Shown here piece by piece: positions 1 through 64,000 of a stretch of DNA of 64,000 bases. The first letter of the stretch is position 1, and the number at the start of each line of letters is the position of its first letter. The position numbers were made by a program, and so were the translations under genes. A model generated the notes under the pieces. The model saw only the letters and a list, made by a program, of their open reading frames with translations. It searched no databases and had not been told where the DNA came from. The stretch lies in IMG/VR virus record IMGVR_UViG_3300008107_000002, one strand, 5' to 3'. The DNA is from a virus. Taxonomy: Duplodnaviria; Heunggongvirae; Uroviricota; Caudoviricetes.

Positions 1-70
1 TTTAGTAAATCTTGCATGTTAATTCCTTTCCTTTAGTTTATTTAGAATTTCGAGTAATGTCAAATATATT

Positions 71-2770
71 TTATTCAAAAGTGAATAAAGATCCAAACGT
101 ATTAGTTTGTGTAGTGGATTCAAGATCCCATTCTAGAACACCAATAAGGTTATCTAGTTTATTGTTAATAATTGTAGTTTCCATTTCTGCATGATTAAAT
201 GGCAAATCTTGAAACCATTTAGGTAAACGCAATTCGTCAACTGGATAGGCAACGCTTGTGTAGCCTAACGGATTGTCTTTTATTTTGCAAACAATTACTT
301 TTGCTCCATCTGTAATTTGCATAGAATACTTGTCTCCGTTCATTCGTTTTAAAGTATTCCAGTTAATACTAGCACGTACATGTCCGGGCATATTAGCCTT
401 ACCTGCTTTGACTTCCTTGGCTTGGTAGTCTGTAATATTATTGGCACGTTTTGGCGAACCCTTTTCCCAACCGGGTCTAGCTTTAAACTCAGTTCGGAAT
501 TCACTTATACGATCTAGTATCTCAGTTTCCTGTGAACCATTAAGCACTTTGGTTAGAATTTCTTCTAAAAACTTTTGCATAAATTCTGGAGTATCACTGC
601 GCTTAAGATCTAACCCCATGGCTTTGATCTTTCCAGTCTTGCCATCTACATCAAGTCGCTTGCCTTCTTTGTCATAATACAAAACGGCATATCGTTTTTT
701 AGTGATAAACAACCCTTTTGATGCAACAATTTCACGTCCTGCTTTGATAACTTCGCCGCGCGATCTAGGACAATGAAATGCATCTAACATGAACTCTGGA
801 AATGTTGAATTTACTTCTTCTGCTAAAGTATCGTATAGTTGAATAACACTATCTCTAGTCCATGGAATTTCTTTTTTATCAATTTCTTTTTTAAGGGTAC
901 TATAAGCACTGAAGTATGCAGAGTCTGTATCACCATAAATAATTGACTTACCAGTATGGTTATAATCTCCTGTAATTACTTCATTTATTTTTGCGGCCAT
1001 GTGGCGAGCAATTTGTCTCCCAGTAAGTGTGGTTGACTGACCAATACGATTGTCAAAGAACCTACAACCAGGATTGAGAATAGCACCGTACAGGCTGTTA
1101 AGATTAATTTTTTTAACCAACTGACGTTTATCCCAATATTCTTCTTCAATTTTATTCTCCGCTTTAATAGCATCTTTTAGTTTGGCCTGCATCTCTTTAC
1201 GTTCAGCATACCAACGTTTTAATAGTCCAGGAATTATTCCTTCGTGTTCGTGTGTAAAAATTGTACCGTTAGCACTTAACATCCAGGGCTGATTACTTTC
1301 GTATATCATTTCATATACTTGCGCTCCTGAAAGTATATCGCTGTCTCCGTTTTTCCAATCAATAACAATTTCATTTGCAATATCTTTGCCCATAACAAGT
1401 TCGTATTCATTACTACCAAACTTGCCTTCCCATGATCCGGCAAACGTTTCACCTTTGGCTTGTTTAGTATCAACTTCTGCTTGTGTATAAGTTTGACGTA
1501 ACTGACCAATGATGGTTTCTGGACCCATGTTTAATGCACGAATTACAGATGGATACAGACTGTTAATGTCCATTGATCCAATCCAGTCGTGTAATCCTTT
1601 TTTAGGATATGCAACATAAGCACCGGCGGCCTGATTGTTAGCGTTCTCATCTCGTTGTACACGACTAGGAACAATCATGCCTCTATGATGTGCTTCATTA
1701 ATAATGGCCTGTTCAGTTACAGCCACTGCACCCATAGTTGTTGCTAACAGTACCGTGTTTTCATGTGCAATAGTGTTGGCAAGATCGATAAATTTTAATT
1801 TTTTATCTAGTTTGTTGAGCAGTGCGGTATCTTGTCTATTATATTCGATAAACTTTTTAAAGTCGTTGTTGTATAGTTGATCAAGTGTACCTTCGTATAC
1901 AGTCTTTGTCTCGCCTACTTCAAGTTCACCGATTGCGTCCAATCGATAGGTGTGACGCTCTTCATATGTGTATTTACGGTACAGCTCGAGACTGTCCAAA
2001 TGAACACGACCAACCAGATCATAAGTAACAGCCTGTCTTCCATATTTTTCATATTCTCTCTTTTTAGGAAATTGATTCCACAAACAAAGTCTACGAGTAT
2101 CTTCTTTGCTCAAGGTTTTAATAATTCGATTAACGGTGTAAGGCATATCAAAGCCTTCACTGTTCCAACCACTTAATATGTCTGCATCTTGAATAAGATC
2201 AAGAAAAGTATCCAACATATCTGCTTCGTTGTCAAATAAAATTGTGTTTGGAAAATCTTTAACTTGTTCTTGTGCCTGTTCCATTGTAAGCGTCTTGGGA
2301 GGCATCGCCAAACATACAAGTGTATCTAGCCATTGTAGGTGAACGGCAATTGCAGTAATTGGCATAAACGCATCATCGGGACTTGCATAGCCACGTTCAG
2401 GATCAAAGTCTACTTCAATATCCCAAAATGCTACATTGAGTTTTGGTGCATCTTTTCCTAGATAATTTTCTTCTAGGCAACGAAATACTGGTTTAATGTC
2501 GCTTTCGTATAACGACTGGCTACCATGTATACGTATTTCTTTTTGAAATTCTTTGTGAGTCTTACAGCTCACTTTTGATAGGCTTTCGCCAAAGATTGAT
2601 TTATATTTTCCCTTGTTATCTTTGTAGTAAAAAAGATATCGGGCAGGATAGTCTTGATAAAGTCTACCTTTTTTAGGATCTCTTTCTACGATTTTGACAA
2701 TGTCATTCTCTCGATCCCATATCGCGTCAACATAACTCATATTTTTCTCCTTGCAATTTAAGGCTTGCAA
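71..2770 (-). CDS. 43: Family B DNA polymerase (T4 gp43-like replicative polymerase)
   Basis: 899 aa; exonuclease motif FWDIEVDFD, polymerase motif A DINSLYPS, motif B KKINLNSLYGAIL, motif C YGDTDS. Confidence 0.95.
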   Translation of the reverse strand: MQALNCKEKNMSYVDAIWDRENDIVKIVERDPKKGRLYQDYPARYLFYYKDNKGKYKSIFGESLSKVSCKTHKEFQKEIRIHGSQSLYESDIKPVFRCLEENYLGKDAPKLNVAFWDIEVDFDPERGYASPDDAFMPITAIAVHLQWLDTLVCLAMPPKTLTMEQAQEQVKDFPNTILFDNEADMLDTFLDLIQDADILSGWNSEGFDMPYTVNRIIKTLSKEDTRRLCLWNQFPKKREYEKYGRQAVTYDLVGRVHLDSLELYRKYTYEERHTYRLDAIGELEVGETKTVYEGTLDQLYNNDFKKFIEYNRQDTALLNKLDKKLKFIDLANTIAHENTVLLATTMGAVAVTEQAIINEAHHRGMIVPSRVQRDENANNQAAGAYVAYPKKGLHDWIGSMDINSLYPSVIRALNMGPETIIGQLRQTYTQAEVDTKQAKGETFAGSWEGKFGSNEYELVMGKDIANEIVIDWKNGDSDILSGAQVYEMIYESNQPWMLSANGTIFTHEHEGIIPGLLKRWYAERKEMQAKLKDAIKAENKIEEEYWDKRQLVKKINLNSLYGAILNPGCRFFDNRIGQSTTLTGRQIARHMAAKINEVITGDYNHTGKSIIYGDTDSAYFSAYSTLKKEIDKKEIPWTRDSVIQLYDTLAEEVNSTFPEFMLDAFHCPRSRGEVIKAGREIVASKGLFITKKRYAVLYYDKEGKRLDVDGKTGKIKAMGLDLKRSDTPEFMQKFLEEILTKVLNGSQETEILDRISEFRTEFKARPGWEKGSPKRANNITDYQAKEVKAGKANMPGHVRASINWNTLKRMNGDKYSMQITDGAKVIVCKIKDNPLGYTSVAYPVDELRLPKWFQDLPFNHAEMETTIINNKLDNLIGVLEWDLESTTQTNTFGSLFTFE

Positions 2771-2809
2771 ATACCAACAGGATCATTTGTGGCTGATCAA
2801 ACCTTATTC

Positions 2810-3109
2810 TTACGTATTTATTAATCGAATATAACCAATAAGATCAATAGTGACTAACAGTACATAGTTTGCTACCATGCCTGTACTCTTGCGTGTCCAA
2901 GCGGCCCAACCAAATATAGCGCATTGTGTAATAAAAATTGGATAAAGCCAAAGAAACAATGGGTCGGTTGCTCCAGCGGCCAGCGCTAAAGAACAACCTA
3001 GACTCATCATCCATGCTGTAATTTCTAAAACAAACCGAGTAGGCCATTCTTTATAGTCATCTTTGGCCCATTTATAAATGTTGGTAAAGGTGTTAGTAAT
3101 TTGATCCAT
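2810..3109 (-). CDS. small integral membrane protein (about 3 predicted TM segments)
   Basis: 99 aa ORF with hydrophobic stretches MMSLGCSLALAAGA and LYPIFITQCAIFGWAAW; immediately downstream of polymerase gene. Confidence 0.5.
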   Translation of the reverse strand: MDQITNTFTNIYKWAKDDYKEWPTRFVLEITAWMMSLGCSLALAAGATDPLFLWLYPIFITQCAIFGWAAWTRKSTGMVANYVLLVTIDLIGYIRLINT

Positions 3110-3429
3110 TAGTCTTCGCGGCGATTAGCGTGACCACTAATATCAACAATAGTTTCAAGATCGTCAAACTCTCTCCAAACTTGATCCCATTGATCTTTTT
3201 GTGCAATACGAATTGCCTTACGGATTACACTTGGTTTGACTTCTAGTTCTTCAGCTACAGCTTTAATTGTTTCGTTAAGACCTTCTGTAAGGTCTGCAAT
3301 TTCTTGCATAACTGTAACGCCTTCGGAAATAATTTGTTTAATTTTTGCTTGTTCCGGCGCACCAAATGCTTTGCTCATAATAATCTCTCCTATACTATAT
3401 AGTATAGTTTCCTTATACTCAATAGTCAA
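3109..3429 (-). CDS. hypothetical protein
   Basis: 106 aa ORF abutting neighbours; AGGAGA-like RBS upstream; no recognised motif. Confidence 0.5.
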   Translation of the reverse strand: MTIEYKETILYSIGEIIMSKAFGAPEQAKIKQIISEGVTVMQEIADLTEGLNETIKAVAEELEVKPSVIRKAIRIAQKDQWDQVWREFDDLETIVDISGHANRRED

Positions 3430-3443
3430 TTCTTTTGGAGTAA

Positions 3444-4079
3444 TTATTTTGTGAGGTTGTTTGGTTTCATAGCCTTTATGTTGGCTTCCAATAACGTTTT
3501 TAAGCGTAGATCATACCAGTTAGATTCGGCAAGTTCGTGTTCTGGTTTTTTCTTATGTTTAAGATTGCCTTTTTTAGTTTCTTTCTTTTTGTCTTTATGC
3601 TCACCGGCACCACTAGTGGTCATATTTTTAGCAACAAAATTTCTTGGCTTTGATGTATATTTCATTGCCCTTACACCTTTTTTGTGTTCGCTAATTTGCG
3701 GATCATTTCCTTGGGCTTTTTCACTTTGTATGTAGTCCCAAACGGTAACTAGATAATCTTCAGCTAGGGAAATCTTTTCTTGACACCATTCTGGCAAGTT
3801 GTCGTTTTCATCAATAGTACTCATTAGTCCATCTACTGCTCGTTTTAAAGTATGTAGACTACCTTCTGCCATACCTGCTTCGTCGTCGTATTCACCGTTG
3901 AAGTCCTCCACCACACCTTGCTCACTGATCTTCTTACAACTACCTTCTTCACCACGCTTCTTACCTGGTACTTTTTTGTGTCCCGGCCAGCACTTATCGT
4001 AGATTTTACTATTACCGTGTGCTTCCGCTACACCTTGTTTCTTTTTTTCGTTTAAGTTTTTGTTCATAATATTTCTCAC
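3444..4079 (-). CDS. hypothetical Lys-rich protein
   Basis: 211 aa, highly basic (KKK stretches), ATGA-type junction with upstream ORF. Confidence 0.5.
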   Translation of the reverse strand: MRNIMNKNLNEKKKQGVAEAHGNSKIYDKCWPGHKKVPGKKRGEEGSCKKISEQGVVEDFNGEYDDEAGMAEGSLHTLKRAVDGLMSTIDENDNLPEWCQEKISLAEDYLVTVWDYIQSEKAQGNDPQISEHKKGVRAMKYTSKPRNFVAKNMTTSGAGEHKDKKKETKKGNLKHKKKPEHELAESNWYDLRLKTLLEANIKAMKPNNLTK

Positions 4080-4594
4080 ACTACTATGCTGTCTGGTCTG
4101 TGTTTACCGTTAGCGGTTGCATTGCCGCCAGTGGACATTCCGCCACTAGTTGCTGATTCTGCAGGATCTTCACCACCTAATACTTTTTTAGCGTTTTCCA
4201 AATTTCTTATTTGTGCAGAAATACGATCGTATTCTGATTTTCCTTGACTCCACGTATTGCGAGCACCGTATTGGTAATCATTGTATGCACTCTTTAATGC
4301 TGGTTGTAATTTAGCAATTTCGGCATCAATATCTACGCCGGTGTATTTGTCACGGATTGCCTGTTCTCTATCAAACTTTGCTTTTTCTTCTTGAGAAGCT
4401 CGAGCTGTGGCATATCGAGCGTTTGCTCTGCTCAAACCTTTTTCTCTATTTGCAATAGTTTTATCAGCGGCAGCAACTTTTTCAGGATCGTTGCGACTAA
4501 AATGTTTTTCCATACTTGCAAGCCCTCGACTGAGTTGTGCTTTTTTTGTATAGTCGCCTAATGATACTTCACTTAACAGGTCTGTTATTTTCAT
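4076..4594 (-). CDS. hypothetical protein
   Basis: 172 aa ORF, 4-nt overlap with both neighbours (translational coupling). Confidence 0.5.
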   Translation of the reverse strand: MKITDLLSEVSLGDYTKKAQLSRGLASMEKHFSRNDPEKVAAADKTIANREKGLSRANARYATARASQEEKAKFDREQAIRDKYTGVDIDAEIAKLQPALKSAYNDYQYGARNTWSQGKSEYDRISAQIRNLENAKKVLGGEDPAESATSGGMSTGGNATANGKHRPDSIVV

Positions 4595-4959
4595 TTTGTT
4601 TTATTCCATTGTGATACAGGACTTACAGTATTGGTGCCTTTGAGCTCCTTACTTTTCATATCGCCGTGATTCATATCTTCGTAACTAGCACCCGCTGCTT
4701 CGTAGGCTGCTTTTAATATGTCAGCTTCTACTTGAGTATACGGGTGAGCAGTCTTTTTCTTCCCAGACCAACTCTTTTGATCAATGTCTAATTTATTTTT
4801 TCCGTCACTCATAGCCGCTGCCATTCCTACTCTAAAACTGACATATCCGCTGTCTGCTTTTTCAGAGTCTGCATATCGATGAAGTCCTCGAGTAGATTGT
4901 TGCTGACGTTTAGTAATTTTGCCAGTCTTACGTTCGGTAATAAACTCATTAGCTCGCAT
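4591..4959 (-). CDS. hypothetical protein
   Basis: 122 aa ORF in coupled chain. Confidence 0.5.
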   Translation of the reverse strand: MRANEFITERKTGKITKRQQQSTRGLHRYADSEKADSGYVSFRVGMAAAMSDGKNKLDIDQKSWSGKKKTAHPYTQVEADILKAAYEAAGASYEDMNHGDMKSKELKGTNTVSPVSQWNKTK

Positions 4960-5401
4960 TTTGAATTCCTTCTATGCTAGAACGTAGCATCCATCCATGC
5001 TTACGATGTGCATCCATACGTTCAGCTAAAAAGTTACTAAAACCGTGTTCTTTGTTTTGTTCAGCAACATCATATACAAGTTTTAAAATGTTGATCATTT
5101 TTTCATTGTCTTGTAATAGTTCAGCAACCATTTGATCTTTTGTTAGTATATCAGTCTCGTCATTAATTTGACTTAACATATTAAAACGACTATAACTGGC
5201 TGGAACAAATGTTCCTAAAGCACGAATTTTTTCTGCATAGTCGTCGATGCTTCCATACACTTCTTCGTAAATTTTACCAAACAGATCGTGGTATTCTAAA
5301 AAATCAGATCCTGTAACATTCCAATGGAAGTTATGTGCTTTTAGATAAAAACTAAATTCACTAGCAAACCCTATTTTAGCGGCGTTTTGTAAGTCTTTCA
5401 T
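4949..5401 (-). CDS. dps: Dps-family ferritin-like protein (DNA protection during starvation)
   Basis: 150 aa; HWNVTGSDFLEYHDLF, ferroxidase-type D/E/H positions (DDYAEKIRALG, EHGFSNFLAERMDAHRKHGWML) typical of Dps. Confidence 0.85.
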   Translation of the reverse strand: MKDLQNAAKIGFASEFSFYLKAHNFHWNVTGSDFLEYHDLFGKIYEEVYGSIDDYAEKIRALGTFVPASYSRFNMLSQINDETDILTKDQMVAELLQDNEKMINILKLVYDVAEQNKEHGFSNFLAERMDAHRKHGWMLRSSIEGIQNAS

Positions 5402-5422
5402 GAGAGATCCAATTCTAATATG

Positions 5423-8400
5423 TTATTTATTTTCTAGAAGTCTGATTAAGTTTGACATCTTATTCTCAATATCTTCGCTTACTTTAACGCATTTATCACT
5501 ATCGTTCTCTGTGCCATCGTAACGATAGCCGTCCCAGCAGGCCTTGCCGTCTGCCCCTTTAATTTTTTCGTCAACACTTACTTCACCAACTAGATCTCCT
5601 GCTTTAGCATACTTGTCAGTGGCTTTAAGATGACCTGCTGTTCCTAGTGGATTTTGTTTAACCCCTACAAACTGATTCTTTTCTAATTCGTTAAGTTTGG
5701 CCGTCCAGTATTTGGATCTTTCTTTAATATTATAAGATTCTGCAGTCTTATCAAAATTTGATCCCTTTTTGTCTTGTTTAGGTTCCCACTTCTCTTTATT
5801 TTTTTCTATTTGACTAGGAGTTACTTTTGTTTCTTTGTCTTGAGAAGATTGTTCTGATTTTTCTGCTTGAGAAGTTTTTTCACTTTCTGCTACTCTAGGT
5901 TTAATTTCTTTACTACCCGGAACTTCGTGATCACCTACCTTGGCTTTCTTGTAGATTTTTTCGCCTGTACTTGGACTAATATAGTACTCGCCTTTCTTGT
6001 CCTGGCCAATGCTTCTTACTTTGTATTTGGCACCGCTGTTACTTTCCGCCACACCTTGCTGAGGTTGTCTAACAAACTTTTCTATAGCTTGTTTTACTCC
6101 GTCAGGTGCTCTATCCCATCGTTCTGCTTGTCCGGTGCTATTAAAACTAGGACCTTGTGGTTTTAATGCAGGATTAACATAGCTTACTTTAACATCAGTA
6201 AACGGCGCTGGACTTTGACCGTCTGTGCCTGGTCTATAATCAACCTGGACCATCTTGCCGTTACTTAAAATATAATAATCAGTGCTTGGTTCAAATAGTT
6301 CAGATACAGATTGTTCTTCAGTTGATCTTCTATATACTTGTTGTACTGTATTGCCACCGTTGCCTCTTTCTATTTTTTCAGGCTTGCTGGGTTTGTCTTT
6401 TTCAAAATACCTACGCATTTCTTCAGGACTTGTTGTAGATTTTTTTGCAACATGGTGTTTGGGCATTGTTAAAAATCCCATTATACTTTCGTTTTCTTCC
6501 GCCGCACCTTGCTCTTTATTCTTTTCAGCAGCCTGTTTCTTTTCCCAGTCTGTACGAGCCTGCGACATTACTTCTTCACCGCGTTTGCGACTTGCGGTAG
6601 ACTTTTCTTGTTGGCGTTGAAAAGCTCGCTGTAGTTTAACTGCCGCACTCATACGAGTGTTTTCATCAATTTTAGGTCTTATTAATGCATTAAACAATCT
6701 TTCAGCTATAGGAGCAGGTTGTTGTTGAGTCTGTTGTTGTATTCCCATACCTTTCCTTGTTATATCCATTAAATGTTCAATCCAGTCTCCGCCTAATTTT
6801 TTAACATCAAATGCATTTGACCATACAGCCAATGCTTTCTCCGGTGGATCATTTTTTAAACTATTACGTAACAGTGTTCCACTAAACCCAGACTCTCGAG
6901 GAGTAACTCCTAAACTTGCCTTAACGTGTTCATACCCTTGGAATTTGTTAACAGCCTTCATTAGTGCTTGCGGCATACTTAATCCTTTACGATCTTCGCC
7001 TACCATAATAACAATATTGTCATAACGTGGAGGTTTACCCGGCAAAGGATTAATTAATTCGTGTTTGATCTTTTGTATTAATTGTCCGCCTTGTTGTACT
7101 GTGCTGATGTTATCAGCGTATTCTGGATACAGTTTATGCCATGTTTGTACTTTAACTGCTGGAGGAATAGGATCATCTTTACCTTCTGCATTACCTATAA
7201 ACAAATAAGGATCGCCACCTAATTCTTTAGCTTTATTAATTGTGTATTGAAATAAGTCTTGATGACCTTTATGTCCAATAAAGGATCCTACTGCTACTAC
7301 GGCGGTCTTTGCTTCGCCTCTTGGACGTTCTGCTCTTGCCGATGCTTGAGCAGCCTGTTTACCGGCAATAACGGCACGTTGTTCTGCACTGGTAATTTTT
7401 ACAGGACCTAGTCTTGTGTTAAGTACAATACCTTCGTAGTCTTTGCCCAACATATCTTTGCCCACAATGTTAGGATCTTCTGCAATAGCTTTTTCTAATG
7501 CAAGTTTAACTGGTTGTAATTGTGCTTCAACATTCTTTTTAAGTTCTAAACTAGCACGGTCTCTCTTACCCATAGTATCTGATACAATGCTTTTTAGTTC
7601 TTCAATGTTTTCTAACGGTGGAACAATTGCTGTAACATCTAGTGCTTCATTTTGTGTTAGGCTATTGTCAATAAACATAACACTACCTTGTTGTCCAAGA
7701 CCAGTTAATTCTTTTACAACTTCTTGTGAATTTTCAACAGGCTCTCCTGTACTTGCAGTTACAACTTGGAATGGCACAAGTGCAAGTTGTACACCTTTTG
7801 GAAGTTTGTCATACTGAATACCAACAAACTTTAATTTACCTTCTTCAGTTTCCGTAGCAAATGGCAAGAATAAAACTTCACAACTTACTTGTTTGTCCAT
7901 TAAAAAATCTGGACCTAATTTGCTATCTACTAGTTTAACAGCATTCATCATTTCTACAAACAGGTCATCAAATAATTTAGCACGACCTAATATTTCTGGA
8001 TCTTGTGTGCCTTTTTCTTGATGGTACTTTAGAAAACCTGGAGCATATCTCGGCTCAGTGCGACTAGTGCCCATAAAAGGTTTACCGTCTGCGTTCTTAC
8101 CAAAGCGTCCGCCAAAGCCATCTACCTTAACATTTAACGGCATATTTTCTAATTTGAAATTTCCGTTGCCGTCGTGTATCTCATCTAACAAATCTAAAAA
8201 GTCTACAGCCTTAAGATCTTTAAGATGGGGCATTCCTTTGCGTAATTGAGCTTTAACTTCTGCTTCGTTAAGCCCTTCGTGTTTAGCTTTGCCTGCTTTC
8301 ATGTTAGCTAACCAGTGTGCTAGTTGTCCTTTGCGGCCACCTTGTTTAGCAGTCTTACGTAGACTACTTACACTAGCTTTGGTATTGATACCGTGTCGCT

Positions 8401-9682
8401 TGCTGTCGCCTTTATCTTGCGGATTACGGCCATCTGCAAAATTTTCTGCAACTGGTTGTCTTGTTGCCACTTTGTTTGTAAAGGCCGCTTCGTAATCTGC
8501 TGCCATTTTAACTGCTTGGGCTCTTAATGATTTAGCATTAGGCAGTTTAATATTTTCTAACATATAATCAATTGCGGCAAATTTTATATCTCTATCTCTT
8601 GCCGGATCATCTTTAGTAATCATTTGACTACCTTGTTCAAAACATATCGATAAGAATCGACTTACAATCTCTTCTTTCTCATCATCTGGCAAATATTTTG
8701 CAATTAGGGCCACTGTTCCGACAAAACTATTTTTTAATTCTTGATCATTACCTTTTGGTTTTCTTCCAAAAAACAATTCAAATTGTTGTGCCAAATTTTG
8801 TACATATTGTCTTGCATTAGGCTCCAATAATTGCATTACTGGAACGCCGTTTTTCTCCATAGGCTCGCCAGTGTTAGGATCATTATAAGGTACATATTTT
8901 CTACTTAATCCGCCACCACCTGGCCCGCTTACTGCAAAACTAAAATCAGAATCAGTAACAGGTTCATCACTAATTTTTGTACCTTTCTTCAATACTCTAG
9001 CAACATATTTTGTGCTAGTCCTTGCGTAAGGTAATGCACGGTCTATATATTTGTGAAATACACCTTTGATATTTGCTGATAAATCTTCCCATGCAGAACT
9101 ATGACTGTATGACTGCCATTCAGTAGGAAGTCCTTCTTCGTCGTGTGCTCCGTATTCAAAATCTATTTGTATTTTTACTGGAAGTTCTTTTAATTTAATT
9201 TCCCATAAACTACTGTACTGGCTATTTCCAGGGCTAAATCCTAGAAACACAGCATCTCCTACTTTCTTTCCAACTAGTGACTGTAAAAATTGTTTAATAG
9301 TTTCGGCATGTTTATCGGGTGCCTGCGTGTCAATATCACCTACTTTAGGTTTAACACGAACAAAGTCTTCATCGGATATTTTTTTATCAAGGAATAATAG
9401 TGTACTACCGCTTAAAAACTTTTTTGCTTCAACTGATTTAGGATACCAGAGAGGTTCTTTATATTGATTTGAAAATGTGGTATTAATATCTGCTAATAGT
9501 TTTTCAACTACATCTTGCACATAATTTCTATTATGTACCTGTAAATCAAGTTCTTGGGCTTGATGGGTTCCTGGAACTCCTTGCCAACCTGGAATCTCTT
9601 TACCTTGTGCATTATGACTAGATAAATTTCCGCCTTCTAAAATAGGACTTCTTTTTACACTGATAATATCGAACAAATTCAT
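5423..9682 (-). CDS. large multidomain protein (1419 aa) with an internal HxGH nucleotidyltransferase-like motif and K/E-rich low-complexity C-terminus
   Basis: Uninterrupted 4.26 kb ORF; motif AVGSFIGHKGHQ (GxFxxxHxGH-like) around aa 790; C-terminal 250 aa is a Lys/Glu/Ser low-complexity tail. Confidence 0.8.
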   Translation of the reverse strand: MNLFDIISVKRSPILEGGNLSSHNAQGKEIPGWQGVPGTHQAQELDLQVHNRNYVQDVVEKLLADINTTFSNQYKEPLWYPKSVEAKKFLSGSTLLFLDKKISDEDFVRVKPKVGDIDTQAPDKHAETIKQFLQSLVGKKVGDAVFLGFSPGNSQYSSLWEIKLKELPVKIQIDFEYGAHDEEGLPTEWQSYSHSSAWEDLSANIKGVFHKYIDRALPYARTSTKYVARVLKKGTKISDEPVTDSDFSFAVSGPGGGGLSRKYVPYNDPNTGEPMEKNGVPVMQLLEPNARQYVQNLAQQFELFFGRKPKGNDQELKNSFVGTVALIAKYLPDDEKEEIVSRFLSICFEQGSQMITKDDPARDRDIKFAAIDYMLENIKLPNAKSLRAQAVKMAADYEAAFTNKVATRQPVAENFADGRNPQDKGDSKRHGINTKASVSSLRKTAKQGGRKGQLAHWLANMKAGKAKHEGLNEAEVKAQLRKGMPHLKDLKAVDFLDLLDEIHDGNGNFKLENMPLNVKVDGFGGRFGKNADGKPFMGTSRTEPRYAPGFLKYHQEKGTQDPEILGRAKLFDDLFVEMMNAVKLVDSKLGPDFLMDKQVSCEVLFLPFATETEEGKLKFVGIQYDKLPKGVQLALVPFQVVTASTGEPVENSQEVVKELTGLGQQGSVMFIDNSLTQNEALDVTAIVPPLENIEELKSIVSDTMGKRDRASLELKKNVEAQLQPVKLALEKAIAEDPNIVGKDMLGKDYEGIVLNTRLGPVKITSAEQRAVIAGKQAAQASARAERPRGEAKTAVVAVGSFIGHKGHQDLFQYTINKAKELGGDPYLFIGNAEGKDDPIPPAVKVQTWHKLYPEYADNISTVQQGGQLIQKIKHELINPLPGKPPRYDNIVIMVGEDRKGLSMPQALMKAVNKFQGYEHVKASLGVTPRESGFSGTLLRNSLKNDPPEKALAVWSNAFDVKKLGGDWIEHLMDITRKGMGIQQQTQQQPAPIAERLFNALIRPKIDENTRMSAAVKLQRAFQRQQEKSTASRKRGEEVMSQARTDWEKKQAAEKNKEQGAAEENESIMGFLTMPKHHVAKKSTTSPEEMRRYFEKDKPSKPEKIERGNGGNTVQQVYRRSTEEQSVSELFEPSTDYYILSNGKMVQVDYRPGTDGQSPAPFTDVKVSYVNPALKPQGPSFNSTGQAERWDRAPDGVKQAIEKFVRQPQQGVAESNSGAKYKVRSIGQDKKGEYYISPSTGEKIYKKAKVGDHEVPGSKEIKPRVAESEKTSQAEKSEQSSQDKETKVTPSQIEKNKEKWEPKQDKKGSNFDKTAESYNIKERSKYWTAKLNELEKNQFVGVKQNPLGTAGHLKATDKYAKAGDLVGEVSVDEKIKGADGKACWDGYRYDGTENDSDKCVKVSEDIENKMSNLIRLLENK

Positions 9683-10080
9683 TTTGAATAGTCTCCAACA
9701 TGATATTCATCATTAGTTAAGTCATCTATAAATTGATCAGCTAACCTTTTACATAGGTCTTCTCGTGTTTTTTGGTCAAATAACTCTTTGGGGTTGCTGT
9801 TAAGTTTCATTTTTTTATGGTATAAAGTGCAACCTTTATTAACCATAGGAAGCCAAGATTTTGCAAATCTATTTCTATCAAAATTAGGGTCTGAAATTTT
9901 ATTTTTTATCTTACTTACAAAAGGTAATACAAACTCTTTGTGTAATAGATCGTGATCTAGAATATACCAAAAAACTTCATCCGCAGTTTTTTGCTTCTCT
10001 TCTTGACTTTGCTTTTTAAAAGTCTTAAATTCTTTTCCTGTCTTGTCAACAGGAACACTAAAAAATTCGTATAATTTCAT
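9679..10080 (-). CDS. hypothetical protein
   Basis: 133 aa ORF, ATGA overlap with downstream large gene. Confidence 0.55.
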   Translation of the reverse strand: MKLYEFFSVPVDKTGKEFKTFKKQSQEEKQKTADEVFWYILDHDLLHKEFVLPFVSKIKNKISDPNFDRNRFAKSWLPMVNKGCTLYHKKMKLNSNPKELFDQKTREDLCKRLADQFIDDLTNDEYHVGDYSK

Positions 10081-10162
10081 ATCACAAAGTCTCGTAAAGG
10101 GGCATACTGGGCCATAAAATACTCCGTATGGAATATTTATGCAGTTTTAACCAATTAGAAAT

Positions 10163-10639
10163 TTAGTGGATATAGTTAATGGTTTGTATATAACCAGGAT
10201 CTGGAACAGATTCCCTAACCATTACTGCCCGAACCCAAACAAAATTACCAGTAAAATTGATATAATTTGTAGTGGTTGTAATAACCACATTAGTTGTAGT
10301 ATTATAACTTTGCGTAGTGTTGTTAACGTCAAACCAATCAGCTTCTGTTGGTTCAGTGGACAATGTTGCTTGCATTTTAACAGTACCTTTAAAATAAGGT
10401 GATACTGTATAGGTTACAGTATGTAACCCTGTATTCGAACCATAATATCCTTCACCTGCTAGCTTTTCAGTACGAAATGTGTTATTTCCTGAAAGAGATA
10501 CAGCATTAAATGGAACAGACACACTAGTAGTTGCAGGACCACGCCCGTAACTTCCAACGTAACCGTTCCCGACACTACCTATGAATCCGTAAGCAGTTCC
10601 TGCTAACTGAAATGAAAATTGTTGACTTAAACTTGGCAT
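10163..10639 (-). CDS. hypothetical Gly/Thr/Ser-rich protein (possible virion protein)
   Basis: 158 aa; composition (GSYGRGPATTS, TTTNVVITTTTN) resembles structural/fibre proteins. Confidence 0.5.
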   Translation of the reverse strand: MPSLSQQFSFQLAGTAYGFIGSVGNGYVGSYGRGPATTSVSVPFNAVSLSGNNTFRTEKLAGEGYYGSNTGLHTVTYTVSPYFKGTVKMQATLSTEPTEADWFDVNNTTQSYNTTTNVVITTTTNYINFTGNFVWVRAVMVRESVPDPGYIQTINYIH

Positions 10640-11322
10640 TCTGTATTTATGCTGGTTCTCACAATAAATTCTTCTACTCTTTGCACATGGTTTCCCAGAT
10701 ATAATCCTACCATAGATAGCATCTTTTGATCAGACACATAAAAAAACGGAGACTGTACATAATGTCTAGCCCCAGTAAGCCATTTTTTTGTAGTTATTGA
10801 TATGTTAAATTTAAGAGGAAATTTTTGCATCCATTCGTAAAATTTCTCTCTTGTTGATAATTGCATGTTTTGTTTAATATATACTCTATACCTGTACATA
10901 CCATCTTTAGGTAGTGCATTGCACAGTATTTTTTTGTGGCCGTTTTCTAACAAAAATTCGCATTCATTATCAGACGCAGGTTCTGTTAAATGAACTACCC
11001 ACTCTTTCATAATTTCAACAATTTTATATGTGTCTTCTCTATTTTCAGCAAATATACTAACGCTTTTTCCTTCAGCTCTAGTAAGCACATTGTTAAAATC
11101 TATTTGTTTGTAACAGTTAACAAAATGTTGCACCTCAGATTTTTCAGAACCTCTAAATGCCCATTTATCAAATTCGTTACCGTTAATCCATGCCTGAGTT
11201 CGTAAAATACCCAGCCTACATATGTTGGCTGAGTTATGATACGTTAAATTAATTTTAAAAGGATATTTCTTGTAAAATAATTTATGAGTTATCGATTTCT
11301 GCATTAGATTTTTCTTTAACAC
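10627..11322 (-). CDS. hypothetical protein
   Basis: 231 aa ORF; its 5' end overlaps the 3' end of the ClpA-like gene so the true start may be internal. Confidence 0.5.
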   Translation of the reverse strand: MLKKNLMQKSITHKLFYKKYPFKINLTYHNSANICRLGILRTQAWINGNEFDKWAFRGSEKSEVQHFVNCYKQIDFNNVLTRAEGKSVSIFAENREDTYKIVEIMKEWVVHLTEPASDNECEFLLENGHKKILCNALPKDGMYRYRVYIKQNMQLSTREKFYEWMQKFPLKFNISITTKKWLTGARHYVQSPFFYVSDQKMLSMVGLYLGNHVQRVEEFIVRTSINTECQV

Positions 11323-13549
11323 TTAATACTTCAAGGAAATTAAGTTTTAATTGATCGTCTTCGATTCCAATTTCTACTACTCCCCCTGCAGTTAGCTTAC
11401 CAAATAGTATTTCGCGGCTTAACGGTTTCTTAATGAATTCGTCAATGGTACGTTGCAATGGTCGAGCTCCCATCCGGCTGTCAAAGCCTTTAGTAATAAG
11501 AAATTCTACGGCATCTGTAGTTAATTTTGCGTGTACATTCTTATCTTTAAGTAATACATTGAGCTCGTCAATAAACTTCTTAACAATCTTAATCATAGTC
11601 AGATTATCAAGTTTACCAAATTTAATAATTCCATCTAACCGATTACGGAACTCAGGAGCAAAGAAACTATTAACTGCATCCTTTGGATCACCGTCTCGTT
11701 CAAGACTACCAAATCCTACACTATTCTTTTCAGCATCGGCCGCACCTAGATTCGAAGTCATAACAATAATAGCGTTTCTTCCATCGGCTTTTTTACCATT
11801 AGATCCAGTAACAAACCCGTTGTCCATAAGTTGTAACAATACTGTCAACACATCGGGGTGTGCTTTTTCAACTTCATCTAATAACAAAATACAATTAGGG
11901 TGTTCTTGTAGTTTAGTAATTAGCTGGCCGGCATTGTCCTCAAATCCCACATATCCCGGAGGTGCTCCAATAAATTTAGCCACAGAATGTTTTTCTTGAA
12001 ATTCACTCATATCAAATCGTACAAGCTGAACACTCATATTACTGGCTAGTTGTTTAGCAACTTCAGTCTTACCAACACCAGTTGGACCAACAAATAAGAA
12101 ACTACCAACTGGTTTGTTTAATGTTTTGAGTCCTGCTTGTGCAATAAAAATCTTATCTAGCAAAATATCGATTGCAGACTCTTGACCGTATACCTTACTC
12201 TTAAGATTTTTATCTAGGTCGCGCAAGTTTTGATTTTCTTTAGATGCAATTTGATCTAACGGCAATCCTGTAAGTTTGCTTACTTCAAATACAATTTCGT
12301 CGTGGTCAACAACTCCGGATTCTTCGTCTCGAACTTTAAATCGAGCACTTGCACAATCAATTAAATCAATTGCCTTATCCGGTAATTTTTTATCACTCAT
12401 ATATTTGGTGCTGTACTTAACAGCATCTATTACTGCTTGTTTAGTAATTTTAACACCATGGTGTTTTTCATAATATTTTTTAAGTCCCATAAGGATCTTA
12501 ATAGCTACTGCTTCACTAGGCTCGTCAATAGTAACACGTTGGAATCGACGCATTAGAGCACGATCCTTTTCAAAGTGTTTACGGAACTCTTCCCATGTAG
12601 TTGAAGCAATAACTTTAATGGTACCTTTACTGAGGGCCGGTTTAAGCATATTACTCATGTCATTGGTGTTACCGCTTACGCTGCCGGCACCGCTCATCAT
12701 ATGAGCTTCGTCAATAAACAATATACAATTCTTTTTCTTTTCAAGGGCGTTGATGACCATCTTAAGACGCTCTTCAAAATCACCGCGGTATTTGCTACCT
12801 GCCAACATAGCACTAATATCTAACGAATAGACTGTATGGCCTTGAATAAATTTAGGCACGGTGCCTTCTTCAATTCTTCGGGCTAATCCTTCTGCAATAG
12901 CAGTTTTACCTACTCCCGGATCCCCGATTAACATAACATTTGATTTAGTACGTCTTGCTAATACCAATGTTAATTCTTCAATTTCTTTTTCTCGACCAAT
13001 TACAGGGTCAATTTTCTTTGCTTTTACTTTAGCCGTTAGACTTGTGCAATATTGTACAATAATTTTTTCTAGATGACGATTACTTACTTCTTCTGCATCA
13101 GCGTCGTCAATTAACCCGCTTTCTTTATTAACGAATTCAATAAACTTATCTTTTTCAATTTTTGCTTTACGCATAAAATATAATGCGTGACTTTTCTTTT
13201 CGCTGAACAAACTAACAAAACAATCTACTGGTTCGATTTTATTACGGCCACTAAACAACACTTGCGTAAATGCTCGATTAAGCATTCTTTCTAATGCGTG
13301 AGTCTTTTTAGGTTTTGTTTCGGTGTCGGTTGTAATAATGCTCTGTAAATCGTTAGAAATAAAATTTAGCAGTTCTTTTTGTAATGGTACTACATTGGCA
13401 CCGTAACTAACCAACAGTTCTTTAAATTTTTCATTCTTAACTAAACTGTATAAGAAGTGTTCTAATGTAAGAAACTCGTGATTATATCCGGCTGCTACTT
13501 CAACAGCTTTTTCAAAAATTTCAGCTAAATTTTTATCTGGTTCTAGCAT
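11282..13549 (-). CDS. clpA: ClpA-like AAA+ unfoldase (two AAA modules, Clp N-domain, no ClpB middle domain)
   Basis: 755 aa; Walker A GDPGVGKTAIAEGLA (D1) and GPTGVGKTEVAKQLA (D2); size and architecture match ClpA. Confidence 0.9.
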   Translation of the reverse strand: MLEPDKNLAEIFEKAVEVAAGYNHEFLTLEHFLYSLVKNEKFKELLVSYGANVVPLQKELLNFISNDLQSIITTDTETKPKKTHALERMLNRAFTQVLFSGRNKIEPVDCFVSLFSEKKSHALYFMRKAKIEKDKFIEFVNKESGLIDDADAEEVSNRHLEKIIVQYCTSLTAKVKAKKIDPVIGREKEIEELTLVLARRTKSNVMLIGDPGVGKTAIAEGLARRIEEGTVPKFIQGHTVYSLDISAMLAGSKYRGDFEERLKMVINALEKKKNCILFIDEAHMMSGAGSVSGNTNDMSNMLKPALSKGTIKVIASTTWEEFRKHFEKDRALMRRFQRVTIDEPSEAVAIKILMGLKKYYEKHHGVKITKQAVIDAVKYSTKYMSDKKLPDKAIDLIDCASARFKVRDEESGVVDHDEIVFEVSKLTGLPLDQIASKENQNLRDLDKNLKSKVYGQESAIDILLDKIFIAQAGLKTLNKPVGSFLFVGPTGVGKTEVAKQLASNMSVQLVRFDMSEFQEKHSVAKFIGAPPGYVGFEDNAGQLITKLQEHPNCILLLDEVEKAHPDVLTVLLQLMDNGFVTGSNGKKADGRNAIIVMTSNLGAADAEKNSVGFGSLERDGDPKDAVNSFFAPEFRNRLDGIIKFGKLDNLTMIKIVKKFIDELNVLLKDKNVHAKLTTDAVEFLITKGFDSRMGARPLQRTIDEFIKKPLSREILFGKLTAGGVVEIGIEDDQLKLNFLEVLSVKEKSNAEIDNS

Positions 13550-14033
13550 TATTGGTCCTTTTCTTTGCTTTTTTTAGAGAAAGTGCCCATTTAAGTGGAC
13601 TTGTTCTATCTTGATAAACTATACCTTCTAGATGGTCATATTCGTGCAAGAAAGCTCTACAGGCAAATCCGTCTATTTCAGACTGCTGCCACTCACCGTC
13701 ACTATTCTGCCATCTAGCTGTAATTTTACTAGGTCTTTTAACTTTTGTAAAGACTCCTGGAAAACTTAAACAGCCTTCTTCACCGTCGTCACTACCGTCT
13801 GCATCTTCAATAATTGGATTGAAAATAGCAGTAGCATGTTCGCCTTGTCCGATGACAAACAATCTAGTACGAATGCCGACTTGATTGGCCGCAAGGCCTA
13901 CTCCGTTATTAGCAATCATTACTTCAATTAGTTCTTTTTCAAGTTGTTTTGGATTTTCAATAGGATCATTGAAATCAAAATCTGGCATTTTCTCTCTTAA
14001 AATAGGGTCAGGAAATTTAACTAGTTTTAACAT
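13533..14033 (-). CDS. def: peptide deformylase
   Basis: 166 aa; the three PDF motifs GVGLAANQVG, EGCLSFPG and HEYDHLEG are present. Confidence 0.92.
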   Translation of the reverse strand: MLKLVKFPDPILREKMPDFDFNDPIENPKQLEKELIEVMIANNGVGLAANQVGIRTRLFVIGQGEHATAIFNPIIEDADGSDDGEEGCLSFPGVFTKVKRPSKITARWQNSDGEWQQSEIDGFACRAFLHEYDHLEGIVYQDRTSPLKWALSLKKAKKRTNNARTR

Positions 14034-14041
14034 ATTATTTT

Positions 14042-14908
14042 TTAAGGTAAATGAAATTGATTTAAAAGCGTTCTTTGCTTTTGTGTAATATTTGTAGGAA
14101 CTACTATCTTAATTGGCATCAACAATCGACCTTTTAATCTAGAGTCGTTCATATTTGGCATTCCGTAGCCTTGTGCGCTCAATACTTGATCGTGTTGAAT
14201 TCCTGGTTCAACTTTAACTTCTAAAGTTTTTCCGTCTATTGTTAACACATCCATCTTACATCCTAGCATTGCCTCTATGCAAGATACTTCGATTATTTTA
14301 ACAAGGTCGTCGCCTTGTCTTGAAAACTCTGGATGCGGAATAATGTGTACCGTAAGATGAATGTCTCCCCTAGGCAAGTGAGGAAATTCGTTGTCCCCTA
14401 ACCCTGCTAGTCGTAATGTAGTTCCTGCATTAATTCCGGGAGGAATTTTTACATTAATAGTTTGTTTAGCACCACTTGGTAATTGAAGATCTGCAATAAG
14501 TTCTTTTCCTTGAAATGCTTCAAGCAAGGTAATTTGAGTAGTAAGATTTATTGTTCTATTTCTAACAGGTTGTCTTTGTCCAAAAATATTAAATGGATCT
14601 ACAGGCCCTTGCCCTCCAAAGAAGTGTTGAAACACTTCATGAAAGTTGTCGCTACGAAAATCAAAATTAGGCATTTGCTGACCGTGTCCTCCTGCATTCC
14701 ACCAGGGACTGCCGGGTTGTGGATTGTCATATGCACCCTTGCGTTCAGGATCACCGAGGATACTGTATGCTATTTGAATTTTTTTAAATTGTTCTTCGTC
14801 ACCACCTTTATCAGGATGGTGCTGATTAGCTAATTTTCTATAAGCAGTTTTTATGTCTGCCTCTGTTGCGTTTCTTTCAACGCCCAGTGTTTGATAATAA
14901 TCTTCCAT
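14042..14908 (-). CDS. DnaJ/J-domain co-chaperone (no Zn-finger CxxCxGxG; CbpA/type III-like)
   Basis: 288 aa; J-domain DYYQTLGV...YRKLANQHHPDKGGDEEQFKKIQIAYSILGDP with HPD tripeptide. Confidence 0.88.
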   Translation of the reverse strand: MEDYYQTLGVERNATEADIKTAYRKLANQHHPDKGGDEEQFKKIQIAYSILGDPERKGAYDNPQPGSPWWNAGGHGQQMPNFDFRSDNFHEVFQHFFGGQGPVDPFNIFGQRQPVRNRTINLTTQITLLEAFQGKELIADLQLPSGAKQTINVKIPPGINAGTTLRLAGLGDNEFPHLPRGDIHLTVHIIPHPEFSRQGDDLVKIIEVSCIEAMLGCKMDVLTIDGKTLEVKVEPGIQHDQVLSAQGYGMPNMNDSRLKGRLLMPIKIVVPTNITQKQRTLLNQFHLP

Positions 14909-14995
14909 AGTTGTTGTTATATAGCCTCCGCCATATATTTAATAGATCAAATTATAACCTATTATAATTTTATTCCAATAAAAAAGGCATAGTAC

Positions 14996-15024
14996 ATAGT
15001 ACTATACCTTTTTGGAATTGTCAA
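14996..15024 (-). promoter_or_regulatory. sigma70-like promoter TTGACA-17-TACTAT upstream of dnaJ-def-clpA gene string
   Basis: minus-strand TTGACA at 15024-15019, 17-nt spacer, TACTAT at 15001-14996; about 85 nt upstream of DnaJ start. Confidence 0.4.
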
Positions 15025-15031
15025 GTCTATT

Positions 15032-15274
15032 TTATTTCTTTTCTGGAACTTTTGTTCCTTCTAATTTTTTATGGACTTTTATAGTTTTACAAACTTGAAC
15101 AGGCTTTCCATCTTTGCCTTTTACTACGGCACCTTTGGAATCCTTTTTGTCTTCACAGACTTGTTTTTCCTCTCCACCTGCGTAAGCAGTCGATGCTATT
15201 GATAAACATAGTCCTGCTACAAATATATATTTTTTCATTTCATTTTCCTTATTTTTTTGAAGCAAATTTTTCAC
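15032..15274 (-). CDS. small secreted protein with cleavable signal peptide
   Basis: 80 aa (likely starts at internal MKKYIFVAGLCLSIASTAYAGG); Lys-rich, Cys-containing mature part. Confidence 0.45.
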   Translation of the reverse strand: MKNLLQKNKENEMKKYIFVAGLCLSIASTAYAGGEEKQVCEDKKDSKGAVVKGKDGKPVQVCKTIKVHKKLEGTKVPEKK

Positions 15275-15542
15275 TTGCTGTAAATCCTAACCCAGCGATT
15301 ACAATGTACATCATAGCATCAAATAGGTGAGGATCTGCTTTGAATCCCATAACTTGATCTAGCATGAAAGAAACGCCACACAATATAAATGCTAGAACCG
15401 TAATTACTCGTTTACTACTAACACTTCCGTTGTCTCCGTCTGATAACATGCTAGACATCCAACTCATTTTATAACTCCGGTTGTGGGAAATCTGGTACGG
15501 CTTTTTTACCACCAAATCCTGTAGTAACAGGAGCAGTTCCAA
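15249..15542 (-). CDS. small membrane protein
   Basis: 97 aa; two hydrophobic segments (VITVLAFILCGVSFML, MMYIVIAGLGF). Confidence 0.45.
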   Translation of the reverse strand: MELLLLLQDLVVKKPYQISHNRSYKMSWMSSMLSDGDNGSVSSKRVITVLAFILCGVSFMLDQVMGFKADPHLFDAMMYIVIAGLGFTASEKFASKK

Positions 15543-16062
15543 AGTCGCTTGTTACCGGTGCGCTGAATGCACTTGTTGTCGGTGCGCTAAATGCACTTGC
15601 GGTATTTGTATTTCCACCAAAAGATGCACTGCCAAATCCGCTCGATGATGGAGATGGAGTTGTTGGAGCAGTAGGTGTTGGTGGTTTGTCCCATCCTTTA
15701 TTTGCTGCCTTTAGTGCTTCTTTTTGTGCTTCTGGATTATTGCCTGCTAACATAATGCCAGACAATGTGCCTGTTAGGAATGTTGCAATAGGAACAATAA
15801 GTTCAAAGAACTTTTGATCAATTGGACTAATAGCGTTCAAAGGTTGTGTTACAAAAATTAAAGAATAAAGCACAACAAATACAATACCAAACAGTGTCAA
15901 TGATAGACAGATGCCAATAAAGAATTTGAGTCGAGCCATTAATTGCTCTTCGGTATACATAATATCTGGTTGGTTATTTTCCACAGTTTGCTCCTTGTGT
16001 TGGTTGTGCCGCACACGCAGGCGCTGGCGCAAATGATTGAGTAGGCGTTTTAGTTGGTTCAT
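15469..16062 (-). CDS. membrane protein with Pro/Thr/Ser/Gly-rich C-terminal region
   Basis: 197 aa; TM helices then PPTPTAPTTPSPSSSGFG...FG repeats. Confidence 0.5.
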   Translation of the reverse strand: MNQLKRLLNHLRQRLRVRHNQHKEQTVENNQPDIMYTEEQLMARLKFFIGICLSLTLFGIVFVVLYSLIFVTQPLNAISPIDQKFFELIVPIATFLTGTLSGIMLAGNNPEAQKEALKAANKGWDKPPTPTAPTTPSPSSSGFGSASFGGNTNTASAFSAPTTSAFSAPVTSDFGTAPVTTGFGGKKAVPDFPQPEL

Positions 16063-16285
16063 CTTTAGGTGGTCCTAATCTTGGGTCGCGTTGACCTTTA
16101 AAAATATGTTCAGGACATTCTCTCCGAACATCACATATAGGCATTTTGCACATATCCTTATCCCAATTTGCAGGATCCTGACATGGATAGCGGAATCTAT
16201 CACCGCTGAATATTGCCAAGGTTAATGGCAATAGTAATAATAGCCCGAGCCATTTTACTAATTTTAAATCGTTATGGCTTGACAT
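15974..16285 (-). CDS. small secreted Cys-rich protein
   Basis: 103 aa; N-terminal signal-like LLLLLPLTLAIFSG then 8 Cys; overlaps neighbour so start uncertain. Confidence 0.45.
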   Translation of the reverse strand: MSSHNDLKLVKWLGLLLLLPLTLAIFSGDRFRYPCQDPANWDKDMCKMPICDVRRECPEHIFKGQRDPRLGPPKDEPTKTPTQSFAPAPACAAQPTQGANCGK

Positions 16286-16939
16286 TTATACTCCTAACAC
16301 ATGCAATGCATGATTATAATGTTTGATACGATCTTCAAGGCCAATAGTACCGCCATTGATACGTTTGGTTAGTGTAAGGATGTCGCCTTTGTCTGCCCAT
16401 TGATTTAAGTTGTTAGCTTCCCAGAACCAGCAAGCTGATTGAGCGCAACCTTCGAATGTTTTTAGATATTCAGAAACTTCTTCTGGAGTTATTTCTAAAC
16501 TTTGTGCAAATCGTGTATAGTTGTCCTTACCAGTTAACTGAATAAGCCCACGCCCGCAGTATTTGAAACCGTCACCGGATGACTCCGGGCCGTTGCCCAT
16601 ACGATTAGCATAGATACGGTTGGCAATTGCTTCTTGTTTGTTTGGAAGCGATGCGTATTTTTCTGCAATCGAATCGTCCGGAAAGTACTTACCGAACAAC
16701 TTTCTTAATGTTGCCGGTTTGTAATTTAAGTTTTCTTTAATTGCTTTAAACCCACCCGATTCATGAGCACATTGAGCAATAAATGCTGCCACACGTTGCG
16801 GTGTATTAATATCATAATCGGGGAGTAGTTGTTCGAGTGCCTCATACCAGTGATTGATATAAGGGTTGCCTGGAACCATCTCTTTAAGTTGGTCAAGCGT
16901 TAAAATGCAATTTGACATGCGTATCTCCTTGTACGCCAA
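16286..16939 (-). CDS. glycoside hydrolase family 19 (chitinase-like) endolysin
   Basis: 217 aa; FIAQCAHESGGF and CGRGLIQLTGKDNY match GH19 catalytic signature. Confidence 0.88.
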   Translation of the reverse strand: MAYKEIRMSNCILTLDQLKEMVPGNPYINHWYEALEQLLPDYDINTPQRVAAFIAQCAHESGGFKAIKENLNYKPATLRKLFGKYFPDDSIAEKYASLPNKQEAIANRIYANRMGNGPESSGDGFKYCGRGLIQLTGKDNYTRFAQSLEITPEEVSEYLKTFEGCAQSACWFWEANNLNQWADKGDILTLTKRINGGTIGLEDRIKHYNHALHVLGV

Positions 16940-16980
16940 TATTTAACTACCAATATTTTCTTATAAAGTTGGTACTTAAT

Positions 16981-17241
16981 TTATTTTACACTTTCAAAGA
17001 TACGTTTCTGTGTTTCGTACCATTCGTTCCATGTGTCAACTTTTACAGCACACTCGTAATAGGTGCCGTAGTTTTTTGTAACTGTGTTGATAAATTCGCT
17101 TATCTTAACATCTTCTTTAACTGTTTCTAATTGAGGACATGCAGGAGTTGCTTTAGGACGCTCTGGAAATTTTGCAGTTACGGGCACAGTTGTAGAACAG
17201 CCTGTTACACAAAATGCTAATGCAATGATATATGCTCTCAT
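16981..17241 (-). CDS. small lipoprotein, outer-membrane spanin-like
   Basis: 86 aa; signal peptide with lipobox VTGC; directly follows (ATGA overlap) a membrane coiled-coil protein and precedes the endolysin. Confidence 0.55.
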   Translation of the reverse strand: MRAYIIALAFCVTGCSTTVPVTAKFPERPKATPACPQLETVKEDVKISEFINTVTKNYGTYYECAVKVDTWNEWYETQKRIFESVK

Positions 17242-17723
17242 TTAATTGCCTCATTAAGTGCCGCGGCGTTGTGAGATTTAATTACAGGCTCGGGTATTTC
17301 ACATTCTCCACCTGGCATGAATTTAGTATCATATTTTACAACTTCTCGATCTATATATTGTTTTACAACTAATCCTTTTTCTCGGATTATTCTAACTTTT
17401 TCAGCACCTTTGTTATCTATAACAACATTAGCTTCTTTAGACTGCTGTTCGGCAATTGCCACTTTGGCTTCCATTTCACGTACACGTTCACGCCATTGCA
17501 TCTCTGTGCTATAGCCGCCTTTAAAATAAACTCCGGCAACTAATAAAACAGCACTTATAATTTGTGCAATAGTTACATATTGAGATAAGAACGGAAACGC
17601 TCTTAAAATTTTATTAACAACAAAGAAAGTTAAAAATGATCCAATTATGCCTGTTACAAGAATAGCGTGTACAATAAATTGTATAAAACTATCTGGTAAA
17701 AAATGCAATAACCACATTACCAT
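17238..17723 (-). CDS. membrane protein with periplasmic coiled-coil (inner-membrane spanin or holin candidate)
   Basis: 161 aa; N-terminal TM helices, then charged coiled-coil region MQWRERVREMEAKVAIAEQQSKEA. Confidence 0.55.
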   Translation of the reverse strand: MVMWLLHFLPDSFIQFIVHAILVTGIIGSFLTFFVVNKILRAFPFLSQYVTIAQIISAVLLVAGVYFKGGYSTEMQWRERVREMEAKVAIAEQQSKEANVVIDNKGAEKVRIIREKGLVVKQYIDREVVKYDTKFMPGGECEIPEPVIKSHNAAALNEAIK

Positions 17724-18535
17724 CTATCCTTTGAAATAATCATTGCTTTATCGTTATTTCTTATAAGGAAATGATTATTAATTTTATGAATTTCGTAAGG
17801 ACCTAGGTATTTTTCAAGATAAAGAGTTTGACTCTGGCTTACTTCGTCTAATTGTATACCGCCTTGTAACTCTTCTTTTATATCAGCATACTTTCCAATT
17901 GATACAAATTTTAAATCAAGAGATTCTGCATACGGTTTGTTAATTCTTAAATTGTTTTCTTGGTCAATAGTTATAGCATCTAATGCACCGTGATCAAAAA
18001 ATTCAGTTACTGCACCTTGTTTAAGTGATAACATTTTTTGTTCATACAAACTATCATCTAGTGGCACAGTTGCTGTCAATGTTTCTTCGGATAACGAATA
18101 AAGATTTTCGTCTTTAAAATATCTGAAATTCCATTCATTGTGGTCACATAATTTTCCTATGCCCTCGGCCATTGCTACAATTTGCTTGGGAACATTTTCG
18201 TTTCTTTCTAATTCAATAAAAACACTATAACGGCCATCACGTTCTTCGCCGGCACTCATGTCAGCATCAAGTACATATTGATAACCTTTTTCAATAAACT
18301 CCATAAGGTCCATTGCGGCCATTTTTTCTTGAACTTTAAATGCAACTACTACAACGTCTTTATCTTCACCCATTTTACTCTTGTATTGATCAAGACTAAA
18401 GATAGGAGATACTAGATCTTTGAGATCATTTGCACGTAACCCTTCAAATAATTTAGGCTGTTTGTGGCGGGGCTTCGGCTGCTGGTTCAGTTGGTTGTTC
18501 ATCTGGTATGTTCTCCTGTGCCGCAGATTTTTCAT
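17717..18535 (-). CDS. hypothetical protein
   Basis: 272 aa ORF; N-terminus overlaps upstream ORF so true start may be an internal Met. Confidence 0.5.
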   Translation of the reverse strand: MKNLRHRRTYQMNNQLNQQPKPRHKQPKLFEGLRANDLKDLVSPIFSLDQYKSKMGEDKDVVVVAFKVQEKMAAMDLMEFIEKGYQYVLDADMSAGEERDGRYSVFIELERNENVPKQIVAMAEGIGKLCDHNEWNFRYFKDENLYSLSEETLTATVPLDDSLYEQKMLSLKQGAVTEFFDHGALDAITIDQENNLRINKPYAESLDLKFVSIGKYADIKEELQGGIQLDEVSQSQTLYLEKYLGPYEIHKINNHFLIRNNDKAMIISKDRW

Positions 18536-19004
18536 TTACTTGGGCACTATCATATCTCATTAAGTCGGCATTTGCCGCATTTTCTTTTTCTATATATCCT
18601 TGATATATATCTTGCATTAATTTTTTTGGCATAGTAATGGTTAATATCCACACAGGGTGTGCATCAATTTTACCTTTTTTAGTGCCGGGACGAAAATCGC
18701 CTGGTTTGTATATTTTTCTTGGTACTAGTACGTGATCTTTTTTATAACCTACCTTACATCCGTAGTCCACAAGCCTTGCACCTCCGTCGGGGTCGGGCAT
18801 ATTTTCATACGGCCACATAAATTTACAGGTAACTGCATACCTGCCAACTTCTGGTCCTGTAACTAACTCTCCGTCAATCCAGTTGTCGAAAACGTAGATG
18901 TCGAGTTCATCAATTACACGTTCAAAGTCTTTGAGTACTTTAAACGCACTGTCGTTGGCAGTAAGAGTTTCAAGATTTTTAATAACGTCAATAATGTCGT
19001 GCAT
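18453..19004 (-). CDS. hypothetical protein
   Basis: 183 aa ORF, first gene of a minus-strand string, divergent from phoH. Confidence 0.5.
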   Translation of the reverse strand: MHDIIDVIKNLETLTANDSAFKVLKDFERVIDELDIYVFDNWIDGELVTGPEVGRYAVTCKFMWPYENMPDPDGGARLVDYGCKVGYKKDHVLVPRKIYKPGDFRPGTKKGKIDAHPVWILTITMPKKLMQDIYQGYIEKENAANADLMRYDSAQVNEKSAAQENIPDEQPTEPAAEAPPQTA

Positions 19005-19096
19005 AGATAGTCTCTTAATGCTATATTTATGTTTTAATACACTGATACAAAAACTCCCTATTTCAAAGCCTTTTTTAATTTTGGATGTAAATATCT

Positions 19097-19879
19097 ATGC
19101 AGGTCGTTCTAAATAGGGGGTATAAATTGCCTAGAGCACGACGAAACGAACGTGAACAACGTAAAGAACAACGCGAACCGCGTTTACAATCCAGCGCAAA
19201 CTTGATTGAAATTAAACAATTTCAAAAGAGAAAGCCGCAAGTCCAAATAGTTCCACGGAATCTTGCACAAGAGACCTATCTTGAACTGTTGAAAAATCCC
19301 AGAAAATATATTGTATTTGCTATCGGTCCGGCAGGAACTGGTAAAACAATGCTGGGTGTACAGATGGCCATTAAACTATATAAAGAGGGGGTGATTAGTA
19401 AAATTATTATCACAAGGCCAGCTGTGAGTGTCGATGAAGACCACGGGTTTTTACCAGGCACATTGAATCAAAAAATGGAGCCATGGACAAGACCTATTAT
19501 AGATGTATTTGAAGAATACTATCATCCAAAAGAAATTGCAGAAATGCTAGAAGACGGAGTGATTGAAATAAGTCCGCTTGCTTATATGCGTGGACGCACT
19601 TTCAAAAATGCGTTTGTTATTGCAGACGAAATGCAAAACGCCACACCCTCACAGATGAAGATGTTATTAACCAGACTAGGCGATGGGTCTAGAATGGTTG
19701 TTACTGGCGACTTAAACCAGGCTGACCGTCCACGTGAAAACGGTTTGCTAGAATTTTGCTCATTATACGGCCAAGGAGGTGATTATCGTATGATAGCTAT
19801 GGCAGAGTTTGAGGCCAAGGATGTTGAACGCCATCCTGTTGTTAAGGAAATTTTATCAATCTACAAGGAGTTAGAATAA
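19097..19879 (+). CDS. phoH: PhoH-like P-loop ATPase
   Basis: 260 aa; Walker A GPAGTGKT, Walker B VIADEMQN, typical PhoH length; one of only three plus-strand genes. Confidence 0.92.
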   Translation: MQVVLNRGYKLPRARRNEREQRKEQREPRLQSSANLIEIKQFQKRKPQVQIVPRNLAQETYLELLKNPRKYIVFAIGPAGTGKTMLGVQMAIKLYKEGVISKIIITRPAVSVDEDHGFLPGTLNQKMEPWTRPIIDVFEEYYHPKEIAEMLEDGVIEISPLAYMRGRTFKNAFVIADEMQNATPSQMKMLLTRLGDGSRMVVTGDLNQADRPRENGLLEFCSLYGQGGDYRMIAMAEFEAKDVERHPVVKEILSIYKELE

Positions 19880-19904
19880 AGTAATCACCTAATAAATTCC
19901 AAAA

Positions 19905-19955
19905 GAAAACCGCGTAACAATAATCGACCTGCATTAGAAATTGTTACGCGGTTTT
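19905..19955. terminator. bidirectional rho-independent terminator between convergent phoH and methyltransferase genes
   Basis: perfect inverted repeat gaaaaccgcgtaacaa / ttgttacgcggtttt with 20-nt loop, T-runs on both strands. Confidence 0.6.
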
Positions 19956-20615
19956 GTTATATGTTACAAACATAGAATCGTTTCCAATAGTGTGGGTTTC
20001 TTTAATAGTTAAACGATCCATTATATAATTGGAAAATTGCATTAACTCAGGGTTAAGCTCTTCCATCCATCGTTCGCTAGATAACATCTGCATACCTGTG
20101 CCGTGGAGGTCAATAGTTAACAATTCTAATTCAAATCCGTCATCTCGTTTAACTATTTCAATTGTCCAAGGTAATTGCATAGGTCTAACAAAGTATGGTT
20201 CAACTTCTTTTGTACGCCTCAAAGTTATTAACCTATTAGTAAGGCTAAATTTTTCAAATTCTAAAAGAGATCCAAATCGTGAAGTTACTATAGTGCTATC
20301 TATAATATCCCCAGGTTTAACAAATTTTTTATAAATTTTAATTTTATCCTGCAAGCCTAGATAAGTTACAAGGTCCTGAGCATAAGTAATTTGAGGCTCT
20401 CTTCCATCGTATAAAGTTGCAGTTTTAACTTTGTTTATATAAACTAGGTAAATTCCTAGTAGACCGCATCCGCACCCTAGGTCAATAATATGGTCGTCTG
20501 TAATTTTTGAGGCAATCTGATCGTAGGCCCATTTATGTTGTTTCTCCCAATACTCTTTTTCTATAGGACCAAGCGTAGTAGGGATTTGATTTAAATGCTC
20601 AAAAAAATCTGTCAT
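19944..20615 (-). CDS. class I SAM-dependent methyltransferase-like protein
   Basis: 223 aa; motif I IIDLGCGCGLLG. Confidence 0.7.
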   Translation of the reverse strand: MTDFFEHLNQIPTTLGPIEKEYWEKQHKWAYDQIASKITDDHIIDLGCGCGLLGIYLVYINKVKTATLYDGREPQITYAQDLVTYLGLQDKIKIYKKFVKPGDIIDSTIVTSRFGSLLEFEKFSLTNRLITLRRTKEVEPYFVRPMQLPWTIEIVKRDDGFELELLTIDLHGTGMQMLSSERWMEELNPELMQFSNYIMDRLTIKETHTIGNDSMFVTYNKTA

Positions 20616-21532
20616 TGTAGTCTTGCAAGTTTAACTAGTGTTGCTGACAAGTTAATTTCCGGATCCGAAATAATAGAATGATCAACTAATCCCTGCTTAA
20701 TAATAAGCAATGCTGTATCTTTAGTCTCCTCATCTTTGCCAAACAAATCAATGTTATCGTACATCCAACGGAACACTCCGTCAATTTCTTCTGGCCTTGC
20801 ACTGGCACATACAAGTTTACGGGCTTCTAGAATTTTGCCCTTCTTGAACAAGTCCACCATTGCAATTTTATAGTCGGCTTGCCCAGCATCACTGCTATTG
20901 GCACCGATTAATTGTCCGTCTTGTATATTCTGTTGGACAAAGTTAATACATTTACGCAAGTCTGGATAGACTGTTTTAACATAGGTATCTAGTGTGTCAA
21001 GGTCAAATTCAATATTTTCTTCAACTAGAATAGTTGCAACCCTTGCAGTAAATTCTGTTTGGTCGATGTTGGTAAAATGCATACTTTGGCAACGACTTTG
21101 AATTGCATTTGCAATCTTGTTAAGATGATTGCAGGTAAGAATAAATCGAGCAGTAGTTGAATATTCTTCCATAACACCTCGTAACGCCGCCTGGGCTTCG
21201 TGTGTAAGGTAATCCGCTTCATCTAGTAGTACAACTTTAAACGGTCCAAACGGAATCATTTGTACAAAGTTAGTGATTCGTTCTTGAACCTCTTTAATGC
21301 CACGTTCTCGTGATGCGTTCATTTCTAGGACATCGTATTCTTCGATGCCTATCTCACTAATTAACATCTTTGCCAGAGTAGTTTTACCAATACCCGGACT
21401 GCCACTTAATAACAAATGTGGTATTGACTTATCCTTGATCCAGGTAGTGATTTGTTTTTTCTGATTATTATCTCGAAATACATAACCGTCTACTGTTTTA
21501 GGTCTATATTTTTCTACCCATAGTTCCTTCAT
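20612..21532 (-). CDS. 44: sliding-clamp loader ATPase subunit (T4 gp44 / RFC small subunit-like)
   Basis: 306 aa; EKYRPKT box, Walker A GSPGIGKTT, Walker B LLDEAD, SRC motif QSRCQ. Confidence 0.9.
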   Translation of the reverse strand: MKELWVEKYRPKTVDGYVFRDNNQKKQITTWIKDKSIPHLLLSGSPGIGKTTLAKMLISEIGIEEYDVLEMNASRERGIKEVQERITNFVQMIPFGPFKVVLLDEADYLTHEAQAALRGVMEEYSTTARFILTCNHLNKIANAIQSRCQSMHFTNIDQTEFTARVATILVEENIEFDLDTLDTYVKTVYPDLRKCINFVQQNIQDGQLIGANSSDAGQADYKIAMVDLFKKGKILEARKLVCASARPEEIDGVFRWMYDNIDLFGKDEETKDTALLIIKQGLVDHSIISDPEINLSATLVKLARLQ

Positions 21533-21781
21533 TTAAAATCCTTGATATTCTTTAAGGCCAAACTTATTTCTTACCAGTTCGACAGTTGTTTTAATTGTAC
21601 ATTGAACAGTTCCTAGATCGTGTGTGGTGTATGCACAATGAATGGGAGTGTCCTCTATTACTGCAACACATTCTTGAAGGGTGTTGTATAGTAAATTTTC
21701 TACATCACCTGAACTTAACCATTTTCCACTAACGTCGGCTTTTGCCTCCTTAACAATTTTTTTAATTGCTTCGGATGTCAT
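21533..21781 (-). CDS. hypothetical protein
   Basis: 82 aa ORF abutting clamp loader. Confidence 0.5.
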   Translation of the reverse strand: MTSEAIKKIVKEAKADVSGKWLSSGDVENLLYNTLQECVAVIEDTPIHCAYTTHDLGTVQCTIKTTVELVRNKFGLKEYQGF

Positions 21782-22134
21782 TTTAGAAATTCCATTGTTA
21801 TAATTTTATCAATTTCACGACCAAATTCTTGATCATTAGTTATAATATATAGATTTTCAAAATGCCTGTCTTTTTGACTATCGTATCTACGAGTTTGAAC
21901 GACTCTTCCTCCACTAGCATTATGCACTTCAAATTTTAAAGATCGATCTCTTGATAGCTGAATACTATCTTCGTCTATACGAATGTCGTTGTTAGCCTGT
22001 TCGGGGCGGTCGTCGAATAACCAATCTTTAAATTTTTGTTTTAGTGATCTTTTCATAAGTCGTTTTTCCAATCGTGCTACGTTCCTTGCGCTAGACATCT
22101 TTGCGGTTGCGTACACTTGTCCATAGTTGCTCAT
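21778..22134 (-). CDS. hypothetical protein
   Basis: 118 aa ORF, ATGA overlaps on both sides. Confidence 0.5.
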   Translation of the reverse strand: MSNYGQVYATAKMSSARNVARLEKRLMKRSLKQKFKDWLFDDRPEQANNDIRIDEDSIQLSRDRSLKFEVHNASGGRVVQTRRYDSQKDRHFENLYIITNDQEFGREIDKIITMEFLK

Positions 22135-22595
22135 TTCTTTTTCCCTTCTGCTTCTGCTACACGCTTACGCAAACTTGAGCTACTAAAGGAATGATCTCGG
22201 CCATTGTAAACAATTTCAATTCCTCGGCTATTACAGATCTGTTTACCTGTAAACTCTTTGTCTGCGTATTCTACACCTAATATTCTAACATCTACAGGTA
22301 GGATAAGCAAGAGGTCCTCTAGATCTTTTTCTGTTTGATAAACAACCACTTCATCCACATTACGATTTGTGCTTACTTGTATTTGTCTTTCTACAATACT
22401 TTGGATTGGTGGATTTTTACTGTCTGGACGATCAATAGTTGGATCTGTCTGTAGGGCGGCAATAAGATAGTCGCAATGATTTTTTGCTTCAGATAACATT
22501 GCAACATGGCCTGCATGAAACAGATCAAATGTTGAAAATGTAATACCTACTTTTTTACCTGACTCTTTTAGTTCTTTTATTTTGTTGAATATCAT
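22131..22595 (-). CDS. cytidylyltransferase-family nucleotidyltransferase (TagD / RfaE-domain-II-like), paralog 1
   Basis: 154 aa; GTFDLFHAGHV (HxGH) signature; paralog at 37188..37679. Confidence 0.8.
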   Translation of the reverse strand: MIFNKIKELKESGKKVGITFSTFDLFHAGHVAMLSEAKNHCDYLIAALQTDPTIDRPDSKNPPIQSIVERQIQVSTNRNVDEVVVYQTEKDLEDLLLILPVDVRILGVEYADKEFTGKQICNSRGIEIVYNGRDHSFSSSSLRKRVAEAEGKKK

Positions 22596-22896
22596 ACCAA
22601 TTCCTCAACAATGCCTAAAATTTCTGCCATAATAAAACAGACACCTGCCATTAACAAGTTACCTGTAATTAAACAGCCACCCGCTACAATACGAATGGCA
22701 CTTTTAGCAAGGCTGACATAAAAATGTCCCTTACTTGGATCTTTTGGTTGAACTTCAATTTCCACGTTTAAATAATCCTTTAATAGTTTGTACTAGATTA
22801 TAAAATCTAAAATGATAATCTGTTAGCATAGGAGTGTGCATTGGGCATCGACCCTGTTTATAGTCACAATCAATACTGTATTCTTTTTTACATATG

Positions 22897-23202
22897 TTAC
22901 AATTCATCTTTTAAAACCTCTTCTATTTCAAATTCGCCTTTTTCGAAATAATGCACGTGATATTCTTTTTGATTAATTTTATAAACTTCTGTTATAACAT
23001 GTTGATTATTAGAAAATTCATCCGGCGTATCTTGTAATAATAACATTAACCAGACATTCTTTTTTTCTTGCCCTTCTAGCACACGTCTAGGGTTTCCTGT
23101 TATTCTACGAATAAAGGCCTTTGCTTCTTCAGGGGTTAGATTTAAGATATTCGAAGACTTTGGTTTTTTCATATTCTCGTATCCATTCCTCTTCACCTGC
23201 AT
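22897..23202 (-). CDS. hypothetical protein
   Basis: 101 aa ORF. Confidence 0.45.
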   Translation of the reverse strand: MQVKRNGYENMKKPKSSNILNLTPEEAKAFIRRITGNPRRVLEGQEKKNVWLMLLLQDTPDEFSNNQHVITEVYKINQKEYHVHYFEKGEFEIEEVLKDEL

Positions 23203-23371
23203 AATTGGGGCAACGTCTTAATGCATCTTCTAGTATCCATTTAATTCTATAAAGATCTTGTTTATAACCCCATCCAACAAACCCGTCGTTATAAGGAGAC
23301 CTACATTCATAGGCTGCGGCATTTATTTGCGCGGCAACAGATGATACATCAATTTGTTTCTTGTGGCCCAC
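23129..23371 (-). CDS. hypothetical protein
   Basis: 80 aa ORF overlapping neighbour; start uncertain. Confidence 0.4.
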   Translation of the reverse strand: MGHKKQIDVSSVAAQINAAAYECRSPYNDGFVGWGYKQDLYRIKWILEDALRRCPNYAGEEEWIREYEKTKVFEYLKSNP

Positions 23372-23840
23372 GTTTTCTTCCTACTCTTATTACTTTGATA
23401 AATCCTTCTTCAGTAGTAGGCATTTCGTAACTATCTATCATCTGTTGAATAACATTATCTGGAATTACTTTGCCTGGACGACTGTTTAATCTACGAGTCA
23501 GTTCTTCTTTACCGGGAATAGGAAATACTACGGCAATCATTTCGTAACCAGGTAACATATTAAATTTTTTAATTCTACTTGCTACGGTAGTACTAGTTTG
23601 ATCCCAAATGATGTCATGATTATGTTCACGAGCTCTCACAACTTGTTGTACCATTAGATTAACTGCTTCGGGCATATAATCTTCAAACACATCACTATAC
23701 GTCTTACCTTGTGCCCTGGCATAATCTTCTACAAACGCATCAGTAGAAACTACAGTTAACCCCAACGCCCACGTTTGATTCTTAATCCATGTAGATTTAC
23801 CACTGCCGGGTATACCAACAAGAATATAGGCTTTTGGCAT
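23349..23840 (-). CDS. P-loop kinase (AAA_33 / polynucleotide-kinase-like)
   Basis: 163 aa; Walker A GIPGSGKST at N-terminus, DxxT pattern STD; size matches small nucleoside/nucleotide kinases. Confidence 0.7.
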   Translation of the reverse strand: MPKAYILVGIPGSGKSTWIKNQTWALGLTVVSTDAFVEDYARAQGKTYSDVFEDYMPEAVNLMVQQVVRAREHNHDIIWDQTSTTVASRIKKFNMLPGYEMIAVVFPIPGKEELTRRLNSRPGKVIPDNVIQQMIDSYEMPTTEEGFIKVIRVGRKRGPQETN

Positions 23841-24265
23841 TATAGATCGCCGTCTTTTCTGTTTTCAGAGTAAAACGCATCGAAACTTCCGCCAGGGTAT
23901 CGTGCTTCAAGTTTTTTAACGTTTTCAGCAATAACATCATTGGGGTCTAGGTTCAATGCTCGACAAGCATTAATCCAATACCACATAATGTCGCCGAGCT
24001 CGCGTTTCATATGGAATCGAGCTTCTTCATTAAACGGTTTTCCTTGAAAGAAAATCTTTTTAGGTATTTCTGCAAACTCACCTGCTTCTGCCGCAAGACC
24101 TACTACCGAGGTTAACAACAAACTAGGATTCATTGCAGGATTAGTTTGATGGCGCAATGCGTCTATGATGCGTTCGAGATGATCATAGTTATTAGATTCT
24201 TTGCTAGTTACAGCATCAACAAAAACAGAATATTTTTTTAAGTCAATTGGTTGCATTTGGAACAT
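23840..24265 (-). CDS. mazG: MazG-like nucleoside triphosphate pyrophosphohydrolase
   Basis: 141 aa; EAGEFAE and ELGDIMWYWINACRALNLD motifs of MazG/NTP-PPase fold. Confidence 0.88.
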   Translation of the reverse strand: MFQMQPIDLKKYSVFVDAVTSKESNNYDHLERIIDALRHQTNPAMNPSLLLTSVVGLAAEAGEFAEIPKKIFFQGKPFNEEARFHMKRELGDIMWYWINACRALNLDPNDVIAENVKKLEARYPGGSFDAFYSENRKDGDL

Positions 24266-24617
24266 TTATATTAAGGGCACCAACAACTACACGTAATGCA
24301 TCGTCCGGTGGTTCATCACTAACACATAGTATAGCATTATTGTCAGCTAGACGTATATCAATTTTTTCGCCATTTTCTTTTTCGTATTCGTGACCCCGAC
24401 TCCAACGACCGTGCTCTAAAAGAACCCACTGCCCTTCAGTTACATCAGTTTGGTCCGGGCCAACGGCAAATACCTGTCCCCAGCGTGGGTGAATGCCAGA
24501 GCTTTTACCATCATCGCTGTGAAGTAAAATTCCAGACTTGGTTTTTTCCATGCCGAAATTCATATTGTGAATAATGACTTTACTTCCTAGAGGTTTTAAT
24601 TTTCCACGAACGGTCAT
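24243..24617 (-). CDS. groES: GroES/Hsp10-like co-chaperonin
   Basis: 124 aa; LKPLGSKVII...KTKSGILL...GQVFAVGPD pattern parallels GroES LKPLxDRVLV...SGIVL...GxVVAVG. Confidence 0.75.
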   Translation of the reverse strand: MTVRGKLKPLGSKVIIHNMNFGMEKTKSGILLHSDDGKSSGIHPRWGQVFAVGPDQTDVTEGQWVLLEHGRWSRGHEYEKENGEKIDIRLADNNAILCVSDEPPDDALRVVVGALNINVPNATN

Positions 24618-24952
24618 TTTATTTCCCTGCTTTTTACTCTAATGCTTTCTTGGGTACTTTCATTAGGGATTACTACAGGTGGTTGGGGTTGAGCTGTAGT
24701 AAACTCTGTGCGCTCAGATTTAATCTGTACCTTTTGTGCAAGTGACTCTTGGTCGTATGTAGAAGTAGGAGTGCTGTCATAATATTCTGAAAGAACTTCC
24801 TCTCGAGTGCGTACAATTTTGCCGTCGGGGCCTAACTCATCTCCCCTAGCATTAACACGCACGTTACCGACTGCTGGCATTGTTTCATTTCTTGCCATAA
24901 GCTGGTCCATATCAATTTCTCTTCCCTGCATTGTTTTATAAATTCTGCCCAT
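24614..24952 (-). CDS. hypothetical protein
   Basis: 112 aa ORF. Confidence 0.5.
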   Translation of the reverse strand: MGRIYKTMQGREIDMDQLMARNETMPAVGNVRVNARGDELGPDGKIVRTREEVLSEYYDSTPTSTYDQESLAQKVQIKSERTEFTTAQPQPPVVIPNESTQESIRVKSREIK

Positions 24953-24961
24953 GTTCTCTCC

Positions 24962-25486
24962 TTATTTTAAGAACTCTTTAATATCTAGATCGTATTTAAT
25001 ACTGTCAATTTTATGGACACCTATTAAAAATAGAACATAACTGGCCACGCTAGATCCGCGTCCTACACCCCATACAATCTTGTTTTGGCGTAATGTATCT
25101 ACTAGATATTTAAGATAAAATAATAGATCCATCATATTATGTTGGATAAACAATTCTAACTCTGTGCTCACTCTTTCTGTTTGTTCTTTAGTTTTGCACA
25201 TTTTGTAGAGCATTTCTATCAAATCAGGACAGTAATCCTTGGGCATAAACCATTGGTTTTGTAACTGGGTATCCCAATCTTTAATTTCAATATCTAAATT
25301 TTGATAAAATTTTAGTAAAGGAATAATATCGGCGTTTTTTTCAACCGCTTGATTAAAGGTTAAAACTGTATTTGTATTGGAGAAATATACTGAATCGAGA
25401 AAGTTGTAAGAATTGCTATATATAGCTTCTAACGCTTCGTTTTCGGTTAAAGTCGTTCGACCATATTTGTCTATGTTCATACACAA
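24962..25486 (-). CDS. hypothetical protein carrying a DNA pol III alpha-like GRGS signature
   Basis: 174 aa; C-terminal VGRGSSVASYVLFLIGVHKIDSIKYDL resembles the DnaE/PolC GRGSAAGSLVAYALGIT-DPL block. Confidence 0.5.
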   Translation of the reverse strand: MCMNIDKYGRTTLTENEALEAIYSNSYNFLDSVYFSNTNTVLTFNQAVEKNADIIPLLKFYQNLDIEIKDWDTQLQNQWFMPKDYCPDLIEMLYKMCKTKEQTERVSTELELFIQHNMMDLLFYLKYLVDTLRQNKIVWGVGRGSSVASYVLFLIGVHKIDSIKYDLDIKEFLK

Positions 25487-25510
25487 TTATAACATGACAA
25501 ATACAAAAGA

Positions 25511-25753
25511 TCAATTGATGTTGATTAGATTTCCAAGATCTTTGTTATCATTTTTGATTGTTTTAGCAACCAATGTTTGACTTCTTTTTATTTGCTCATC
25601 TTTGAGTGTGAGTAATAACGTAAGGACTTGATTAGCCAAACCGCCGTTGCCTAACTGCGAGGCTGTATTATACTTTTTGGATAATTCTAGAATTTTATTC
25701 TCCAGCTCGGAATCTTTAAGAGTAGCCGGATCCATAAAAAGTGGATTATACAT
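25511..25753 (-). CDS. hypothetical protein
   Basis: 80 aa ORF. Confidence 0.45.
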   Translation of the reverse strand: MYNPLFMDPATLKDSELENKILELSKKYNTASQLGNGGLANQVLTLLLTLKDEQIKRSQTLVAKTIKNDNKDLGNLININ

Positions 25754-26611
25754 TTAAGTCCAAGTAGTAAGTGCGGCACGTTTCCAAGTATCTTCTGCAA
25801 CACATACGTAGATAAAACCGGCATCCCAGGTTATCATTCCGGGGCGTCCTGCATCTCCGGCAGTTGATGGCGGCGCACTGTCTATCACAAACTTTCCGCC
25901 TTCGAACTTAAATTTTGTATTTGCAGATGATGATCCAAAAATGATAAAGTCATTTGTTCCATCATTATCTAAAGAAATATCCCCAACTATGTTAAACGCG
26001 GCGCCATCATATTTGACAAACTTTTGCCATTTATATCCGCCTGCACCAGTATCAGTGGACATAATTAATTGAAGTGCAGTTGCCTGACTGTTATGGGCAT
26101 ATCCTGTAATAGCTGTCTGACTTGTTCCGGTAGTATTAACATATAGGACATAGGTAGGATCAAGATTAGACACTGCTCCTATGGTAACAGTTCCCGTTGT
26201 AAATGCTCTATTTCCATATAGCACAGGTTTAAGTTTAAGAGTTGGTTGTCCTAATGTTCCTGAACTTACTAGTTCTGAGTTAATAAGACTAAATGCAGAT
26301 GTTGCAGTATTACTAACACTTGCTCCGCCCGAAGTAATAGATCCGCCCACATTAAGATTTTTACCTATACCTAATCCGCCTACTACAGTCATCGCACCAG
26401 TTGTTGTAGATTCACTATCTGTTTCATTTGTAAATGAACTTTGATTTATAAGATCTGCTTTGTTGGCCTGTAAGAGTGAAATTTCATCGTGTGCTATTTC
26501 TAATCCGGCCTTGACTACAGAAAAATTACTTCTAAATCCCTGGCTATCGTTATCTCGCCCTGGTATAGGATATGTTGTATCTATAGTACTAAAAATAATT
26601 TGACTAGTCAT
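25754..26611 (-). CDS. putative virion/fibre protein, paralog A
   Basis: 285 aa; N-terminus MTSQIIFSTIDTTYPIPGRDNDSQGFRSNFSVVKAGL nearly identical to that of 26626..27318; Gly/Thr/Ser-rich. Confidence 0.6.
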   Translation of the reverse strand: MTSQIIFSTIDTTYPIPGRDNDSQGFRSNFSVVKAGLEIAHDEISLLQANKADLINQSSFTNETDSESTTTGAMTVVGGLGIGKNLNVGGSITSGGASVSNTATSAFSLINSELVSSGTLGQPTLKLKPVLYGNRAFTTGTVTIGAVSNLDPTYVLYVNTTGTSQTAITGYAHNSQATALQLIMSTDTGAGGYKWQKFVKYDGAAFNIVGDISLDNDGTNDFIIFGSSSANTKFKFEGGKFVIDSAPPSTAGDAGRPGMITWDAGFIYVCVAEDTWKRAALTTWT

Positions 26612-26625
26612 TTATGGCTTCTCTC

Positions 26626-27318
26626 TTAAAGTAATTTAATAATGAATGCTAACGAATAAAACGGAGGTAAATTAGCACCAGTAAGAATACTGCCTTCTTG
26701 ACTTGTAGTTAGACTAGTGTGAGCATACCATCCACTGGTACCGCTGCCTAATTGTGTTCCGCCTGGAGCTGATTGATTAACACCACTATAAGAATGTGTG
26801 TGTTCTCCTAGCGTTCCGTCTTTATTGCCTCCTGTTTTTACAAAGGCACCTGGTGTTACTGGATCAGCTTTAGCTGCCCCTTCATTATCTGCCGCCGCAC
26901 CTATAATAAATTGATTTCTTAAATCCGGACTAGGAGTTGCGCCGTTGTCATAGGTTGTTCCATCGCAGAATCCCCATCCTGCCGGAATAGTTGCAATAGA
27001 GCCATACCACATAACAATAGTACCTGGTGGTACACCTAGTCCTATACCATGTATTTCGCCACCTACCCATAAATCCCCACCGATTCCAACCCCACCGACA
27101 ACTTGTAAAGCTCCAGTATTGGTAGAACTTGATTCAGTTGTATTGGTAAATGTATTAACCTCTCCAATATTATTTTGTAGGGCACTTATTTCATTTTTAG
27201 CAACACCAAGTCCTGTTTTGATAGCTGTAAAGTTTGTACGAAACCCTTGGCTATCGTTATCTCGTCCAGGAGTTGGAAAGGTTGCATCGATTGTTATTGT
27301 TTGGATTGCACTTGTCAT
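26626..27318 (-). CDS. putative virion/fibre protein, paralog B
   Basis: 230 aa; N-terminus MTSAIQTITIDATFPTPGRDNDSQGFRTNFTAIKTGL; immediately downstream of giant structural gene. Confidence 0.6.
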   Translation of the reverse strand: MTSAIQTITIDATFPTPGRDNDSQGFRTNFTAIKTGLGVAKNEISALQNNIGEVNTFTNTTESSSTNTGALQVVGGVGIGGDLWVGGEIHGIGLGVPPGTIVMWYGSIATIPAGWGFCDGTTYDNGATPSPDLRNQFIIGAAADNEGAAKADPVTPGAFVKTGGNKDGTLGEHTHSYSGVNQSAPGGTQLGSGTSGWYAHTSLTTSQEGSILTGANLPPFYSLAFIIKLL

Positions 27319-30300
27319 TACGTTAAAAATCCTCTTTTAGGGAACAGCAAATATTTAGCACTAGAATTATCCTTGGTGTTTAACACGGTTATTCTATCTA
27401 AATCAAACGTAATAAGTTTAAAATCAATACCATATGTTTCGATCTTACGGATAATAAGTTGGCTATTACCAGGCAAGCAATAACATAGCGGTAAACAAAT
27501 AATTCTTCCTAAAGGAACCCCAGTATTATCCTGTACAGTTCTCATAAATTTTGGTAAAAGATCATCACTAGACGATGCAATGCTCTCTATGGCGCCCCGC
27601 ATACCGTCAATACTATTTGGATATATTGTTGTATCTCCATACTGAACTACCGGATTAATTGGAACTCCGCTGTCGTTTACTAAATTATCTATTAATTCTA
27701 CGTATACAACTTCGTATAGTTTGTCCCCGTTATCGTCAGTTGCAAATGCAGATTTAAGTTCTCCAAAATATAATCTTTTTCTATAAAAATAATTCTGTAA
27801 AGAATTTACATACTGTGCAATGTAAAGTTCTTGTACTCCCCATTCTAGAACAAATTCTAGGACCTTTTGAACTCCGAATGCAGGATCGTACGGTCTATAT
27901 AATAAAGAAAAATCAAATACTGAAGGATCGTTGATAAATGTATCCCAGTATAGTCGATCTTTAATGCTTAACAACGGATGTAATAGAATTTTTGTATATT
28001 TTTGTCCTTGGTAAGGCAATACTTGTACCTTAAAGTTTTTAACTAATTGACTACCTAAATTACTATCAATAGCCAATACATTAAATGAATAAGTTGTTGC
28101 AACAGTGGTAGCTGTATTATAAGGAACAACTCCTGCCAATGCGCCGTCTTGTGTAAGTCCTATACCAGGAGGTAAAGATCCACTCTGTAAAGAATATCTA
28201 ACTTTAATATTTGGATCGTCGTGTAGAGCTAGAATAGACAACTCACTTTGTTGACCTTGATATAAGGTACCAACGTTACTATCAGTAATAAATTTCATTT
28301 TACTAATAGTTGCGCCTTGAATAGTTATTGTAAAGTTTTTATCTCTAAAAGTAGTAATACCCGTAATTGGACTAGTCTTAAGTACTCGTACCTTAAATGA
28401 ATAAACTGAACTGTATACTGGAGTATATCTTAAATAACCACTCATAGTTCCAGAAATCTTATCTAAAACCATATCTTGTGGTAAAACTGGTAAGTCTTCA
28501 TTTACCTGTTCCCAATCAAATGTTATATTTCCAGTACCAGGATCACAGTCGTGTATTTCAAATTGAATAACTTGTTTTGTGTTTGCACGAATAGAACCTA
28601 GATCACTTGGTGTCAGCCATTGTGGAGCTACAGGATATTTTGATATATCTGATGAAGGATCATTTACATCAATTTGGTAAAGTTGTCTTGCAGTACCTGC
28701 CGCATTTGATGCAGTGATAATAAACTGATAAGTTTTATTAATAAATCTAGGACCCGAGCCTATTGCTTGTAGACTAACATGCTCAAACGGAGCCGCATCC
28801 CATCCCTGTTCATCAAATGCTCCGTTACTGGCTAATTGATAAAATAATGTTAAATTATCTTTTACTTGCCCATATAAATGACCGTCATTAGTAAGGACAA
28901 GACCTGGAGGAAGTTGTCCATCACCGTCGGCAATATGATATGTAATTTCTCTGCCTGGTCCTAATATATCAGTAGTAGCTGTAAATTGAAAATCTACAAT
29001 TTGACCGTTGATTAAATATTTTTCACCGCTTGGGCCCACGGCTGGTCTAATACCCGGAGTAATAAATCTAGGAGGTGTAGGTCCAAGTACATCTATCATG
29101 AAACTTCGGTCAACAACTCCGTATTGGTTATATGCTCTTATCACAAATTCTGAACGATCTGTTAACCAAACGACTGTCGGTACTCCGGAAATTACTCCAG
29201 TGGAAGTATTAAGTGTAAGGCCGTTAGGTAACGACCCGTTAATAAGTTGATACCGAACATTTGGTCCAGTTGCAGAAAGTGTAATAGATGCTGGTAATAA
29301 TTCAGTAACTATCGGAAGTAAACCTTGAGTAGTGACCCAGGTTGGCTTCACGGTGTTTGTTACAACTTGATCTGATAAGTTTCCAAAGAAGGTATTACCT
29401 ATAACATACGGGTAAGCAGGAACACCATTTTTATTTGTCATAAAGTATGCATATGTTCCTATTGGGTATTCAGGAGTTACGCAATATCTACCATTGTGAA
29501 TATCAAGTGTTGCTGTAGTGATCGAATATACATAATCTTCTACAAAAGCGCCATTTGGCCAATATGCAGTAATTGGAATATCAACTGAGATAGAAACAGA
29601 CCTATCAACTACTATAGTAGTGGTGTTTATCTGTAAAATAGTTGTATCTAGTTCTTTAGCTAGGCCAGCGGCAAATATTCTCATGCCAACTTGTAATCCT
29701 GTTACGCTCTGTAACAAAATTGTATTAGAGTCTGCAAAAAATTGAGTCCTTACTTCGACAGAGGGTGGTCTATTTGGCAGTATCTTTGTAGTATACCCTG
29801 AGGTCATTTGCTTAACGCCGCCAAGCGGACTTGTTGGATAAGCATATCCGTATGGTCCATATATAGGGTATCCGTCAGCCGCAAAGCCTATTACTCGACT
29901 ATGTCCGTCATCGTGAGTGTAATCTCCTAACCATCCCTGAGTATTAGCCCAGGCATTATTAGTAACAAATTTATCATTGAGATAATAGTAAGCACCAGTA
30001 TTATCTGGACCTCCACTATATGGATCTCTTGGCATAGTTTTAATATTAAAATTAGCATCTAAAGACCAAGTACTCGAATTAAGACCTGCTACAGTAGTTG
30101 ACCTAGGATTTCTAATAGGAATTCCAACAACTGTGATTCCTACAGTATTAGTAGTAGCATCTCGGTATATTGGAACTTCTGCTGGTACTCTTTCTCCTCC
30201 TCTGTAAGGATAAATTACATCAATTTTTTGATCAAGTACAGGAAATCTTATATACGAGTTTGGAAATGTGTCTGAGGTAACATAAGTTGTTCTACCTTTA

Positions 30301-33300
30301 GAAATTATTCTTAAAGAATTTTTATTAAGTAAATTTGCGTAAACTGTATTTTGAGAATTTTGTAAAAATAAATTTGCTGGATTTGTAAGTACTGCATTAC
30401 TTCTTATAACATTAAACTTATATAATGTTTGAGATACTTGGTCTCCAGCAGTTACGTCAATTACCACAGTAGTAGTTCCTGGAGGAGTCAATACTGGTTG
30501 ACTCCAAGTACCTGAAGTAACCAATAACCTCTGTACTCCCATTCTAGATTGACTATCAGCTGTAAATGGTTTTATTGATATAGCTTTAACATAAAATGGT
30601 AACTCAATAGTATAATCAGTTTTAGTAGAAGTAAACAATGATGTAAGTTTACCATTGCTTAAAATAATATTTGAAAGATAAGAGTTAGAACTTTTTGCTT
30701 TGACTACTGTTACGGTATAATTTTGAATAGTAGCATTGTCACCAGCCGTTACCCTAATCGTACTGGTAGTAACAGGATTAGGTAAATTGATGTAAGAAGA
30801 ATATTCTCCCGACAACACAATGTTTCCATTAATTCTTACAGTTGATTCATTGTTAGATTTGTATGGAGAAATTCTATATTTTGTAGCAGAACCGTCAACT
30901 GATAACGTATAGTTGTATACATTTTTGTTAAAAGCTGGTTTAAGTATTCCTATATCAGGTATCAAGTTTAACAAGTAAGCATCTGTGCTAGATCCAATGC
31001 CGGCCCTGTTTATAAAAATGTTGTAGCCTGTTATAGTTTCTTTACTAGGAGACTCAACTACTACTGGAATGTTTTGGTTCCCTACATATACTCTAAAATA
31101 TGGAGAATAAGTTCCAGGCTGAACAATAAAGTTATTGTTCATTAAAATTGTTGAATATATATCAGTGGGATCTGCTTTAATTCTTATTTGATCGGTTACA
31201 TATGGAAGATTAAGATAATACTCGTAAGTATTAGAATTAAACACAGGAGTAAATGAGCCAGGATCTACTACGAGATTATCTAAAGTAGAAACACCGCTAG
31301 CCAGTTTGGTAACATTAAGGGTATAAGTTTTTTGATATATTGGATTAGCGGCTATTACTTTAACTGTGATAACATTCAATCCGTTCCATACTCCGTTATT
31401 ATAATTTCCGGACAATGGGACTGATCTTGCTACTCCAGATGTTGCAGGTACATTATTAATAAGAAGTTGGGCGTTTTGATCGTTAGTAAATGCAGTAATT
31501 TCAGTATTGGCACTTGTACCAGATACTGTGTAACTGTACGATGTAATATCAGCATCGAAAACGGGGGAGAGTGTTCCTTCTCCCGGTATTAGATAAGATA
31601 AATTATTGTCATAGTTAGATTCTCTTAATGCATTTATAGTATAGGTAGTTGTGCTTTCCTGATTTTGAGAAATAACTTTAATTGTTATGGTGCTAACAGT
31701 TCCTACTGAAGTTGGTATATTAGTAGATGTAGTCCCAGACAAAATATTAACGTTATTAATAGCAATTGTACTAGTAGGATCTGAAGAAAAAGGTCTAATC
31801 TTAACACCGGTAGTTCTATACCCTATAGGAAGATTATATTGTGTAATAGAAGAATTAAACGCAGGAGTTAACGTTCCTCCAAACACAATAACATTTGACA
31901 GTGTTGATACGCTACTACCTTTTCGAGTAATTGTTAATGTATAAGTTTTTTGTACAGTACTGTTAGGAGAAGTAACTCTTATAGGAATAGAAGTAGTTCC
32001 TACTAAAATAGGAATAGGTTGACTGCTTGCACCGGATAATGTTGTAGCACCATTAATAGAAAGCCCAGCACTAGCATCCCAAGTATTTGCAGTTATTGAT
32101 ATTGTTTTAATATCATTATTAACTAGAGCAGAGTACGCAACTGTGCTAGATGAGAATGAAGGAATTAAGGAACCTTCTGCAAAAGTTAATGAAGATAAGT
32201 CAGCATTAGAACTTAAATCTCGTAAAACATTTACTCTATAATTGTGTTCAGTAGTGTTATCAGAAGATTTTATTTTGCCAGTTATAACATTAATGCCTGT
32301 GGATAGACCACTTAATGTATATTGTTGACCGCTAGGAGTAAGTACACCATTAAAATATAATTGAGACCCTGAGTCAATAACTGTTCCAGTTAAAGAAATA
32401 CCAGTTATTGAATTTGGAATAGTTACATTATAATAGAAAGTATTTTTGTTAAAGCTAGGTGTAAGTGTTCCAGTTGATACAGATAGATTAGTAAGTAATG
32501 AAACGTTGCTTAATCTTATTGCTGTAATATAATAAGTTTTTGTTGTTCCGTCTTGAGCCGTAACTTCGACACTGATGTTATTGTAACCGAAGCTTAATGG
32601 TACAATTCCAATTTGTCCAGATATAACCGTACTTGTATTAACTTTAACTGTCGCAAATGAATTTGCAACAGTTGGTACAATATATAAATTAGTGTCTGTT
32701 TCAGTGACTACAATAGTATAAGATGTTACTGTTGGAGTAAACACCGGCGAAAGAGATGACGGGCTTACTAAAAGTGAAGACAGATTGTTATTAGAACTTT
32801 TAAGCCTGTCAATTGTAATAATATAAGTTCCGGTAGTTTGGTATTGTGATGAAACACTTATTGTAGCAGTTGTTAGTCCAACAATTAATGGAATAACAGG
32901 CCCTGTGGTACCAGAAATTACTGTAGTGGTGTTAACTTTTATAAACGATGTATCGGTAGAAACACTAGGTGTAAAATTTACAGATGATACAGTGTTTGTT
33001 ATTGTTAAATTATAATTTAAAACATTAGAATTAAATGCCGGTGACAACGTTCCGCTACTAACGGTAAGATTAGATAGAGTGATGTTATTGTTGTCAGCAG
33101 TAATTGGTCCATAGAAGTTTAGGCCAACAATGTACGGAAAATACGGAACACCAGTTGATGTTTCTGATAAAAAATATGCGTATGTGCCTTCTGGGTATTC
33201 GGGTGTTCGACAGAACCTTCCGTTATACACATCTAGCGTTACTCCGGTAGTATTGCTCCATGCCCAGTCTTCCATGAATATACCTAGAGGGAAAGACGCG

Positions 33301-34130
33301 GTAAGAGCTGTTCCGCTAGGTATATTAACTGTTTTGTTAAGTGTAATTTGTACACCAACGATTTTCATAATTCGAACATCATTGGGTAATCCGCCGCCGG
33401 TAACACTCATTCCAAGACCAAGTCCAGCCGCACTATAAACTAATAATTGTGTAGATGAAGTTACAGTTCCATTTACAATTAGTGTTTTAGTTGGTGGTCG
33501 GTTAGCCTTATTAACAGGATAAAATCCCGAAACCATTCTTATTACGGTACTGGCAGTATTCAATGCGCTCGAATAACCGTACGGTCCATATATAGGATAT
33601 CCGTCTCTTGCCCATCCTATAATTTTGCTGTGGCCGTCTTGAGATCTATAACCTGCTTCCCAAGTACTATCGGTTATAGTTCCCCAAGCATTATTACTAA
33701 CAAATCTTCCATCTTTGTAATTGTATGCTCCACTTGATGTTACGGCACCGCCATACAGGTCTTCACCTTGGATCCCTGCTTCAACTGCGTTTAATGTCCA
33801 AGCAGTATTGTTAAGCCCGTTAACATTAATGCCTGAACTTGGTCCGTAAAGAATAATTCCTACAGAAGTAATACCAATTGGGGTACTGCCCCCAGTTGCA
33901 GGTTTGATAGTTGCGGCAATAGTTTTACCACCACGTACTGGCCAGGTAAAATTAAAACTTTGTGATGCTATTGAATTAGAATTCTGTGTATTTGGAAAAG
34001 TTCCAACAGATACAGTGCCAAGTAAATTAAGTGTAGTAATCGCCCAAGTGGTCGCAGTTGTACTATAGTTTACTGTTAATTGACCGCCGGCACCATTGCC
34101 TGAAAAAGAGGTGCTAGGATTAAACGCCAT
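27318..34130 (-). CDS. giant adhesin-like structural protein (2270 aa) with internal duplication, cadherin-like beta-sandwich repeats and putative Ig (He_PIG-like) domains
   Basis: 6.8 kb ORF; two copies of a module containing DGHSxxIGxAxDGYPIYGPYGY and RxCxTPEYPxGTYAYF; about 8 repeats of LSxLxVSxGTLxPxFxxxxxxYxxxV; GSLPNGLTLNTSTGVISG Ig-like segment. Confidence 0.85.
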   Translation of the reverse strand: MAFNPSTSFSGNGAGGQLTVNYSTTATTWAITTLNLLGTVSVGTFPNTQNSNSIASQSFNFTWPVRGGKTIAATIKPATGGSTPIGITSVGIILYGPSSGINVNGLNNTAWTLNAVEAGIQGEDLYGGAVTSSGAYNYKDGRFVSNNAWGTITDSTWEAGYRSQDGHSKIIGWARDGYPIYGPYGYSSALNTASTVIRMVSGFYPVNKANRPPTKTLIVNGTVTSSTQLLVYSAAGLGLGMSVTGGGLPNDVRIMKIVGVQITLNKTVNIPSGTALTASFPLGIFMEDWAWSNTTGVTLDVYNGRFCRTPEYPEGTYAYFLSETSTGVPYFPYIVGLNFYGPITADNNNITLSNLTVSSGTLSPAFNSNVLNYNLTITNTVSSVNFTPSVSTDTSFIKVNTTTVISGTTGPVIPLIVGLTTATISVSSQYQTTGTYIITIDRLKSSNNNLSSLLVSPSSLSPVFTPTVTSYTIVVTETDTNLYIVPTVANSFATVKVNTSTVISGQIGIVPLSFGYNNISVEVTAQDGTTKTYYITAIRLSNVSLLTNLSVSTGTLTPSFNKNTFYYNVTIPNSITGISLTGTVIDSGSQLYFNGVLTPSGQQYTLSGLSTGINVITGKIKSSDNTTEHNYRVNVLRDLSSNADLSSLTFAEGSLIPSFSSSTVAYSALVNNDIKTISITANTWDASAGLSINGATTLSGASSQPIPILVGTTSIPIRVTSPNSTVQKTYTLTITRKGSSVSTLSNVIVFGGTLTPAFNSSITQYNLPIGYRTTGVKIRPFSSDPTSTIAINNVNILSGTTSTNIPTSVGTVSTITIKVISQNQESTTTYTINALRESNYDNNLSYLIPGEGTLSPVFDADITSYSYTVSGTSANTEITAFTNDQNAQLLINNVPATSGVARSVPLSGNYNNGVWNGLNVITVKVIAANPIYQKTYTLNVTKLASGVSTLDNLVVDPGSFTPVFNSNTYEYYLNLPYVTDQIRIKADPTDIYSTILMNNNFIVQPGTYSPYFRVYVGNQNIPVVVESPSKETITGYNIFINRAGIGSSTDAYLLNLIPDIGILKPAFNKNVYNYTLSVDGSATKYRISPYKSNNESTVRINGNIVLSGEYSSYINLPNPVTTSTIRVTAGDNATIQNYTVTVVKAKSSNSYLSNIILSNGKLTSLFTSTKTDYTIELPFYVKAISIKPFTADSQSRMGVQRLLVTSGTWSQPVLTPPGTTTVVIDVTAGDQVSQTLYKFNVIRSNAVLTNPANLFLQNSQNTVYANLLNKNSLRIISKGRTTYVTSDTFPNSYIRFPVLDQKIDVIYPYRGGERVPAEVPIYRDATTNTVGITVVGIPIRNPRSTTVAGLNSSTWSLDANFNIKTMPRDPYSGGPDNTGAYYYLNDKFVTNNAWANTQGWLGDYTHDDGHSRVIGFAADGYPIYGPYGYAYPTSPLGGVKQMTSGYTTKILPNRPPSVEVRTQFFADSNTILLQSVTGLQVGMRIFAAGLAKELDTTILQINTTTIVVDRSVSISVDIPITAYWPNGAFVEDYVYSITTATLDIHNGRYCVTPEYPIGTYAYFMTNKNGVPAYPYVIGNTFFGNLSDQVVTNTVKPTWVTTQGLLPIVTELLPASITLSATGPNVRYQLINGSLPNGLTLNTSTGVISGVPTVVWLTDRSEFVIRAYNQYGVVDRSFMIDVLGPTPPRFITPGIRPAVGPSGEKYLINGQIVDFQFTATTDILGPGREITYHIADGDGQLPPGLVLTNDGHLYGQVKDNLTLFYQLASNGAFDEQGWDAAPFEHVSLQAIGSGPRFINKTYQFIITASNAAGTARQLYQIDVNDPSSDISKYPVAPQWLTPSDLGSIRANTKQVIQFEIHDCDPGTGNITFDWEQVNEDLPVLPQDMVLDKISGTMSGYLRYTPVYSSVYSFKVRVLKTSPITGITTFRDKNFTITIQGATISKMKFITDSNVGTLYQGQQSELSILALHDDPNIKVRYSLQSGSLPPGIGLTQDGALAGVVPYNTATTVATTYSFNVLAIDSNLGSQLVKNFKVQVLPYQGQKYTKILLHPLLSIKDRLYWDTFINDPSVFDFSLLYRPYDPAFGVQKVLEFVLEWGVQELYIAQYVNSLQNYFYRKRLYFGELKSAFATDDNGDKLYEVVYVELIDNLVNDSGVPINPVVQYGDTTIYPNSIDGMRGAIESIASSSDDLLPKFMRTVQDNTGVPLGRIICLPLCYCLPGNSQLIIRKIETYGIDFKLITFDLDRITVLNTKDNSSAKYLLFPKRGFLT

Positions 34131-34216
34131 AACAAGGTTCCCAATTAAATGCTAACATTATCCAAAGATTTTCTGTCATACAGGTATTTACCTAAAACAG
34201 AAAACCTTTCTAATGC

Positions 34217-35041
34217 TTAAATTTCAAATAATTGTGTAATCTCGTCTCTTATATCTTCGTAAGGAACAATGTTTATAGCCTGTCCTTGAAAGCCGTCTAA
34301 TATAATTTTTATGGCCTTTTTCATATCTATACCCTTACTTTGTAGGTAGTATAGTTTATCAAAATTAAGATAGGAAGTACTACATCCTTGTGAAGATTCT
34401 ACGCCGTCACAGTCTACGTGTATATCAGGCTTACTGTAACATCTTCCGTTTTCTCCTATAACTAGGTTTGAAGATTCTATGTGGGTTTCGCTGCCGTCCG
34501 ATCCTTGTTCTAAAACAGACATTGATTGAAAAACTGTCTGACTATCTTTGCCTGCTATTCCTAAAATAACTTGATTACTAACGGTATCACAATGTCGATG
34601 AACTGTTTTAGTAATAATTTCGGTATCGCCACCAACTGTATTCATCATAAGACCGTAAGCATTAAATTCGCTACCTTCTTCGGGATACACTTGAATAATG
34701 TGCTTGTTTAACTTTCCGCCCTTGACAAATATTCCAAAATTGATTGCTCCGCCTTCTTCAACATGAACATCGTACAAAAATACTTGTTGAAGTTTGCTAT
34801 CTGCCTCATTAATAACAATAAGATCTAATTTAGCTTCAGCTTTTACATTGATCTTTATATGCTTCGCAAGCAGTTCTTTTTCAGTTGGATTTTGTCTTAA
34901 TACCATCATGTTTACTTGTTTTTCTGCAAGTTCGACAGTATTTGCATCGATAAGTTTAAATTCCTTACCTATGTATTTTTCTGGGCTGTATTGCCAATCC
35001 GGGTCGCCCTTTTCGGCTTTAAGAAAACTGTGAATCGCCAT
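34217..35041 (-). CDS. sufD: SufD/SufB-family (SUFBD beta-helix) protein, short form
   Basis: 274 aa; 23-nt overlap with sufC upstream as in suf operons; C-terminal SufBD-like region (GIFVKGG...QSMSVLEQGSDGSETHIESSNLVIG...YLQSKGI). Confidence 0.7.
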   Translation of the reverse strand: MAIHSFLKAEKGDPDWQYSPEKYIGKEFKLIDANTVELAEKQVNMMVLRQNPTEKELLAKHIKINVKAEAKLDLIVINEADSKLQQVFLYDVHVEEGGAINFGIFVKGGKLNKHIIQVYPEEGSEFNAYGLMMNTVGGDTEIITKTVHRHCDTVSNQVILGIAGKDSQTVFQSMSVLEQGSDGSETHIESSNLVIGENGRCYSKPDIHVDCDGVESSQGCSTSYLNFDKLYYLQSKGIDMKKAIKIILDGFQGQAINIVPYEDIRDEITQLFEI

Positions 35042-35744
35042 CTTCTATAATCCTTTTATATAATTCTTTATTACCCTGTTCTTTAATTTCGCCAGATACT
35101 AGGATGTGTACATGAGTGGGATTTACGGCATCTAATATTTTTTTATTGTTGCTAATAATTAATATACATTTGTCTTCATTAATATAGCTATTTAAAATAG
35201 TAGATACAATATCAATGTCCTCGTCTTCCATGTGTACATCAATATCGTCTATGAGAATAAAATCAGGATCACACATAAGCATTTGTAATAATTCATTCTT
35301 CTTAAGATCTGATTTTGATATATCGTCATAATCCATAAACTTTTGAGAATGAAATTTTTCCATACTTAAAAGGTCGCAGAACGAATTGTAATCTTTTTCT
35401 ATTTCTTGTTCGTTTCGTGGATCTGATCTTGATTTAAGGGTAGCCTTAACAAGTTCAATATTGATGAGTCCGGGTATTTCTGGCGGGTATTGAAATGTTG
35501 AAAACATTCCTAATCTAGCACGATCTTCTGCATCTAATTTTTTAAGATTTTTATTTTTATATGTAATACTGCCTTCTGTTTGTATAAGGCCCGGGTGTCC
35601 GCTTATAAGATGGATTAGACTACTTTTTCCAGATCCTCTTGGACCTAGTATAGCGTGTACTTCTCCTTTTTTAATTTCTAACGAAACATTTTTTAGTAAT
35701 TCTTTATGGTCTATTACGGCAGACACGTTTTTTATTGTTAGCAT
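35019..35744 (-). CDS. sufC: SufC Fe-S cluster assembly ATPase (ABC-type)
   Basis: 241 aa; Walker A GPRGSGKSS, SufC-like LGMFSTFQYPPEIPG, ABC signature and Walker B LILIDD/IDVHMED. Confidence 0.88.
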   Translation of the reverse strand: MLTIKNVSAVIDHKELLKNVSLEIKKGEVHAILGPRGSGKSSLIHLISGHPGLIQTEGSITYKNKNLKKLDAEDRARLGMFSTFQYPPEIPGLINIELVKATLKSRSDPRNEQEIEKDYNSFCDLLSMEKFHSQKFMDYDDISKSDLKKNELLQMLMCDPDFILIDDIDVHMEDEDIDIVSTILNSYINEDKCILIISNNKKILDAVNPTHVHILVSGEIKEQGNKELYKRIIEDGDSQFS

Positions 35745-35751
35745 TTTTTTA

Positions 35752-35780
35752 ATTATAATAGTTTATGACAGATTTGTCAA
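35752..35780 (-). promoter_or_regulatory. sigma70-like promoter TTGACA-17-TATAAT immediately upstream of sufC (near-leaderless)
   Basis: minus-strand TTGACA 35780-35775, 17-nt spacer, TATAAT 35757-35752; -10 ends 8 nt from the sufC ATG. Confidence 0.5.
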
Positions 35781-35881
35781 AGTTAAGGTTTGTTTTTGTC
35801 TCCTCCTATGCTATCAATAATATTTTACTCGAATATTTATGATAGGTAAATAAATGCACTTATTTTTAAAGGATTTCTATC

Positions 35882-36184
35882 ATGGAATTAATTTTCGGAC
35901 TTATTTTTATTGGATTAGTAGGAGTATACCTATACAACAGGAAGACTACAGAAACTTCAACATCAGTTGCTGAGGCAGCTCCAGTTGCTGAAGAAGTTAA
36001 ACCAGTTGTTGAGGCAGCTCCGGTTGTTGAGGCAGCTCCGGTTGTTGAGGCAGCTCCTGCAAAGGCAGCACGTAAACCACGTACTCCTAAAGCAGTTGCA
36101 AAGCCATCCGCTACCAAGCCCGCCGCAAAAAAGCCAGCAGTTAAAAAGCCAGCCGCACGTACTGCCAAGTCAAAGAAGGCCTAA
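35882..36184 (+). CDS. small membrane-anchored Pro/Ala/Val-repeat, Lys-rich (histone H1/AlgP-like tail) protein
   Basis: 100 aa; N-terminal TM LIFGLIFIGLVGVYLY, (E)AAPVVE x4, C-terminal AKPSATKPAAKKPAVKKPAARTAKSKKA; AAAGGA RBS 8 nt upstream; an antisense ORF (35866..36168) is the alternative reading. Confidence 0.5.
   Translation: MELIFGLIFIGLVGVYLYNRKTTETSTSVAEAAPVAEEVKPVVEAAPVVEAAPVVEAAPAKAARKPRTPKAVAKPSATKPAAKKPAVKKPAARTAKSKKA
36002..36055. repeat. 3 x 18-bp perfect/near-perfect tandem repeat (ccRgttgttgaggcagct)
   Basis: 36002-36019, 36020-36037 and 36038-36055 are identical except the third base of the first unit; encodes PVVEAA units. Confidence 0.8.
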
Positions 36185-37210
36185 TTCTTTAGCCTGCTTG
36201 TGTAAAGCAAAACTAGCTAAATTTTTACCTTTTGATTCGGCCATAATGTCGAATCGATCTAAAAAGCTCAAAGCCCATTCGTTGGTACTTTTATTCCAAT
36301 AGAAGTCAGAATGTGCTCTGAGCTTTTGTTTTTTATATCCATTCTCTAAAAGACTCTTGTAGTCAGGGACTACAGAAGGGTCATGATCCACGAGATAATC
36401 TTCGCGGCTGATAGAGTAATGCATAGTAGGCCGAACACCGCGCCAAGACTGAACCACCCGATCAACACGGGAGTCCACGGGGGAGATATATTCGCCTGTT
36501 TTAATCCAATGGTGATGAATATCAAGAACGATAGGTACCAAATCAGTAAGCTCAATACAATCATCTAACCCCCAGGCGTTTTCTTCGTTTTCAATGGTGA
36601 TACAGTTTCTTGCTTCGGGGGTAAGTCTTTTGTAGGCAGTTCGAATACCTTCGGGACCTTGTTTACCCGAGATGTGTACGTTGATTTTAAAATCCTGGAA
36701 TTGTTTACCGAAGCCCATCCACCTGACCATATCTGCATGATATTCAAATTCCTCTATTGATCTTTCTACAATACCTGGATTACAACTTGCCAGCACAGTA
36801 AACTGACCAGGATGAAAAGACAACCGAACGTTATTCTTGCGAGCCAGATCTCCCACGGATCTAAATTCTCTTTCGCAATACGCTCGAACATCGGAAAGCC
36901 GCCAAAACCTGCTCCAAACTGACTGAGTATATACAGGTAATATATCGCTACTGAGTCGTACCATTCTACAATTTTCATCTAGTGTGCTCACACGTTCGAC
37001 CAGCTTTCGAGTAGATTCAATGTTACCTACCATAAGGTCCCATAGCTTTTGTTCTGCTACTTCTGTGGTCTGTCTATTTAACCATGCAACGGTTGTAGAG
37101 CCAGTATTATATTGTTTAGCGTCATCTTTTGCATTTATGCCATTTACTTGATCGGGATGATCAATCCATTTACATGCAAAACCAATTTTAGGAATTTTGA
37201 TATTTTTCAA
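36170..37210 (-). CDS. uvdE: UV DNA damage endonuclease (UvdE/UvsE family)
   Basis: 346 aa; blocks RLSSDILPVYT, LSFHPGQFTVLAS, NVHISG, ITIENEE and LDIHHHW align with B. subtilis UvsE (RFSSSIVPLATH, TSFHPNQFTLFTS, NIHIGG, TLENDD, FDFHHF). Confidence 0.8.
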   Translation of the reverse strand: MKNIKIPKIGFACKWIDHPDQVNGINAKDDAKQYNTGSTTVAWLNRQTTEVAEQKLWDLMVGNIESTRKLVERVSTLDENCRMVRLSSDILPVYTQSVWSRFWRLSDVRAYCEREFRSVGDLARKNNVRLSFHPGQFTVLASCNPGIVERSIEEFEYHADMVRWMGFGKQFQDFKINVHISGKQGPEGIRTAYKRLTPEARNCITIENEENAWGLDDCIELTDLVPIVLDIHHHWIKTGEYISPVDSRVDRVVQSWRGVRPTMHYSISREDYLVDHDPSVVPDYKSLLENGYKKQKLRAHSDFYWNKSTNEWALSFLDRFDIMAESKGKNLASFALHKQAKELGLL

Positions 37211-37679
37211 GGAGTTCAGGACTGTATTGAGGAATATTAATTATACTTGATTCTTCTAGTTTTGTCAATTCCAATTCGTATACTCTGCGCCTGAGGTCGC
37301 TACTGCTATATTGGTGTTTTCGCTTATGGTAATGTAATTCAATACCGTTATTAAGGCAATATTGCTTTCCGGTAAAATCTCTATTCAAATATTCTTCACT
37401 CAAAAATCTTACATGAATAGTTTGAGTTTGTATTAAGTTAAGAAGATCTTGTTCTGTTTCGTATACAAGGATTTCATCTACATATTTACAACCTTGTAAC
37501 TGAACATATCTTTCGTAAACACTCTGAACGGGCTTATTTTTTATTCCCGGACGATCTACGGTAGGATCTACTTGTAACGCAACTATTAAATAGTCGCATA
37601 AGTTTTTTTCCATTTTTAACATTGTTACATGTCCTGCATGAAACAAATCAAAAGAACTACAATTAAAACCTATTTTCAT
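37188..37679 (-). CDS. cytidylyltransferase-family nucleotidyltransferase, paralog 2
   Basis: 163 aa; CSSFDLFHAGHV signature; clearly paralogous to 22131..22595 (shared LCDYLIVALQ/LIAALQ...DPT(V/I)DRP...VYET(E)QDL). Confidence 0.8.
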   Translation of the reverse strand: MKIGFNCSSFDLFHAGHVTMLKMEKNLCDYLIVALQVDPTVDRPGIKNKPVQSVYERYVQLQGCKYVDEILVYETEQDLLNLIQTQTIHVRFLSEEYLNRDFTGKQYCLNNGIELHYHKRKHQYSSSDLRRRVYELELTKLEESSIINIPQYSPELLEKYQNS

Positions 37680-37680
37680 G

Positions 37681-38133
37681 TTAGACCTTTTTAAGTGACC
37701 AAGACCCGTCCTTGTTATCTTCCCACTCTAGCGTGTCTCCTTCTTTCCAACCTGCCTTTTCTAGCATGTCTGGGGGGAACGTTAGGATAGCATCTCCGGT
37801 TTCGGGGTCTTCTTCTACATCAAGTGTCCAAGCCTGAGGCGATAGTTTTACTGATTTGATATTCATAACACGCATGGCCCGCCAAGCAGAATTTTCCAAA
37901 GACCATACAGTAACTACATTAAAGTTGGTAGCAATATCAACAACATCATCACTAATGACTCTTCCGACTGCATTCATTAGTTCTTCGTTAAGGGTACACA
38001 TCATAGAACGAGAAGTTCCGTCGACTTTTGTAAAATCAACGAGACACCTGCCCTTTTTTAAAATTTCTCGAACAGCATGAAATCTGGCTTCTTCGTTTAA
38101 GTCGCTATCTTTTTCAAAAATAATTTCGTCCAT
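37681..38133 (-). CDS. hypothetical protein (C-terminal AbrB/MazE-like swapped-hairpin-like segment possible)
   Basis: 150 aa; C-terminus [23 protein letters not shown]. Confidence 0.55.
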
Positions 38134-39073
38134 CTTCTTTTCCTAATTTAGTTTTAAAATAATTAATTGTTTTTTGTAGCCCGGTTTCTAAATCAATGGT
38201 AGGTTCCCATTTTAACATCTGTTTTGTTTTGTTTATATTTGGCTGTCTTTGTTTTGGATCATCTTGGGGTAAGGGCATTTGAAGAATTTGACTATTTGTA
38301 CCTGTAAGTTTAATAACCATATTGGCTAAATCAAACATGGTAAATTCTCCGGGATTTCCTAAATTTAAAGGACCAATTACTTCATTGTCAGTATTCATCA
38401 TTGCCATCATTCCGTTAATTAGATCATCCACATAACAGAAACTTCTAGTTTGTAATCCACTGCCGTAGATTGTAATATTCTTTCCACGCAAGGCTTGTAC
38501 AATAAAATTACTCACTACCCGACCATCGTCTGTAGCCATTCGGGGTCCATATGTATTAAAAATACGAACTATCTTTGCATTGACATTGTGTACTCTATAA
38601 TAGTCATAGAATAGTGTTTCTGCGGCACGTTTACCTTCATCGTAGCAACTACGGATACCGATTGGATTTACATTACCCCAATATTCTTCTGGTTGCGGGT
38701 GTACTTTAGGATCGCCGTATACTTCGCTAGTGCTGGCTTGAAGAATTTTAGCACCTGTACGTTTTGCTAATCCTAATAAATTGTATGCTCCTAATACATT
38801 TGTTTTCATAGTATGTATAGGATCCCATTGATATGCCTGTGGGCTAGCAGGACATGCTAAATTGTAGATTTCATCTACTTCAACATATAATGGAAAACAA
38901 ATATCCTGACGCATTACTTCAAAGTTTTTATAATCAAGTAAATGCTCTATATTTGTTTTTGCTCCTGTAAAATAATTATCTACACAAAGAACGTGATGCC
39001 CTTCGTTCACTAACCTATCACATAGATGACTACCGAGAAATCCGGCACCGCCGGTTACTAAAACCTTTTTCAT
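38114..39073 (-). CDS. UDP-glucuronate decarboxylase (UDP-xylose synthase)-type NAD-dependent SDR
   Basis: 319 aa; [33 protein letters not shown] (YxxxK) and overall colinearity with UXS/ArnA-C. Confidence 0.9.
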
Positions 39074-39210
39074 TCTTTTCCTTTAGGTGGAATAATTCCG
39101 TATTGTTCATACATCCATTTAATAAATGATTCTATCTCTTTGCTAGGATAGGTATATGCTCTATATGCAATGCTAACTCGCTCGAGCCAATCTTTATCTG
39201 TCATGTTCAT
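39070..39210 (-). CDS. small ORF (46 aa) translationally coupled to UXS gene
   Basis: ATG at 39210-39208, stop TGA overlapping UXS ATG (ATGA); otherwise an unexplained 140-nt gap. Confidence 0.3.
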
Positions 39211-39344
39211 AATATTACCAATGCCGTATAACGCCTGCAATAATAAAGACGTTTGTTATTATATAGCATAACACAATAGCAGTACGAATAAAAGCGATTT
39301 TATCCGCTTCTACATCCGTACTGCCTGATTTATCACCTAATGCT

Positions 39345-39548
39345 TTAGCCCAAATTCGCCAAACTTTTTTCATTAGCATCCCATAGTTCAAGAGCTTTTG
39401 CAGGATAGATTTGAACAGAACCTTTTTCGGTAGAACTTTCAACAGCATACCCCTCTGGAGTTAATTCGGTTGAGTATGTGCCAACAATCGTTCCGTGCCA
39501 TTGCGACCCGGAAACTTTTTTAACTAAATCACCTAGTTTGAATTTCAT
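39345..39548 (-). CDS. small hypothetical protein
   Basis: 67 aa; ATGA overlap with upstream queD-like gene; alternative overlapping ORF 39215..39448 cannot both be real. Confidence 0.4.
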
Positions 39549-40051
39549 GCAAATAAGTCCTCATTCCATTCACGATGGCCTTCACGGAAGGCCATGTTAG
39601 CCTGTGTCTCACGAACTTCTACGCGGTAGCACCATAGGCGTTGGCTTTCGCCTTCACCCCAGAAGTCTGGAATGTAAACACCGTTGACATATTTGTACAA
39701 CATGTCTGCTAAACTCTCACAGCCCACTCGAGGTAAGATTGTAAGTTTAGCCAATTTGCGGCGTTCCATTTCTTTGTAGAACTCAAGTTCTGGATCATCA
39801 GCACTGACCAGCGTAGTGTGATCAAACTGATCTTCGAGGATCTTTTTAAGTTCTTTTAAGCCGCCGTAGTCTGCCGCCCAGTTACGGACGTCGAGGTCGT
39901 TGGTTCCAAAATAGAACTTCATTGAAAAACTGTAACCGTGATTTAGATTACAATGCGAGTCAGCTCGCCATTGACGATAAGCGCAAGGGAATGCGTCAAT
40001 GTATTCTTTAGTTGATGTGTACTTATATTGTACTGGTTGAAGATTTGCCAT
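39545..40051 (-). CDS. queD: 6-pyruvoyl-tetrahydropterin synthase / QueD-like protein
   Basis: 168 aa; CxxxHGY motif [10 protein letters not shown] and C-terminal E/H region typical of PTPS/QueD fold. Confidence 0.7.
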
Positions 40052-40182
40052 CTCTAGTCTCCTTTATGTAAAGTAGCAAGTTTGACGACATGCAGAATTT
40101 ATAAAGCGGGGTGAATGACGTAGAAAGACCGCTGTCTTTAATTATAAGCTGTTATTTACGTTATGTCAACAACTATGTATGA

Positions 40183-41109
40183 TTATCCGGCAATTAGTCC
40201 AAATGGTGCCCATCGACCGGGACTTCCACCAAGTGTACATACCCAACCGATATATGCGCTAGGCATAGGATCATTATTCCAAACAATATCGCCACGTTGG
40301 AAAGAACCATCAGATGGAGGTCCGTTAGATACTGTGAATAATTTATTTTGAAATTTCATATTACCGGCTACTTCAAAATCCTGATCTGGATTTTTTACGT
40401 TGACGCCAATCTTACCATTAAGATTTATAATTGAATTTCTAGTTTCGCTTCCTAATACAACAGTACCATTGGCACCTAGGTGTATCCTAGTTTGATCCCC
40501 AGTAACAAAATTAACAGATCTATTATTAGATGTTCCAATTTTTGCCTGACCTTGAGAATCAGAATCAACTATTATTTCAACATCGTGAATAACATCATAT
40601 ACGCTAAATTTAGCATTAGAATCATCTCTTCCTAAACTTAAACGCTGGTTATCCGGATTAAAGAACGCAAAGTCGCCAATGTTGGCACTTCCGTTAACTG
40701 TTAAATTATCTAATGGACCTATAGATCGTAAATTACTTTTTGTAACTGACCCGCCTAATTCATCAAATGTAAGAACAGGACTACCGCCGATTAGATAACC
40801 CTTTTCTGATGGAATGTCAACGTTTTCAGAAAGGAAAAAACTATCGGGATTAGTCTTATATATTAGTTGTTTGTTTTGAATTTTATCGTGCCATAGCAGA
40901 CCTGTACCTAATATTGTCTGGCCTTCTGGGGCTACAAATGTAAGAAATTTTCGTTCATATCGCGAATCTGCGATAAGTTCGGTAGTTCTGACTAGACCTA
41001 CATCTAATACTCCGTGAATTTTAACGTTTCCTCGGAGAATGACGTTATCGTCATTTAAAACTACAACCTGCTGGGTAGAGTTATCTAAAATTCCTGTAAT
41101 TTCTGGCAT
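40183..41109 (-). CDS. putative structural protein (beta-rich, Gly/Asn/Ser-rich)
   Basis: about 308 aa from the internal Met (MPEITGIL), which avoids overlap with dacA; composition similar to tail-fibre-like proteins. Confidence 0.55.
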   Translation of the reverse strand: MPEITGILDNSTQQVVVLNDDNVILRGNVKIHGVLDVGLVRTTELIADSRYERKFLTFVAPEGQTILGTGLLWHDKIQNKQLIYKTNPDSFFLSENVDIPSEKGYLIGGSPVLTFDELGGSVTKSNLRSIGPLDNLTVNGSANIGDFAFFNPDNQRLSLGRDDSNAKFSVYDVIHDVEIIVDSDSQGQAKIGTSNNRSVNFVTGDQTRIHLGANGTVVLGSETRNSIINLNGKIGVNVKNPDQDFEVAGNMKFQNKLFTVSNGPPSDGSFQRGDIVWNNDPMPSAYIGWVCTLGGSPGRWAPFGLIAG

Positions 41110-41932
41110 TGTCGTATTCCGTAAGTAATGCACCGTCTCGTATTCGAGTTTGGGTGTTTCTACTATTTAGCAGGATTACAGCAAGCCGCCGTCCTTGATC
41201 TTTAACGATCATTACAAGGCATCCACCTGAGATTCTAATCCAACCTGTTTTACTTAACAAGACGTTGTGCGTGTTAGTAACTAATGAATTGGTAGTTTTA
41301 AAATCTATAAAATATGACTTCTTTTTTCCTTGAACTTGTATTTTTCCGGTAGATTTAGTTGAAAAATTACGTATATCATCGTAATTATATGCGGTACTAG
41401 TAAGTTTAATTAGATCAGTTGCCGTGCTTACATTATTAGGATCTAAACCAGTAGGGTCACTAAAATGTGAATTATACATCTGAAGATGAAACGCCTTTTG
41501 GTTCATTGCCTTTATTGCGGCATCAGTTCCTCCGGGATATAATTCTGCTAATAGTGCCGCCGCCGAATTATCGCTACTCATAAGAGAGAGTAGTAATAAA
41601 TCGGCCCTAGTAACAACTGTGCCTTTGGGCAATTTACTAGTTGTTCCGGTTGGTTTATGAAATACTATTTTTTCTGATAAATCTTGTTTGGCGTCAAGTA
41701 CTACAATAGCAGTCATCAACTTTGTTATTGATGCAATACTTCTTATTTCTTCTTTATTTTTTTCTGTAACAATTTCGCCTGTATCTATGTCTTGCACAAC
41801 ATAGCTAGTGGCGAGAATGTTATTTCGATTATTGTAAGATTTTTTTTGGTTAGCATGTACAGGCGCAGATAGAATAGCCGATATAATTAGGGCATTAATT
41901 ACGTTTTTCAACAATCTTATCAATAAGTCCAT
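41081..41932 (-). CDS. D-alanyl-D-alanine carboxypeptidase (peptidase S11, PBP5/6-like) with signal peptide
   Basis: SxxK (SITK), SxN (SSDN) and KTG (KTGWI) motifs in order; signal peptide [27 protein letters not shown] if the start is at 41932. Confidence 0.85.
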
Positions 41933-42482
41933 ATTCAAGGGTTTCCTGGGCACTCATAAATTTATCCCTTTCCATGTCCTGAATTAACTGCCCATATGTT
42001 TTACCCTTGCTATTATGTTTAACATAAATGTTGGTTAAATTTTCTTTCATTTTTAGGATCTCACGTACTTGGATTTCCATATCTGTAGCCTGTCCGCCTG
42101 CTCCGCCACTGGGCTGATGTATCATGTGACGAGCGTTGGGAAGCATATAACGTTTTCCTGGTGCACCTGCTTGTGCTAGTAGACTACCCATAGAACAGGC
42201 TTGACCCATAACATAGGTGCAAACATCTGGCTTGATAAACTGCATGGTATCATAGATGCTCATACCTGCTGTTACAACTCCACCGGGACTATTAATATAA
42301 AAATTGATATCCTTGTTGCTATCTTGGCTTTCAAGATGTAAAAACTGTGCAACAATAACATTGGCACTGTGATCATCAACTGGTCCATTAAGAAATACAA
42401 TTCGCTCATTGAGCAATCGACTATAAATGTCAAACGCACGTTCTCCTGTGCTTGTTTTTTCAATTACCATTGGAATTAACAT
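41895..42482 (-). CDS. clpP: ClpP serine protease subunit
   Basis: 195 aa; catalytic Ser context [10 protein letters not shown], His in MIHQP, Asp-containing C-terminal region; high similarity to bacterial ClpP throughout. Confidence 0.92.
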
Positions 42483-42483
42483 A

Positions 42484-42930
42484 TTAAAAATTGTCCTTTA
42501 CTTTGTTAGATTTTGTTAGACCTGCAAGAATTTGATATTGTTCAAATGCTCGTTTTACAGTAGGGTTATTATTAATGTCTTCAGCAAGCAGATTTGCTTC
42601 AATCCAATAATACGGCATTCGCGTTGGATGTGCGCCAAACTTACGAGGCTGGTGCAGTTTACCAGACTCCCAAAGCTCAATACTTACTGAACGGAAACGG
42701 TCCTCATCTTCATCTCCGTAGCCATGCCATTCTGGATTAGAGCCTCCAAAAAATCCACGCATTAAGGCCGCATCTGATCCGCCGGCATAGCCTTGCCAAA
42801 TAGCTTGCCACTGTTCGTCATTGTGCGGATCAAAATCTGTTCGTGCAATAACAACAAGAACATCATCAATATCCACTTTACCTTCAACGATGTCTCGAAC
42901 ACATCGGCTGTAACTTAATCCAATTTTCAT
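42484..42930 (-). CDS. hypothetical protein, paralog of 43283..43750 (shared C-terminal NPTV(K/R)(R/K)A(F/Y)E motif)
   Basis: 148 aa; C-terminus [23 protein letters not shown] vs ENPTVRKAYEHFMLICELTKETK. Confidence 0.55.
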
Positions 42931-43035
42931 TTTTTACTTTCTGTAATGTTATTAGTATACAATATTTCCTTGTGCGAAAACAAGTAGAAATATCCATATC
43001 CGATTATGATCCATAGTGCAATATAAAAAATAATT

Positions 43036-43296
43036 TTAGTTCTCTGTTTCATTATTTTTATCTATAGAATATGCTTTAACCATTCTGTATAACGGTTCCA
43101 TCCTTTCTTGAAATACATCAGGAGCACCTTCTGCGGCTTGACGCATTTCGTATTCACTGGGATAGTGTCTCAACATGGCGCGGGCTGTCTCACGTACAAG
43201 TTTAGGAACTCTAGGTGTATGCTCTCTATTACAAAGATCAAATAAGAACCTTCGAGTCTGTACTACTGCTCGATATCTTTCATCAGGCAATGTCAC
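43036..43296 (-). CDS. hypothetical protein
   Basis: 86 aa ORF. Confidence 0.45.
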   Translation of the reverse strand: MTLPDERYRAVVQTRRFLFDLCNREHTPRVPKLVRETARAMLRHYPSEYEMRQAAEGAPDVFQERMEPLYRMVKAYSIDKNNETEN

Positions 43297-43750
43297 GCTT
43301 TGTTTCCTTTGTAAGTTCGCAAATTAACATGAAATGTTCGTAGGCTTTACGGACAGTAGGGTTTTCTAACAACACACCTGCTTCTACTTGCATGGCTTTG
43401 ACTGCTTCCTCACAAGCTTCGCGAGCACTGGGCCATTCAAGACAACGAGCTTCATCTCCAAACTCTTTGACTAGATTGTCCCAAGCCTTGCGTTGTCCCT
43501 CGGTTAAGGGAGCATTCTTTGGACGTAGATCGCTAGCCTTCATTAGCACCTTGCTTATAGCATCTTCTGCTACACGACCAGCGGCAATCATAGGAGCATA
43601 GGCAGGATTAACATTAAACCTACGACTAGACCCGCCAGGATACACATCTACTAAATGTGTTCCTTTAGGAAAAGCATCTAGTAAAACTTGATCATATTCG
43701 TATACGGGTTTATACCTGCGTCCAACCTTTTCATAAAAGATTTTCTTCAT
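43283..43750 (-). CDS. hypothetical protein, paralog of 42484..42930
   Basis: 155 aa; shared C-terminal motif. Confidence 0.55.
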   Translation of the reverse strand: MKKIFYEKVGRRYKPVYEYDQVLLDAFPKGTHLVDVYPGGSSRRFNVNPAYAPMIAAGRVAEDAISKVLMKASDLRPKNAPLTEGQRKAWDNLVKEFGDEARCLEWPSAREACEEAVKAMQVEAGVLLENPTVRKAYEHFMLICELTKETKRDIA

Positions 43751-44952
43751 TTGAACACTTTCAAAATAATAGTATCTTCGTTAAACCGACCATTGAGTAC
43801 TGTCTCAGTAGTCTTGACATTTTTAGCAAACCATGTTTCAAAACGTTTCTGCGTATTCTGCTCTTTAAACTCTTTTAACTGTTCCACAGGCTTACGCAAA
43901 GTCTTTTGAAAACTCTTTTCTGTAAATTCAATTAACGTAGTACCTTTAACTCCGATACCTGCTGACGTTTTAGGAATATAGTAACCGATCTTACGAGTTT
44001 TAACGTTGAACACTACTACACCCTGGCAACCAATAATACCCGCCGGAGGCACTGATACTATTCCTAACTTGTCATCTTTAACAAGGAATTTAAGTTTCTT
44101 AACCAAATCCTCTGCAGGCTTAACCTTTTGAGCACGAGGCTTTTTCATAACTTTTGCTTCTGCGGCAATTTGCTCACACGCGGCTATAATGCTGTCGTAA
44201 AACTCAATTAATTTCTTAACGTTCTTACGGCTATTGTGTTTGTAGGCCTCACGTAGCTGTTCGTCTGCTTCTCCGCTGGCCAGTTCAAGCAATTCTGCAT
44301 GATTACGAGCAAAGAAACTCTTGATATATCTAGCGTGAGCGGCTTTAGCACCTTTACCTCGCAACAGGTTAACAATCTTAATGTCTTTAGGATTAAATGC
44401 TTCTGGGTCAGTAATCCAACTGTCGATAGCATAATCAAGTTCTTCACTCATTTCGCCGGCAGTTTCACGCAGACGTTCTTGAATATTAGGAACATACGCA
44501 ACGGGCTTTTCAACTTTAGGTGCATCATCGTCGTCTTCACGGTCATTGGCTCCTTCAGCCAATACCTTTTCAATTTCTGTACGTACCCAAATGGAAGTAT
44601 CTCGACCTTTATTAAAATCTTTGTGTACTACTGGCATGCCTTTTACCAAACAGGCTGCAACTCCGACCAACGTACCATTAAAATATTTGTCTTTAGTTTT
44701 TCGGATAGCATCAGAATCTTCCTTGCTATACCCGTTAAAATTCATCCATTCTACCAATTTAGGTTTAAGTTCTTTAACAGAACTTTCCAAACGATACCAT
44801 TCCATAGCACGTCGGAAATGACCAGAGAATTGATCGCCAGTAAATTCGCTGGCGCCGTCCCAGTTAGGACTACGATCGCGTCCTTTGTTCTGGCGAATTG
44901 CAATAGATGCTTTTTGTAGTTTGGTAGCCAATTTAGATCTCCTGTTTAGCAA
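43747..44952 (-). CDS. hypothetical protein (about 395 aa)
   Basis: long ORF; the ORF track starts at a TTG at 44952, but a second in-frame TTG at 44931 preceded by AGGAGA is a likelier start. Confidence 0.6.
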   Translation of the reverse strand: MLNRRSKLATKLQKASIAIRQNKGRDRSPNWDGASEFTGDQFSGHFRRAMEWYRLESSVKELKPKLVEWMNFNGYSKEDSDAIRKTKDKYFNGTLVGVAACLVKGMPVVHKDFNKGRDTSIWVRTEIEKVLAEGANDREDDDDAPKVEKPVAYVPNIQERLRETAGEMSEELDYAIDSWITDPEAFNPKDIKIVNLLRGKGAKAAHARYIKSFFARNHAELLELASGEADEQLREAYKHNSRKNVKKLIEFYDSIIAACEQIAAEAKVMKKPRAQKVKPAEDLVKKLKFLVKDDKLGIVSVPPAGIIGCQGVVVFNVKTRKIGYYIPKTSAGIGVKGTTLIEFTEKSFQKTLRKPVEQLKEFKEQNTQKRFETWFAKNVKTTETVLNGRFNEDTIILKVFK

Positions 44953-44961
44953 TATGTATAT

Positions 44962-44990
44962 ATTATAACAGAGAATTTACCAGTTGTCAA
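44962..44990 (-). promoter_or_regulatory. sigma70-like promoter TTGACA-17-TGtTATAAT
   Basis: minus-strand TTGACA 44990-44985, 17-nt spacer, extended -10 TGTTATAAT ending at 44962; shares the downstream ATATATACATA block with the promoters at 57101 and 57571. Confidence 0.6.
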
Positions 44991-45000
44991 GTAGGGATTT

Positions 45001-45074
45001 TGGAGCGGGATAGCGGAATCGAACCGCTGACTATAACTTGGAAGGATATCGTTTTACCATTAAACTAATCCCGC
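45001..45074 (-). tRNA. tRNA, probably tRNA-Gly (anticodon UCC), with encoded CCA
   Basis: minus-strand GCGGGAT...TCC...AGCGGTTCGATTCCGCTATCCCGCTCCA; 7-bp acceptor stem, GTTT/AAAC D-stem, T-arm AGCGG-TTCGATT-CCGCT, anticodon loop CUUCCAA (one mismatch in anticodon stem). Confidence 0.8.
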
Positions 45075-45085
45075 TTATTAAGTAT

Positions 45086-45114
45086 ATTATACAACAGATT
45101 GTATTACTTGTCTA
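45086..45114 (-). promoter_or_regulatory. sigma70-like promoter (TAGACA-17-TATAAT) positioned to drive the tRNA
   Basis: -10 TATAAT at 45091-45086, 12 nt upstream of the tRNA 5' end; -35 TAGACA 45114-45109. Confidence 0.45.
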
Positions 45115-45157
45115 GTATATTTACACAACTAAATATCCAGATTAAAGGAATTTTGAA

Positions 45158-45622
45158 ATGTTAGAACTTCGACCAATAACAGAGCAAGGACGCAGACAGT
45201 TGTATGATATGGTAAATGGGCCAGCTGATATGTACGAATCTATACCATGGGGCGCCGGAGTAAGTATACATGATGACGATAGATGTGTGGGATATTTGGC
45301 ATTTTTAGTAGTTAGGGGAATGACTCCAAGCATAGTTGGTCACGGACTTCCCGGAGAAAGAGATAAATTTGTTGAAGCCGGTCCACTTTGTATGGAATGG
45401 GCCTGCGGTTGTTATTCAGTTTTTCGATGTTTTGCCGTGACCGCTGCCTCAAAAGATCTATATATGATGGTCGGTGGCTCGAGTTTTAGGGAAGTAGATC
45501 CAAAAGAAACAGGCGGATATTGTTATGAACTAACATTTGAAAAAGAATTTGCAATCGAGTACATGAAAACATGGACACAACGAGTTGAAGAATTTAAAGC
45601 AAATGGACAATGGCCACTTTAA
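45158..45622 (+). CDS. hypothetical protein on the opposite strand (candidate moron next to tRNA)
   Basis: 154 aa; AAAGGA RBS 8 nt upstream of ATG; locally higher GC than the flanks; Cys/Gly-rich (CMEWACGCYSVFRC). Confidence 0.6.
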   Translation: MLELRPITEQGRRQLYDMVNGPADMYESIPWGAGVSIHDDDRCVGYLAFLVVRGMTPSIVGHGLPGERDKFVEAGPLCMEWACGCYSVFRCFAVTAASKDLYMMVGGSSFREVDPKETGGYCYELTFEKEFAIEYMKTWTQRVEEFKANGQWPL

Positions 45623-46179
45623 TCATCTTCATCCCATTCTACTGCGGCCCAACCAAGTTGTTTTAGATCTTCTCGAATTTCGTCAGTAACTACACCTTCT
45701 GGAACATAATTACGACCATCTGTAGTATCCGGTATAGTTCCAGTTAAGCCGTTACCCAATTCGTCGTTACAGATACCGCTACAGTACCAATCAATGTAGT
45801 CACCCTTTTCCTGCATGTCAGCAATGATACCTCCGCTATGCCTCCAACTGGCACTCCAGCGTTGATCTTTTAGAATAGGTATAACATCTAATTTAATAAA
45901 CTGCATATTACACATGGCCGCATATAAGTTTTGAGCATAGTTGTCCGACTCTTTAACTTTGTCGCAGATCCATTTGGTACTACGAAGATCGTATTCCATG
46001 TTGTCTTTTTGCCAAGAGGGATCATGAATCTTATTGGCATCATCGATCTTAATCTGTTCCCACATATCAATGTAGTCTTGATTAGGCTCTTCACCCTTTT
46101 CCTCTGCTCGCTGGATTGCACATTCTTTTTGGAAAGTATGCCGTTTAGGACTGCTGTTTATTTTGGAATCGGTACTCAC
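45619..46179 (-). CDS. hypothetical protein
   Basis: 186 aa ORF; Trp/Asp-rich. Confidence 0.55.
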   Translation of the reverse strand: MSTDSKINSSPKRHTFQKECAIQRAEEKGEEPNQDYIDMWEQIKIDDANKIHDPSWQKDNMEYDLRSTKWICDKVKESDNYAQNLYAAMCNMQFIKLDVIPILKDQRWSASWRHSGGIIADMQEKGDYIDWYCSGICNDELGNGLTGTIPDTTDGRNYVPEGVVTDEIREDLKQLGWAAVEWDEDD

Positions 46180-46315
46180 GTTTTAACCACCATTTGTATC
46201 TATTCCAATATTCATTTATTGAATATGGAAGTTCTTGATATTCTTGCCGTTCTATTGTGTTTTCTGCCCAAATTATTCGGACCCATCTTCGAAAGTGTGA
46301 ATCTTCTTTCATTTG

Positions 46316-46819
46316 TCATGTGTCTTCCGGTTTTGGAAAAGCTTCACTAAATGGCCACGATGTATTAGGGTTTGGCCGTGGCTTTAGTTTTACGTTTTCT
46401 TCAATGACGGTTCCGTCTTCTTCACATAGACTAACTTGATATGGGGCGTTAATAATTAGGTAATCGTCTTCGACTTGCCAATTATGCTCACCGTCAAATA
46501 ACCAACCAGCGCCACCTTCGTGATATGATGATTCAAATTCTTCTTTTTGTTCGTCAGTAAAGTCGTCACTAAATTCAAACCAGCAGGCATGTTGGTCATC
46601 TAATTCTGCACCCCAACCGCAGTCTGTTCGAGCATGGGCTTGTTGATCACCTTCCCAGGGAAGATTGCAGTCCATGTCTGCTTCGACAAAGCCTTGCCCC
46701 CAACGATAGTGATCATCAATATTAACCCAACTAATAGAACCGTCCGCATTTTCGCGGAACATTTCTATGTGCCAACAGATGCTTTTCTTATGTAGAGGTT
46801 TAATTAGATATACCGACAT
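46316..46819 (-). CDS. hypothetical protein
   Basis: 167 aa ORF; acidic, Trp-rich. Confidence 0.55.
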   Translation of the reverse strand: MSVYLIKPLHKKSICWHIEMFRENADGSISWVNIDDHYRWGQGFVEADMDCNLPWEGDQQAHARTDCGWGAELDDQHACWFEFSDDFTDEQKEEFESSYHEGGAGWLFDGEHNWQVEDDYLIINAPYQVSLCEEDGTVIEENVKLKPRPNPNTSWPFSEAFPKPEDT

Positions 46820-46820
46820 A

Positions 46821-47012
46821 TCAGTTATCTAGATCCATTGAATTATATTCTTTGATTAACGCAATTAGTTCTTCTTCTGTGTTGCAGACTGTTTTAGAAT
46901 TCTTCCAATCTTCTTTCTTGTCACGCCCACCAATTTCAACCATCCATGCGTTGTCATACCGATTGATGGTAATCGATTCATTTACTTTTACTAGTTTAGT
47001 TAATTTTGCCAT
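46821..47012 (-). CDS. small hypothetical protein
   Basis: 63 aa ORF abutting neighbours. Confidence 0.4.
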   Translation of the reverse strand: MAKLTKLVKVNESITINRYDNAWMVEIGGRDKKEDWKNSKTVCNTEEELIALIKEYNSMDLDN

Positions 47013-47024
47013 TTTATTTTCCTT

Positions 47025-47864
47025 TTAAGTCCATAGAGATTCTCTAATTTTAATAAGACGAATCATCATTGCTTCGTCTTCTTTGGCGTAGTCTGCTTCA
47101 ATCTTTTGAAGAAGTTTATGGGCCGCGTTACTGGCCTTGCGATCTTCTTTGTCTTTTGAGTTCAAGCTGGACAAGAAACTTCCGGGATATTTTACTCGCA
47201 TAGCTTCGCAGTGGGCACTCCATCCACTAGCATCATAAGGATCAGGACGATTACGATAGGTAACAGTCCACCAAGTGTAAAGCTCAATAATTTCTTTAGC
47301 GGCTTTAGCTTGGTATGTTGGTTCTCCGTAACCCTTTTCAGTAGGGTTAGATCCCATGTTTTCATCAACAACTAGACTACTTGCCCACTTGAGATATTCC
47401 ATGCCGGCTTCTGGGCAACGCCAGGTTCTCCAACGTAGCCAACCTTTACGCCACCATGGAGTTTCAAATTTAGTCTTTGCTTCGTCACTCCAGATGCAGT
47501 GATGCCATGCTTGTTCTATTTCAACAAAGTCCACAAGCTCGTTGAAAAGACAAGGAAGGAAACGATTGCCCACATCGCACCACTTACCGGGCTGTATGTC
47601 TCTAGGATGGGCCGTAAGAGCATGGCTGTGAGAGACCCAGCGGTTATTAATATAATAGCGTATGTCATTTAGTCGGTCCGGTACGTAGTAAACAAATCGT
47701 TGGATATAATCCAACCCATCTTCTGCCAACCAATAGCGAAAATTGTGTTTCATTTTTGCAGTATTAGTCCATTCATCCCACTCTTCGGATGTACCTGCCT
47801 TAAGTTTGGCGGTGCCCCGTAGCCAGTCGGCAAATTTACTACATGTCCAATAATGCGATCTCAT
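47025..47864 (-). CDS. hypothetical Trp-rich protein
   Basis: 279 aa ORF with unusually many Trp (WxxW patterns). Confidence 0.55.
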   Translation of the reverse strand: MRSHYWTCSKFADWLRGTAKLKAGTSEEWDEWTNTAKMKHNFRYWLAEDGLDYIQRFVYYVPDRLNDIRYYINNRWVSHSHALTAHPRDIQPGKWCDVGNRFLPCLFNELVDFVEIEQAWHHCIWSDEAKTKFETPWWRKGWLRWRTWRCPEAGMEYLKWASSLVVDENMGSNPTEKGYGEPTYQAKAAKEIIELYTWWTVTYRNRPDPYDASGWSAHCEAMRVKYPGSFLSSLNSKDKEDRKASNAAHKLLQKIEADYAKEDEAMMIRLIKIRESLWT

Positions 47865-47875
47865 TTTAATTCCTT

Positions 47876-48580
47876 TTACTTTCTTTCGCCAAACAACTGT
47901 AACAGATTCAAGAACAAGTTGATAAAGTCCATATATAGAGTTAATGCCCCACGAACTTCAGCAGAGTCACTAGTTTCTACACTGAGTTCTTCACGAATCT
48001 TTTGTGTGTCGTAGGCAGTTAGGCCCAAAAAGATAATAATAGCCAGTGAGCTAATAACCATTTGCATTACTGTAGATCCAATAAAGATATTAACAATGCT
48101 GGCAATGATAATTGCAATCAATCCAACAAACATAAACTTACCAACGCTATCTAGATTCTTTTTAGTAAAATATCCGTAGCCGCTCATTACACCAAACAGG
48201 ATGGCCGCACCCATGAATGCACTGACAATCGATCCCATGTTGAACACAGCAAATATCATGCTAAAGCTCAGACCCATAAGTGCCGCAAATCCATGTAGGC
48301 ATAACTGTGCCACACCCTTGCTGGGATTGTTGCCTAGCACATAACTGACACCAAAGATTGCCGCTAGTGGAGCAAAAATTACAATCCACTTTAGCACACC
48401 TGTAAAAAAGAATTGTAGCAACTCTGGACTGGTCCCTATAAAATAACTAACCAACATTGATACAACGACTGCTAGACTCATATGTCCGTAGACACGACCC
48501 ATCGCTTTATTAATTTCGCCTGCAGAGCGATAGTTTAACATACCGCCATCTGTGTAGTTTGCACCAAACATATTATTCAT
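47876..48580 (-). CDS. Bax-inhibitor-1 / YccA (TMBIM) family 7-TM membrane protein
   Basis: 234 aa; about 7 hydrophobic helices and characteristic C-terminus ALTLYMDFINLFLNLLQLFGERK (cf. YccA/BI-1 LYLDIINLFLSLLRILG). Confidence 0.75.
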   Translation of the reverse strand: MNNMFGANYTDGGMLNYRSAGEINKAMGRVYGHMSLAVVVSMLVSYFIGTSPELLQFFFTGVLKWIVIFAPLAAIFGVSYVLGNNPSKGVAQLCLHGFAALMGLSFSMIFAVFNMGSIVSAFMGAAILFGVMSGYGYFTKKNLDSVGKFMFVGLIAIIIASIVNIFIGSTVMQMVISSLAIIIFLGLTAYDTQKIREELSVETSDSAEVRGALTLYMDFINLFLNLLQLFGERK

Positions 48581-49077
48581 TCCTTATAGTAATTAAAATT
48601 AAGTACACATCTAAATTTTGTGTCTGTACTAGATGTACCTGTGTGTTTTATTGTAGCATCAAATTCAACAAATCTGTTGGCTATAGATTCTATTTTTTGT
48701 CCATTTTCAAATAACGTATATCCATTATTTGAATTGATGTAATAAATGCCCGTGTATCCGGCAAATTTTGGTCCGTCTACGTGCAATCCATATTCGAATA
48801 TATCTTGAGTAACTGTTGTAAGGTTTGCCTTTATCCTTAAAATTGCAGTTGGACCTATTCTGTCTATTATTGGTCTAATAAGATTTATATGATTACTTCT
48901 TGGTTGATATTCAAGATACAACGTATGGGTAAGCTGAAAATTTAATAACGACTCAGATCCATTATTGGAAACCTTAAGGTCATTAGTATACCAAGGAAAA
49001 TCTCCAGAAAGCATTTCATCTTGTATTTTAGAAAACACTTCTTGCGGCAAAAAATTATCAATTACGTTAATAATCAC
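48577..49077 (-). CDS. possible 2OG-Fe(II) oxygenase-superfamily protein
   Basis: 166 aa; HVDGPKF (HxD) and a distal His in IKHTG; weak. Confidence 0.4.
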   Translation of the reverse strand: MIINVIDNFLPQEVFSKIQDEMLSGDFPWYTNDLKVSNNGSESLLNFQLTHTLYLEYQPRSNHINLIRPIIDRIGPTAILRIKANLTTVTQDIFEYGLHVDGPKFAGYTGIYYINSNNGYTLFENGQKIESIANRFVEFDATIKHTGTSSTDTKFRCVLNFNYYKE

Positions 49078-49093
49078 AATACATCTCTAACAA

Positions 49094-49402
49094 TTATTTA
49101 ACAAATGGACCAAATTTTAAATAATATTCTGTAAGTTTTTTCTTTTCTAGTTCTGCAACAATTACATATTGATATCCGTATTGGTATGGATCCGTATGCC
49201 TGTGCCATTCGGGTTTATCTATTGCGTGTTCCATAATAAACTTACCCTTTTCGCTTTCTTGCCATTCCCAAAGTGGTTGTGCGGCATATAAATCCGGATC
49301 TTCAACATCGCCCATTGAAAAATGATGAACGGTTACTTTGTGTATTTCTTCAACAAATCTTTGACCGTCTTCGTCAAATACTCGCCATCTTACTTTTCCC
49401 AT
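49094..49402 (-). CDS. hypothetical protein
   Basis: 102 aa ORF. Confidence 0.5.
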   Translation of the reverse strand: MGKVRWRVFDEDGQRFVEEIHKVTVHHFSMGDVEDPDLYAAQPLWEWQESEKGKFIMEHAIDKPEWHRHTDPYQYGYQYVIVAELEKKKLTEYYLKFGPFVK

Positions 49403-49698
49403 ACCAAGTAATATACTGTTATAAATTTTTCAGCATCACGCTTACTGTTAAAGTACCACATATCCCATGCGGTACGGTGTGCTGTTTTCCAAGTCTCGAG
49501 AGTTTGTAGTGCCCAATTTATTCTTTCGTCGAGCTTACTTGAGTTGTAATGATTACCCGCATCGTCTACGCTGGCAAACTCTTCTATTAGTCTAATATGC
49601 CACTTACGATTTTGTCCCTGATATAATTTAGGTCGAATTGTAGGTAGACTAGATTCGGCCCAAACCTTCATTACTTCGTCAAGCGTTTGAGCTATCAT
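49390..49698 (-). CDS. hypothetical protein
   Basis: 102 aa ORF. Confidence 0.5.
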   Translation of the reverse strand: MIAQTLDEVMKVWAESSLPTIRPKLYQGQNRKWHIRLIEEFASVDDAGNHYNSSKLDERINWALQTLETWKTAHRTAWDMWYFNSKRDAEKFITVYYLVWEK

Positions 49699-50191
49699 TC
49701 TTTTTTCGTTTTACAAACTGACGTTTTTTGGGTTTATGGGAACCGCCACTATTCAATGGGCTGTGCATCTGTGCTTTTTCTGCTCTTTCAATCGCGGCAT
49801 GTATTTGTTCAGCAGTTGGCTCATTTTCTTCCTGGAATTGATCTTGATTAATTTCTTTAACAATTTCAGTAAGCGCATTAGGCATTTCTACAGGCATCTT
49901 CATGCCTACCTTTTTTAGATATCGACTATTCTCACGAACTTGATTTATGTTTAATTTACGAAACAAGTTAATAGGACCGGTTGCATCTGGACTGATTTGA
50001 TCAAAGTCTCGAACTTCGTAGATGTCATCAATTCCTGTTTTTAGTTCGATAATGTATAATTCTCGATCTGGACTGTGTCCTTCTTTTAGATGTTCAAGGT
50101 CGATAACCTCTACAATTCTGCCTTCAACAAGTTTAGGTTCGCCTAAATGGATCCATACTTTATCTTTAATATTATATTCTTTTTTCTTCAT
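49679..50191 (-). CDS. hypothetical protein
   Basis: 170 aa ORF; basic C-terminus. Confidence 0.5.
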   Translation of the reverse strand: MKKKEYNIKDKVWIHLGEPKLVEGRIVEVIDLEHLKEGHSPDRELYIIELKTGIDDIYEVRDFDQISPDATGPINLFRKLNINQVRENSRYLKKVGMKMPVEMPNALTEIVKEINQDQFQEENEPTAEQIHAAIERAEKAQMHSPLNSGGSHKPKKRQFVKRKKNDSSNA

Positions 50192-50553
50192 GTCATTAAA
50201 TAGGCAATACCTATGTAGGTTAATTGATGAGCCATTTGATCTAGTCCTAGGTGATTCCAGAAAGCAGGAGTATTAATATCTCTGTTACTGTAATTCATTT
50301 TTGCCCAATCAATATGATAATGTAGTACAAAATCAATAAAGGCAAGTATGCCAGCTAGAGCAATGTATGGAAGTCCGGCAATTGCTATTAAACAAAACAT
50401 TGTTCCTATTGCATGTTTTGCACTATGGTTTATTCCCGGGCCATCACCGTATATACCTTTGCTGGCTACTTCTATAGCAGTTTGATCAACAAAGTCTATG
50501 TACCAATGCTTAACCTGTAATAGGACCAGCAATAGTAGTGCTTCGTTAATCAT
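50188..50553 (-). CDS. small membrane protein (3-4 TM)
   Basis: 121 aa; hydrophobic helices LLLLVLLQV, IGTMFCLIAIAGLPYIALAGILAFI. Confidence 0.5.
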   Translation of the reverse strand: MINEALLLLVLLQVKHWYIDFVDQTAIEVASKGIYGDGPGINHSAKHAIGTMFCLIAIAGLPYIALAGILAFIDFVLHYHIDWAKMNYSNRDINTPAFWNHLGLDQMAHQLTYIGIAYLMT

Positions 50554-50717
50554 TCTGCTACCTTTTCCTTTGTCTTAAGTTCTAATAGATCTTTAACAAA
50601 TTTAATGGCCTTACGGTCTGTATCATAGACGAACTCTTGATCTTCGTCGTCGTCACTACGCAGAGTAACAATAACACCGTTTCGTACTTTGCGTATTTCA
50701 ATAGACTCGTAATTCAT
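50550..50717 (-). CDS. small acidic ORF (55 aa) coupled by ATGA to the downstream membrane protein
   Basis: ATG 50717-50715, stop TGA overlapping the next ATG; fills an otherwise empty 170-nt gap. Confidence 0.3.
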   Translation of the reverse strand: MNYESIEIRKVRNGVIVTLRSDDDEDQEFVYDTDRKAIKFVKDLLELKTKEKVAE

Positions 50718-50726
50718 AATTTACCT

Positions 50727-51521
50727 TTATTGTCCTTCAACGGACAAGTTATAGTTAAAGTGGAAGATACCGATATGTGCAACTTCTCTGCTGAGTTCTT
50801 GATCGCACCAAATATCGAAACCTGCTTTTTGTACTTGTTTACAGAAGAAAATGTCCTCACCAATTTCTAAATTAAGTTCAGGAACAAATTCTTGTAGGTA
50901 GTACGGGCCTTGGATTTTTTCATAAACAGATCGATGTGCCAAGACCATTCCGTGAGGAAGAACATCGATCTTTTCCATTGGAGGACTTTGATCAGTAGTT
51001 ACAAATTCTGTAAAACTACCCGGAGCTCCTGACATTCCCGTAAAGTTGGGATTAGGAAAACGGCGTCTACGATAATTAGCACCTACAATTGGTACATTTC
51101 TTTTGAGTAGCTTTAATGGCGCATCGATTGGAAACTTCATGTCGCTGTCGACCCACCAAATGTAGTCAAAATCGCTTTTCATAAAGATATCAGCAAGATT
51201 ACGTCTAGCAATAGTAATTACACTACCAATGTTAAATGCACAATTGATCTTAATACCGTTAGCAACCATGTTAGCGGCGGCCATAGCCAGGTGTTGTGCA
51301 AATTCAGCATTAACCATTTCCATGGCCGGAACAGCAATCATTACACTAGGTTGTTTGTTTGTTTGCGGCAATTGCTTTGGAGCACCTGCTGGATTTGAAT
51401 TACTTTGTCCAGGAAAAGGATTAAATTTAGTCAGAGGCGGTTTTGTTGCCGCGCCGGCTGGCATTTGACGCTTTTCTGGAATTGTTTGTTTTGTTGGGAT
51501 ATTAAGTTTACCTTTAGTCAT
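50727..51521 (-). CDS. possible glycosyltransferase (DxD-containing)
   Basis: 264 aa; WWVDSDMKFP (DxD-like) after an N-terminal Pro/Lys-rich region; weak. Confidence 0.45.
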   Translation of the reverse strand: MTKGKLNIPTKQTIPEKRQMPAGAATKPPLTKFNPFPGQSNSNPAGAPKQLPQTNKQPSVMIAVPAMEMVNAEFAQHLAMAAANMVANGIKINCAFNIGSVITIARRNLADIFMKSDFDYIWWVDSDMKFPIDAPLKLLKRNVPIVGANYRRRRFPNPNFTGMSGAPGSFTEFVTTDQSPPMEKIDVLPHGMVLAHRSVYEKIQGPYYLQEFVPELNLEIGEDIFFCKQVQKAGFDIWCDQELSREVAHIGIFHFNYNLSVEGQ

Positions 51522-51564
51522 TGCGATCCTTGTTTTTTATAATTATCTTACCGCAGGGGTCACA

Positions 51565-52155
51565 TCACGTGAAACTGAGTTCCCGGCTTACTGTCTCTTT
51601 TACAACTTCATGGTCCATCCAGGTAACATCTGGATTCTTACCCCAATTGACCTTCATTGTTTCTTGCCATTCGTGTGCCTTTTCAAGAGCTTCATCCATT
51701 GATGATGCTTCTACATCAAACACAAAACGAATATCCAAATCTACTTTAAATCTATCGTTGCTCATAATACTTTCCTGATTAAAATTGATATTGCTGTAAT
51801 TTATATTACCGATGTCTTCTAGATATTCTAGAATAAGTTCTTCAGTGTCTACATGGGTGAAAGACACGTTATCCCAAGCATTATTAGGATCTAAACCTCT
51901 ATCATTACTTTCTTTATAATATGCATCTCGAAAATCTAAATTAATCCATCTGTATGCCTGCGTGTGATTCGGCACCTCTACTACAATTTCATAAACAGTT
52001 TGTGTTTCTCGATCAAAGACGCAATGAGCGTAGGGCTTTTTGTCAATGTTTTGGAAATCAAGAATTTGTGAATTAGTTCCATAACATTGCCAACCGTAGT
52101 CACTACCTCCAGTGATCCTACTTCCAGCGGCATTGATTACATTAGTAAAGTTCAT
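51565..52155 (-). CDS. hypothetical protein
   Basis: 196 aa ORF with its own promoter. Confidence 0.55.
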   Translation of the reverse strand: MNFTNVINAAGSRITGGSDYGWQCYGTNSQILDFQNIDKKPYAHCVFDRETQTVYEIVVEVPNHTQAYRWINLDFRDAYYKESNDRGLDPNNAWDNVSFTHVDTEELILEYLEDIGNINYSNINFNQESIMSNDRFKVDLDIRFVFDVEASSMDEALEKAHEWQETMKVNWGKNPDVTWMDHEVVKETVSRELSFT

Positions 52156-52160
52156 AGTTC

Positions 52161-52189
52161 ATTATATTGTAAATTATAACAGTTGTCAA
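52161..52189 (-). promoter_or_regulatory. sigma70-like promoter TTGACA-17-TATAAT (near-leaderless)
   Basis: minus-strand TTGACA 52189-52184, spacer 17, TATAAT 52166-52161; the ATG of the downstream gene is at 52155. Confidence 0.5.
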
Positions 52190-52190
52190 A

Positions 52191-52382
52191 TTAATTTAAA
52201 CCAAAATGGGCTTTGATAGAAGAGATTGCAGAAGTCTCCTCGGCCGCCTCAAGAACAGTGATACATTCATTAATGCCCGATAAAAGCAGTCCAAACGTAT
52301 CAATCCCTGTTGTCGGATAAAGTCCATCAACCCTAACTTGGATCTGTTGCGCTTCGAATAGTTTTTTTAAATTTTCATTCAT
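52191..52382 (-). CDS. small hypothetical protein
   Basis: 63 aa ORF. Confidence 0.4.
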   Translation of the reverse strand: MNENLKKLFEAQQIQVRVDGLYPTTGIDTFGLLLSGINECITVLEAAEETSAISSIKAHFGLN

Positions 52383-52632
52383 TATTTTCTTCCTCTAGTT
52401 GATTCATGAATAGATTAAGTTGCTCAATTAAATTTTGACAACCTTTACGATTCATAGTAATTGTTGAAATACCAGTTTTAAAAGTTATACGACCTTCACT
52501 GGTTATTCCTATACTGTAGTATTCTTGTTCCGATTTTGGCGGTTCAATAAGAGGAACCGGAGCACGTTCTGGAAACGGGACTACGTTATAACCTTTAGCA
52601 CGTTCTTCTCGACTTTTAAACCAATTAAACAT
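52375..52632 (-). CDS. small hypothetical protein
   Basis: 85 aa ORF. Confidence 0.4.
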   Translation of the reverse strand: MFNWFKSREERAKGYNVVPFPERAPVPLIEPPKSEQEYYSIGITSEGRITFKTGISTITMNRKGCQNLIEQLNLFMNQLEEENNE

Positions 52633-52918
52633 CTTTAACTCCAGATTTCTTTTTTGCTAATTCTCGTTCGCATTGAGCAATGGCGGCGTCAAGCATGGCA
52701 GTTGTAATTTCTTTGGGATTCATTCCAAAATGCAGTTTAATTAAATCTACTCCCTGCCCGCGACTAATCATATCACGCAACATGGGATTCAATGCTATGC
52801 AACATTCCCTAACAATCAACTCGGCGAACTTTTCTATGAACTTTGTCTGCTTTTCCCAAGAATCACCCTGAGTTGTTTTAGCAGCCTCTTCCCAAAGTTT
52901 TTGAATTCGTTCGTTCAT
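52625..52918 (-). CDS. member 1 of small paralogous MNERIQ/KFAELIV protein family
   Basis: 97 aa; MNERIQKLWEE...KFAELIVRECC...LHFGMNPKE; shares a 32-nt identical DNA block with the copy at 60573-60604. Confidence 0.6.
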   Translation of the reverse strand: MNERIQKLWEEAAKTTQGDSWEKQTKFIEKFAELIVRECCIALNPMLRDMISRGQGVDLIKLHFGMNPKEITTAMLDAAIAQCERELAKKKSGVKDV

Positions 52919-53049
52919 TTAATGCTTTCCTACATTCTATTAACAAATCTCTCACTGCTGTATGATTAGCAAGTTCTGGATTAAACAGTCCACCCATTGC
53001 TAGGTAATCTGTAATTCTATTAACTAGGTCCAGAACTTGCTTGTCCATA

Positions 53050-53844
53050 TTACTTGGGCATCATCAATGCGTTGAAGTTACTTGGAACAACAATGGTCTG
53101 CACTTGTCCGTTCTTAATACCTTCACTGATGTTCAACATGGCCTGTGCCTGCATAAACGCAATTGACGCCCCTGAGTTGTTAGCCAATGCTGCCATACGA
53201 CGACTTTCAGCTTCGGCAGTCTTAACTTCAACTTCCTTCTGCTTCAATTCGTTCTTTGAACGAACCAGTGCGTTGGCACTCTCAACAACTGAGTCTGCTG
53301 GTACTACATTACGAATCAACACTTGGCTAATCATAATAGTACCGTCCAACTTTTCTTCTGCCAAGTTGCGAACGATTTCGTCTTGAATGAACTTTTCCAT
53401 TTCACCGCGATTGTCTGCCATATCTAGTGCTTCATACTTTCGTGCTGCCTTGTAGATAGCATTACGAGCATTTTGAACAATGTAGTTGTACATCACATAG
53501 GTGTCGCCTTTGAACTCTGCGTGGAAAGCCTTGTTCTTTGTAGCATACAGTTCTGATACTTGTTGTGGGTTGATGTTGTAGACAACCACAGCATCCAAGT
53601 CTTTCATCGTCGAGTTATCTTTGGCCACTGGAGTCATATTCTCCAATGAGACATTAACATCCTTGATAGGAAATGTCAGTACGTCACCGATCAACACCTG
53701 ATTGAACGAACCCGGAAGTAGTTCTCCAGGCTGTACTTGTTTGTCAAAGCCAACTCGAACACCAACTTCACCAGTTTCAATACGAGTACAACCTGTAGCA
53801 AGAACAGCGGCGGCAAGAACGGAGAGAGTCAAAATACGTTTCAT
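53050..53844 (-). CDS. SPFH/band-7 (prohibitin/HflKC/stomatin-like) lipoprotein
   Basis: signal peptide with lipobox MKRILTLSVLAAAVLATGC; SPFH-like core then Ala/Glu/Lys-rich coiled-coil (KQKEVEVKTAEAESRRMAALA); an alternative upstream start at 53925 would add a TM helix. Confidence 0.75.
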   Translation of the reverse strand: MKRILTLSVLAAAVLATGCTRIETGEVGVRVGFDKQVQPGELLPGSFNQVLIGDVLTFPIKDVNVSLENMTPVAKDNSTMKDLDAVVVYNINPQQVSELYATKNKAFHAEFKGDTYVMYNYIVQNARNAIYKAARKYEALDMADNRGEMEKFIQDEIVRNLAEEKLDGTIMISQVLIRNVVPADSVVESANALVRSKNELKQKEVEVKTAEAESRRMAALANNSGASIAFMQAQAMLNISEGIKNGQVQTIVVPSNFNALMMPK

Positions 53845-53940
53845 TTTAAATAATACCTTGTGAAAAAAGAAAAAAGCAAACAACGAAACCCAAAGCAAAA
53901 TACAAAGGGCGAAGATAACGATCATTAACCATATTAATCC

Positions 53941-54117
53941 TTAAAATAAGATTACCAATCCGACCATTGCCACTAGTGCTAGTGATGCAACAATTATACT
54001 ATATACAATGGACTTTGTCAAGGTCCAACGTTCCTTGCCGTTGAGATTCCTCCAAGCAGTAATGCCAAAGTGGATAAGAACGGCAAGGATAGCAAAGGCT
54101 AGCCAAAGTCTAATCAT
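53941..54117 (-). CDS. small membrane protein (58 aa), ATGA-coupled to rIIB
   Basis: two hydrophobic helices; start overlaps the rIIB stop. Confidence 0.3.
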   Translation of the reverse strand: MIRLWLAFAILAVLIHFGITAWRNLNGKERWTLTKSIVYSIIVASLALVAMVGLVILF

Positions 54118-54914
54118 ATATTAGTTGTACCCCAACTAGTTGGGCTGTTATAACTGTTGGCATTTTCCTGCACAGGTGCAGTAAATGCTTCTTCAGGTTC
54201 GACACCCAATTCACCGATTACTTCATAGCGGCAAGCACGACCTTTAGCTTCGTTGTAGTCAGTTGGAATGCTCACAACATCACGTGGATTAATCTTAACA
54301 ATAACAGTACGATCACCACCAAAGCACGACAAGTAACTCATACCGCAGAAGTGCAGACCTGTTGAGCAGGTTTGATCCTTGTTGTCGTCTACCTTGTTAC
54401 GTTCCATTTCAACTACACGACCAACGGAGTTATCCATTGTACCGCTATGCACATCCATAAAGTTATCACGAACTTTCTTGTAAGCAAGGAAATACCCGTC
54501 TGGAGTAATTGGCAAGTTATTCTTCTCCAAGAAGCCATACAGTTCGGTCACTGCTCGCTTGCTAGGGTTAGCATACAGGTTTTCCATAAAGTTAACCATT
54601 GGTTCAACTGGAAAGCCTTCTTGCAACATTTCAATCATTCGACGGGCAAGTCCAGTATTAAGGACCTCACCTTTCCAGAACAATGTTTCGCCTTGGATGC
54701 TAACATTGCCAGCACCATAGTTCAAAACAACCTTTTTAGGTTCGATGACATCTTTAACAGTATCCCAATCTCCAGCCTTAATAGCTTCTAATACCTTGGG
54801 ATAGGTAATATGTGTTTTAGAAATAGTGTGTGACTTATTTCCAATAACGACAACAACATTGCTGCCTTGAATGATAAACGGATAGCTCATTTTATACGCC
54901 TTTCTTTGCGTCAA
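54114..54914 (-). CDS. rIIB: rIIB-like protein
   Basis: 266 aa ORF immediately downstream of, and overlapping, rIIA as in T4-like phages; no independent motif. Confidence 0.55.
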   Translation of the reverse strand: MTQRKAYKMSYPFIIQGSNVVVVIGNKSHTISKTHITYPKVLEAIKAGDWDTVKDVIEPKKVVLNYGAGNVSIQGETLFWKGEVLNTGLARRMIEMLQEGFPVEPMVNFMENLYANPSKRAVTELYGFLEKNNLPITPDGYFLAYKKVRDNFMDVHSGTMDNSVGRVVEMERNKVDDNKDQTCSTGLHFCGMSYLSCFGGDRTVIVKINPRDVVSIPTDYNEAKGRACRYEVIGELGVEPEEAFTAPVQENANSYNSPTSWGTTNI

Positions 54915-57069
54915 TTAAATTTACATATTCGGCAATATCGCTTGCTTCAACGCGGTAAGTGCTCAGACTTTTCAATAACGGATACCTACGATTCACGTCA
55001 TTAAGTTTTTGTTGATATTTTGTAACCAATGCATCCGGGCTAATATTAGCGTTAGGAGCAAATCGGCGGAACAAACGATCAATATTATATGTGTAACCTT
55101 TAAACTTTTCAACACCTTTAAGTTCATTTACAATTTCTGCATACGGACTCTTGGCATCGATTAGCGTTATTACACTACTATTATACTCTAAAATGTCTGC
55201 ATGGTCAAGTTTTGATTTAACCAAACTCATCAACAATTTACTTGTATCTTTAGCAGTTAACAATGAGGCAATGTAATCTTCAAAGTTGACCCAGTTTGAC
55301 AACTTCTTAATCTCTTCAATGTCGCCTTTACGAACACCGTAGATATCACCTTTGAACAAATCGGGCAAAGCCTTAACATCGTCATACAATTCCTTACCAC
55401 TGGCATAACCTTTGGCACTTTGCATACTGAACCCGCTTAACGGAACATAGTAAAATGTAACAGCGGCATCAAATGCATCAGCCTTACCAGCGTCACGCCA
55501 TACCATGTCATCATCACTACGACGATATCCACCACCACCACGACGTACCAATTGCAGAATTGTTACATTCTTGCCCATGTTCTCACGTTCACGTTGTTGC
55601 AAGGTACTTGCGGCAAAACGTCGAGCAGTGGGCGGTTCTTGGATAGCGGCAAAGAATGCTTGAGTATTCATTGCCTTGTTCTTGTCTACCTTCTCCAAGA
55701 TCCAGATAGCACGGCTGTACACATCACACCCAACTTCTTTATAATGATATCGGGCACGTTCGCCGGCACCTGTCTTTAGGTCGTTGATGATAAAGTGGCA
55801 AGTGTCGTCTACTGGAATGTGCCATTCTTGCCATGTGATGTAATGTCCATTGGCATTTTTGGCACGATTGTCAGCATACTCTGTGACGCTCTTACCATTG
55901 CTCACTGTTTTAGTATGACGAGCTTGTTGTAACAGACGAATCTGAATGTTCCAGTTTGTAGCAAGGTCTTCAACTTTGAAGTCAAAACGAGCCATTTGGC
56001 TGTACTGTTTAGTATTGTAAGTTGGCAAGTTAGTGTCGAGCGCATACTTGGCCACAGCCGCAGTCCACAACTTATGCTCTTTCTTCTTAAACAAGAACAC
56101 AGCACGATCCCACAGATTAGGGATAGCATCTGCTTCTCGAGCAATCACAACTGCCAATGCCGTATTGAGTTGTTCCAACTTGGCTTTAATAGCCGCAATG
56201 GTTGAAGGAATGTAGCTCAGACCTTCACGTGACGCTTGGAAGTCCAACTCGCCGATAGCAAAGTGCATTTCAAGTCCGCAAGTCAACAAGTTTCGCACAT
56301 CCTGGTCAATGCTTTGATCAGCGGCAGGGATTTCAATAGGATAAGCAATATTACCCATGACAGCCACGCTACCACGACGACCTTCGTTCTTGTAACTATG
56401 CACACCGGGAATGATGTCGCGGCTTTCGTAATCAATCAGATCAAACACAAAGTCATTATTACCGTTGACAACAGGCTTAAGAACAAAGTGACGATATACA
56501 CTACGAGCTTCTTGACGGAACTTGTCAAAGTCATAACGGTCGTTGACTGAAAACTTAACTTCAACACCCGTTGGCTCGTCGGTAGCCTCTTGCATCATTA
56601 ATGCAATGCTCGGGACTCCGTCACCGTTAATGAAAGCAGAGTAAATGCCCTTAACGCCGTTTTGGATAGCAGTTACAGTAAAATTGTCAGTATAACTAAA
56701 AGGGCTTTTGGATCCCAATCCAAGAGCTCCGATAAATTCGTTGCTGGCTGTTTTTGTACTTTCAAAGTACGTGGTGTAGATTTGTGTGACTTGTTTATGT
56801 GAGAGGCCAGTCCCATAGTCTCGAATAGAAAACCAAGGTTCTAAAGTGTTTGGGAGATGAACATCAAAAGGGGTATCCTTCTTGTCCGCGGCCGCATGTG
56901 AGTCAACGGCATTACAAGAAAGTTCACGTACAATAGCACGGATCTTGTTAGCATACAAGCCCGAACTCAAAATACTGAATGCTTTGGCACTGTTACGAAT
57001 ACGGAATTCGCCAATTTCACTGACATTAGAAACAATGGCTTCGTTGACTGGAGCATTGTTAAGAATCAT
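54892..57069 (-). CDS. rIIA: rIIA-like protein (GHKL ATPase-fold N-terminal domain)
   Basis: 725 aa (same length as T4 rIIA); NSAKAFSILSSGLYANKIRAIVRELSCNAVDSH and NEFIGALGLGSKSPFSYTDNF match rIIA Bergerat-fold boxes. Confidence 0.8.
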   Translation of the reverse strand: MILNNAPVNEAIVSNVSEIGEFRIRNSAKAFSILSSGLYANKIRAIVRELSCNAVDSHAAADKKDTPFDVHLPNTLEPWFSIRDYGTGLSHKQVTQIYTTYFESTKTASNEFIGALGLGSKSPFSYTDNFTVTAIQNGVKGIYSAFINGDGVPSIALMMQEATDEPTGVEVKFSVNDRYDFDKFRQEARSVYRHFVLKPVVNGNNDFVFDLIDYESRDIIPGVHSYKNEGRRGSVAVMGNIAYPIEIPAADQSIDQDVRNLLTCGLEMHFAIGELDFQASREGLSYIPSTIAAIKAKLEQLNTALAVVIAREADAIPNLWDRAVFLFKKKEHKLWTAAVAKYALDTNLPTYNTKQYSQMARFDFKVEDLATNWNIQIRLLQQARHTKTVSNGKSVTEYADNRAKNANGHYITWQEWHIPVDDTCHFIINDLKTGAGERARYHYKEVGCDVYSRAIWILEKVDKNKAMNTQAFFAAIQEPPTARRFAASTLQQRERENMGKNVTILQLVRRGGGGYRRSDDDMVWRDAGKADAFDAAVTFYYVPLSGFSMQSAKGYASGKELYDDVKALPDLFKGDIYGVRKGDIEEIKKLSNWVNFEDYIASLLTAKDTSKLLMSLVKSKLDHADILEYNSSVITLIDAKSPYAEIVNELKGVEKFKGYTYNIDRLFRRFAPNANISPDALVTKYQQKLNDVNRRYPLLKSLSTYRVEASDIAEYVNLIDAKKGV

Positions 57070-57100
57070 TTTGCACCTTTCTGTGTTGCTGTATGTATAT

Positions 57101-57129
57101 ATTATAGCATGGTTTTACCATGCTGTCAA
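57101..57129 (-). promoter_or_regulatory. sigma70-like early promoter TTGACA-17-TGcTATAAT upstream of rIIA
   Basis: TTGACA 57129-57124, 17-nt spacer containing palindrome gcatgg-tttta-ccatgc, extended -10 TGCTATAAT; SD AAAGGTG before the rIIA ATG. Confidence 0.6.
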
Positions 57130-57133
57130 GTGT

Positions 57134-57544
57134 TTATTTGGATTCAACCGCTTTTCTGAACAAAATTTCTTGTTTAGAAAATGCTTCTATTTCCCATGGG
57201 AGATCCAGATATTTTACTCGTTTGGTAATTTTTTTACCTTTCCAAAAACATGTACCATTTACAATTTGGAAATGTCCTTTGGCAAATTGTTTAACATGGA
57301 CCATTTCGTGTGCTAAAGTACTACCGAGATCTGCCCACTTTTGAGGTTTAAGTGCAATCACATAACTATCCAAACCGGGCAGATTAGTTGTTGAACCAGT
57401 GGCATCGGGAGTAATACCTTTGGCAATTTCAATTAATACAAATTTACGACTACGTTCCAATTTGAGTTGTTTGATCAAACTAGGCATTAATGCTTCTACA
57501 TAACGCTTTAGAGTTGGACTGCGGCTTTGTACTTGGAATTCCAT
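57134..57544 (-). CDS. putative Zn-metallopeptidase-like protein (HExxH)
   Basis: 136 aa; LAHEMVHVKQ then downstream Glu; SprT/WLM-like arrangement. Confidence 0.5.
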   Translation of the reverse strand: MEFQVQSRSPTLKRYVEALMPSLIKQLKLERSRKFVLIEIAKGITPDATGSTTNLPGLDSYVIALKPQKWADLGSTLAHEMVHVKQFAKGHFQIVNGTCFWKGKKITKRVKYLDLPWEIEAFSKQEILFRKAVESK

Positions 57545-57570
57545 AGAGTCTTTCTTGTTACTATGTGTAT

Positions 57571-57599
57571 ATTATACAAGAAAAAACCAGAACTGTCAA
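57571..57599 (-). promoter_or_regulatory. sigma70-like promoter TTGACA-17-TATAAT
   Basis: TTGACA 57599-57594, spacer 17, TATAAT 57576-57571; 27 nt upstream of the ATG of 57134..57544. Confidence 0.55.
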
Positions 57600-57611
57600 C
57601 CTAGAGTACAA

Positions 57612-58253
57612 TTATACTTTTAGTATAGTGTCTACAAAATTTAAAAGCAATGGATAATGGCGGCCTTGATGATATTTTCCCTGCATCCAGCTATAACTCT
57701 CGTACCAGTGTTTTTCACTTTCTGGATGACAACCAATTAGCCCAATTCTGTTTTGTATTATCGCCATTGGGTCACCGTTTGCATAGGTTGCAATGGTTTG
57801 ATATTTTCCCTTACCTACCAACGCACAGCCGTCATAAAAATACATCTGCTCTTGCCTACCATTCCATGTTACATCTAAATTTTTAGCATGTGGTCTGTGT
57901 GTATCAGTTTTTGGGCGTGTTATATATTGCACAGCATCTACACCTTCTAACATATCTAGGTAATGCTGTCCTGCCCAATAGGCACCCATACAAATTCCTA
58001 GATACGCTCCTCCGTGTTGCACAAACTCTTTTATTTTATCGCCATTTTCACCTAACAAGTAATCAAAACGACCTGCATCACCAAATCCTCCGGGGATACA
58101 AACAAGATCCACGTCGTCAAAAAAATCCCGCTCAAGTTCATGGCGGGTAAAAATTTTAAAATTATATTTGGATCCTAGGGCTCGCATAATTCCATTACCG
58201 CTCTGAACTGAACAGTAAGGTTGATGCAGGAATAGTGCAATGCGACCTTTCAT
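57612..58253 (-). CDS. class I glutamine-amidotransferase-like (BPL_N / GATase3-like) protein
   Basis: 213 aa; LVCIPGGFGD and nucleophile-elbow-like GAYLGICMGAY. Confidence 0.5.
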   Translation of the reverse strand: MKGRIALFLHQPYCSVQSGNGIMRALGSKYNFKIFTRHELERDFFDDVDLVCIPGGFGDAGRFDYLLGENGDKIKEFVQHGGAYLGICMGAYWAGQHYLDMLEGVDAVQYITRPKTDTHRPHAKNLDVTWNGRQEQMYFYDGCALVGKGKYQTIATYANGDPMAIIQNRIGLIGCHPESEKHWYESYSWMQGKYHQGRHYPLLLNFVDTILKV

Positions 58254-58266
58254 ACTTGTATTTACA

Positions 58267-59049
58267 TTATCTTCCTATGTACACTTTGGGTTCAGCTTCG
58301 GCCCGTCTCCGTTCTTCTGTTTTAGGAAACAAATCATTGCCGTACTGAGGATACTTCTGCTGGCGGTCATAAGCTACATACATAAACATACCGCCCATAA
58401 CAAATATCATTGCCATGATAAAAAGACCTATTACAAATTCTTCCTGTAATTTTTTTAATTTTGCCTGTCTGCGTTTATCCTCAAGAACTTGACGCTTCAT
58501 TTGGTTTTTAATCAGAATACTTTGCTCTTTACTCATCTGCCGCATCATCTCTTCTACTTCCGTGTAAAGAGCACCCAATTCAGGAGGACTTTGATATATC
58601 ATTAACTCTCTTAACTCAACTTCCATTTGTTGAAGTTGTTTTCTCATTAGTACACGTTGTAGAGCACGTTTGCCTATACTGTCTTCGCCGTGATATACTT
58701 CTGTTTTGGCACGGCGTTCTTCTTCTTCAAAAATTGCCATGCATTTGTAGAAGTTATCATAGTAGGTGCCAAGATGATTGCCAATTTCGGTATAAATGCC
58801 AGTTGTTTCTCCTGCATTAGCTTTTTTGTTAAGATCTATTACACGAGCTTTTTCTTCATTGAACTGACGTTTTTGTTCGTTTGTAGCAGGTTTTTCTGGA
58901 GGATGTAGTTTTTTAAATTGGTCGTCGAGATCCTTGAGGACGTCTTTCACTTCCCCAGCGGCACCTTTTATATCTTTATAAAGTTTACATCCTGCTTTAA
59001 CAGCACTGACTGCACCATTGGCTAATGCAAACAGCGTTAATGGATCCAT
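58267..59049 (-). CDS. coiled-coil protein with C-terminal TM anchor
   Basis: 260 aa; long charged heptad region then LFIMAMIFVMGGMFMYVAY. Confidence 0.55.
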   Translation of the reverse strand: MDPLTLFALANGAVSAVKAGCKLYKDIKGAAGEVKDVLKDLDDQFKKLHPPEKPATNEQKRQFNEEKARVIDLNKKANAGETTGIYTEIGNHLGTYYDNFYKCMAIFEEEERRAKTEVYHGEDSIGKRALQRVLMRKQLQQMEVELRELMIYQSPPELGALYTEVEEMMRQMSKEQSILIKNQMKRQVLEDKRRQAKLKKLQEEFVIGLFIMAMIFVMGGMFMYVAYDRQQKYPQYGNDLFPKTEERRRAEAEPKVYIGR

Positions 59050-59091
59050 TTGCCCTCCAACCCAGTATACATTATTTAAAGGTTTGGCCGT

Positions 59092-59114
59092 AAAAAAAGG
59101 GCCAGTGGCCCTTA
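59092..59114 (-). terminator. rho-independent terminator (minus strand) after 59138..59356
   Basis: hairpin aagggcc-act-ggccctt followed on the minus strand by TTTTTTT (plus-strand aaaaaaa at 59092-59098). Confidence 0.5.
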
Positions 59115-59137
59115 TTATGTGCGTAGTTAACTATAAT

Positions 59138-59356
59138 TTATTCTTTAATTCCGAGGGTTTCTGGACTATGATTTAATCTATTACCTCTTTCATCTGAATA
59201 GAATACAGCATCCTTATCTGTTATTGTAACAGTTAAGTCGCAATGTAACAGGTCATAATCTGTAAATTCAAAATCATCTGTGTAAACACGAAATCGATAT
59301 ACCCCGTCCCCACACCAAATTAAATGTCCTTCTACGCCCTCTGCGGATAATTTCAT
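59138..59356 (-). CDS. small hypothetical protein
   Basis: 72 aa ORF. Confidence 0.45.
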   Translation of the reverse strand: MKLSAEGVEGHLIWCGDGVYRFRVYTDDFEFTDYDLLHCDLTVTITDKDAVFYSDERGNRLNHSPETLGIKE

Positions 59357-59595
59357 TTGCGTAATCCTTTAATTTCTTTATATTTAACACGTATAAAATT
59401 GTGCCAAGTCTTATCAATTTTTATGGGCAAGTCTAAATGTATAGATACCATAGGGCCTTCTAATTCATTACGCATGTTGTCAGTATAGACAGTACCAACA
59501 TAAGGAATCTTTTGGTATATCCCCTCAACTCTATCTCCAACATTATATTTGGGTTTAGGTCGATGTTCGGCAAAGTATTCAGCAAGGGTACTCAT
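59353..59595 (-). CDS. small hypothetical protein
   Basis: 80 aa ORF in ATGA-coupled chain. Confidence 0.45.
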   Translation of the reverse strand: MSTLAEYFAEHRPKPKYNVGDRVEGIYQKIPYVGTVYTDNMRNELEGPMVSIHLDLPIKIDKTWHNFIRVKYKEIKGLRK

Positions 59596-59996
59596 ATGTC
59601 TTCTAGCCGAGCGTAACGGTCAACTGGTTCACCATTTAATGCCTTCCACACTTCTTCTTTTGTGGTATACAGTAAATGATGTCTTTCTAAACAGTATCTA
59701 CGATCCTCGTCATCCATTTTATACCATTCTGTAACTGCGGTATAACTGCCATATGCATCCGATGGCATGCAATCGTTCATCCACCCTACTAACCTTTTTA
59801 GTGCAGAAATATTATTTGAAGGATGACTACGTTGTACTGCGGCCGCAAAATCATTCGCCAGCACGGCAGTAAAAAAACCGCCTGGATCAAATCCAAAGAT
59901 TAGGTAGTTGTACATAGGATCGGCAAAGTCTTTGTCAACTTCCCATTTACTAAAAGTTGCTCGTAGCCGCCCTTTACTGTATTCAGTTAGTTTCAT
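59592..59996 (-). CDS. hypothetical protein
   Basis: 134 aa ORF in ATGA-coupled chain. Confidence 0.5.
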   Translation of the reverse strand: MKLTEYSKGRLRATFSKWEVDKDFADPMYNYLIFGFDPGGFFTAVLANDFAAAVQRSHPSNNISALKRLVGWMNDCMPSDAYGSYTAVTEWYKMDDEDRRYCLERHHLLYTTKEEVWKALNGEPVDRYARLEDI

Positions 59997-60337
59997 TTTT
60001 TCATCTCCGCAAGTTTACCAAATCCAAATTCTAGTTCAATCCACGGACGATCCGCATCATCACTCCACGCTCGGTCACCAGAAACATAAGCACGGGTAGC
60101 AACTTCGTCTAAAACTTTCGCCACAATCAACTCGGCGAACTTTTTTGTATCAAAGTGTAACTGCCCGTCTACTAACGCACCATCTACACGATGACTCCAA
60201 CATTGCTTTTCTAATTCTTCGATTTTGTTGTTTGACATAGATTTAATTTTGTAAGCATATGGCCCTTTACTACAGACATGTGCAACGTCAAAGTCTGGAT
60301 AAGTATCTCCACAATGTATACATGTAAGTCGATTCAT
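59993..60337 (-). CDS. Zn-ribbon + MNxKIExLEKQ/KFAELIV family member 2 (fused)
   Basis: likely starts at MNRLTCIHCGDTYPDFDVAHVC (ATGA overlap with the upstream small ORF); internal MSNNKIEELEKQ...KKFAELIVAK. Confidence 0.55.
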   Translation of the reverse strand: MNRLTCIHCGDTYPDFDVAHVCSKGPYAYKIKSMSNNKIEELEKQCWSHRVDGALVDGQLHFDTKKFAELIVAKVLDEVATRAYVSGDRAWSDDADRPWIELEFGFGKLAEMKK

Positions 60338-60492
60338 AGTCCTACTTGCTTTCCAAAAATACAATACACCTCAAACCATTTAGAGGGAGGATTCTCTAAC
60401 CAATATGGATTCTCACGGAATGTGATTTCCCAATCTCTTGACCATTGAAAATGCCTAGTGCCAAATCTAATGTTAAACCAAAGGTTGCTCAT
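60335..60492 (-). CDS. small Trp-rich ORF (52 aa) bridging family members by ATGA overlaps
   Basis: ATG overlaps the stop of 60489..60698; stop overlaps the MNRL ATG. Confidence 0.3.
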
Positions 60493-60698
60493 TCTTCAAC
60501 TCCGAAATGCCTTTTAATTTGATATTGAATATCTAAAGGATGTGCTTGACTGAATTTAGAACCAACTTCGGCACATTCCCTAACAATCAACTCGGCGAAC
60601 TTTTTACGATTGAAACTTTCAGTAGTAGAAGTACCGTTTAGTCCACACTTCACTGTCTCCGTCGCCTGTCTTTCAAGTTGTTGAATTCGTTCATTCAT
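60489..60698 (-). CDS. family member 3 of MNERIQ/KFAELIV small proteins
   Basis: 69 aa; MNERIQQLERQ...KKFAELIVRECAEVG...HFGVEE*. Confidence 0.6.
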   Translation of the reverse strand: MNERIQQLERQATETVKCGLNGTSTTESFNRKKFAELIVRECAEVGSKFSQAHPLDIQYQIKRHFGVEE

Positions 60699-60952
60699 TC
60701 TTCAACTCCGAAATGTTGTTTGATACGCTGATTGATAGCTTGAGCAGTGTGTATTGGTTCAACAGTATTAGTATTATTCTTGCCAACCCAAGTAGAACAC
60801 GCCATACATTTCCGAATAATCAACAGGGCGAACTTTTCCAACTCTGGGTACGGAGTATTCTCAAACGTGCCAGCGCCATATTCGTGGGCGTGTTCTTCAA
60901 GTATCTTAACCAATCCAGCCTGTTCAGCAAGTTCTTGAATTTGTTTGTTCAT
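60695..60952 (-). CDS. family member 4 of MNxxIQ/KFAxLIx small proteins
   Basis: 85 aa from MNKQIQELAEQ (ATGA overlap with the upstream Zn-ribbon ORF); ...KFALLIIRKCMACSTW...HFGVEE*. Confidence 0.6.
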   Translation of the reverse strand: MNKQIQELAEQAGLVKILEEHAHEYGAGTFENTPYPELEKFALLIIRKCMACSTWVGKNNTNTVEPIHTAQAINQRIKQHFGVEE

Positions 60953-61191
60953 AGCCGCTCTCCGCAATGTGGACACTTTTTAGCACTGGCATTACGCATT
61001 TCTTTCAGTGTACGATTTAGTTTACGTGCATCGCTTAATAGACGACGGATAGCGTTCTTATTTCTATCCCCTTTACTCTTGCTCAATTCTTCCTTAAGGT
61101 GCAACTTCATTTTATTCAGACGACCCTCAAAGATTTCAATAAAGCCCGTTATACCCAGACTAGAGCTTGCCGAGGTACTACTTGTGTTCAT
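60949..61191 (-). CDS. small C-terminal zinc-ribbon protein
   Basis: 80 aa; MNTSSTSASSS..., charged helix, C-terminal KKCPHCGERL; ATGA-coupled on both sides. Confidence 0.5.
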   Translation of the reverse strand: MNTSSTSASSSLGITGFIEIFEGRLNKMKLHLKEELSKSKGDRNKNAIRRLLSDARKLNRTLKEMRNASAKKCPHCGERL

Positions 61192-61382
61192 TCATCAACT
61201 CCGAAATGTTTTCCAATCTTATCATGGATCAACCATGTGTGTTTACATTCTTCTGTGTCGGGGGTATGATACTTGGCAACAGCCATACATTTCTTCACAA
61301 TCAACTCGGCGAATTTTATTTCTTGTTCAGTTGCTTGTGTGCCATAAACCTGTTCAGCCAGTTGCTTGATTTTTTGATTCAT
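61188..61382 (-). CDS. family member 5 of MNQKIKQLAEQ/KFAELIV small proteins
   Basis: 64 aa from MNQKIKQLAEQ...IKFAELIVKKCMAVAKYHTPDTEECKHTW...HFGVDE*. Confidence 0.55.
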   Translation of the reverse strand: MNQKIKQLAEQVYGTQATEQEIKFAELIVKKCMAVAKYHTPDTEECKHTWLIHDKIGKHFGVDE

Positions 61383-61602
61383 TGGTTTTATCCAAACTTG
61401 GCGTGATTCTTTCCAATTCATCTGCATGTGCAAAGCGTTGCGGGGGATTCAAATTCCAACTGTCTGCAGAGAATATCTTAACAGGTTTCCAATATTTGTG
61501 AATAATATTGTTGATGACAACAATAGCCGCAACAACAACTATAAAGCCTAACGCTGTTAAAATACTGCCTGCTAAAAATACTGCCGCCTGATCCATATCC
61601 AT
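61354..61602 (-). CDS. small membrane protein
   Basis: 82 aa; N-terminal helix AAVFLAGSILTALGFIVVVAAIVVI. Confidence 0.35.
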   Translation of the reverse strand: MDMDQAAVFLAGSILTALGFIVVVAAIVVINNIIHKYWKPVKIFSADSWNLNPPQRFAHADELERITPSLDKTNESKNQATG

Positions 61603-61605
61603 TTT

Positions 61606-61839
61606 TTAATCTCCGCCAAAATATGCTATAACCGCGTCTAAATGATGTACTAGTATTTCGTTTATACTCACGTCTTCGGGGTGCATCCAATAGCCCGTAG
61701 GATTAGCATCTGTACGTGGATTTTTCCTCCACTGCTTCAATTCTTTTTTAAGATATGAACGACATTCTTTTAAATTTAAAACTGTAATCCGATCGGCAGC
61801 TTCGCCGTCTAACGTAATAGGCCCAACTCGATTGCTCAT
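61606..61839 (-). CDS. small hypothetical protein
   Basis: 77 aa ORF. Confidence 0.45.
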   Translation of the reverse strand: MSNRVGPITLDGEAADRITVLNLKECRSYLKKELKQWRKNPRTDANPTGYWMHPEDVSINEILVHHLDAVIAYFGGD

Positions 61840-61861
61840 ATTATCACCTTAAAAAATAAAA

Positions 61862-63145
61862 TTACTTGTTTATTATAATGTCATTTCCGATAAAATTGCA
61901 AGAAGTTTTTATTTCATTTGTTAAAGAATCGATTCCTTTTTGTATAAGTCCTGCAGTATTTGGATAGTGACCGGCAAACTTGTAGTCAAGTAACAACGGT
62001 TTTTCCTTTTCTTCAAAATATCTATTTTTGAATAGTAATTCAAAATCAGCAGGGGGTTCTCCGTACTGCTCTAGAAAATTAATAACTTCTCGAACTTCAT
62101 CAAAGAAAGATGATTTTATAAATTTAAATGTTGGCTCAGTATTATCATTATTGCATTCAATGTAGTTAAAATGTGATACATTAGAATGTGTTTGTGTATA
62201 TGGATTCCTATAAGACCCTAATGCTAGGGTGTCAAGAGACATAGTATGGAGATATTGAGGATCCATATGATGGACAAAACTCATATACCTTTCTTTGTCT
62301 TTTAAATTTTTATTAACTAATCTTAAACATTTTAAATTTTTAATTCTGTCAAAAATCGTTTCAGTTAAACATTCTTTAATGTTAATATATTGATGTTTCC
62401 CATCAAAATTTTCAATCAAATAATCACCGTTTTGTATGTAGGGATTTTTTAAAACTGCGTCAAGGGTCATTGGACGTAATTCTTTATTTTGATAAATTGC
62501 CTGAACACTTATTTCATCTGGACATATATTTTCAAATGTTAATTTTAAATCGTTTTCTAAAATTCCTATGTCAGTGTGATCTTGATTCATGTGTGCAATG
62601 ATATCTACTAGAATATTCATATTCCGTTTTCGAATCTCTTTGGCCAGCTCAAAGATTCGTTCTTGAGTTTCTGGAACACGTTTTTGTTTAATTAATGTTT
62701 TTCTATCAAAGGATTGCAGACATAGAATTGCGTTATCAAAATGATATTCTTCTAGCACATCTAATAGTTCGGGCGTCCAGTACGCTGGATGAATTTCAAA
62801 AGTTTTTACACCTTTTGATTCCTTAAATCCCGGCAACAAATTTAAAATATTTTTTAATGTTTCCGGTTTCATCATTGACGGAGTACCGCCACCAAAGAAC
62901 CAGTTGCCTATTAAATTATTTTTTTCTTCTAAAATGGGACGATAAAGATCGATAATGTTTGGCAGGTAATTATTATAATATTCTGAATAAGTTAATTCAT
63001 CTTTTAATAAAACACCTGCGTAGATGCAGTACTTACAAATTGATGGACAAAATGGACTATGAACGTAGACGCTTATAGGGTTTGTACTGCTTGCCCATTT
63101 ATTTTTGATGTATTCAAATTCTACTGGGTCGTATCTTTTATGCAT
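61862..63145 (-). CDS. radical SAM enzyme, HemN/HemW-like (class C-like; no SPASM cluster)
   Basis: 427 aa; SVYVHSPFCPSICKYCIY = CX3CX2C near N-terminus as in HemN-like rSAMs; GGGTPS-like FFGGGTPSMM SAM-binding motif. Confidence 0.8.
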   Translation of the reverse strand: MHKRYDPVEFEYIKNKWASSTNPISVYVHSPFCPSICKYCIYAGVLLKDELTYSEYYNNYLPNIIDLYRPILEEKNNLIGNWFFGGGTPSMMKPETLKNILNLLPGFKESKGVKTFEIHPAYWTPELLDVLEEYHFDNAILCLQSFDRKTLIKQKRVPETQERIFELAKEIRKRNMNILVDIIAHMNQDHTDIGILENDLKLTFENICPDEISVQAIYQNKELRPMTLDAVLKNPYIQNGDYLIENFDGKHQYINIKECLTETIFDRIKNLKCLRLVNKNLKDKERYMSFVHHMDPQYLHTMSLDTLALGSYRNPYTQTHSNVSHFNYIECNNDNTEPTFKFIKSSFFDEVREVINFLEQYGEPPADFELLFKNRYFEEKEKPLLLDYKFAGHYPNTAGLIQKGIDSLTNEIKTSCNFIGNDIIINK

Positions 63146-63182
63146 GAATGACGATACTATATAGGTATAAATGTCAAAGAAA

Positions 63183-63689
63183 TTAACTATTCAATACTTT
63201 AGCAACACTATTCATAACACTGGCAATACGTCCAATATCACGTAGGTTCTCTACTGTGTAGCCTTCCGTCTTGAGTGTTTCATAATGTGCCTTAACACAG
63301 AAGTGACACTTGCCAACAATACTTGCGGCAAGACTGAATGCTTCGAAGTTGGCTTTAGTTGTACCGCCGTGGCTGGCAATGGCATTCATGCGTAACTGTG
63401 CCGGCAATCCTTTTAATGCTGGATCATCAGCCATTTCAACATATGGGTACCACACATTGTTGGTCGCCATAATTGACGCCGCTGTCATCGCCGGTTCAGC
63501 ATACACCGGATTGTCCGCAAGCATAATGCTCAACAACTTACCATTTCCTGTTGCCGCTAATGCCGCTACAGCACAGCCCATTGCTACATCAGCATCAAGA
63601 GTGCTACGCAATAACACAGCATCAATGTTTAACCGTGTATCTTTGGCATAATCTGGTAATGCTGGTTTAACTACATCAATAAAACTCAT
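63183..63689 (-). CDS. AhpD-like / carboxymuconolactone-decarboxylase-family protein
   Basis: 168 aa; AhpD core motif CxxCxxxH (CHFCVKAH) near the C-terminus. Confidence 0.7.
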   Translation of the reverse strand: MSFIDVVKPALPDYAKDTRLNIDAVLLRSTLDADVAMGCAVAALAATGNGKLLSIMLADNPVYAEPAMTAASIMATNNVWYPYVEMADDPALKGLPAQLRMNAIASHGGTTKANFEAFSLAASIVGKCHFCVKAHYETLKTEGYTVENLRDIGRIASVMNSVAKVLNS

Positions 63690-63718
63690 TTTGTTTTCCT
63701 TTTAATATTATTCATTCT

Positions 63719-63842
63719 TCAACTCCAAAACAATTTTTTAACGAAACTAAAAACAATCATAAAAATTGTAAAGTAAGCAGTCGCACCTATCATTAGCAGA
63801 TATACAATGGCCCAGCAACCTGCTCGTTCTCCTTCGTTCATT
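63719..63842 (-). CDS. small membrane ORF (41 aa) whose 3' end carries the family junction motif
   Basis: MNEGERAGCWAIVYLLMIGATAYFTIFMIVFSF...; 3' sequence ttttggagttgaagaatga is one substitution away from the family 3' motif tttcggagttgaagaatga. Confidence 0.25.
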
Positions 63843-64000
63843 TCTTTTCCTTACAGTTATCAAAATGCCATCTTGTCATTGATCCACCGCTACCTACTTT
63901 ACCGCAATGCGGACAGGTAAAAGTTTCCTTCTTACCTTGATTAGCCTGGCGTAGTTTTTCTTTAGTTTCCTCGCTTGGTGTTTTACCATAACTTGGATTA
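63839..64000 (-). CDS. C-terminal fragment of a GIY-YIG (Seg/I-TevI-like) homing endonuclease; gene continues beyond the window
   Basis: partial: ...NPSYGKTPSEETKEKLRQANQGKKETFTCPHCGKVGSGGSMTRWHFDNCKEKK*; the xSEETKxKLxxAxxGK linker and Zn-finger are typical of GIY-YIG endonuclease C-halves. Confidence 0.55.

Follow-up and report, generated by a model that had tools for sequence, protein, structure and literature searches.

A reduced sufC-sufD gene pair with a promoter abutting its start codon in an uncultured phage

The sufC*D* locus and its promoter

The 64-kb stretch of phage DNA analyzed here (the window) carries two overlapping minus-strand genes related to the SUF system of Fe-S cluster assembly. 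The first, sufC* (35019..35744), starts with ATG and encodes a 241-aa SufC-derived ABC-type nucleotide-binding protein; the second, sufD* (34217..35041), also starting with ATG, encodes a shortened SufD of 274 aa. The 3' end of sufC* and the 5' end of sufD* share 23 dual-coding nt (35019..35041, minus strand), as the first-pass annotation had stated, and an AAGGA is read 9 nt ahead of the sufD* ATG; together, the overlap and the AAGGA point to translational coupling of the two genes. Among 47 related loci, the overlap measures 23 nt in 36 and 11, 20, 29, 32, or 38 nt in the rest, its frame relation being identical across all 47. The sufC and sufD genes of E. coli share 26 nt with the frame relation seen in the window pair, which bears out the bacterial sufCD-like operon arrangement previously suggested for these genes.

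A -35 hexamer, TTGACA (35775..35780), and, after a 17-nt spacer, a -10 hexamer, TATAAT (35752..35757), are read directly on the minus strand ahead of sufC* and match the sigma-70-type consensus at 12 of 12 positions. The perfect promoter reported earlier is thus present, and its -10 hexamer ends 7 nt before the ATG; the 7 nt between them are TAAAAAA (35745..35751, minus strand), without a Shine-Dalgarno (SD) sequence. Perfect TTGACA-N17-TATAAT sequences occur eight times in the window against an expectation of 0.03, and the class to which the sufC* promoter belongs is therefore genuine rather than a product of chance. All eight fall between 35.7 and 57.6 kb, on the minus strand, and are co-oriented with the genes.

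Transcription is expected to start either with the first letter of the ATG or with the A immediately preceding it, which would leave a leader of 0 or 1 nt. Counting a promoter when at least 9 of 12 positions matched, we found that 29 of 31 distinct loci carrying the two genes alone have a -10 hexamer ending 5 to 9 nt before the sufC* ATG, with gaps of 6 nt (n = 21), 5 nt (n = 5), 7 nt (n = 2), and 9 nt (n = 1); the gap is 5 to 7 nt in 28 of the 31, with a mode of 6. No SD-like motif was found in the last 20 nt before the start in type C/D relatives, apart from a weak site at -19 in L047. The start codon of sufC or sufC* is ATG in 47 of 47 related loci, and the N terminus of SufC* aligns to Met1 of the E. 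coli protein. Phages with full or intermediate suf operons have an SD ahead of sufC, and the full-operon phages differ from the window in that this SD-led sufC lies inside the operon. The conserved -10-to-ATG geometry, the lack of an SD, and the invariant ATG strengthen the earlier reading of a leaderless or short-leader transcript. The abutment of promoter and ATG persists to a SufC* identity of ~36% with the window copy, a depth at which comparative support for leaderless expression being under selection in a phage early gene would be unusually strong.

Leaderless geometry as a general trait of this phage was rejected, since only one further case occurs among the eight perfect promoters. That promoter (52161..52189) ends 5 nt before an ATG at 52155, and its geometry is kept in the nearest relative alone, the other homologues of the gene carrying an SD. 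The cI mRNA of phage lambda transcribed from PRM is leaderless, and the sufC*D* promoter resembles PRM in that it would have transcription begin on the first letter of the AUG or beside it, in the lack of an SD, and in the obligatory AUG. The two differ in that the sufC*D* geometry is deduced from the sequence and from its conservation in 29 of 31 loci, and in that the promoter heads a putative bicistronic early phage unit.

The promoter sits in an intergenic region shared with a small divergent ORF (35882..36184, plus strand), a conserved neighbor placed between sufC* and the UV-damage endonuclease gene UvdE (36170..37210, minus strand). The ORF product has a hydrophobic N-terminal stretch, probably a transmembrane helix as judged by eye, and an Ala/Lys/Pro-rich tail. 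UvdE is kept in all related loci and serves as the synteny anchor upstream of the SUF slot. On the other side, a hairpin with TTAGGTAAATA (34154..34217, minus strand; fold z-score, -4.25) begins at the final base of the sufD* stop codon. The TTAGGTAAATA motif is kept in relatives and the stems differ, and the hairpin probably closes the bicistronic unit at its 3' side, acts as promoter for the fiber gene that follows, or does both. We rejected GGTAAATA as a general late promoter, as it has two copies in the window and no enrichment.

The window further encodes a giant fiber gene and a T4-like DNA polymerase matching that of Sinorhizobium phage Phosso at 50% and those of E. coli, Cronobacter, and Yersinia jumbo phages of the GAP32 type at 42%, and sufC*D* count as host-derived genes of the Fe-S biogenesis class borne on a bona fide phage genome. 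Their stress-gene context comprises genes for UvdE, an AhpD-like protein, and a HemN-like radical SAM protein, with a superoxide dismutase (SOD) gene in relatives. Homologues of SufB, SufS, SufE, SufA, IscU, IscA, and SOD were found neither by tblastn across the 64 kb nor by Pfam among the 53 ORFs at 15 to 64 kb, in agreement with the earlier statement that no sufB, sufS, or sufE lies nearby. The genome from which the window comes is probably far longer than 64 kb, as contigs of collinear relatives reach ~370 kb, and it could have sufS, sufB, or iscU elsewhere.

Conserved and lost features of SufC* and SufD*

SufC* matches ABC_tran in Pfam (4e-18). Its best NCBIfam match is TIGR01978 (sufC) at 195.2 bits, below the curated equivalog cutoff of 212.8 bits, the next family being UrtD at 74 bits, and its sequence matches in the PDB are to SufC. 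The protein keeps the Walker A Lys40 (GPRGSGKSS), the Q-loop Gln85 (FQYPPEIPG), the Walker B Asp, and a SufC-type C terminus. In the window copy, SKSD stands in place of SGGE in the signature, VHME in place of SGLD in the D-loop, DD in place of DE in Walker B (Glu171 to Asp), and Asn in place of His203 in the H-loop. Comparison of 50 phage-family SufC* representatives with 44 cellular SufC proteins placed these changes in context. Lys40 and Gln85 are kept in all 50 phage proteins, Glu171 in 47, and His203 in 29; G148 is kept in none and G149 in two, whereas both are present in 44 of 44 cellular proteins. The ABC signature SGG is intact in none of the 50, and the D-loop is lost in all members. 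A semi-conserved new loop, M-S-P-S-E-F, stands where the signature was.

The protein had been labeled a canonical SufC, a description that is not compatible with the family-wide loss of the signature and D-loop and with the Glu171 and His203 substitutions in the window; of the two loops proposed for inspection, the Q-loop is present and the D-loop is not. In E. coli, Lys40, Glu171, and His203 are essential residues of SufC, and His360 is an essential residue of SufD (PMC6006206). SufC* ends in ...EDG(D/Y)SQFS without a Cys, and the three that it has at positions 123, 158, and 193 are not conserved; a cluster site on SufC* like that of the SMS system was rejected on the grounds that it has no conserved cysteines. 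SufC* is the fastest-evolving gene of its neighborhood, a pace that could also fit an antagonistic role.

SufD* matches the Pfam family SUFBD_core (PF01458; 2.4e-32, 112.7 bits against a gathering cutoff of 27), as anticipated for the downstream ORF, and its best NCBIfam match is TIGR01981 (sufD) at 130.1 bits, below the curated equivalog cutoff of 222. Its profile score is 63 bits for SufD versus 48 bits for SufB, NCBIfam SmsB is matched at 1.4e-4, and its PDB sequence matches are to SufD. An AF2 model of the protein (pLDDT, 86.9) fits best on E. coli SufD (1vh4, 2zu0, and 5awf_B; TM 0.79, rmsd 2.2 to 2.4 Å, ~241 columns), with TM values of 0.55 to 0.66 against SufB and 0.60 against SmsB, and the earlier description of a shortened SufD-like beta-helix protein therefore stands. 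In the model, SufD* would consist of an N-terminal peptide (residues 1 to 33; conserved, with low model confidence), a beta-helix (residues 30 to 224), and three C-terminal helices. The N-terminal helical domain of SufD is absent (274 aa versus 423 aa in E. coli), and, to judge from sequence spacing, the beta-helix seems to lack ~100 residues on its N-terminal side. The N-terminal peptide includes D13-P-D-W16 and P20, which are highly conserved and modeled at low confidence, and its D-x-W-x-Y-S-P resembles E47-N-W-K-Y-T-P53 of E. coli SufD.

The C-terminal His expected of a SufD is not a conserved feature of the two-gene family: the His360 position is Gln218 in the window SufD* and is variable in the two-gene clade, with Ile commonest, and a His is kept at this position in full and intermediate phage operons. 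Ser190 occupies the Cys405 position, Gly219 occupies the Glu434 position, and the region homologous to SufB Cys254 (sulfur tunnel) is absent; for these reasons, and given the higher score of the SufD profile, a SufB-type scaffold identity for SufD* was rejected. A Cys at position 201 is present in 118 of 119 family members. It appears in the clade that lost sufB, sufS, and His360 and is absent from SufD in four of the five full-operon loci tabulated, L076 having a Cys. Cys201 is half a beta-helix turn off the canonical ligand positions according to the secondary-structure register, which makes it no obvious substitute for a lost ligand. Of two His residues also found in E. coli SufD, His114 is invariant in the family and His148 is almost invariant.

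Relatives of the pair and their reduction

A search for sufCD in related phage genomes, which the first-pass annotation had recommended, recovered two-gene, intermediate, and complete operon forms, all occupying one slot after UvdE. The complete form, SOD-sufBCDSE(T)A, is found in L087, L071, L070, L076, and L083, with a canonical SufC (SGGE, DE, SGLD, and His) and a His at the SufD 360 position; L073 to L075 and L077 to L082 carry sufCDS-iscU-iscA; and L035 to L069, like the window, carry sufC*D* only. L087 is collinear with the window over 36 to 46 kb. Besides the SUF slot after UvdE, the full-operon phages share with the window a short SufD (274 to 276 aa, with the N terminus MAI(E/H)SFLK...DPDW) and a SufC with the length and C terminus of SufC*; they differ in the additional SOD, SufB, SufS, SufE, SufT, and SufA.

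In a neighbor-joining (NJ) tree, phage SufC is monophyletic and apart from 45 cellular SufC proteins, the SufC* of the two-gene clade is monophyletic with longer branches, and the SufC of full and intermediate phage operons forms its sister clade. The tree and the common genomic slot indicate that SufC* descends with the SufC of complete phage suf operons. The nearest named cellular SufC proteins, from Apibacter, Brumimicrobium, Sulfurospirillum, and Chlamydiales, are at most 39% identical and uninformative.

From this pattern, we infer an ancestral jumbo phage with a complete sufB-C-D-S-E-T-A operon between UvdE and a giant tail-fiber-like gene, from which the window lineage would have lost all suf genes but sufC and sufD. 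The three forms would then constitute a natural reduction series from seven to five to two genes in one lineage, the surviving pair being the SUF components with the least understood individual roles. Neither a phage SufC/SufD pair nor a whole suf operon of this lineage is reported in the searchable literature, in which viral Fe-S genes are SufA/IscA-type carriers and IscU only; carriage of the whole SUF pathway (SOD and sufBCDSETA) by an uncultured jumbo-phage lineage is thus previously unreported there.

Homologues of sufC*D* were found on viral or metagenomic contigs only, including IMG/VR contigs of up to 355 kb. At the nucleotide level, the cassette matched nothing among GenBank phages, and a 25-kb megablast gave a sole match of 34 nt in the DNA polymerase. 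By tblastn against GenBank phages, SufD* matched Staphylococcus records only, and SufC* and the phage-type SufB matched, at low identity, Staphylococcus, Listeria, Enterococcus, and uncultured fecal "Bacteriophage sp." records; we read these Gram-positive matches as host DNA or flank, none being like the short-SufD pair. Phage-type SufD* was not found in 185,579 GTDB species genomes scanned with peptide patterns specific to the two-gene clade (two unrelated matches at 21% identity), so that cellular relatives of the full-operon short SufD may exist. No donor or host was inferred from the phage-type SufB, whose clade is at least 71% identical internally and then meets a flat plateau of 66 to 70% over many phyla. 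Within the family, dN/dS values of 0.02 to 0.10 for sufC* and sufD* in close pairs indicate strong purifying selection, and more than 120 clusters of intact SufD* of ~274 aa and ~50 clusters of SufC* were recovered.

Possible roles of the pair

We hypothesize, with a probability of about 0.5, that sufC*D* is a self-contained early unit and a reduced phage SUF derivative, encoding an ATP-binding, poorly hydrolyzing modulator of host Fe-S assembly. In the window lineage, a promoter would have come to abut the sufC ATG, and the sigma-70-type promoter set against the ATG, sufC*, the overlapping sufD*, and the hairpin would together make up an early transcription unit, whose leaderless or 1-nt-leader mRNA would supply both proteins in coupled amounts right after infection. 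SufC* keeps residues for nucleotide binding (P-loop Lys and Walker B Asp) and features for docking to SufD (Q-loop and SufC-type C terminus) and lacks the signature and D-loop that close the ATP sandwich, the window copy lacking also the catalytic Glu and the H-loop His. SufD*, likewise, keeps the beta-helix and the C-terminal SufC-docking helices, lacks the canonical cluster ligands, and has gained the invariant Cys201. The products may assemble into a SufC*2-SufD*2-like complex or join host SufB/SufC in a hybrid; either would bind ATP and hardly turn it over, and in the setting of an island of UV and oxidative-stress genes it may assist or modulate host Fe-S assembly, for example, in iron handling or by docking on host scaffolds. 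We infer this mechanism (complex, nucleotide binding, and Fe-S effect) from sequence comparison and propose that the pair is not an autonomous E. coli-type scaffold. Relative to the E. coli SufC2D2 and SufBC2D complexes (2zu0 and 5awf), the pair shares the SufC-type domain, the Q-loop FQYPxEIPG, the SufC-type C terminus, and, as modeled, the SufD beta-helix with its C-terminal helical domain (TM 0.79 to SufD*); it differs in having no SufB, a trimmed SufD* without His360, lost SufC* motifs, and its own leaderless-type promoter in place of a mid-operon position.

A bolder version, which we offer as tentative, is that of a two-protein Fe-S module working without ATP turnover, SufB, or a canonical ligand, either as a minimal scaffold or iron-delivery device based on Cys201 or as a weapon capturing host SufB/SufC. 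If this were true, the module would have evolved by the stripping of a phage SUF operon to two "mystery" subunits, and the long-debated separate role of SufC and SufD would become directly testable in a natural minimal system. A pair that lacks the E. coli-essential residues (Glu171, His203, the signature, and His360) and is nonetheless strongly selected would provide a test of SufC and SufD roles apart from SufB.

Among the alternatives, a dominant-negative hijack, in which SufD* (with SufC*) displaces host SufD/SufC on SufB so that host SUF is locked or misdirected early and Fe-S supply is shut down or redirected, seems unlikely to us. It would account for the retention of docking features (Q-loop, C-terminal helices, and beta-helix) alongside the loss of catalytic and ligand residues, for the consensus host-type promoter, for the fast evolution of SufC* relative to its neighbors, and for the conserved, low-confidence N-terminal peptide of SufD*, as expected of a partner-binding motif. 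However, the pair has its ancestry in a complete and apparently pro-assembly phage operon, the genes around it, such as UvdE, AhpD, and, in relatives, SOD, are protective and not harmful to the cell, and the gain of an invariant Cys suggests new chemistry over mere blocking; the hypothesis also presupposes that the host has SufB.

The first-pass annotation had proposed that a phage-borne SufCD core could boost or hijack host Fe-S assembly. As a canonical auxiliary metabolic gene, the pair would act as does bacterial SufC2D2 in SufBC2D and add host SUF capacity for phage Fe-S enzymes, and the window does encode a radical SAM enzyme. Although the top profiles are SufC and SufD, the gene arrangement is operon-like, and the full-operon relatives have a canonical SufC and a His360-bearing SufD, we regard this role as quite unlikely. 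The signature and D-loop are gone in all members of the two-gene clade, His203 is kept in 29 of 50, both proteins fall under the NCBIfam equivalog cutoffs, and the window copies carry Glu171 to Asp, His203 to Asn, and SufD His360 to Gln at positions essential in E. coli (PMC6006206). Given the loss of the SufC motifs and of SufD His360, a simple boost by the E. coli mechanism is unlikely, and since by E. coli criteria neither a SufD lacking His360 nor a SufC lacking Glu171 and His203 is functional, a helper role would need an undescribed mechanism.

Two further readings strike us as very unlikely. One is a stand-alone minimal scaffold, in which SufC*2-SufD*2 builds or carries a cluster through Cys201 (two per dimer), His114, and His148 in the manner of the SMS system (SmsC-SmsB of M. 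jannaschii; 9h78). SMS is likewise a two-gene system of an ATPase and a similar-sized SufB/D-like beta-helix protein (SmsB, 289 residues, 9h78_B), forming a C2B2 heterotetramer (SufD* fold match, TM 0.60), and Cys201 is present exactly in the clade without sufB, sufS, and His360, alongside the invariant His114 and nearly invariant His148. Yet the SMS cluster is held on the C-terminal cysteines of SmsC (PMC12192291), and SmsC keeps these together with the ABC ATPase motifs, whereas SufC* has neither conserved cysteines nor those motifs; moreover, SufD* appears in its model to be nearer SufD than SmsB, His114 and His148 are in E. coli SufD too and so are not new ligands, and there is no sulfur donor in the 64-kb window. 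The other reading is neofunctionalization outside Fe-S metabolism, for example, as an adaptor that is gated by nucleotide and serves some other process of the phage or its host. The loss of all residues for Fe-S chemistry and ATP turnover, the preserved fold and pairing, and the new semi-conserved M-S-P-S-E-F loop at the signature speak for it; against it, no positive sign of such a function was seen, and the pair remains in the stress and Fe-S island shared with the complete operons of its relatives. Finally, a decaying, functionless remnant of the lost operon, as the degenerate essential motifs and the locally fastest evolution of SufC* might suggest, is effectively refuted by the dN/dS of 0.02 to 0.10, by intact, length-conserved ORFs in more than 120 SufD* and ~50 SufC* clusters, and by the conserved overlap, promoter geometry, and invariant residues.

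Other phage-borne Fe-S genes are of different kinds. Marine T4-like phages carry A-type carriers/SufA and IscU (PMC5332604), and these resemble sufC*D* in being Fe-S biogenesis genes of phages, T4-like or large, in which radical SAM enzymes are encoded as well; they differ in being small carriers or scaffolds with intact ligands. Microcystis phage MaAM05/PhiMa05, the viral nature of which is contested (PMC13623518), has an annotated phage-borne sufBCDS-iscU. We rejected it as a counterpart of sufC*D*, given its contested status and the cellular type of its genes: its SufD is full-length (451 aa), lies among cellular-type panB and panC, and is accompanied by a SufC 32% identical to SufC*.

Descent and motif state of the gene pair

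The window carries on its minus strand two overlapping genes, here designated sufC* (35019..35744, 241 aa, ATG start) and sufD* (34217..35041, 274 aa, ATG start), which share 23 nt in the same frame relation as the E. coli sufC and sufD genes, whose overlap is 26 nt. The first-pass annotation had described a canonical SufC overlapping a SufD-like protein in an operon-like arrangement, and profile searches, PDB matches, the structural model, and the E. coli overlap bear this out for descent and fold. The SufC* product matched Pfam ABC_tran (4e-18), its best NCBIfam family was SufC TIGR01978 (195 bits, below the curated equivalog cutoff of 212.8; next family, 74 bits), and a PDB sequence search returned the SufC proteins of E. 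coli and T. thermophilus (1.6e-37). SufD* matched Pfam SUFBD_core (2.4e-32) and the PHROGs family phrog_12033 (4e-19), which is SufBD-like with function unknown; its best NCBIfam family was SufD TIGR01981 (130 bits, below the curated equivalog cutoff of 222), and in the PDB E. coli SufD (8.6e-8) ranked ahead of SufB (2e-5). An AlphaFold2 model of SufD* built from 62 family sequences (pLDDT of 86.9) has a two-sheet beta-helix at residues 30-224 followed by three C-terminal helices, and it fits E. coli SufD best (1vh4, 2zu0, and 5awf_B; TM 0.79, rmsd 2.2-2.4 A), versus TM 0.55-0.66 for SufB and 0.60 for M. jannaschii SmsB of the minimal two-gene SmsC-SmsB (SMS) system.

The term "canonical," in contrast, did not hold for SufC*. 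Aligned residue by residue to E. coli SufC, it retains the Walker A motif GPRGSGKSS, the Q-loop FQYPPEIPG, and a SufC-type C terminus, but its ABC signature reads ISKSD instead of FSGGE, its Walker B IDD instead of LDE (so that Glu171 is Asp), and its D-loop VHME instead of SGLD, with Asn at the H-loop position His203. Among 50 phage-family cluster representatives and 44 cellular SufC proteins from one search, Lys40 and Gln85 were present in all of both sets; the other positions, invariant in the cellular proteins (44/44), occurred in none (signature Gly148), 2 (Gly149), 29 (His203), and 47 (Glu171; the window is among the three with Asp) of the 50 phage sequences. By sequence, SufC* has kept the motifs for nucleotide binding and SufD docking and has lost those by which the ATP sandwich is closed and fired.

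In profile and pairwise alignments of SufD*, Ser190 falls where SufB has Cys405, Gln218 where SufD has His360 and SufB His433, and Gly219 where SufB has Glu434. The expected C-terminal His is hence replaced, and its position is unconserved within the family; Cys201 is present in 118 of 119 members. The family also has an invariant N-terminal peptide, M-A-I-H-S-F-L-K...D13-P-D-W16...P20, whose opening seven or eight codons double as coding sequence for the conserved SufC tail; the remainder lies outside this dual-coding stretch and resembles E47-N-W-K-Y-T-P53 of E. coli SufD. By sequence, SufD* is a beta-helix of SufD descent that has a domain for docking SufC and no known cluster ligand. Of the checks proposed in the first-pass annotation, those on the D-loop and on the SufD C-terminal His are accordingly negative.

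The family is sizable. More than 120 SufD* clusters (90% identity; about 274 aa), 50-95% identical to the window copy, sit on metagenomic contigs of up to 355 kb, and a distinct drop in score sets about 50 SufC* clusters (at least 211 bits, 43% identity) apart from cellular SufC (at most 164 bits, 39%). For close pairs, dN/dS was 0.04-0.10 for sufC* and 0.02-0.04 for sufD*, which indicates that both are functional genes; a decaying relic is excluded by this selection (0.02-0.10 overall). SufC* evolves faster than its neighbors: between the window and the related locus L010, the epimerase is 95% identical, UvdE 81%, SufD* 74%, and SufC* 62%. A scan of 185,579 GTDB species (one genome each) with patterns specific to the two-gene clade found no member. 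The window is part of a T4-like jumbo myophage genome, whose DNA polymerase shares 50% identity with its counterpart in Sinorhizobium phage Phosso and 42% with those of GAP32-type jumbo phages (E. coli, Cronobacter, and Yersinia); no close relative was found among 50,697 GenBank phage records.

A probable reduction series downstream of UvdE

Forty-nine IMG/VR loci identified with the SufD* family profile and one 136-kb ENA contig were searched with Suf and Isc proteins. This comparison, of a kind proposed in the first-pass annotation, showed that related phages carry sufCD in three gene-content states, every one directly downstream of UvdE. In state A (L070, L071, L076, L083, and L087), the order is SOD-(ORF)-sufB-sufC-sufD-sufS-sufE-sufT-sufA and then a giant protein; SufC is fully canonical (ASGGEK, LDEIDSGLD, and ITHQ), and the short SufD (274-276 aa) has His at the 360 position and Ala at the 201 position (Cys in one locus). 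State B (L073-L075 and L077-L082; contigs up to 245 kb) comprises a small divergent ORF-sufC-sufD-sufS-(SOD, sufA)-iscU-iscA without sufB; its SufC has the signature SAGE or TPSE and Walker B DD, and its short SufD retains His360 and lacks Cys201. State C/D (L035-L069 and the window) has only (SOD)-sufC*-sufD* and then a fiber gene; the signature and D-loop are lost, the H-loop is variable, His360 is mostly lost, and Cys201 is invariant. In agreement with the reported absence of sufB, sufS, and sufE, tblastn found no SufB, SufS, SufE, SufA, IscU, IscA, or SOD within the 64-kb window, which is only part of the phage genome.

In the state A locus L087, the full operon (9058-15153) is flanked by UvdE and by a giant protein of 3185 aa, and this contig is collinear with 36-46 kb of the window (ClpP, 76% identical; UvdE, 73%; five other ORFs, 37-62%). 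Therefore, the operon-bearing contigs belong to the same phage lineage and are not cellular DNA. In a neighbor-joining tree, all phage SufC proteins form one clade against 45 cellular SufC proteins, with A+B and C/D as sister clades and longer branches in C/D (0.35 versus 0.25). As state A combines outgroup-like canonical characters with the canonical operon order, loss is favored over stepwise gain, and the loss of sufB, sufS, sufE, sufT, and sufA in the C/D lineage would be far more parsimonious. None of the cellular SufB proteins retrieved exceeds 70% identity to the phage SufB clade, and the values stay level at 66-70% from phylum to phylum, so they point to no particular donor or host.

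Promoter geometry and expression

Upstream of sufC*, the minus strand reads TTGACA-AATCTGTCATAAACTAT-TATAAT-TAAAAAA-ATG, which matches the sigma-70 consensus at 12/12 positions around a 17-nt spacer and leaves 7 nt from the end of the -10 element to the start codon. It is no chance match, because the window holds eight perfect TTGACA-N17-TATAAT sites versus 0.03 expected, all on the gene strand at 35.7-57.6 kb (35752-57599). These sites probably mark an early block transcribed by host RNA polymerase; the half with the replication and structural genes (1-34 kb) has none. Since Met1 of SufC* aligns with Met1 of E. coli SufC, the annotated ATG is the true start.

The near-leaderless promoter reading gains support from a comparison of 31 distinct upstream regions from two-gene loci, 29 of which have an abutting sigma-70-like promoter (at least 9/12 matches) with a -10-to-ATG gap of 6 nt (21 regions), 5 nt (5), 7 nt (2), or 9 nt (1). 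One more two-gene locus has the same geometry with an 8/12 promoter; spacers are 17 nt in 27 cases and 18 nt in 3. No Shine-Dalgarno-like motif lies within 15 nt of the start in any of the 31, and the sufC start codon is ATG in all 47 loci. A 6-nt gap would set the canonical +1 on the A of AUG, and the window's 7 nt would set it on the preceding A or on that A. States A and B lack an abutting promoter before sufC and have AAGG/AGGA-type Shine-Dalgarno sequences instead, which links the geometry to the step by which sufC came to stand first. The geometry is retained while SufC* identity to the window copy drops to about 36%. Comparatively, leaderless expression of sufC* is strongly supported as a prediction.

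Only one other of the eight perfect promoters abuts an ATG: 52161..52189 (minus strand) ends 5 nt before the ATG at 52155 of a 196-aa ORF (51565..52155, minus strand) without a family match. L013, the nearest relative, is alone in sharing this layout; homologues farther removed are preceded by an AAGGAG-type Shine-Dalgarno sequence.

Within sufC*, an AAGGA 9 nt ahead of the sufD* ATG would fit translational coupling, and a strong RNA hairpin (34154..34217, minus strand; z = -4.25) begins on the final base of the sufD* stop codon. As read from these signals, sufC*D* is an autonomous early bicistronic unit with coupled translation. The motif GGTAAATA has only two sites in the window, one within the hairpin at 34154-34217 (minus strand) and one at 35845-35852 (plus strand), divergent and flanking the cassette. 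Further, TTAGGTAAATA is kept 3' of sufD* in most two-gene relatives, within hairpins of differing stem sequence, and this element may be a terminator/promoter combination for the fiber gene. An AGGAGG at 35801-35806 (minus strand), about 57 nt 5' of the sufC* ATG, is followed by no ORF in the window; it is kept in several relatives, accompanied there by an upstream ATCAA...TTGAT-type inverted repeat.

Possible roles and genomic neighborhood

We hypothesize that SufC* and SufD* assemble as a C2D2-type complex or, together with host SufB/SufC, as a hybrid; the complex would bind ATP with poor turnover and would assist or modulate Fe-S biogenesis in the host. State B, in which SufC-SufD stands without SufB beside SufS, IscU, and IscA, argues for a SufB-independent role; a link between SufD and iron acquisition has also been described (PMC6006206). 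It seems unlikely that the pair hijacks host SUF in a dominant-negative manner. Four residues are indispensable to E. coli in vivo, namely Lys40, Glu171, and His203 in SufC and His360 in SufD (PMC6006206); the window pair lacks three of these four, which tells against the mechanism implied by the first-pass annotation, a boost of host cluster assembly by a SufCD core, and leaves a canonical helper rather improbable. A stand-alone scaffold based on Cys201, invariant in state C/D and absent in state B, is very doubtful, and a new function outside Fe-S metabolism is doubtful to the same degree. An SMS-type mechanism is excluded because the SMS cluster is bound on SmsC C-terminal cysteines (PMC12192291), which SufC* does not have. 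The earlier observation is confirmed and its interpretation as a whole partly supported.

To date, the Fe-S genes described from viruses have been those for A-type carriers (SufA/IscA) and IscU (PMC5332604). Among deposited "phages," sufBCD occurs only in MaAM05/PhiMa05, whose genes are full length and cellular type, unlike the short phage SufD, and whose viral nature is disputed (PMC13623518). In the searchable full-text literature, we found neither a description of a phage SufC/SufD nor any account of a complete SUF pathway carried by a phage. Fold and descent were known already; the short SufD without His360, the SufC without signature or D-loop, the apparent reduction of a phage SUF operon to two genes, and the predicted leaderless expression of these are new. 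Their value lies less in a phage having sufCD than in a natural reduction series, in the loss of supposedly essential residues under continuing purifying selection, and in an unusually well-conserved leaderless promoter geometry.

The pair lies in a UV and oxidative-stress island with UvdE, an AhpD-like gene, and a HemN-like radical SAM gene, joined by SOD in relatives. SUF is the stress-resistant Fe-S pathway. The radical SAM protein (61862-63689, minus strand), already pointed out in the first-pass annotation, is HemN/HemW-like by weak matches far below cutoffs, and its gene adjoins that of the AhpD-family alkylhydroperoxidase-like protein. Directly downstream of sufD*, a giant 2270-aa protein is encoded at 27318-34130 (minus strand); on a related contig, the protein in this position, likewise of 2270 aa, has domains of the YHYH, cadherin-like, and He_PIG types. 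Over its N-terminal 600 aa, the window protein shares 43-89% identity with sufD* neighbors in several two-gene relatives, and it has no match in L087, where the 3185-aa protein fills the slot. A small divergent ORF (35882-36184, plus strand), kept between UvdE and sufC in many relatives, has no Pfam match; by eye, its N-terminal hydrophobic stretch is probably a transmembrane helix, and its repetitive Ala/Lys/Pro-rich tail has three PVVEAA copies followed by a KP/AK-rich stretch. Finally, in the 37188-37268 stretch, a perfect promoter at 37240..37268 (minus strand) lies inside the 3' end of a cytidylyltransferase-like ORF, 29 nt before the listed UvdE TTG start, and UvdE may in fact begin at a site beyond this TTG in the downstream direction.

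Follow-up and report, generated by a model that had tools for sequence, protein, structure and literature searches.

A BI-1-family membrane protein and an SPFH lipoprotein cassette as separate conserved genes of freshwater jumbo phages

The genes for a BI-1-family membrane protein and an SPFH lipoprotein of a large freshwater phage are two separate genes, not a linked module. The reading that we prefer, with a probability of about 0.5, is that both act on the host envelope independently, the first coding for a putative ion-balance protein and the second forming a cassette with a small upstream gene for a two-transmembrane (two-TM) protein. The window (the whole stretch of DNA analysed, 64,000 nucleotides) comes from a phage, as shown by a T4-like DNA polymerase, rIIA/rIIB and a 2270-aa baseplate/structural protein, and belongs to a group of freshwater jumbo phages that is both widespread and divergent. 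As the sequence-only reading had stated, ClpAP and chaperone genes are present alongside (Table 1). Relatives of this phage also carry ClpX and DnaK.

Table 1. Positions of the genes and promoters discussed.
Feature	Position	Strand	Remarks
ClpA	11282-13549		window context
DnaJ	14042-14908		window context
ClpP	41895-42482		window context
BI-1/TMBIM (Bax1-I) predicted seven-helix membrane protein, YbhL/YetJ-type	47876..48580	(-)	234 aa; Pfam PF01027
DUF3307-like multi-pass membrane protein	50188..50553	(-)	between BI-1 and SPFH genes, context only; phrog_2470 'membrane protein' 2e-15; Pfam DUF3307 1e-4, slightly under cutoff
Perfect sigma-70 consensus promoter	52161..52189	(-)	12/12; heads gene block 52155 to ~46316, including BI-1
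SPFH/Band_7 lipoprotein	53050..53844	(-)	264 aa; Pfam PF01145, phrog_200; alternative upstream start 53925; signal peptide and lipobox (Cys19), SPFH domain, long coiled-coil helices, C-terminal QTIVVPS strand
Small two-TM hairpin protein (hydropathy)	53941..54117	(-)	58 aa; upstream of SPFH gene
Perfect sigma-70 consensus promoter, TTGACA-N17-TATAAT	53993..54021	(-)	12/12; inside small two-TM gene, placed for SPFH
rIIB homolog	54114..54914	(-)	phrog_609 and phrog_3803 'RIIB lysis inhibitor', 7e-80
rIIA homolog	54892..57069	(-)	phrog_612, 3e-128
Perfect consensus promoter	57101-57129		before rIIA homolog

The BI-1 product matched the Pfam Bax1-I profile over its full length (profile positions 2-207 of 207, E=9e-55, 186 bits) and aligned over residues 35-231 with the BsYetJ structure (PDB 4PGR, E=7.5e-10). 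A seven-TM fold is predicted from sequence alignment; the structure prediction had a pLDDT of only 44. The protein had been described as a BI-1/YccA-family 7-TM protein, of which the Bax1-I/TMBIM family stands and the YccA type does not. Identity was 38.6% to E. coli YbhL (full length, E 1.6e-46) against 24% to YccA, and the score with the NCBIfam YccA equivalog was 44 bits, for a cutoff of 353. Residues D191 and D218, which correspond to the di-aspartate pair of the YetJ pH sensor, are intact and were invariant among 36 phage BI-1 homologs. In the alignment the phage protein also has the YD/LDF motifs common to YetJ and YbhL, whereas YccA has E and S at the two positions and has lost the motifs. 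Because of the higher identity to YbhL, the score far under the YccA cutoff and the retained aspartates, we classify the protein as a YbhL/YetJ-type TMBIM protein, presumably of the inner membrane, and not as YccA-type. The residue aligned with the Arg60 latch of YetJ showed no clear conservation. JGI labels this gene 'FtsH-binding integral membrane protein', a name taken over by annotation transfer.

Like the phage protein, E. coli YbhL (COG0670, Bax1-I) is 234 aa long, and the motifs AYDTQK and LY(L/M)DFINLF are common to both; the phage gene differs in being phage-borne, with alphaproteobacterial genes as its closest cellular relatives (41-48% identity). No ybhL leader RNA was present at the phage gene, and the literature that could be searched held no described function for YbhL. 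Both pH-sensor aspartates are shared with B. subtilis YetJ, a pH-sensitive Ca2+-leak TMBIM channel to which the phage protein is ~25% identical and compared with which its N-terminal tail is longer (~30 aa). With E. coli YccA, an FtsH substrate and modulator, it has in common the Pfam family, the helix number and a cytoplasmic N-terminal tail. TMBIM proteins are also encoded by poxviruses (vGAAP, a viral TMBIM4) and by a prasinovirus (BI-1), but those are recently captured host-like genes in viruses of eukaryotes, whereas the phage BI-1 is an old, phage-specific lineage in a bacterial virus. A TMBIM homolog seems not to have been described in phages before, and a 2018 survey of viral transport genes contained no phage TMBIM. 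TMBIM proteins act as channels that protect cells, and the viral vGAAP works as an anti-apoptotic ion channel (PMC6163359; PMC4416878). The phage BI-1 may be the counterpart of these cellular proteins and of vGAAP: we infer a pH-gated cation (Ca2+/H+) leak channel, which would keep the inner membrane and ion balance of the infected cell stable until the phage is done. By analogy with YccA and TMBIM5 and their AAA proteases, it might possibly also occupy FtsH as a slow substrate.

The second gene codes, as had been proposed, for an SPFH/band-7 lipoprotein, matching Band_7 (E=2e-18, 67 bits, cutoff 23.6) and phrog_200 'lipoprotein' (E=1e-34). The longest open reading frame (53050-53925) has 291 codons, but the start chosen in the sequence-only reading, Met28 of this frame, appears the better one, because it gives the N-terminus MKRILTLSVLAAAVLATG followed by C, a lipoprotein signal, because the homologs of the family (263-272 aa) begin at the equivalent position, and because Cys19 is conserved in at least 90% of them. 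Lengths given by gene callers vary between 264, 282 and 291 aa. In E. coli, the Lol sorting rule sends lipoproteins without Asp at position +2 to the outer membrane. The residue after the lipidated Cys is T, G or S, and Asp in no family member, which suggests sorting to the outer membrane. For the homolog of Cba120, an E. coli phage, the rule is directly applicable.

The family itself is not new: it corresponds to phrog_200, annotated in Ackermannviridae. Members from these, from Acinetobacter phages and from others (e.g. Cba120 orf126, Sajous1 gp200) are 26-46% identical to the window protein and share the lipobox and the upstream two-TM gene, while the window protein lies in a freshwater clade with an internal identity of 80-100%. 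An AF2 model of the monomer, with helices at 184-222 and 226-244, had a pLDDT of 75 overall and 82-94 in the core; values fell below 60 over the first 60 residues and at the C-terminus. Foldseek matched it over the full length, with similar closeness, to prohibitin, HflK/C, stomatin, erlin and QmcA (E 1e-10 to 1e-6). The earlier comparison with HflK/HflC/QmcA is thus borne out for the SPFH fold, not for any specific affinity: the NCBIfam search gave no match, PDB sequences gave none even by profile, and hhalign gave probabilities of 0.3-2% against HflK/HflC and 75% against QmcA, the latter for the C-terminal half only. The lipoproteins form a compact separate family, no nearer to any one of prohibitin, HflK/C, stomatin and QmcA than to the others.

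In the HflK/HflC-FtsH complex (PDB 7WI3, 7VHQ, 9CZ2; structural match E 6e-10 to 1e-6) SPFH domain, long helix and C-terminal segment follow one another as in the phage protein, and the SPFH domain faces the periplasm right after the membrane anchor. The segment CTRIETGEVGVR after the lipidated Cys aligns with EGERG..RFGK, which comes after the HflK/HflC TM helix. The phage protein differs in being a single gene and not a K/C pair, in its lipid anchor in place of a TM helix, and in its length (264 against 334-419 aa). The best sequence-level SPFH match is QmcA, and QmcA-YbbJ and other SPFH-NfeD operons (PDB 8Z5G) resemble the phage cassette in that one transcript covers the SPFH gene and a gene for a small membrane protein; the phage partner, however, is a bare two-TM hairpin lacking the OB-fold NfeD domain and lies upstream. 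The SPFH domain of QmcA faces the cytoplasm, whereas that of the phage lipoprotein would face the periplasm. Lipidation at Cys19 would place the domain directly on a membrane leaflet that faces the periplasm, where the predicted long helices and C-terminal strand may build a ring or cage of the kind known from SPFH proteins and so enclose a portion of the membrane.

The small upstream protein has two TM-like segments by hydropathy (residues 1-23 and 31-58), and its start overlaps the rIIB stop by 4 nt. Homologs lie upstream of SPFH in 64-67 of ~82 viral loci, and an analogous two-TM frame of 58-92 aa adjoins the SPFH gene in BUCT-ZZ01, Cba120, phiAB441 and Melin, and also in the chromosome of Parvibium lacunae. 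The pairing is consistent across five phage lineages and one bacterium. Eight perfect sigma-70 consensus promoters were found in the window, each on the coding strand and shortly 5' of an open reading frame; with one mismatch or less, 11 sites were seen against 1.1 expected by chance. The promoter placed for SPFH would make a two-gene cassette with its own promoter; 55 of 77 relatives have a counterpart with at most one mismatch in the 300 nt before SPFH, compared with ~7% of background windows. Since the frames from 52155 down to 47025 are co-directional, overlap or lie at most 43 nt apart, and have no other consensus promoter between them, the block including BI-1 is probably co-transcribed. 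Judged from the promoter consensus, the genes would be expressed early.

Whether the two genes form one phage module, as had been suggested, was decided by their distribution. Both occur together on at least seven related contigs, spaced by 4.7 to ~40 kb, but linkage was rare: the partner lay within 6.5-10 kb in 3 of 48 BI-1 loci and 2 of 58 SPFH loci. Among relatives with enough flank, the genes were within 10 kb of each other in ~5% and unlinked in ~95%. In GenBank, 193 phages carry the SPFH lipoprotein and eight gave BI-1 matches, with no overlap. The co-occurrence holds, therefore, and the module does not.

Both genes are under strong purifying selection (dN/dS ~0.066 for BI-1 and ~0.061 for SPFH, ~80 relatives each, synonymous sites near saturation) and are therefore not chance reading frames. 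Within the divergent freshwater jumbo-phage group they evolved 3-4 times more slowly than DNA polymerase, BI-1 being 87-90% identical where the polymerase is down to 54-63%. The most conserved shared gene of the locus was BI-1 in 15 of 16 loci and SPFH in all 28. Homologs, whose absence from related phages would have spoken against the sequence-only reading, were found on more than 590 (BI-1) and 470 (SPFH) viral contigs.

The cassette might instead be a device for superinfection exclusion or envelope sealing, unrelated to BI-1 or FtsH, made early and keeping out the DNA of other phages or preventing them from damaging the membrane. Exclusion is a known role of phage lipoproteins, among them T5 Llp, and of small two-TM proteins paired with a periplasmic factor, as in T4 Imm and Sp. 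Its strong sigma-70-type promoter conserved in relatives, its position directly after rIIA-rIIB, the suggested outer-membrane sorting and its presence in unrelated phage families with different hosts all fit such a role. In Cba120 it follows a phrog_1510 'superinfection exclusion' gene, but that function is an annotation. We consider exclusion unlikely, as very slow evolution is unusual for genes of phage-against-phage conflict, which tend to diversify, and the homologous cassette of Parvibium lacunae sits among housekeeping genes. No exclusion phenotype is reported, and authors describe the role of the phrog_200 lipoprotein as unclear (PMC13239085; PMC10892097).

The sequence-only reading amounts to a joint tuning of membrane proteolysis and stress signalling through binding of the two proteins to the FtsH complex of the host. 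In such a model BI-1 would be a pseudo-substrate inhibitor like YccA, and SPFH would form a cage like HflK/C. To our knowledge, YccA is the only family member shown to modulate FtsH. At the level of families there are precedents: YccA serves FtsH both as substrate and as inhibitor and can be cross-linked to HflKC (as summarised in PMC7876416), and TMBIM5 inhibits the FtsH homolog AFG3L2 (PMC9379554). By this analogy, targeting of FtsH by BI-1 or SPFH is possible. AAA proteases are caged by HflK/C and prohibitins, both among the top Foldseek matches; the lipid-anchored domain would face the periplasm as in HflK/C; proteostasis genes are plentiful in the lineage; the two genes do share some contigs; and their extreme conservation would agree with binding to a host protein that is itself very conserved, such as FtsH. 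We nevertheless regard this joint role as decidedly improbable, given a BI-1 that is not YccA-type, an SPFH protein with no specific affinity to HflK/C, a +2 residue that by the Lol rule would put the protein into the outer membrane, where FtsH is not, the rarity of linkage, and SPFH cassettes in 193 phages without BI-1. In addition, none of 76 bacterial loci with the closest BI-1 homologs had ftsH, hflK, hflC or qmcA within 6 kb, which also counts against it.

That one or both genes are passenger DNA (a recent host capture, mis-binned bacterial sequence or decaying morons) is scarcely credible and for practical purposes refuted by the selection analysis, for although both families are mainly cellular and bacterial MAGs include contigs with close BI-1 copies (69-89%), the nearest genuinely cellular BI-1 is far more distant, both genes are more conserved than DNA polymerase, and hundreds of viral contigs carry them. 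The MAG-binned contigs bear other genes of the window phage and are therefore phage contigs.

The best reading of BI-1 and the SPFH lipoprotein is that they are independent host-envelope management genes, both under strong constraint and probably early in expression. In the sequence-only reading, the observation stood, whereas its interpretation, an FtsH-modulating phage module, was only partly supported. Both ORFs were present on the minus strand, and Pfam profile searches placed them in the TMBIM and SPFH families, as had been proposed. BI-1 matched Bax1-I (PF01027) over profile positions 2-207 of 207 (E=9e-55, 186 bits, cutoff 34.1) and was aligned to BsYetJ, a TMBIM protein of solved structure, with E=7.5e-10. 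A crude hydropathy scan gave overlapping segments, and the AF2 model obtained with 36 close homologs contained seven long helices at an unreliable pLDDT of 44; the predicted seven-TM topology is supported by the alignment to the seven-TM YetJ, which is gap-poor. BI-1 had been taken for a YccA-type protein. Compared with the E. coli paralogs, it was 38.6% identical to YbhL over the full length (E 1.6e-46) and 24% identical to YccA, and it scored 44.2 bits with the NCBIfam YccA equivalog NF007765, below the 353-bit cutoff. In a multiple alignment the pH-sensor aspartates of YetJ (D171/D195) corresponded to D191 and D218 of BI-1, neither of which varied among 36 phage homologs; the corresponding residues of YccA are E and S. 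The aspartates of AYDTQK and LYMDFINLF are common to phage BI-1, YbhL, the alphaproteobacterial homologs and YetJ. The region of the Arg60 latch in TM2 of YetJ reads NNPSKG in BI-1 and MRRRKA in YetJ, K88 aligning with K63 and no residue aligning clearly with R60. The closer identity to YbhL, the low equivalog score and the retained di-aspartate pair argue that BI-1 is a predicted channel-type TMBIM protein and not a YccA ortholog. The protein is probably cytoprotective. Its JGI name, "FtsH-binding integral membrane protein", is a transferred annotation and does not count as evidence of FtsH binding. The ybhL leader RNA of alphaproteobacteria was absent from the window.

The SPFH protein matched Band_7 (PF01145) over profile positions 2-175 of 176 (E=2e-18, 67.4 bits, cutoff 23.6) and the phrog_200 "lipoprotein" family (E=1.4e-34). 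The start at 53844, already chosen in the sequence-only reading, appears to be the better one, because it yields MKRILTLSVLAAAVLATG followed by C, with a lipobox LATG/C (predicted lipidation), because the homologs (263-272 aa) start there, and because the cysteine, Cys19, is conserved in at least 90% of 87 sequences. The lipobox cysteine was also present in 5/5 distant phage homologs and in Parvibium, and the anchor lies directly N-terminal of the SPFH domain. A hydrophobic in-frame extension of 27 codons precedes this start and is kept in close relatives, so that gene callers differ (264, 282 or 291 aa); lying downstream of the promoter at 53993-54021, it would be transcribed. The AF2 monomer model (pLDDT 75 overall, 82-94 in the core) comprised the SPFH domain, helices 184-222 and 226-244 and a C-terminal strand, with the coiled-coil helices and C-terminal segment seen in cage-forming SPFH proteins. 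Foldseek matched this model, to similar degrees, with full-length prohibitin, HflK/C, stomatin, erlin and QmcA (E 1e-10 to 1e-6), at 11-19% identity in alignments of 240-300 columns. Sequence searches of the PDB with the single protein or an 87-sequence profile gave nothing meaningful, fold comparison alone being successful. Profile comparison with hhalign gave probabilities of 75% for the C-terminal half of QmcA, 2% for HflC and 0.3% for HflK. With 343 clusters at 50% identity among 1.84 billion representatives, nearly all of 260-290 aa, the family is compact and does not reach HflK/C. The proposed HflK/HflC-like character was therefore not borne out: NCBIfam gave no match, the hhalign values were low, the fold was about equally near to other families, and the window holds a single gene with no paired K/C gene. 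The protein is predicted to be a complete SPFH protein in which a lipid anchor replaces the TM helix, with no specific tie to HflK/C. Residue +2 after the cysteine was T, G or S, and Asp in no member. According to the E. coli sorting rule, lipoproteins without Asp at +2 go to the outer membrane. The rule predicts an outer-membrane localisation, away from FtsH, but this is only a caution since the rule is species-specific.

Directly upstream of the SPFH gene lies a small gene whose 58-aa product matched nothing in Pfam or PHROG. Its homologs were found directly upstream of SPFH in 64-67 of ~82 viral loci, and unrelated-looking two-TM ORFs of 58-92 aa abutted SPFH in BUCT-ZZ01, Cba120 (orf127A), phiAB441 and Melin. 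A chromosomal SPFH gene of Parvibium lacunae, whose product is 49% identical, is flanked by aspS and a NUDIX gene and was preceded by an uncalled, unannotated 60-aa two-TM ORF. The two-TM hairpin gene and the SPFH lipoprotein gene form a conserved unit that recurs across five unrelated phage lineages as well as P. lacunae, and the SPFH-lipoprotein cassette probably builds a periplasm-facing scaffold. SPFH-NfeD operons are similarly arranged, but NfeD has a C-terminal OB-fold, whereas the phage partner has only two TM segments and no OB-fold. SPFH was encoded by more than 470 IMG/VR contigs at 80-97% identity, and at 100% identity on a 185-kb contig. By tblastn it was found in 193 GenBank phage records, among them Ackermannviridae, Acinetobacter phages and Synechococcus phage BUCT-ZZ01; this half of the pair is already known in phages, without a function. 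The unit has its own promoter. Because it occurs in culturable phages such as Cba120 and the Acinetobacter phages, it would be open to direct study at the bench.

Coordinates of the features discussed (positions in the window, except those preceded by an L-number, which denotes a comparison locus outside it)
Feature	Coordinates	Strand	Remark
BI-1	47876-48580	-	234 aa
SPFH lipoprotein	53050-53844	-	264 aa; longest ORF 53050-53925
Extension 5' of SPFH start	53845-53925		27 codons
Two-TM gene	53941-54117	-	58 aa, two hydrophobic segments
Sigma-70 consensus promoter	35752-35780	-	TTGACA-N17-TATAAT
Sigma-70 consensus promoter	37240-37268	-	TTGACA-N17-TATAAT
Sigma-70 consensus promoter	40141-40169	-	TTGACA-N17-TATAAT
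Sigma-70 consensus promoter	44962-44990	-	TTGACA-N17-TATAAT
Sigma-70 consensus promoter	52161-52189	-	TTGACA-N17-TATAAT
Sigma-70 consensus promoter	53993-54021	-	TTGACA-N17-TATAAT
Sigma-70 consensus promoter	57101-57129	-	TTGACA-N17-TATAAT
Sigma-70 consensus promoter	57571-57599	-	TTGACA-N17-TATAAT
Trp-rich ORF	47025-47864		279 aa
phrog_274 ORF	48577-49077		166 aa
PTPS homolog	39545-40051
SufBD-core protein	34217-35041
SufC-like ABC ATPase	35019-35744
ClpA	11282-13549
Peptide deformylase	13533-14033
DnaJ	14042-14908
ClpP	41895-42482
tRNA-Gly	45001-45074	-	anticodon TCC
Two-TM + SPFH pair	L001:8739-9747
Two-TM + SPFH pair	L485:1235-2235
Two-TM + SPFH pair	L486:1171-2250
Two-TM + SPFH pair	L487:1166-2262
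Two-TM + SPFH pair	L489:6805-7819
BI-1 neighbourhood in relatives	L241:1-4526
ClpX of a relative	L112:15517-16725
DnaK of a relative	L112:16820-18721

In the window, 4.5 kb and about a dozen genes separate BI-1 from SPFH. In those relatives that offered 6.5 kb of flank or more, SPFH was present in 3 of 48 BI-1 loci and BI-1 in 2 of 58 SPFH loci. Both genes occurred together on at least seven contigs, where they lay 4.8 kb, ~26 kb or 22-34 kb apart and, on a 343-kb contig, ~40 kb apart. The relatives carry the gene pool of the window in shuffled order, loci of ~20 kb sharing 3.5-4 further window genes (median) at ~59% identity. Given how seldom the partner was found and how the spacing varied, the two genes are not a module, contrary to what had been claimed.

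Other genes were seen beside BI-1. The Trp-rich ORF is the commonest neighbour of BI-1, following it directly on the downstream side in 32-34 of 82 relatives; it was also beside BI-1 on a Crocinitomicaceae MAG contig (L164) and matched nothing in Pfam or PHROG. The ORF that overlaps the BI-1 start by 4 nt matched phrog_274 "DNA endonuclease V" at 1e-51, an annotation that looks doubtful because Pfam gave no match. In relatives, BI-1 adjoins GTP cyclohydrolase I, two PTPS genes and a radical-SAM/B12 gene, which look like 7-deazaguanine-type modification genes; one window ORF is homologous to these PTPS genes.

Selection on the two genes was estimated by comparing relatives with the window. BI-1 gave pN 0.086, pS 0.63 and a dN/dS of ~0.066, and SPFH pN 0.075, pS 0.60 and a dN/dS of ~0.061, compared with dN/dS values of 0.12-0.30 and identities of 49-63% for neighbouring genes. 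Of the genes that loci shared, BI-1 ranked as the most conserved in 15 of 16 loci, and SPFH in 28 of 28. At four loci the DNA polymerase was 54-63% identical (pN 0.25-0.31, pS 0.73-0.81) and BI-1 87-90% identical (pN 0.07-0.09, pS 0.66-0.72). Recent horizontal transfer was rejected as the cause of this high identity, as pS (0.58-0.72) is near that of the polymerase (0.70-0.81); with synonymous sites near saturation in both genes, the identity reflects constraint on the protein. That a YbhL-type copy is constrained more than the phage's own DNA polymerase means that the protein does something the virus needs in a bacterial cell.

The stretch from 35.7 to 57.6 kb contains eight perfect sigma-70 consensus promoters, all on the coding (minus) strand and each followed shortly by an ORF; with at most one mismatch allowed, 11 sites were observed against 1.1 expected by chance. 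Together they single out 35-58 kb as a probable early region. One of the perfect promoters is located within the two-TM gene and precedes SPFH, and a promoter with at most one mismatch occupied this position in 55 of 77 relatives, compared with ~7% of background windows. BI-1 had no promoter of its own in the window, and had one in 6 of 80 loci, which is the background level; it belongs to a closely spaced gene block that follows the promoter at 52161-52189. We infer that the host RNA polymerase transcribes both BI-1 and SPFH early in infection. The promoters further suggest a host with canonical -35/-10 promoters. Such promoters fit Proteobacteria better than Bacteroidota.

More than 590 IMG/VR contigs encode BI-1, at 84-92% identity; some contigs bearing BI-1 or SPFH reach 300-370 kb, and sample identifiers match freshwater metagenomes. 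BI-1 matched no PHROG family and, in GenBank phage records, gave only eight weak matches in short unannotated "phage" records. None of BI-1, SPFH and the small two-TM protein matched a defence system in PADLOC. Megablast of a 7.2-kb region against GenBank phages found nothing; there is therefore no cultured close relative. Capture of BI-1 from a host was rejected: the closest "bacterial" matches (69-89%) are on phage contigs inside MAG bins, since other genes of this phage sit there, and genuinely cellular homologs, mostly from alphaproteobacteria, reach 41-48% identity. Two contigs of a "Haliscomenobacter sp." MAG, L161 (NZ_JBBAKG010000031.1, 70 kb) and L162 (NZ_JBBAKG010000057.1, 39 kb), each carry BI-1 at 88-89% along with other genes of this phage group, and are either phage contigs in a bacterial bin or a hint on the host.

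To our knowledge, among the TMBIM proteins of bacteria, which remain almost uncharacterised, YccA and YetJ alone have been studied, and YbhL has no known role. Our literature search found neither a functional study of YbhL nor a paper describing a phage TMBIM, and a 2018 survey of viral transport genes listed TMBIM only for poxviruses (PMC6163359). The phage TMBIM thus appears undescribed so far and the more interesting half of the pair, and phage BI-1 offers a compact system for learning the role of YbhL-type proteins. One tentative, rather unlikely proposal is that BI-1 is the counterpart of poxvirus vGAAP, an early TMBIM "anti-death" channel that would keep the host membrane potential and ion balance until the phage has finished, and would block abortive infection or stress-induced lysis of the host. 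Such a role would account for the slower evolution of BI-1 compared with that of the DNA polymerase. If the proposal is true, cell-death suppression by TMBIM proteins would be a strategy common to viruses of bacteria and eukaryotes, and the poorly understood YbhL-type proteins would gain a testable function.

Still less probable is that both proteins act together on host FtsH: YccA does occur in a complex with FtsH and HflKC (PMC7876416), TMBIM5 is an inhibitor of the FtsH homolog AFG3L2 (PMC9379554) and AAA proteases sit in SPFH cages, but BI-1 is not YccA-type, SPFH has no specific HflK/C tie, the two genes are unlinked, and ftsH, hflK and hflC were absent near BI-1 homologs in 76 related bacterial loci. 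The apparent FtsH matches in the relatives, ~6 kb downstream of SPFH, proved to be ClpX, with DnaK next to it; the ClpX and DnaK genes lie ~5-8 kb downstream of SPFH. Two independent envelope-management genes remain our preferred reading.

The window belongs to a large phage, which encodes rIIA/rIIB, a DNA polymerase of the T4-like kind and a structural protein of 2270 aa. The ClpAP and chaperone context noted previously was confirmed by the presence of ClpA, ClpP and DnaJ; peptide deformylase, PhoH and SufBD/SufC-like genes were also found. The gene content resembles that of the "moraphages", whose core genes include ClpA and PhoH (PMC12619734). The SufBD-core and SufC-like genes lie side by side and look like a phage-borne iron-sulfur cluster assembly pair. 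A single RNA gene, for tRNA-Gly, was detected in the window.

Follow-up and report, generated by a model that had tools for sequence, protein, structure and literature searches.

The HemN-like superfamily of radical SAM enzymes is chemically diverse and has few characterised members. These include E. coli HemN/CgdH (the oxygen-independent coproporphyrinogen III dehydrogenase; PDB 1OLT), HemW, and the class C methylases (NocN/NosN, TbtI, C10P, and ChuW/HutW). HemN has a fourth cysteine (C71) in its cluster motif, CxxxCxxCxC. The roles of the SAM-binding residues of HemN and NocN have been described, and the class C substrates reviewed are sp2 carbons, either aromatic or olefinic, that belong to peptides, haem, or polyketide-type molecules (PMC12871812, PMC10114718). 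HemW is marked by an HNxxYW motif (PMC10114718). Pelagimyophages gain and lose radical SAM genes in the glycosyl- and methyltransferase-rich variable regions of a "host recognition cluster," although the family and function of those genes were not defined in that paper (PMC7029224). Here, we compare these systems, and the AhpD/AhpC system of Mycobacterium tuberculosis (PDB 1GU9, 1KNC), with a phage locus in which genes for a HemN-like radical SAM protein (rSAM) and an AhpD protein lie side by side.

The locus and its phage

The two accessory genes occupy positions 61862-63689 of the window (the whole stretch of 64,000 nucleotides that was analysed, IMG/VR record IMGVR_UViG_3300008107_000002), in a variable region crowded with small genes. 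The source is an uncultured T4-like phage that encodes both rIIA and rIIB. In contrast to the pelagimyophage genes, rSAM is in the rIIA-proximal small-gene region, away from the tail fibres. The features discussed below are as follows.

61862..63145, minus strand: rSAM, 427 aa, HemN-like subfamily; core (about residues 21-214) homologous to HemN/HemW/NocN, residues about 215-427 family-specific
63026..63049, minus strand: C33-x3-C37-x2-C40 codons, [4Fe-4S]/SAM cluster motif; aligned with HemN C62/C66/C69 and NocN C40/C44/C47
63183..63689, minus strand: AhpD, 168 aa, alkylhydroperoxidase D/CMD family (Pfam CMD, TIGR00777, M. tuberculosis AhpD alignment)
63285..63308, minus strand: C128-xx-C131-xxx-H135 codons, AhpD active-site motif; aligned with M. 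tuberculosis AhpD C130/C133/H137
63838..64000, minus strand: NUMOD3-type homing endonuclease, 3' end, running past the window edge; translation …GKTPSEETKEKLRQANQGK…CPHCGK…
63719..63841, minus strand: hydrophobic ORF, 40 aa, between the endonuclease and AhpD; gene call also in contig L144
61606..61839, minus strand: p77, 77 aa, directly downstream of rSAM after a 22-nt gap; good Shine-Dalgarno sequence
61354..61602, minus strand: predicted membrane protein, 82 aa (ORF list)
61188..61433, minus strand: small-protein family member, MNxKIK… / KFAELIV.KC / …HFGVDE (family HMM/alignment)
60695..60976, minus strand: small-protein family member (family HMM/alignment)
60489..60698, minus strand: small-protein family member (family HMM/alignment)
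59993..60364, minus strand: small-protein family member, divergent and longer (family HMM/alignment)
52625..52918, minus strand: small-protein family member, the fifth, dispersed and set apart from the array by 8 kb (HMM E 3e-9)
35019..35744, minus strand: SufC-like ABC ATPase (Pfam ABC_tran, E 4e-18)
34217..35041, minus strand: SufB/SufD-core protein (Pfam SUFBD_core, E 2.4e-32)

A megablast search with positions 57000-64000 found no match among GenBank phages, and tblastn with rSAM against GenBank phages gave weak core-domain matches only. PHROGs and PADLOC returned zero matches for rSAM, AhpD, p77, and the small proteins. Therefore, these genes fit no phage family and no defence system known so far. 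Literature searches for phage AhpD and for phage HemN-like radical SAM proteins found nothing specific.

Because AhpD has 95%-identical homologues, the end of the window was suspected of being host DNA or chimeric. However, the AhpD-rSAM junction recurs in four more contigs (L141 to L144, one sample each), and the adjacency is constant across five assemblies of the window phage. Because it was found in four further contigs from different samples, the junction is not an assembly artefact, and the chimera explanation was rejected. Host DNA is also countered by the phage-like contexts of those AhpD homologues that were checked on long contigs.

The gap between AhpD and rSAM is 37 nt, and that between rSAM and p77 is 22 nt. 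A promoter and terminator scan gave no signal above shuffled expectation, with no terminator predicted in AhpD-rSAM-p77. AhpD, rSAM, and p77 are probably co-transcribed, because they are tightly packed and no terminator is predicted between them. The GC content is 30.5% for rSAM, 44.2% for AhpD, and 37.6% for the window. The same phage also carries GT4, aldolase II, GDSL esterase, and NAD-dependent epimerase/GDP-mannose-dehydratase-like genes.

rSAM and its HemN-like subfamily

The first-pass annotation described a 427-aa ORF with a CX3CX2C motif near its N terminus and no SPASM cysteines, and both points held. The motif spans residues 33-40 on the minus strand in a HemN-type context (YVHSPFCPSICKYC), and C33, C37, and C40 are the sole cysteines invariant across the family alignment (22 sequences). 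The remaining six cysteines of rSAM are not conserved in that alignment. Therefore, rSAM has no SPASM/twitch or other auxiliary-cluster motif.

The same annotation had assigned a HemN/HemW-like architecture of the class C type, to be checked with Radical_SAM, HemN_C, and CMD profiles. Two of these profiles matched, Radical_SAM to rSAM (E 5.6e-12, residues 27-184, its only Pfam match) and CMD to AhpD (E 9e-9). HemN_C (PF06969) had no match in rSAM at E≤0.01 and matched 0 of 18 family C-terminal halves at E≤1. By hhalign, homology to HemN/HemW-type proteins ends at residue 214 (for HemW, TIGR00539, a probability of 99.9% over 185 columns), and the HemN_C/HNxxYW region is absent. The HemN-like core was thus borne out, but a HemN_C-like C-terminal domain is undetectable by sequence.

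rSAM is 16-19% identical to HemN, with which it has in common the radical SAM core, CX3CX2C, and GGGTP. Equivalent residues are Y27 (HemN Y56), H29 (H58), E117 (E145), Q144 (Q172), R156 (R184), and D181 (D209), and the SAM-binding residues Y27, E117, Q144, R156, and D181 are conserved in the rSAM family. The HemN-like core is also common to the class C methylases; rSAM retains the Tyr stacked on the second SAM (NocN Y34) as well as the Asp linking the two SAMs (NocN D196) (PMC12871812). However, rSAM lacks the N-terminal trip-wire of HemN, and the position of the fourth HemN cysteine is an invariant Tyr (Y42) in its family. It differs from the class C methylases in that its C-terminal half does not resemble HemN_C-type domains in sequence and the position of NocN Arg153/HemN Arg166 ("NR.S" motif) is variable in its family. 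The backbone contact that NocN I302, in the C-terminal domain, makes with the second SAM has no mappable counterpart.

A PDB profile search matched HemN and NocN only (NocN, E 5.8e-15). A confident model was obtained for rSAM, and HemN was its best structural match by a wide margin. For the isolated C-terminal half, model quality was insufficient for any use (pLDDT 68.7, pTM 0.40). The best NCBIfam matches were HemN/HemZ/HemW, but rSAM fell far under every curated HemN/HemW/HemZ/ChuW cutoff. It scored 65.5 bits versus 324.95 for TIGR00538, 47.9 versus 205.4 for HemW (TIGR00539), and 40 versus 400 for the ChuW/HutW model.

The rSAM family has about 49 full-length clusters, with a sharp E-value gap to HemW/HemN/HemZ. 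Its clade numbers 260 representatives at E≤1e-30, out of 22,247 that are HemN-like among 1.84 billion. In a neighbour-joining tree the family stands apart as a clade of its own, within which the phage members are monophyletic. On these sequence grounds, rSAM is a member of a small, distinct, uncharacterised HemN-like radical SAM subfamily. Its compact size (about 260 representatives), its confident model, the conservation of its SAM-binding residues, and the novelty of its C-terminal half make this subfamily a tractable target. Between strain variants, rSAM has 0 to 3 synonymous changes and 0 non-synonymous changes.

The most probable identity of rSAM is a two-SAM radical enzyme of the class C type, because the residues that hold both SAMs in HemN and NocN are kept. 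However, two-SAM chemistry is not assured, because no residues of rSAM could be matched to the C-terminal contacts with the second SAM. C33, C37, and C40 would bind one [4Fe-4S] cluster, and the SAM bound to it would give a 5'-deoxyadenosyl radical. [quoted passage not shown] The methylene radical so formed would either alkylate the substrate, most simply by C-methylation, or abstract a hydrogen from it. The substrate would be held by the family-specific C-terminal half.

AhpD and the phage AhpC…AhpD module

The AhpD/CMD call with a CxxCxxxH motif was upheld. The protein matches TIGR00777 (ahpD) with 109.9 bits, below the trusted cutoff of 191.95, and passes the TIGR00778 core-domain model (28.5 versus 27.8 bits). 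It aligns over its full length with M. tuberculosis AhpD (1GU9, E 5.6e-22) and keeps the catalytic Glu (E116, equivalent to E118), both cysteines, and the His, the motif being C128-H-F-C131-V-K-A-H135. Profile and alignment identify the 168-aa protein as a true AhpD. If it works like its M. tuberculosis counterpart, its CxxC/His/Glu site would re-reduce the peroxiredoxin AhpC.

As in M. tuberculosis, an AhpC-TSA gene is in the same block, 3 kb upstream of AhpD in the same phage (L141/L142). The gene fragment upstream of AhpD at the window edge was considered as this AhpC and rejected; it is a NUMOD3 endonuclease, which corresponds to a 223-aa protein in L141/L144 and is absent from the site in L142. 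The order in the window phage is AhpC, two small ORFs, aldolase II, p210, GDSL esterase, a homing endonuclease in some strains, and AhpD. Unlike in M. tuberculosis, AhpD is phage encoded, and three to five unrelated genes (plus the homing endonuclease in some strains) separate it from AhpC.

AhpD homologues at 86-95% identity number in the thousands; on the long contigs that were checked, they are in phage-like surroundings together with AhpC. AhpC directly adjoins AhpD in L055, and AhpC-GDSL-AhpD is contiguous in L092/L093; these loci are without a family rSAM. Overall, the module is present in several unrelated phages at 67-95% protein identity, all of them without the window-type rSAM. Nucleotide similarity to other phages is restricted to the AhpD ORF. 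Two isolates of this phage differ by about 13 mismatches over 12 kb, and 8 differing codons are in AhpD. AhpD closes a peroxiredoxin module, AhpC…AhpD, that recurs among phages. Swapped between unrelated phages and adjoined by a homing endonuclease, the module clearly illustrates a mobile auxiliary cassette for oxidative stress.

The first-pass annotation had treated rSAM and AhpD as one unit. However, no AhpD homologue was found within 10 kb of rSAM homologues in 50 loci (32 distinct locus groups), and the proposed pairing was not sustained.

Candidate partners and substrates of rSAM

The gene contexts of the rSAM family are heterogeneous, peptide versus glycan. Bacterial members are inside two lasso-peptide-type clusters, in which RRE/PqqD, protease, or exporter genes are present; no lasso precursor peptide could be identified with confidence in one of them (L005). 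These clusters are a concrete substrate system for finding the chemistry of the family. They also make a class C tailoring role, as the first-pass annotation had suggested, plausible, but the HemN_C-like hallmark of that class was undetected. Verrucomicrobiales homologues adjoin HlyD-like genes, 2OG oxygenases, and a giant protein. A Termititenax homologue is beside DegT, two GT2 genes, and four further radical SAM genes. Homologues in marine T4-like phages are flanked by GT1/GT2, FkbM methyltransferase, and Trp halogenase genes. In several of these phages, a Methyltransf_24 (CmcI-like) gene overlaps the rSAM stop, and this overlap of a class I methyltransferase gene is reminiscent of the C10P/C10Q pair (PMC12871812, PMC6050322). 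In IMG/VR loci, rSAM is present or absent between related phages, in variable regions with many glycosyl- and methyltransferase genes. In the closest long relative (L001), rSAM is 51% identical to that of the window. The gp38-like polyglycine adhesins that flank rSAM in L001 and L011 were considered as a conserved partner and rejected, as they have no window homologue.

These contexts point to tailoring of a peptide, a protein, or a glycan-like molecule, not haem. The top NCBIfam and structural matches, together with one database family member labelled "coproporphyrinogen III oxidase-like," would fit a haem auxiliary metabolic gene, with rSAM raising the haem supply of the host, either as an oxygen-independent coproporphyrinogen dehydrogenase (HemN/HemZ) or as a chaperone of the HemW type. 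However, rSAM scores 5- to 15-fold under the curated cutoffs, its homology to these proteins stops short of HemN_C and HNxxYW, the fourth HemN cysteine is replaced by Tyr, and its neighbours are tailoring enzymes, with no haem-pathway genes in any rSAM-homologue context examined. A haem role is therefore very improbable. A more novel reading, which we hold to be less likely than not, is that the rSAM family is a new functional HemN-like branch with its own C-terminal substrate domain that performs radical C-alkylation. The bacterial sub-clade would modify phosphorylated or sulfated lasso peptides (an undescribed modification), and the phage clade would possibly act on a phage or host peptide or protein, or on a surface glycan, during infection. 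The phage and bacterial lasso-associated clades are 29-36% identical and may differ in function. It is unlikely, in our judgement, that the target of the phage clade is a glycan, lipopolysaccharide, or other non-peptide molecule, as part of the surface-modification pool in hypervariable regions of aquatic T4-like phages. The transferases around the marine phage and Termititenax homologues argue for such a target, as do the GT4, aldolase, esterase, and epimerase-like genes of the window phage and the radical SAM cassettes in glycosyltransferase-rich hypervariable regions of pelagimyophages (PMC7029224). Against it, the class C substrates reviewed are sp2 carbons and include no sugars (PMC12871812, PMC10114718), no transferase adjoins rSAM in the window phage, and adjacency is weak evidence because T4-like accessory regions are mosaic.

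The first-pass annotation had instead suggested a peptide or metabolite modification unit, with SufCD as the source of clusters. Taken as a RiPP unit, it would have rSAM as the maturase, the MNxRIQ/HFGVEE small proteins beside it as precursors, and AhpD as redox support. Some of this is sound. The small-protein paralogues are one real family by alignment and HMM, the SufC- and SufBD-like genes exist (27 kb from the rSAM/AhpD pair), and the proximity and probable co-transcription of the genes and the lasso-type clusters of bacterial relatives are in favour. A supply of clusters by SufCD would be a general possibility only. L001 also has small-protein matches around its rSAM, two strong ones (about 3 kb downstream) and a weaker one (about 1.4 kb upstream). 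Because of these, a lineage-specific link between rSAM and the small proteins keeps a low probability. However, at least 7,894 clusters belong to the small-protein family versus about 49 to rSAM (>150-fold more widespread), and no rSAM-HMM match was found within 10 kb in 80 viral small-protein loci with 336 copies. Conversely, of the 32 locus groups around rSAM homologues, a single one (L001/L002) has small proteins near rSAM. rSAM is not a coproporphyrinogen oxidase or HemW, yet synteny with the small proteins, whose placement had been thought meaningful, is missing in its other relatives. In addition, the fifth small-protein copy is 8 kb off, AhpD has AhpC as its own partner and is never syntenic with rSAM elsewhere, and RRE/PqqD and protease/transporter genes were not found among the genes scanned around rSAM with Pfam and PHROG. 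The small proteins are conserved at the N terminus, centre (KFAELIV.EC), and C terminus, a pattern that resembles a folded domain and not a leader with a variable core. The co-occurrence statistics strongly disfavour the RiPP unit, which we regard as very improbable, and follow-up effort on it can be spared. Neither AhpD nor the small-protein array is likely to be a partner of rSAM. The likely alternative is two independent accessory genes, the AhpD of an AhpC…AhpD module and an orphan HemN-like rSAM, for which the class C type is likeliest. The low GC content of rSAM next to that of AhpD also speaks for their independence.

Other genes downstream of rSAM also have relatives elsewhere. p77 has zero Pfam, PHROG, or PADLOC matches; its homologue in L098 (65% identical) adjoins small-protein genes in a locus without rSAM. 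The 82-aa membrane protein has a 55%-identical homologue in L092, with no rSAM nearby. The MNxKI…KFAxLI…HFGVE family itself is very large, multi-copy, widespread in phages, and entirely unannotated. Its dispersed fifth copy in the window improves from E 3e-9 to 1e-24 with a 7-sequence profile and is 72% identical to a gene in L092.

The radical SAM protein and its family

The window is that of an uncultured T4-like phage. It carries rIIA (54892-57069; PHROG 612, E 3e-128) and rIIB, and no GenBank phage matched it at the DNA level. Exactly two minus-strand ORFs occupy 61862-63689, and two Suf genes lie 27 kb from them:

61862-63145 (-): HemN-like radical SAM ORF (rSAM), 427 aa, with C33-x3-C37-x2-C40 in the context YVHSPFCPSICKYC
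63183-63689 (-): AhpD ORF, 168 aa, matching Pfam CMD and TIGR00777 ahpD, with C128-xx-C131-xxx-H135
35019-35744: SufC-like gene
34217-35041: SufBD-core gene

The features of the two ORFs observed in the first-pass annotation were confirmed in every particular. Coordinates, Pfam, and a 22-member family alignment agree on a 427-aa ORF with CX3CX2C and no SPASM cysteines. The adjacent AhpD-type CxxCxxxH protein is borne out by Pfam CMD, TIGR00777, and a full-length alignment to M. tuberculosis AhpD (1GU9; E 5.6e-22), in which the catalytic Glu/Cys/Cys/His are kept. The SufCD noted elsewhere in the window are the SufC-like and SufBD-core genes. The arrangement is real, since the AhpD-rSAM junction recurs in each of four contigs, L141-L144, obtained from other samples. 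L141, which matches the window at 99.9% identity across 12 kb, extends past the window edge, giving the gene order beyond.

In the 22-member alignment, the only invariant cysteines were C33, C37, and C40. Therefore, rSAM has no auxiliary-cluster (SPASM/twitch) motif. Its Pfam match was Radical_SAM alone (residues 27-184), with no HemN_C domain, and a search of 18 family C-terminal halves gave no HemN_C match even at E≤1. When profiles were compared with those of HemW-type proteins, similarity was significant (99.9%) over residues 21-214 only, and the NCBIfam equivalog models HemN, HemZ, HemW, STM4012, and ChuW/HutW all scored 5-15-fold under their cutoffs. About 49 clusters in the database matched at full length (E from 1e-157 to 1e-28); the next matches, after a gap, were HemW/HemN/HemZ at about 1e-13. 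When 1.84 billion representatives were searched exhaustively with the profile, 22,247 proteins were HemN-like at E≤1e-3 and only 260 of these reached E≤1e-30. In a neighbor-joining tree, the family was a clade apart from HemW/HemZ, with the phage members (P0001-P0010) monophyletic inside it. rSAM belongs to an uncharacterised HemN-like subfamily.

The only PDB sequence matches were HemN and the class C methylase NocN, to which residues were mapped from HMMER alignments.

Table. rSAM residues and their counterparts in HemN and NocN
rSAM	HemN	NocN
Y27	Y56	Y34
H29	H58	–
C33/C37/C40	C62/C66/C69	C40/C44/C47
GGGTP 85-89	111-115	–
E117	E145	–
Q144	Q172	–
R156	R184	R171
D181	D209	D196

In the NocN structure (PMC12871812), the Tyr forms a stacking contact with the adenine of SAM-II, and both SAM molecules make contact with the Asp. 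Where HemN has its fourth Cys (C71), however, the rSAM family has an invariant Tyr, and NocN R153 (the Arg of its "NR.S" motif) is not conserved in the family. rSAM is constrained: among strains it has 0-3 synonymous differences and not one non-synonymous difference, and the family keeps its motifs unchanged at 30-59% identity. At 30.5% GC (GC3 24%), rSAM is well below both the window (37.6%) and AhpD (44.2%), a clear outlier that dips locally to 25-26% at 62100-62550. No obvious Shine-Dalgarno sequence precedes it; p77, the 77-aa ORF directly downstream, has AAGGTGA.

Gene contexts of the rSAM relatives and a candidate reaction

In marine T4-like phages, rSAM lies between core genes (gp23/gp19 and uvsY/uvsW/gp55). 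There, rSAM overlaps at its stop with a CmcI-like Methyltransf_24 gene, a Methyltransf_24-GT2 fusion neighbours rSAM in eight locus groups, and other accessory neighbours are FkbM methyltransferase, GT1, or flavin-dependent halogenase. In some of these contigs (L031, 11236-12822; L033, 6405-8033), a flavin-dependent tryptophan-halogenase-family gene overlaps the rSAM 3' end (Pfam E ~6e-89). In two freshwater-type phage lineages, a polyglycine-rich gp38-like (PF05268) adhesin directly adjoins rSAM, downstream in one and upstream in the other (L001, 11306-12244; L011, 10-786); the window has no homologue of it. Radical SAM cassettes have been described as variable additions to glycosyltransferase-rich hypervariable regions of aquatic T4-like phages, where they are uncharacterised (PMC7029224).

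A large B12-binding radical SAM protein (600-700 aa) is encoded within 10 kb of the HemN-like gene in at least four lineages, window phage included:

L141 136-2244: window phage, about 8 kb past the window edge
L013 4848-6671
L009 4852-6714
L006 10653-12494

These proteins are 23-30% identical among the window phage, L013, and the L006/L009 pair (L006 and L009, 52%). The L141 copy matches the PADLOC candidate family PDC-M51A (E 5.6e-15), and a fifth lineage has an unrelated 473-aa B12-binding radical SAM protein (L011, 2823-4244). The B12-binding enzyme could be a recurrent partner of HemN-like rSAM.

Among cellular relatives, P0029 and P0034 (70% identical, from two related Syntrophorhabdaceae-type genomes) are encoded inside lasso-type clusters (in L005, 3520-11763, and in L146, which has two lasso-type clusters, 3348-10365 and 14240-19365). 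The order is PqqD, Asn-synthase-like cyclase, HPr-kinase-like, sulfotransferase, and rSAM; in one of the two rSAM clusters, these are followed by genes for a transglutaminase-like protease and an ABC exporter. No lasso precursor peptide was identified with confidence in the L005 cluster. These homologues are one of the two most useful leads. In L146, a CysN/C-type APS-kinase gene is close to the cluster with the HPr-kinase-like, sulfotransferase, and HemN-like genes, and the second lasso-type cluster of L146 has a PqqD-TylF methyltransferase; runs of "Collar"-domain genes adjoin the clusters of both loci. The Verrucomicrobiales gene, which is beside a 9,748-aa protein, has two HlyD-like genes on one side and two 2OG-Fe(II) oxygenases on the other. 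The Termititenax homologue, fused to an N-terminal extension of about 300 aa, comes after four other radical SAM genes and is itself followed by DegT and two GT2 genes.

Overall, rSAM appears to be a tailoring enzyme found in the company of other enzymes of that kind. Direct RiPP association occurs in one bacterial sub-clade only, and the phage clade has no fixed partner. The first-pass interpretation stands as to a HemN-like, class-C-like enzyme that is not a coproporphyrinogen oxidase but not as to a unit in which this enzyme works with AhpD, SufCD, and the small proteins.

The rSAM core is of the HemN type, its cluster motif and the residues that bind SAM are intact, and the C-terminal half is particular to the family. 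The paradigm for HemN-like enzymes is a two-SAM methylene-radical scheme (PMC10114718, PMC12871812). By that scheme, one [4Fe-4S] cluster would cleave SAM-I to yield a 5'-deoxyadenosyl radical, which would take H from the SAM-II methyl. The methylene radical would then attack, or take H from, a substrate held mainly by the C-terminal half, and C-methylation would be the simplest outcome. For the phage enzyme, a peptide or protein target and a glycan or small-molecule target are comparably likely, and haem is unlikely. The SufC/SufBD of the phage might contribute to cluster loading of both the HemN-like and B12-type enzymes.

AhpD, the small-protein array, and accessory genes

The placement of rSAM beside the small-protein array had been viewed as suggestive. 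The four adjacent paralogues of the array (59993-61433) and a fifth copy (52625-52918) are one family, conserved at the N terminus (MNxKI), center (KFAELIV.EC; KFAxLI(V/I).EC), and C terminus (HFGVE). By profile search, this family has at least 7,894 clusters, compared with about 49 for rSAM in the same database. Arrays of 2-14 copies per ~20 kb occur in many phage contigs (L058-L137); 80 IMG/VR loci (1.18 Mb) held 336 copies, typically 2-14 per locus, and the rSAM family HMM matched no ORF in them at E≤1e-3. Conversely, among 50 rSAM loci (32 distinct groups), the small proteins occurred in one group only, L001/L002. This is the closest long relative (rSAM 51% identical), with two strong copies ~3 kb downstream of rSAM and a weaker match ~1.4 kb upstream. 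The array is not the substrate family of rSAM. Homologues of p77 (65% identical) and of the 82-aa membrane protein that follows it (55%) are in phage loci L098 and L092, respectively, neither of which has rSAM. None of these small proteins, p77 and the membrane protein included, matched Pfam, PHROGs, or PADLOC.

AhpD is a known type, here in a phage setting. We detected 5,880 homologues, the best 120 clusters listed being 86-95% identical, and those checked on long contigs were in phage-like contexts. A 360-kb contig encodes ClpX, IF3, S21, and ClpS, with AhpC-TSA 3 kb upstream of AhpD; on 138-kb contigs with Cpn10 and DnaJ, AhpC-TSA directly abuts it. The order in L141 is AhpC-TSA, two 65-aa ORFs, aldolase II, p210, GDSL esterase, NUMOD3 homing endonuclease, AhpD, and rSAM. 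Sites of the module are as follows:

63183-64000: window
5961-9963: L141
4600-7349: L142
547-2026: L092
7450-8507: L055

The module is AhpC-GDSL-AhpD in L092/L093 and AhpC-aldolase-…-GDSL-AhpD in L113, aldolase II and GDSL esterase sometimes sitting between AhpC and AhpD. In these three loci, AhpC, aldolase, and GDSL are 82-90% and AhpD 67-90% identical (protein), AhpD is always last, and rSAM is never there. Across unrelated phage contigs with AhpC…AhpD, AhpD is 67-95% and AhpC 84-90% identical. Since AhpD lies within this recurrent module, AhpC would be its natural partner, much as AhpD partners AhpC in the mycobacterial system.

Nucleotide similarity between the window and the L092/L093/L113 phages (≤89%) is confined to ~63182-63702, essentially the AhpD ORF alone. 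Against L141, AhpD has 8 differing codons and rSAM has no differences, with ~13 mismatches in the whole 12 kb. The NUMOD3 endonuclease (3' end at the window edge, 63838-64000) precedes AhpD in L141, L144, and the window and is absent from strain L142. The pattern of AhpD variation suggests allele exchange of a mobile cassette adjoined by a homing endonuclease. This AhpC…AhpD cassette is the other of the two most useful leads. Comparison with L092, in whose analysed region neither rIIA nor rIIB was found, suggests recent accessory-gene exchange within a common pool.

The window has a single tRNA-Gly(TCC) gene, at 45001-45074 (-). Its auxiliary gene set is unusually rich:

11282-13549: ClpB-like double-AAA+ chaperone
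19097-19879: PhoH
34217-35744: SufBD and SufC together
36170-37210: UvdE UV endonuclease
38114-39073: NAD-dependent epimerase/GDP-mannose-dehydratase-like protein
41081-41953: D-Ala-D-Ala carboxypeptidase (Peptidase_S11)
47876-48580: Bax1-inhibitor-like membrane protein (Bax1-I)
53050-53925: Band7/SPFH gene (counterpart in L092, 8529-9323)
57612-58253: GATase/BPL_N-like protein

The Band7/SPFH protein is 96.6% identical between the window phage and L092, whereas other genes common to both are only 50-80% identical.
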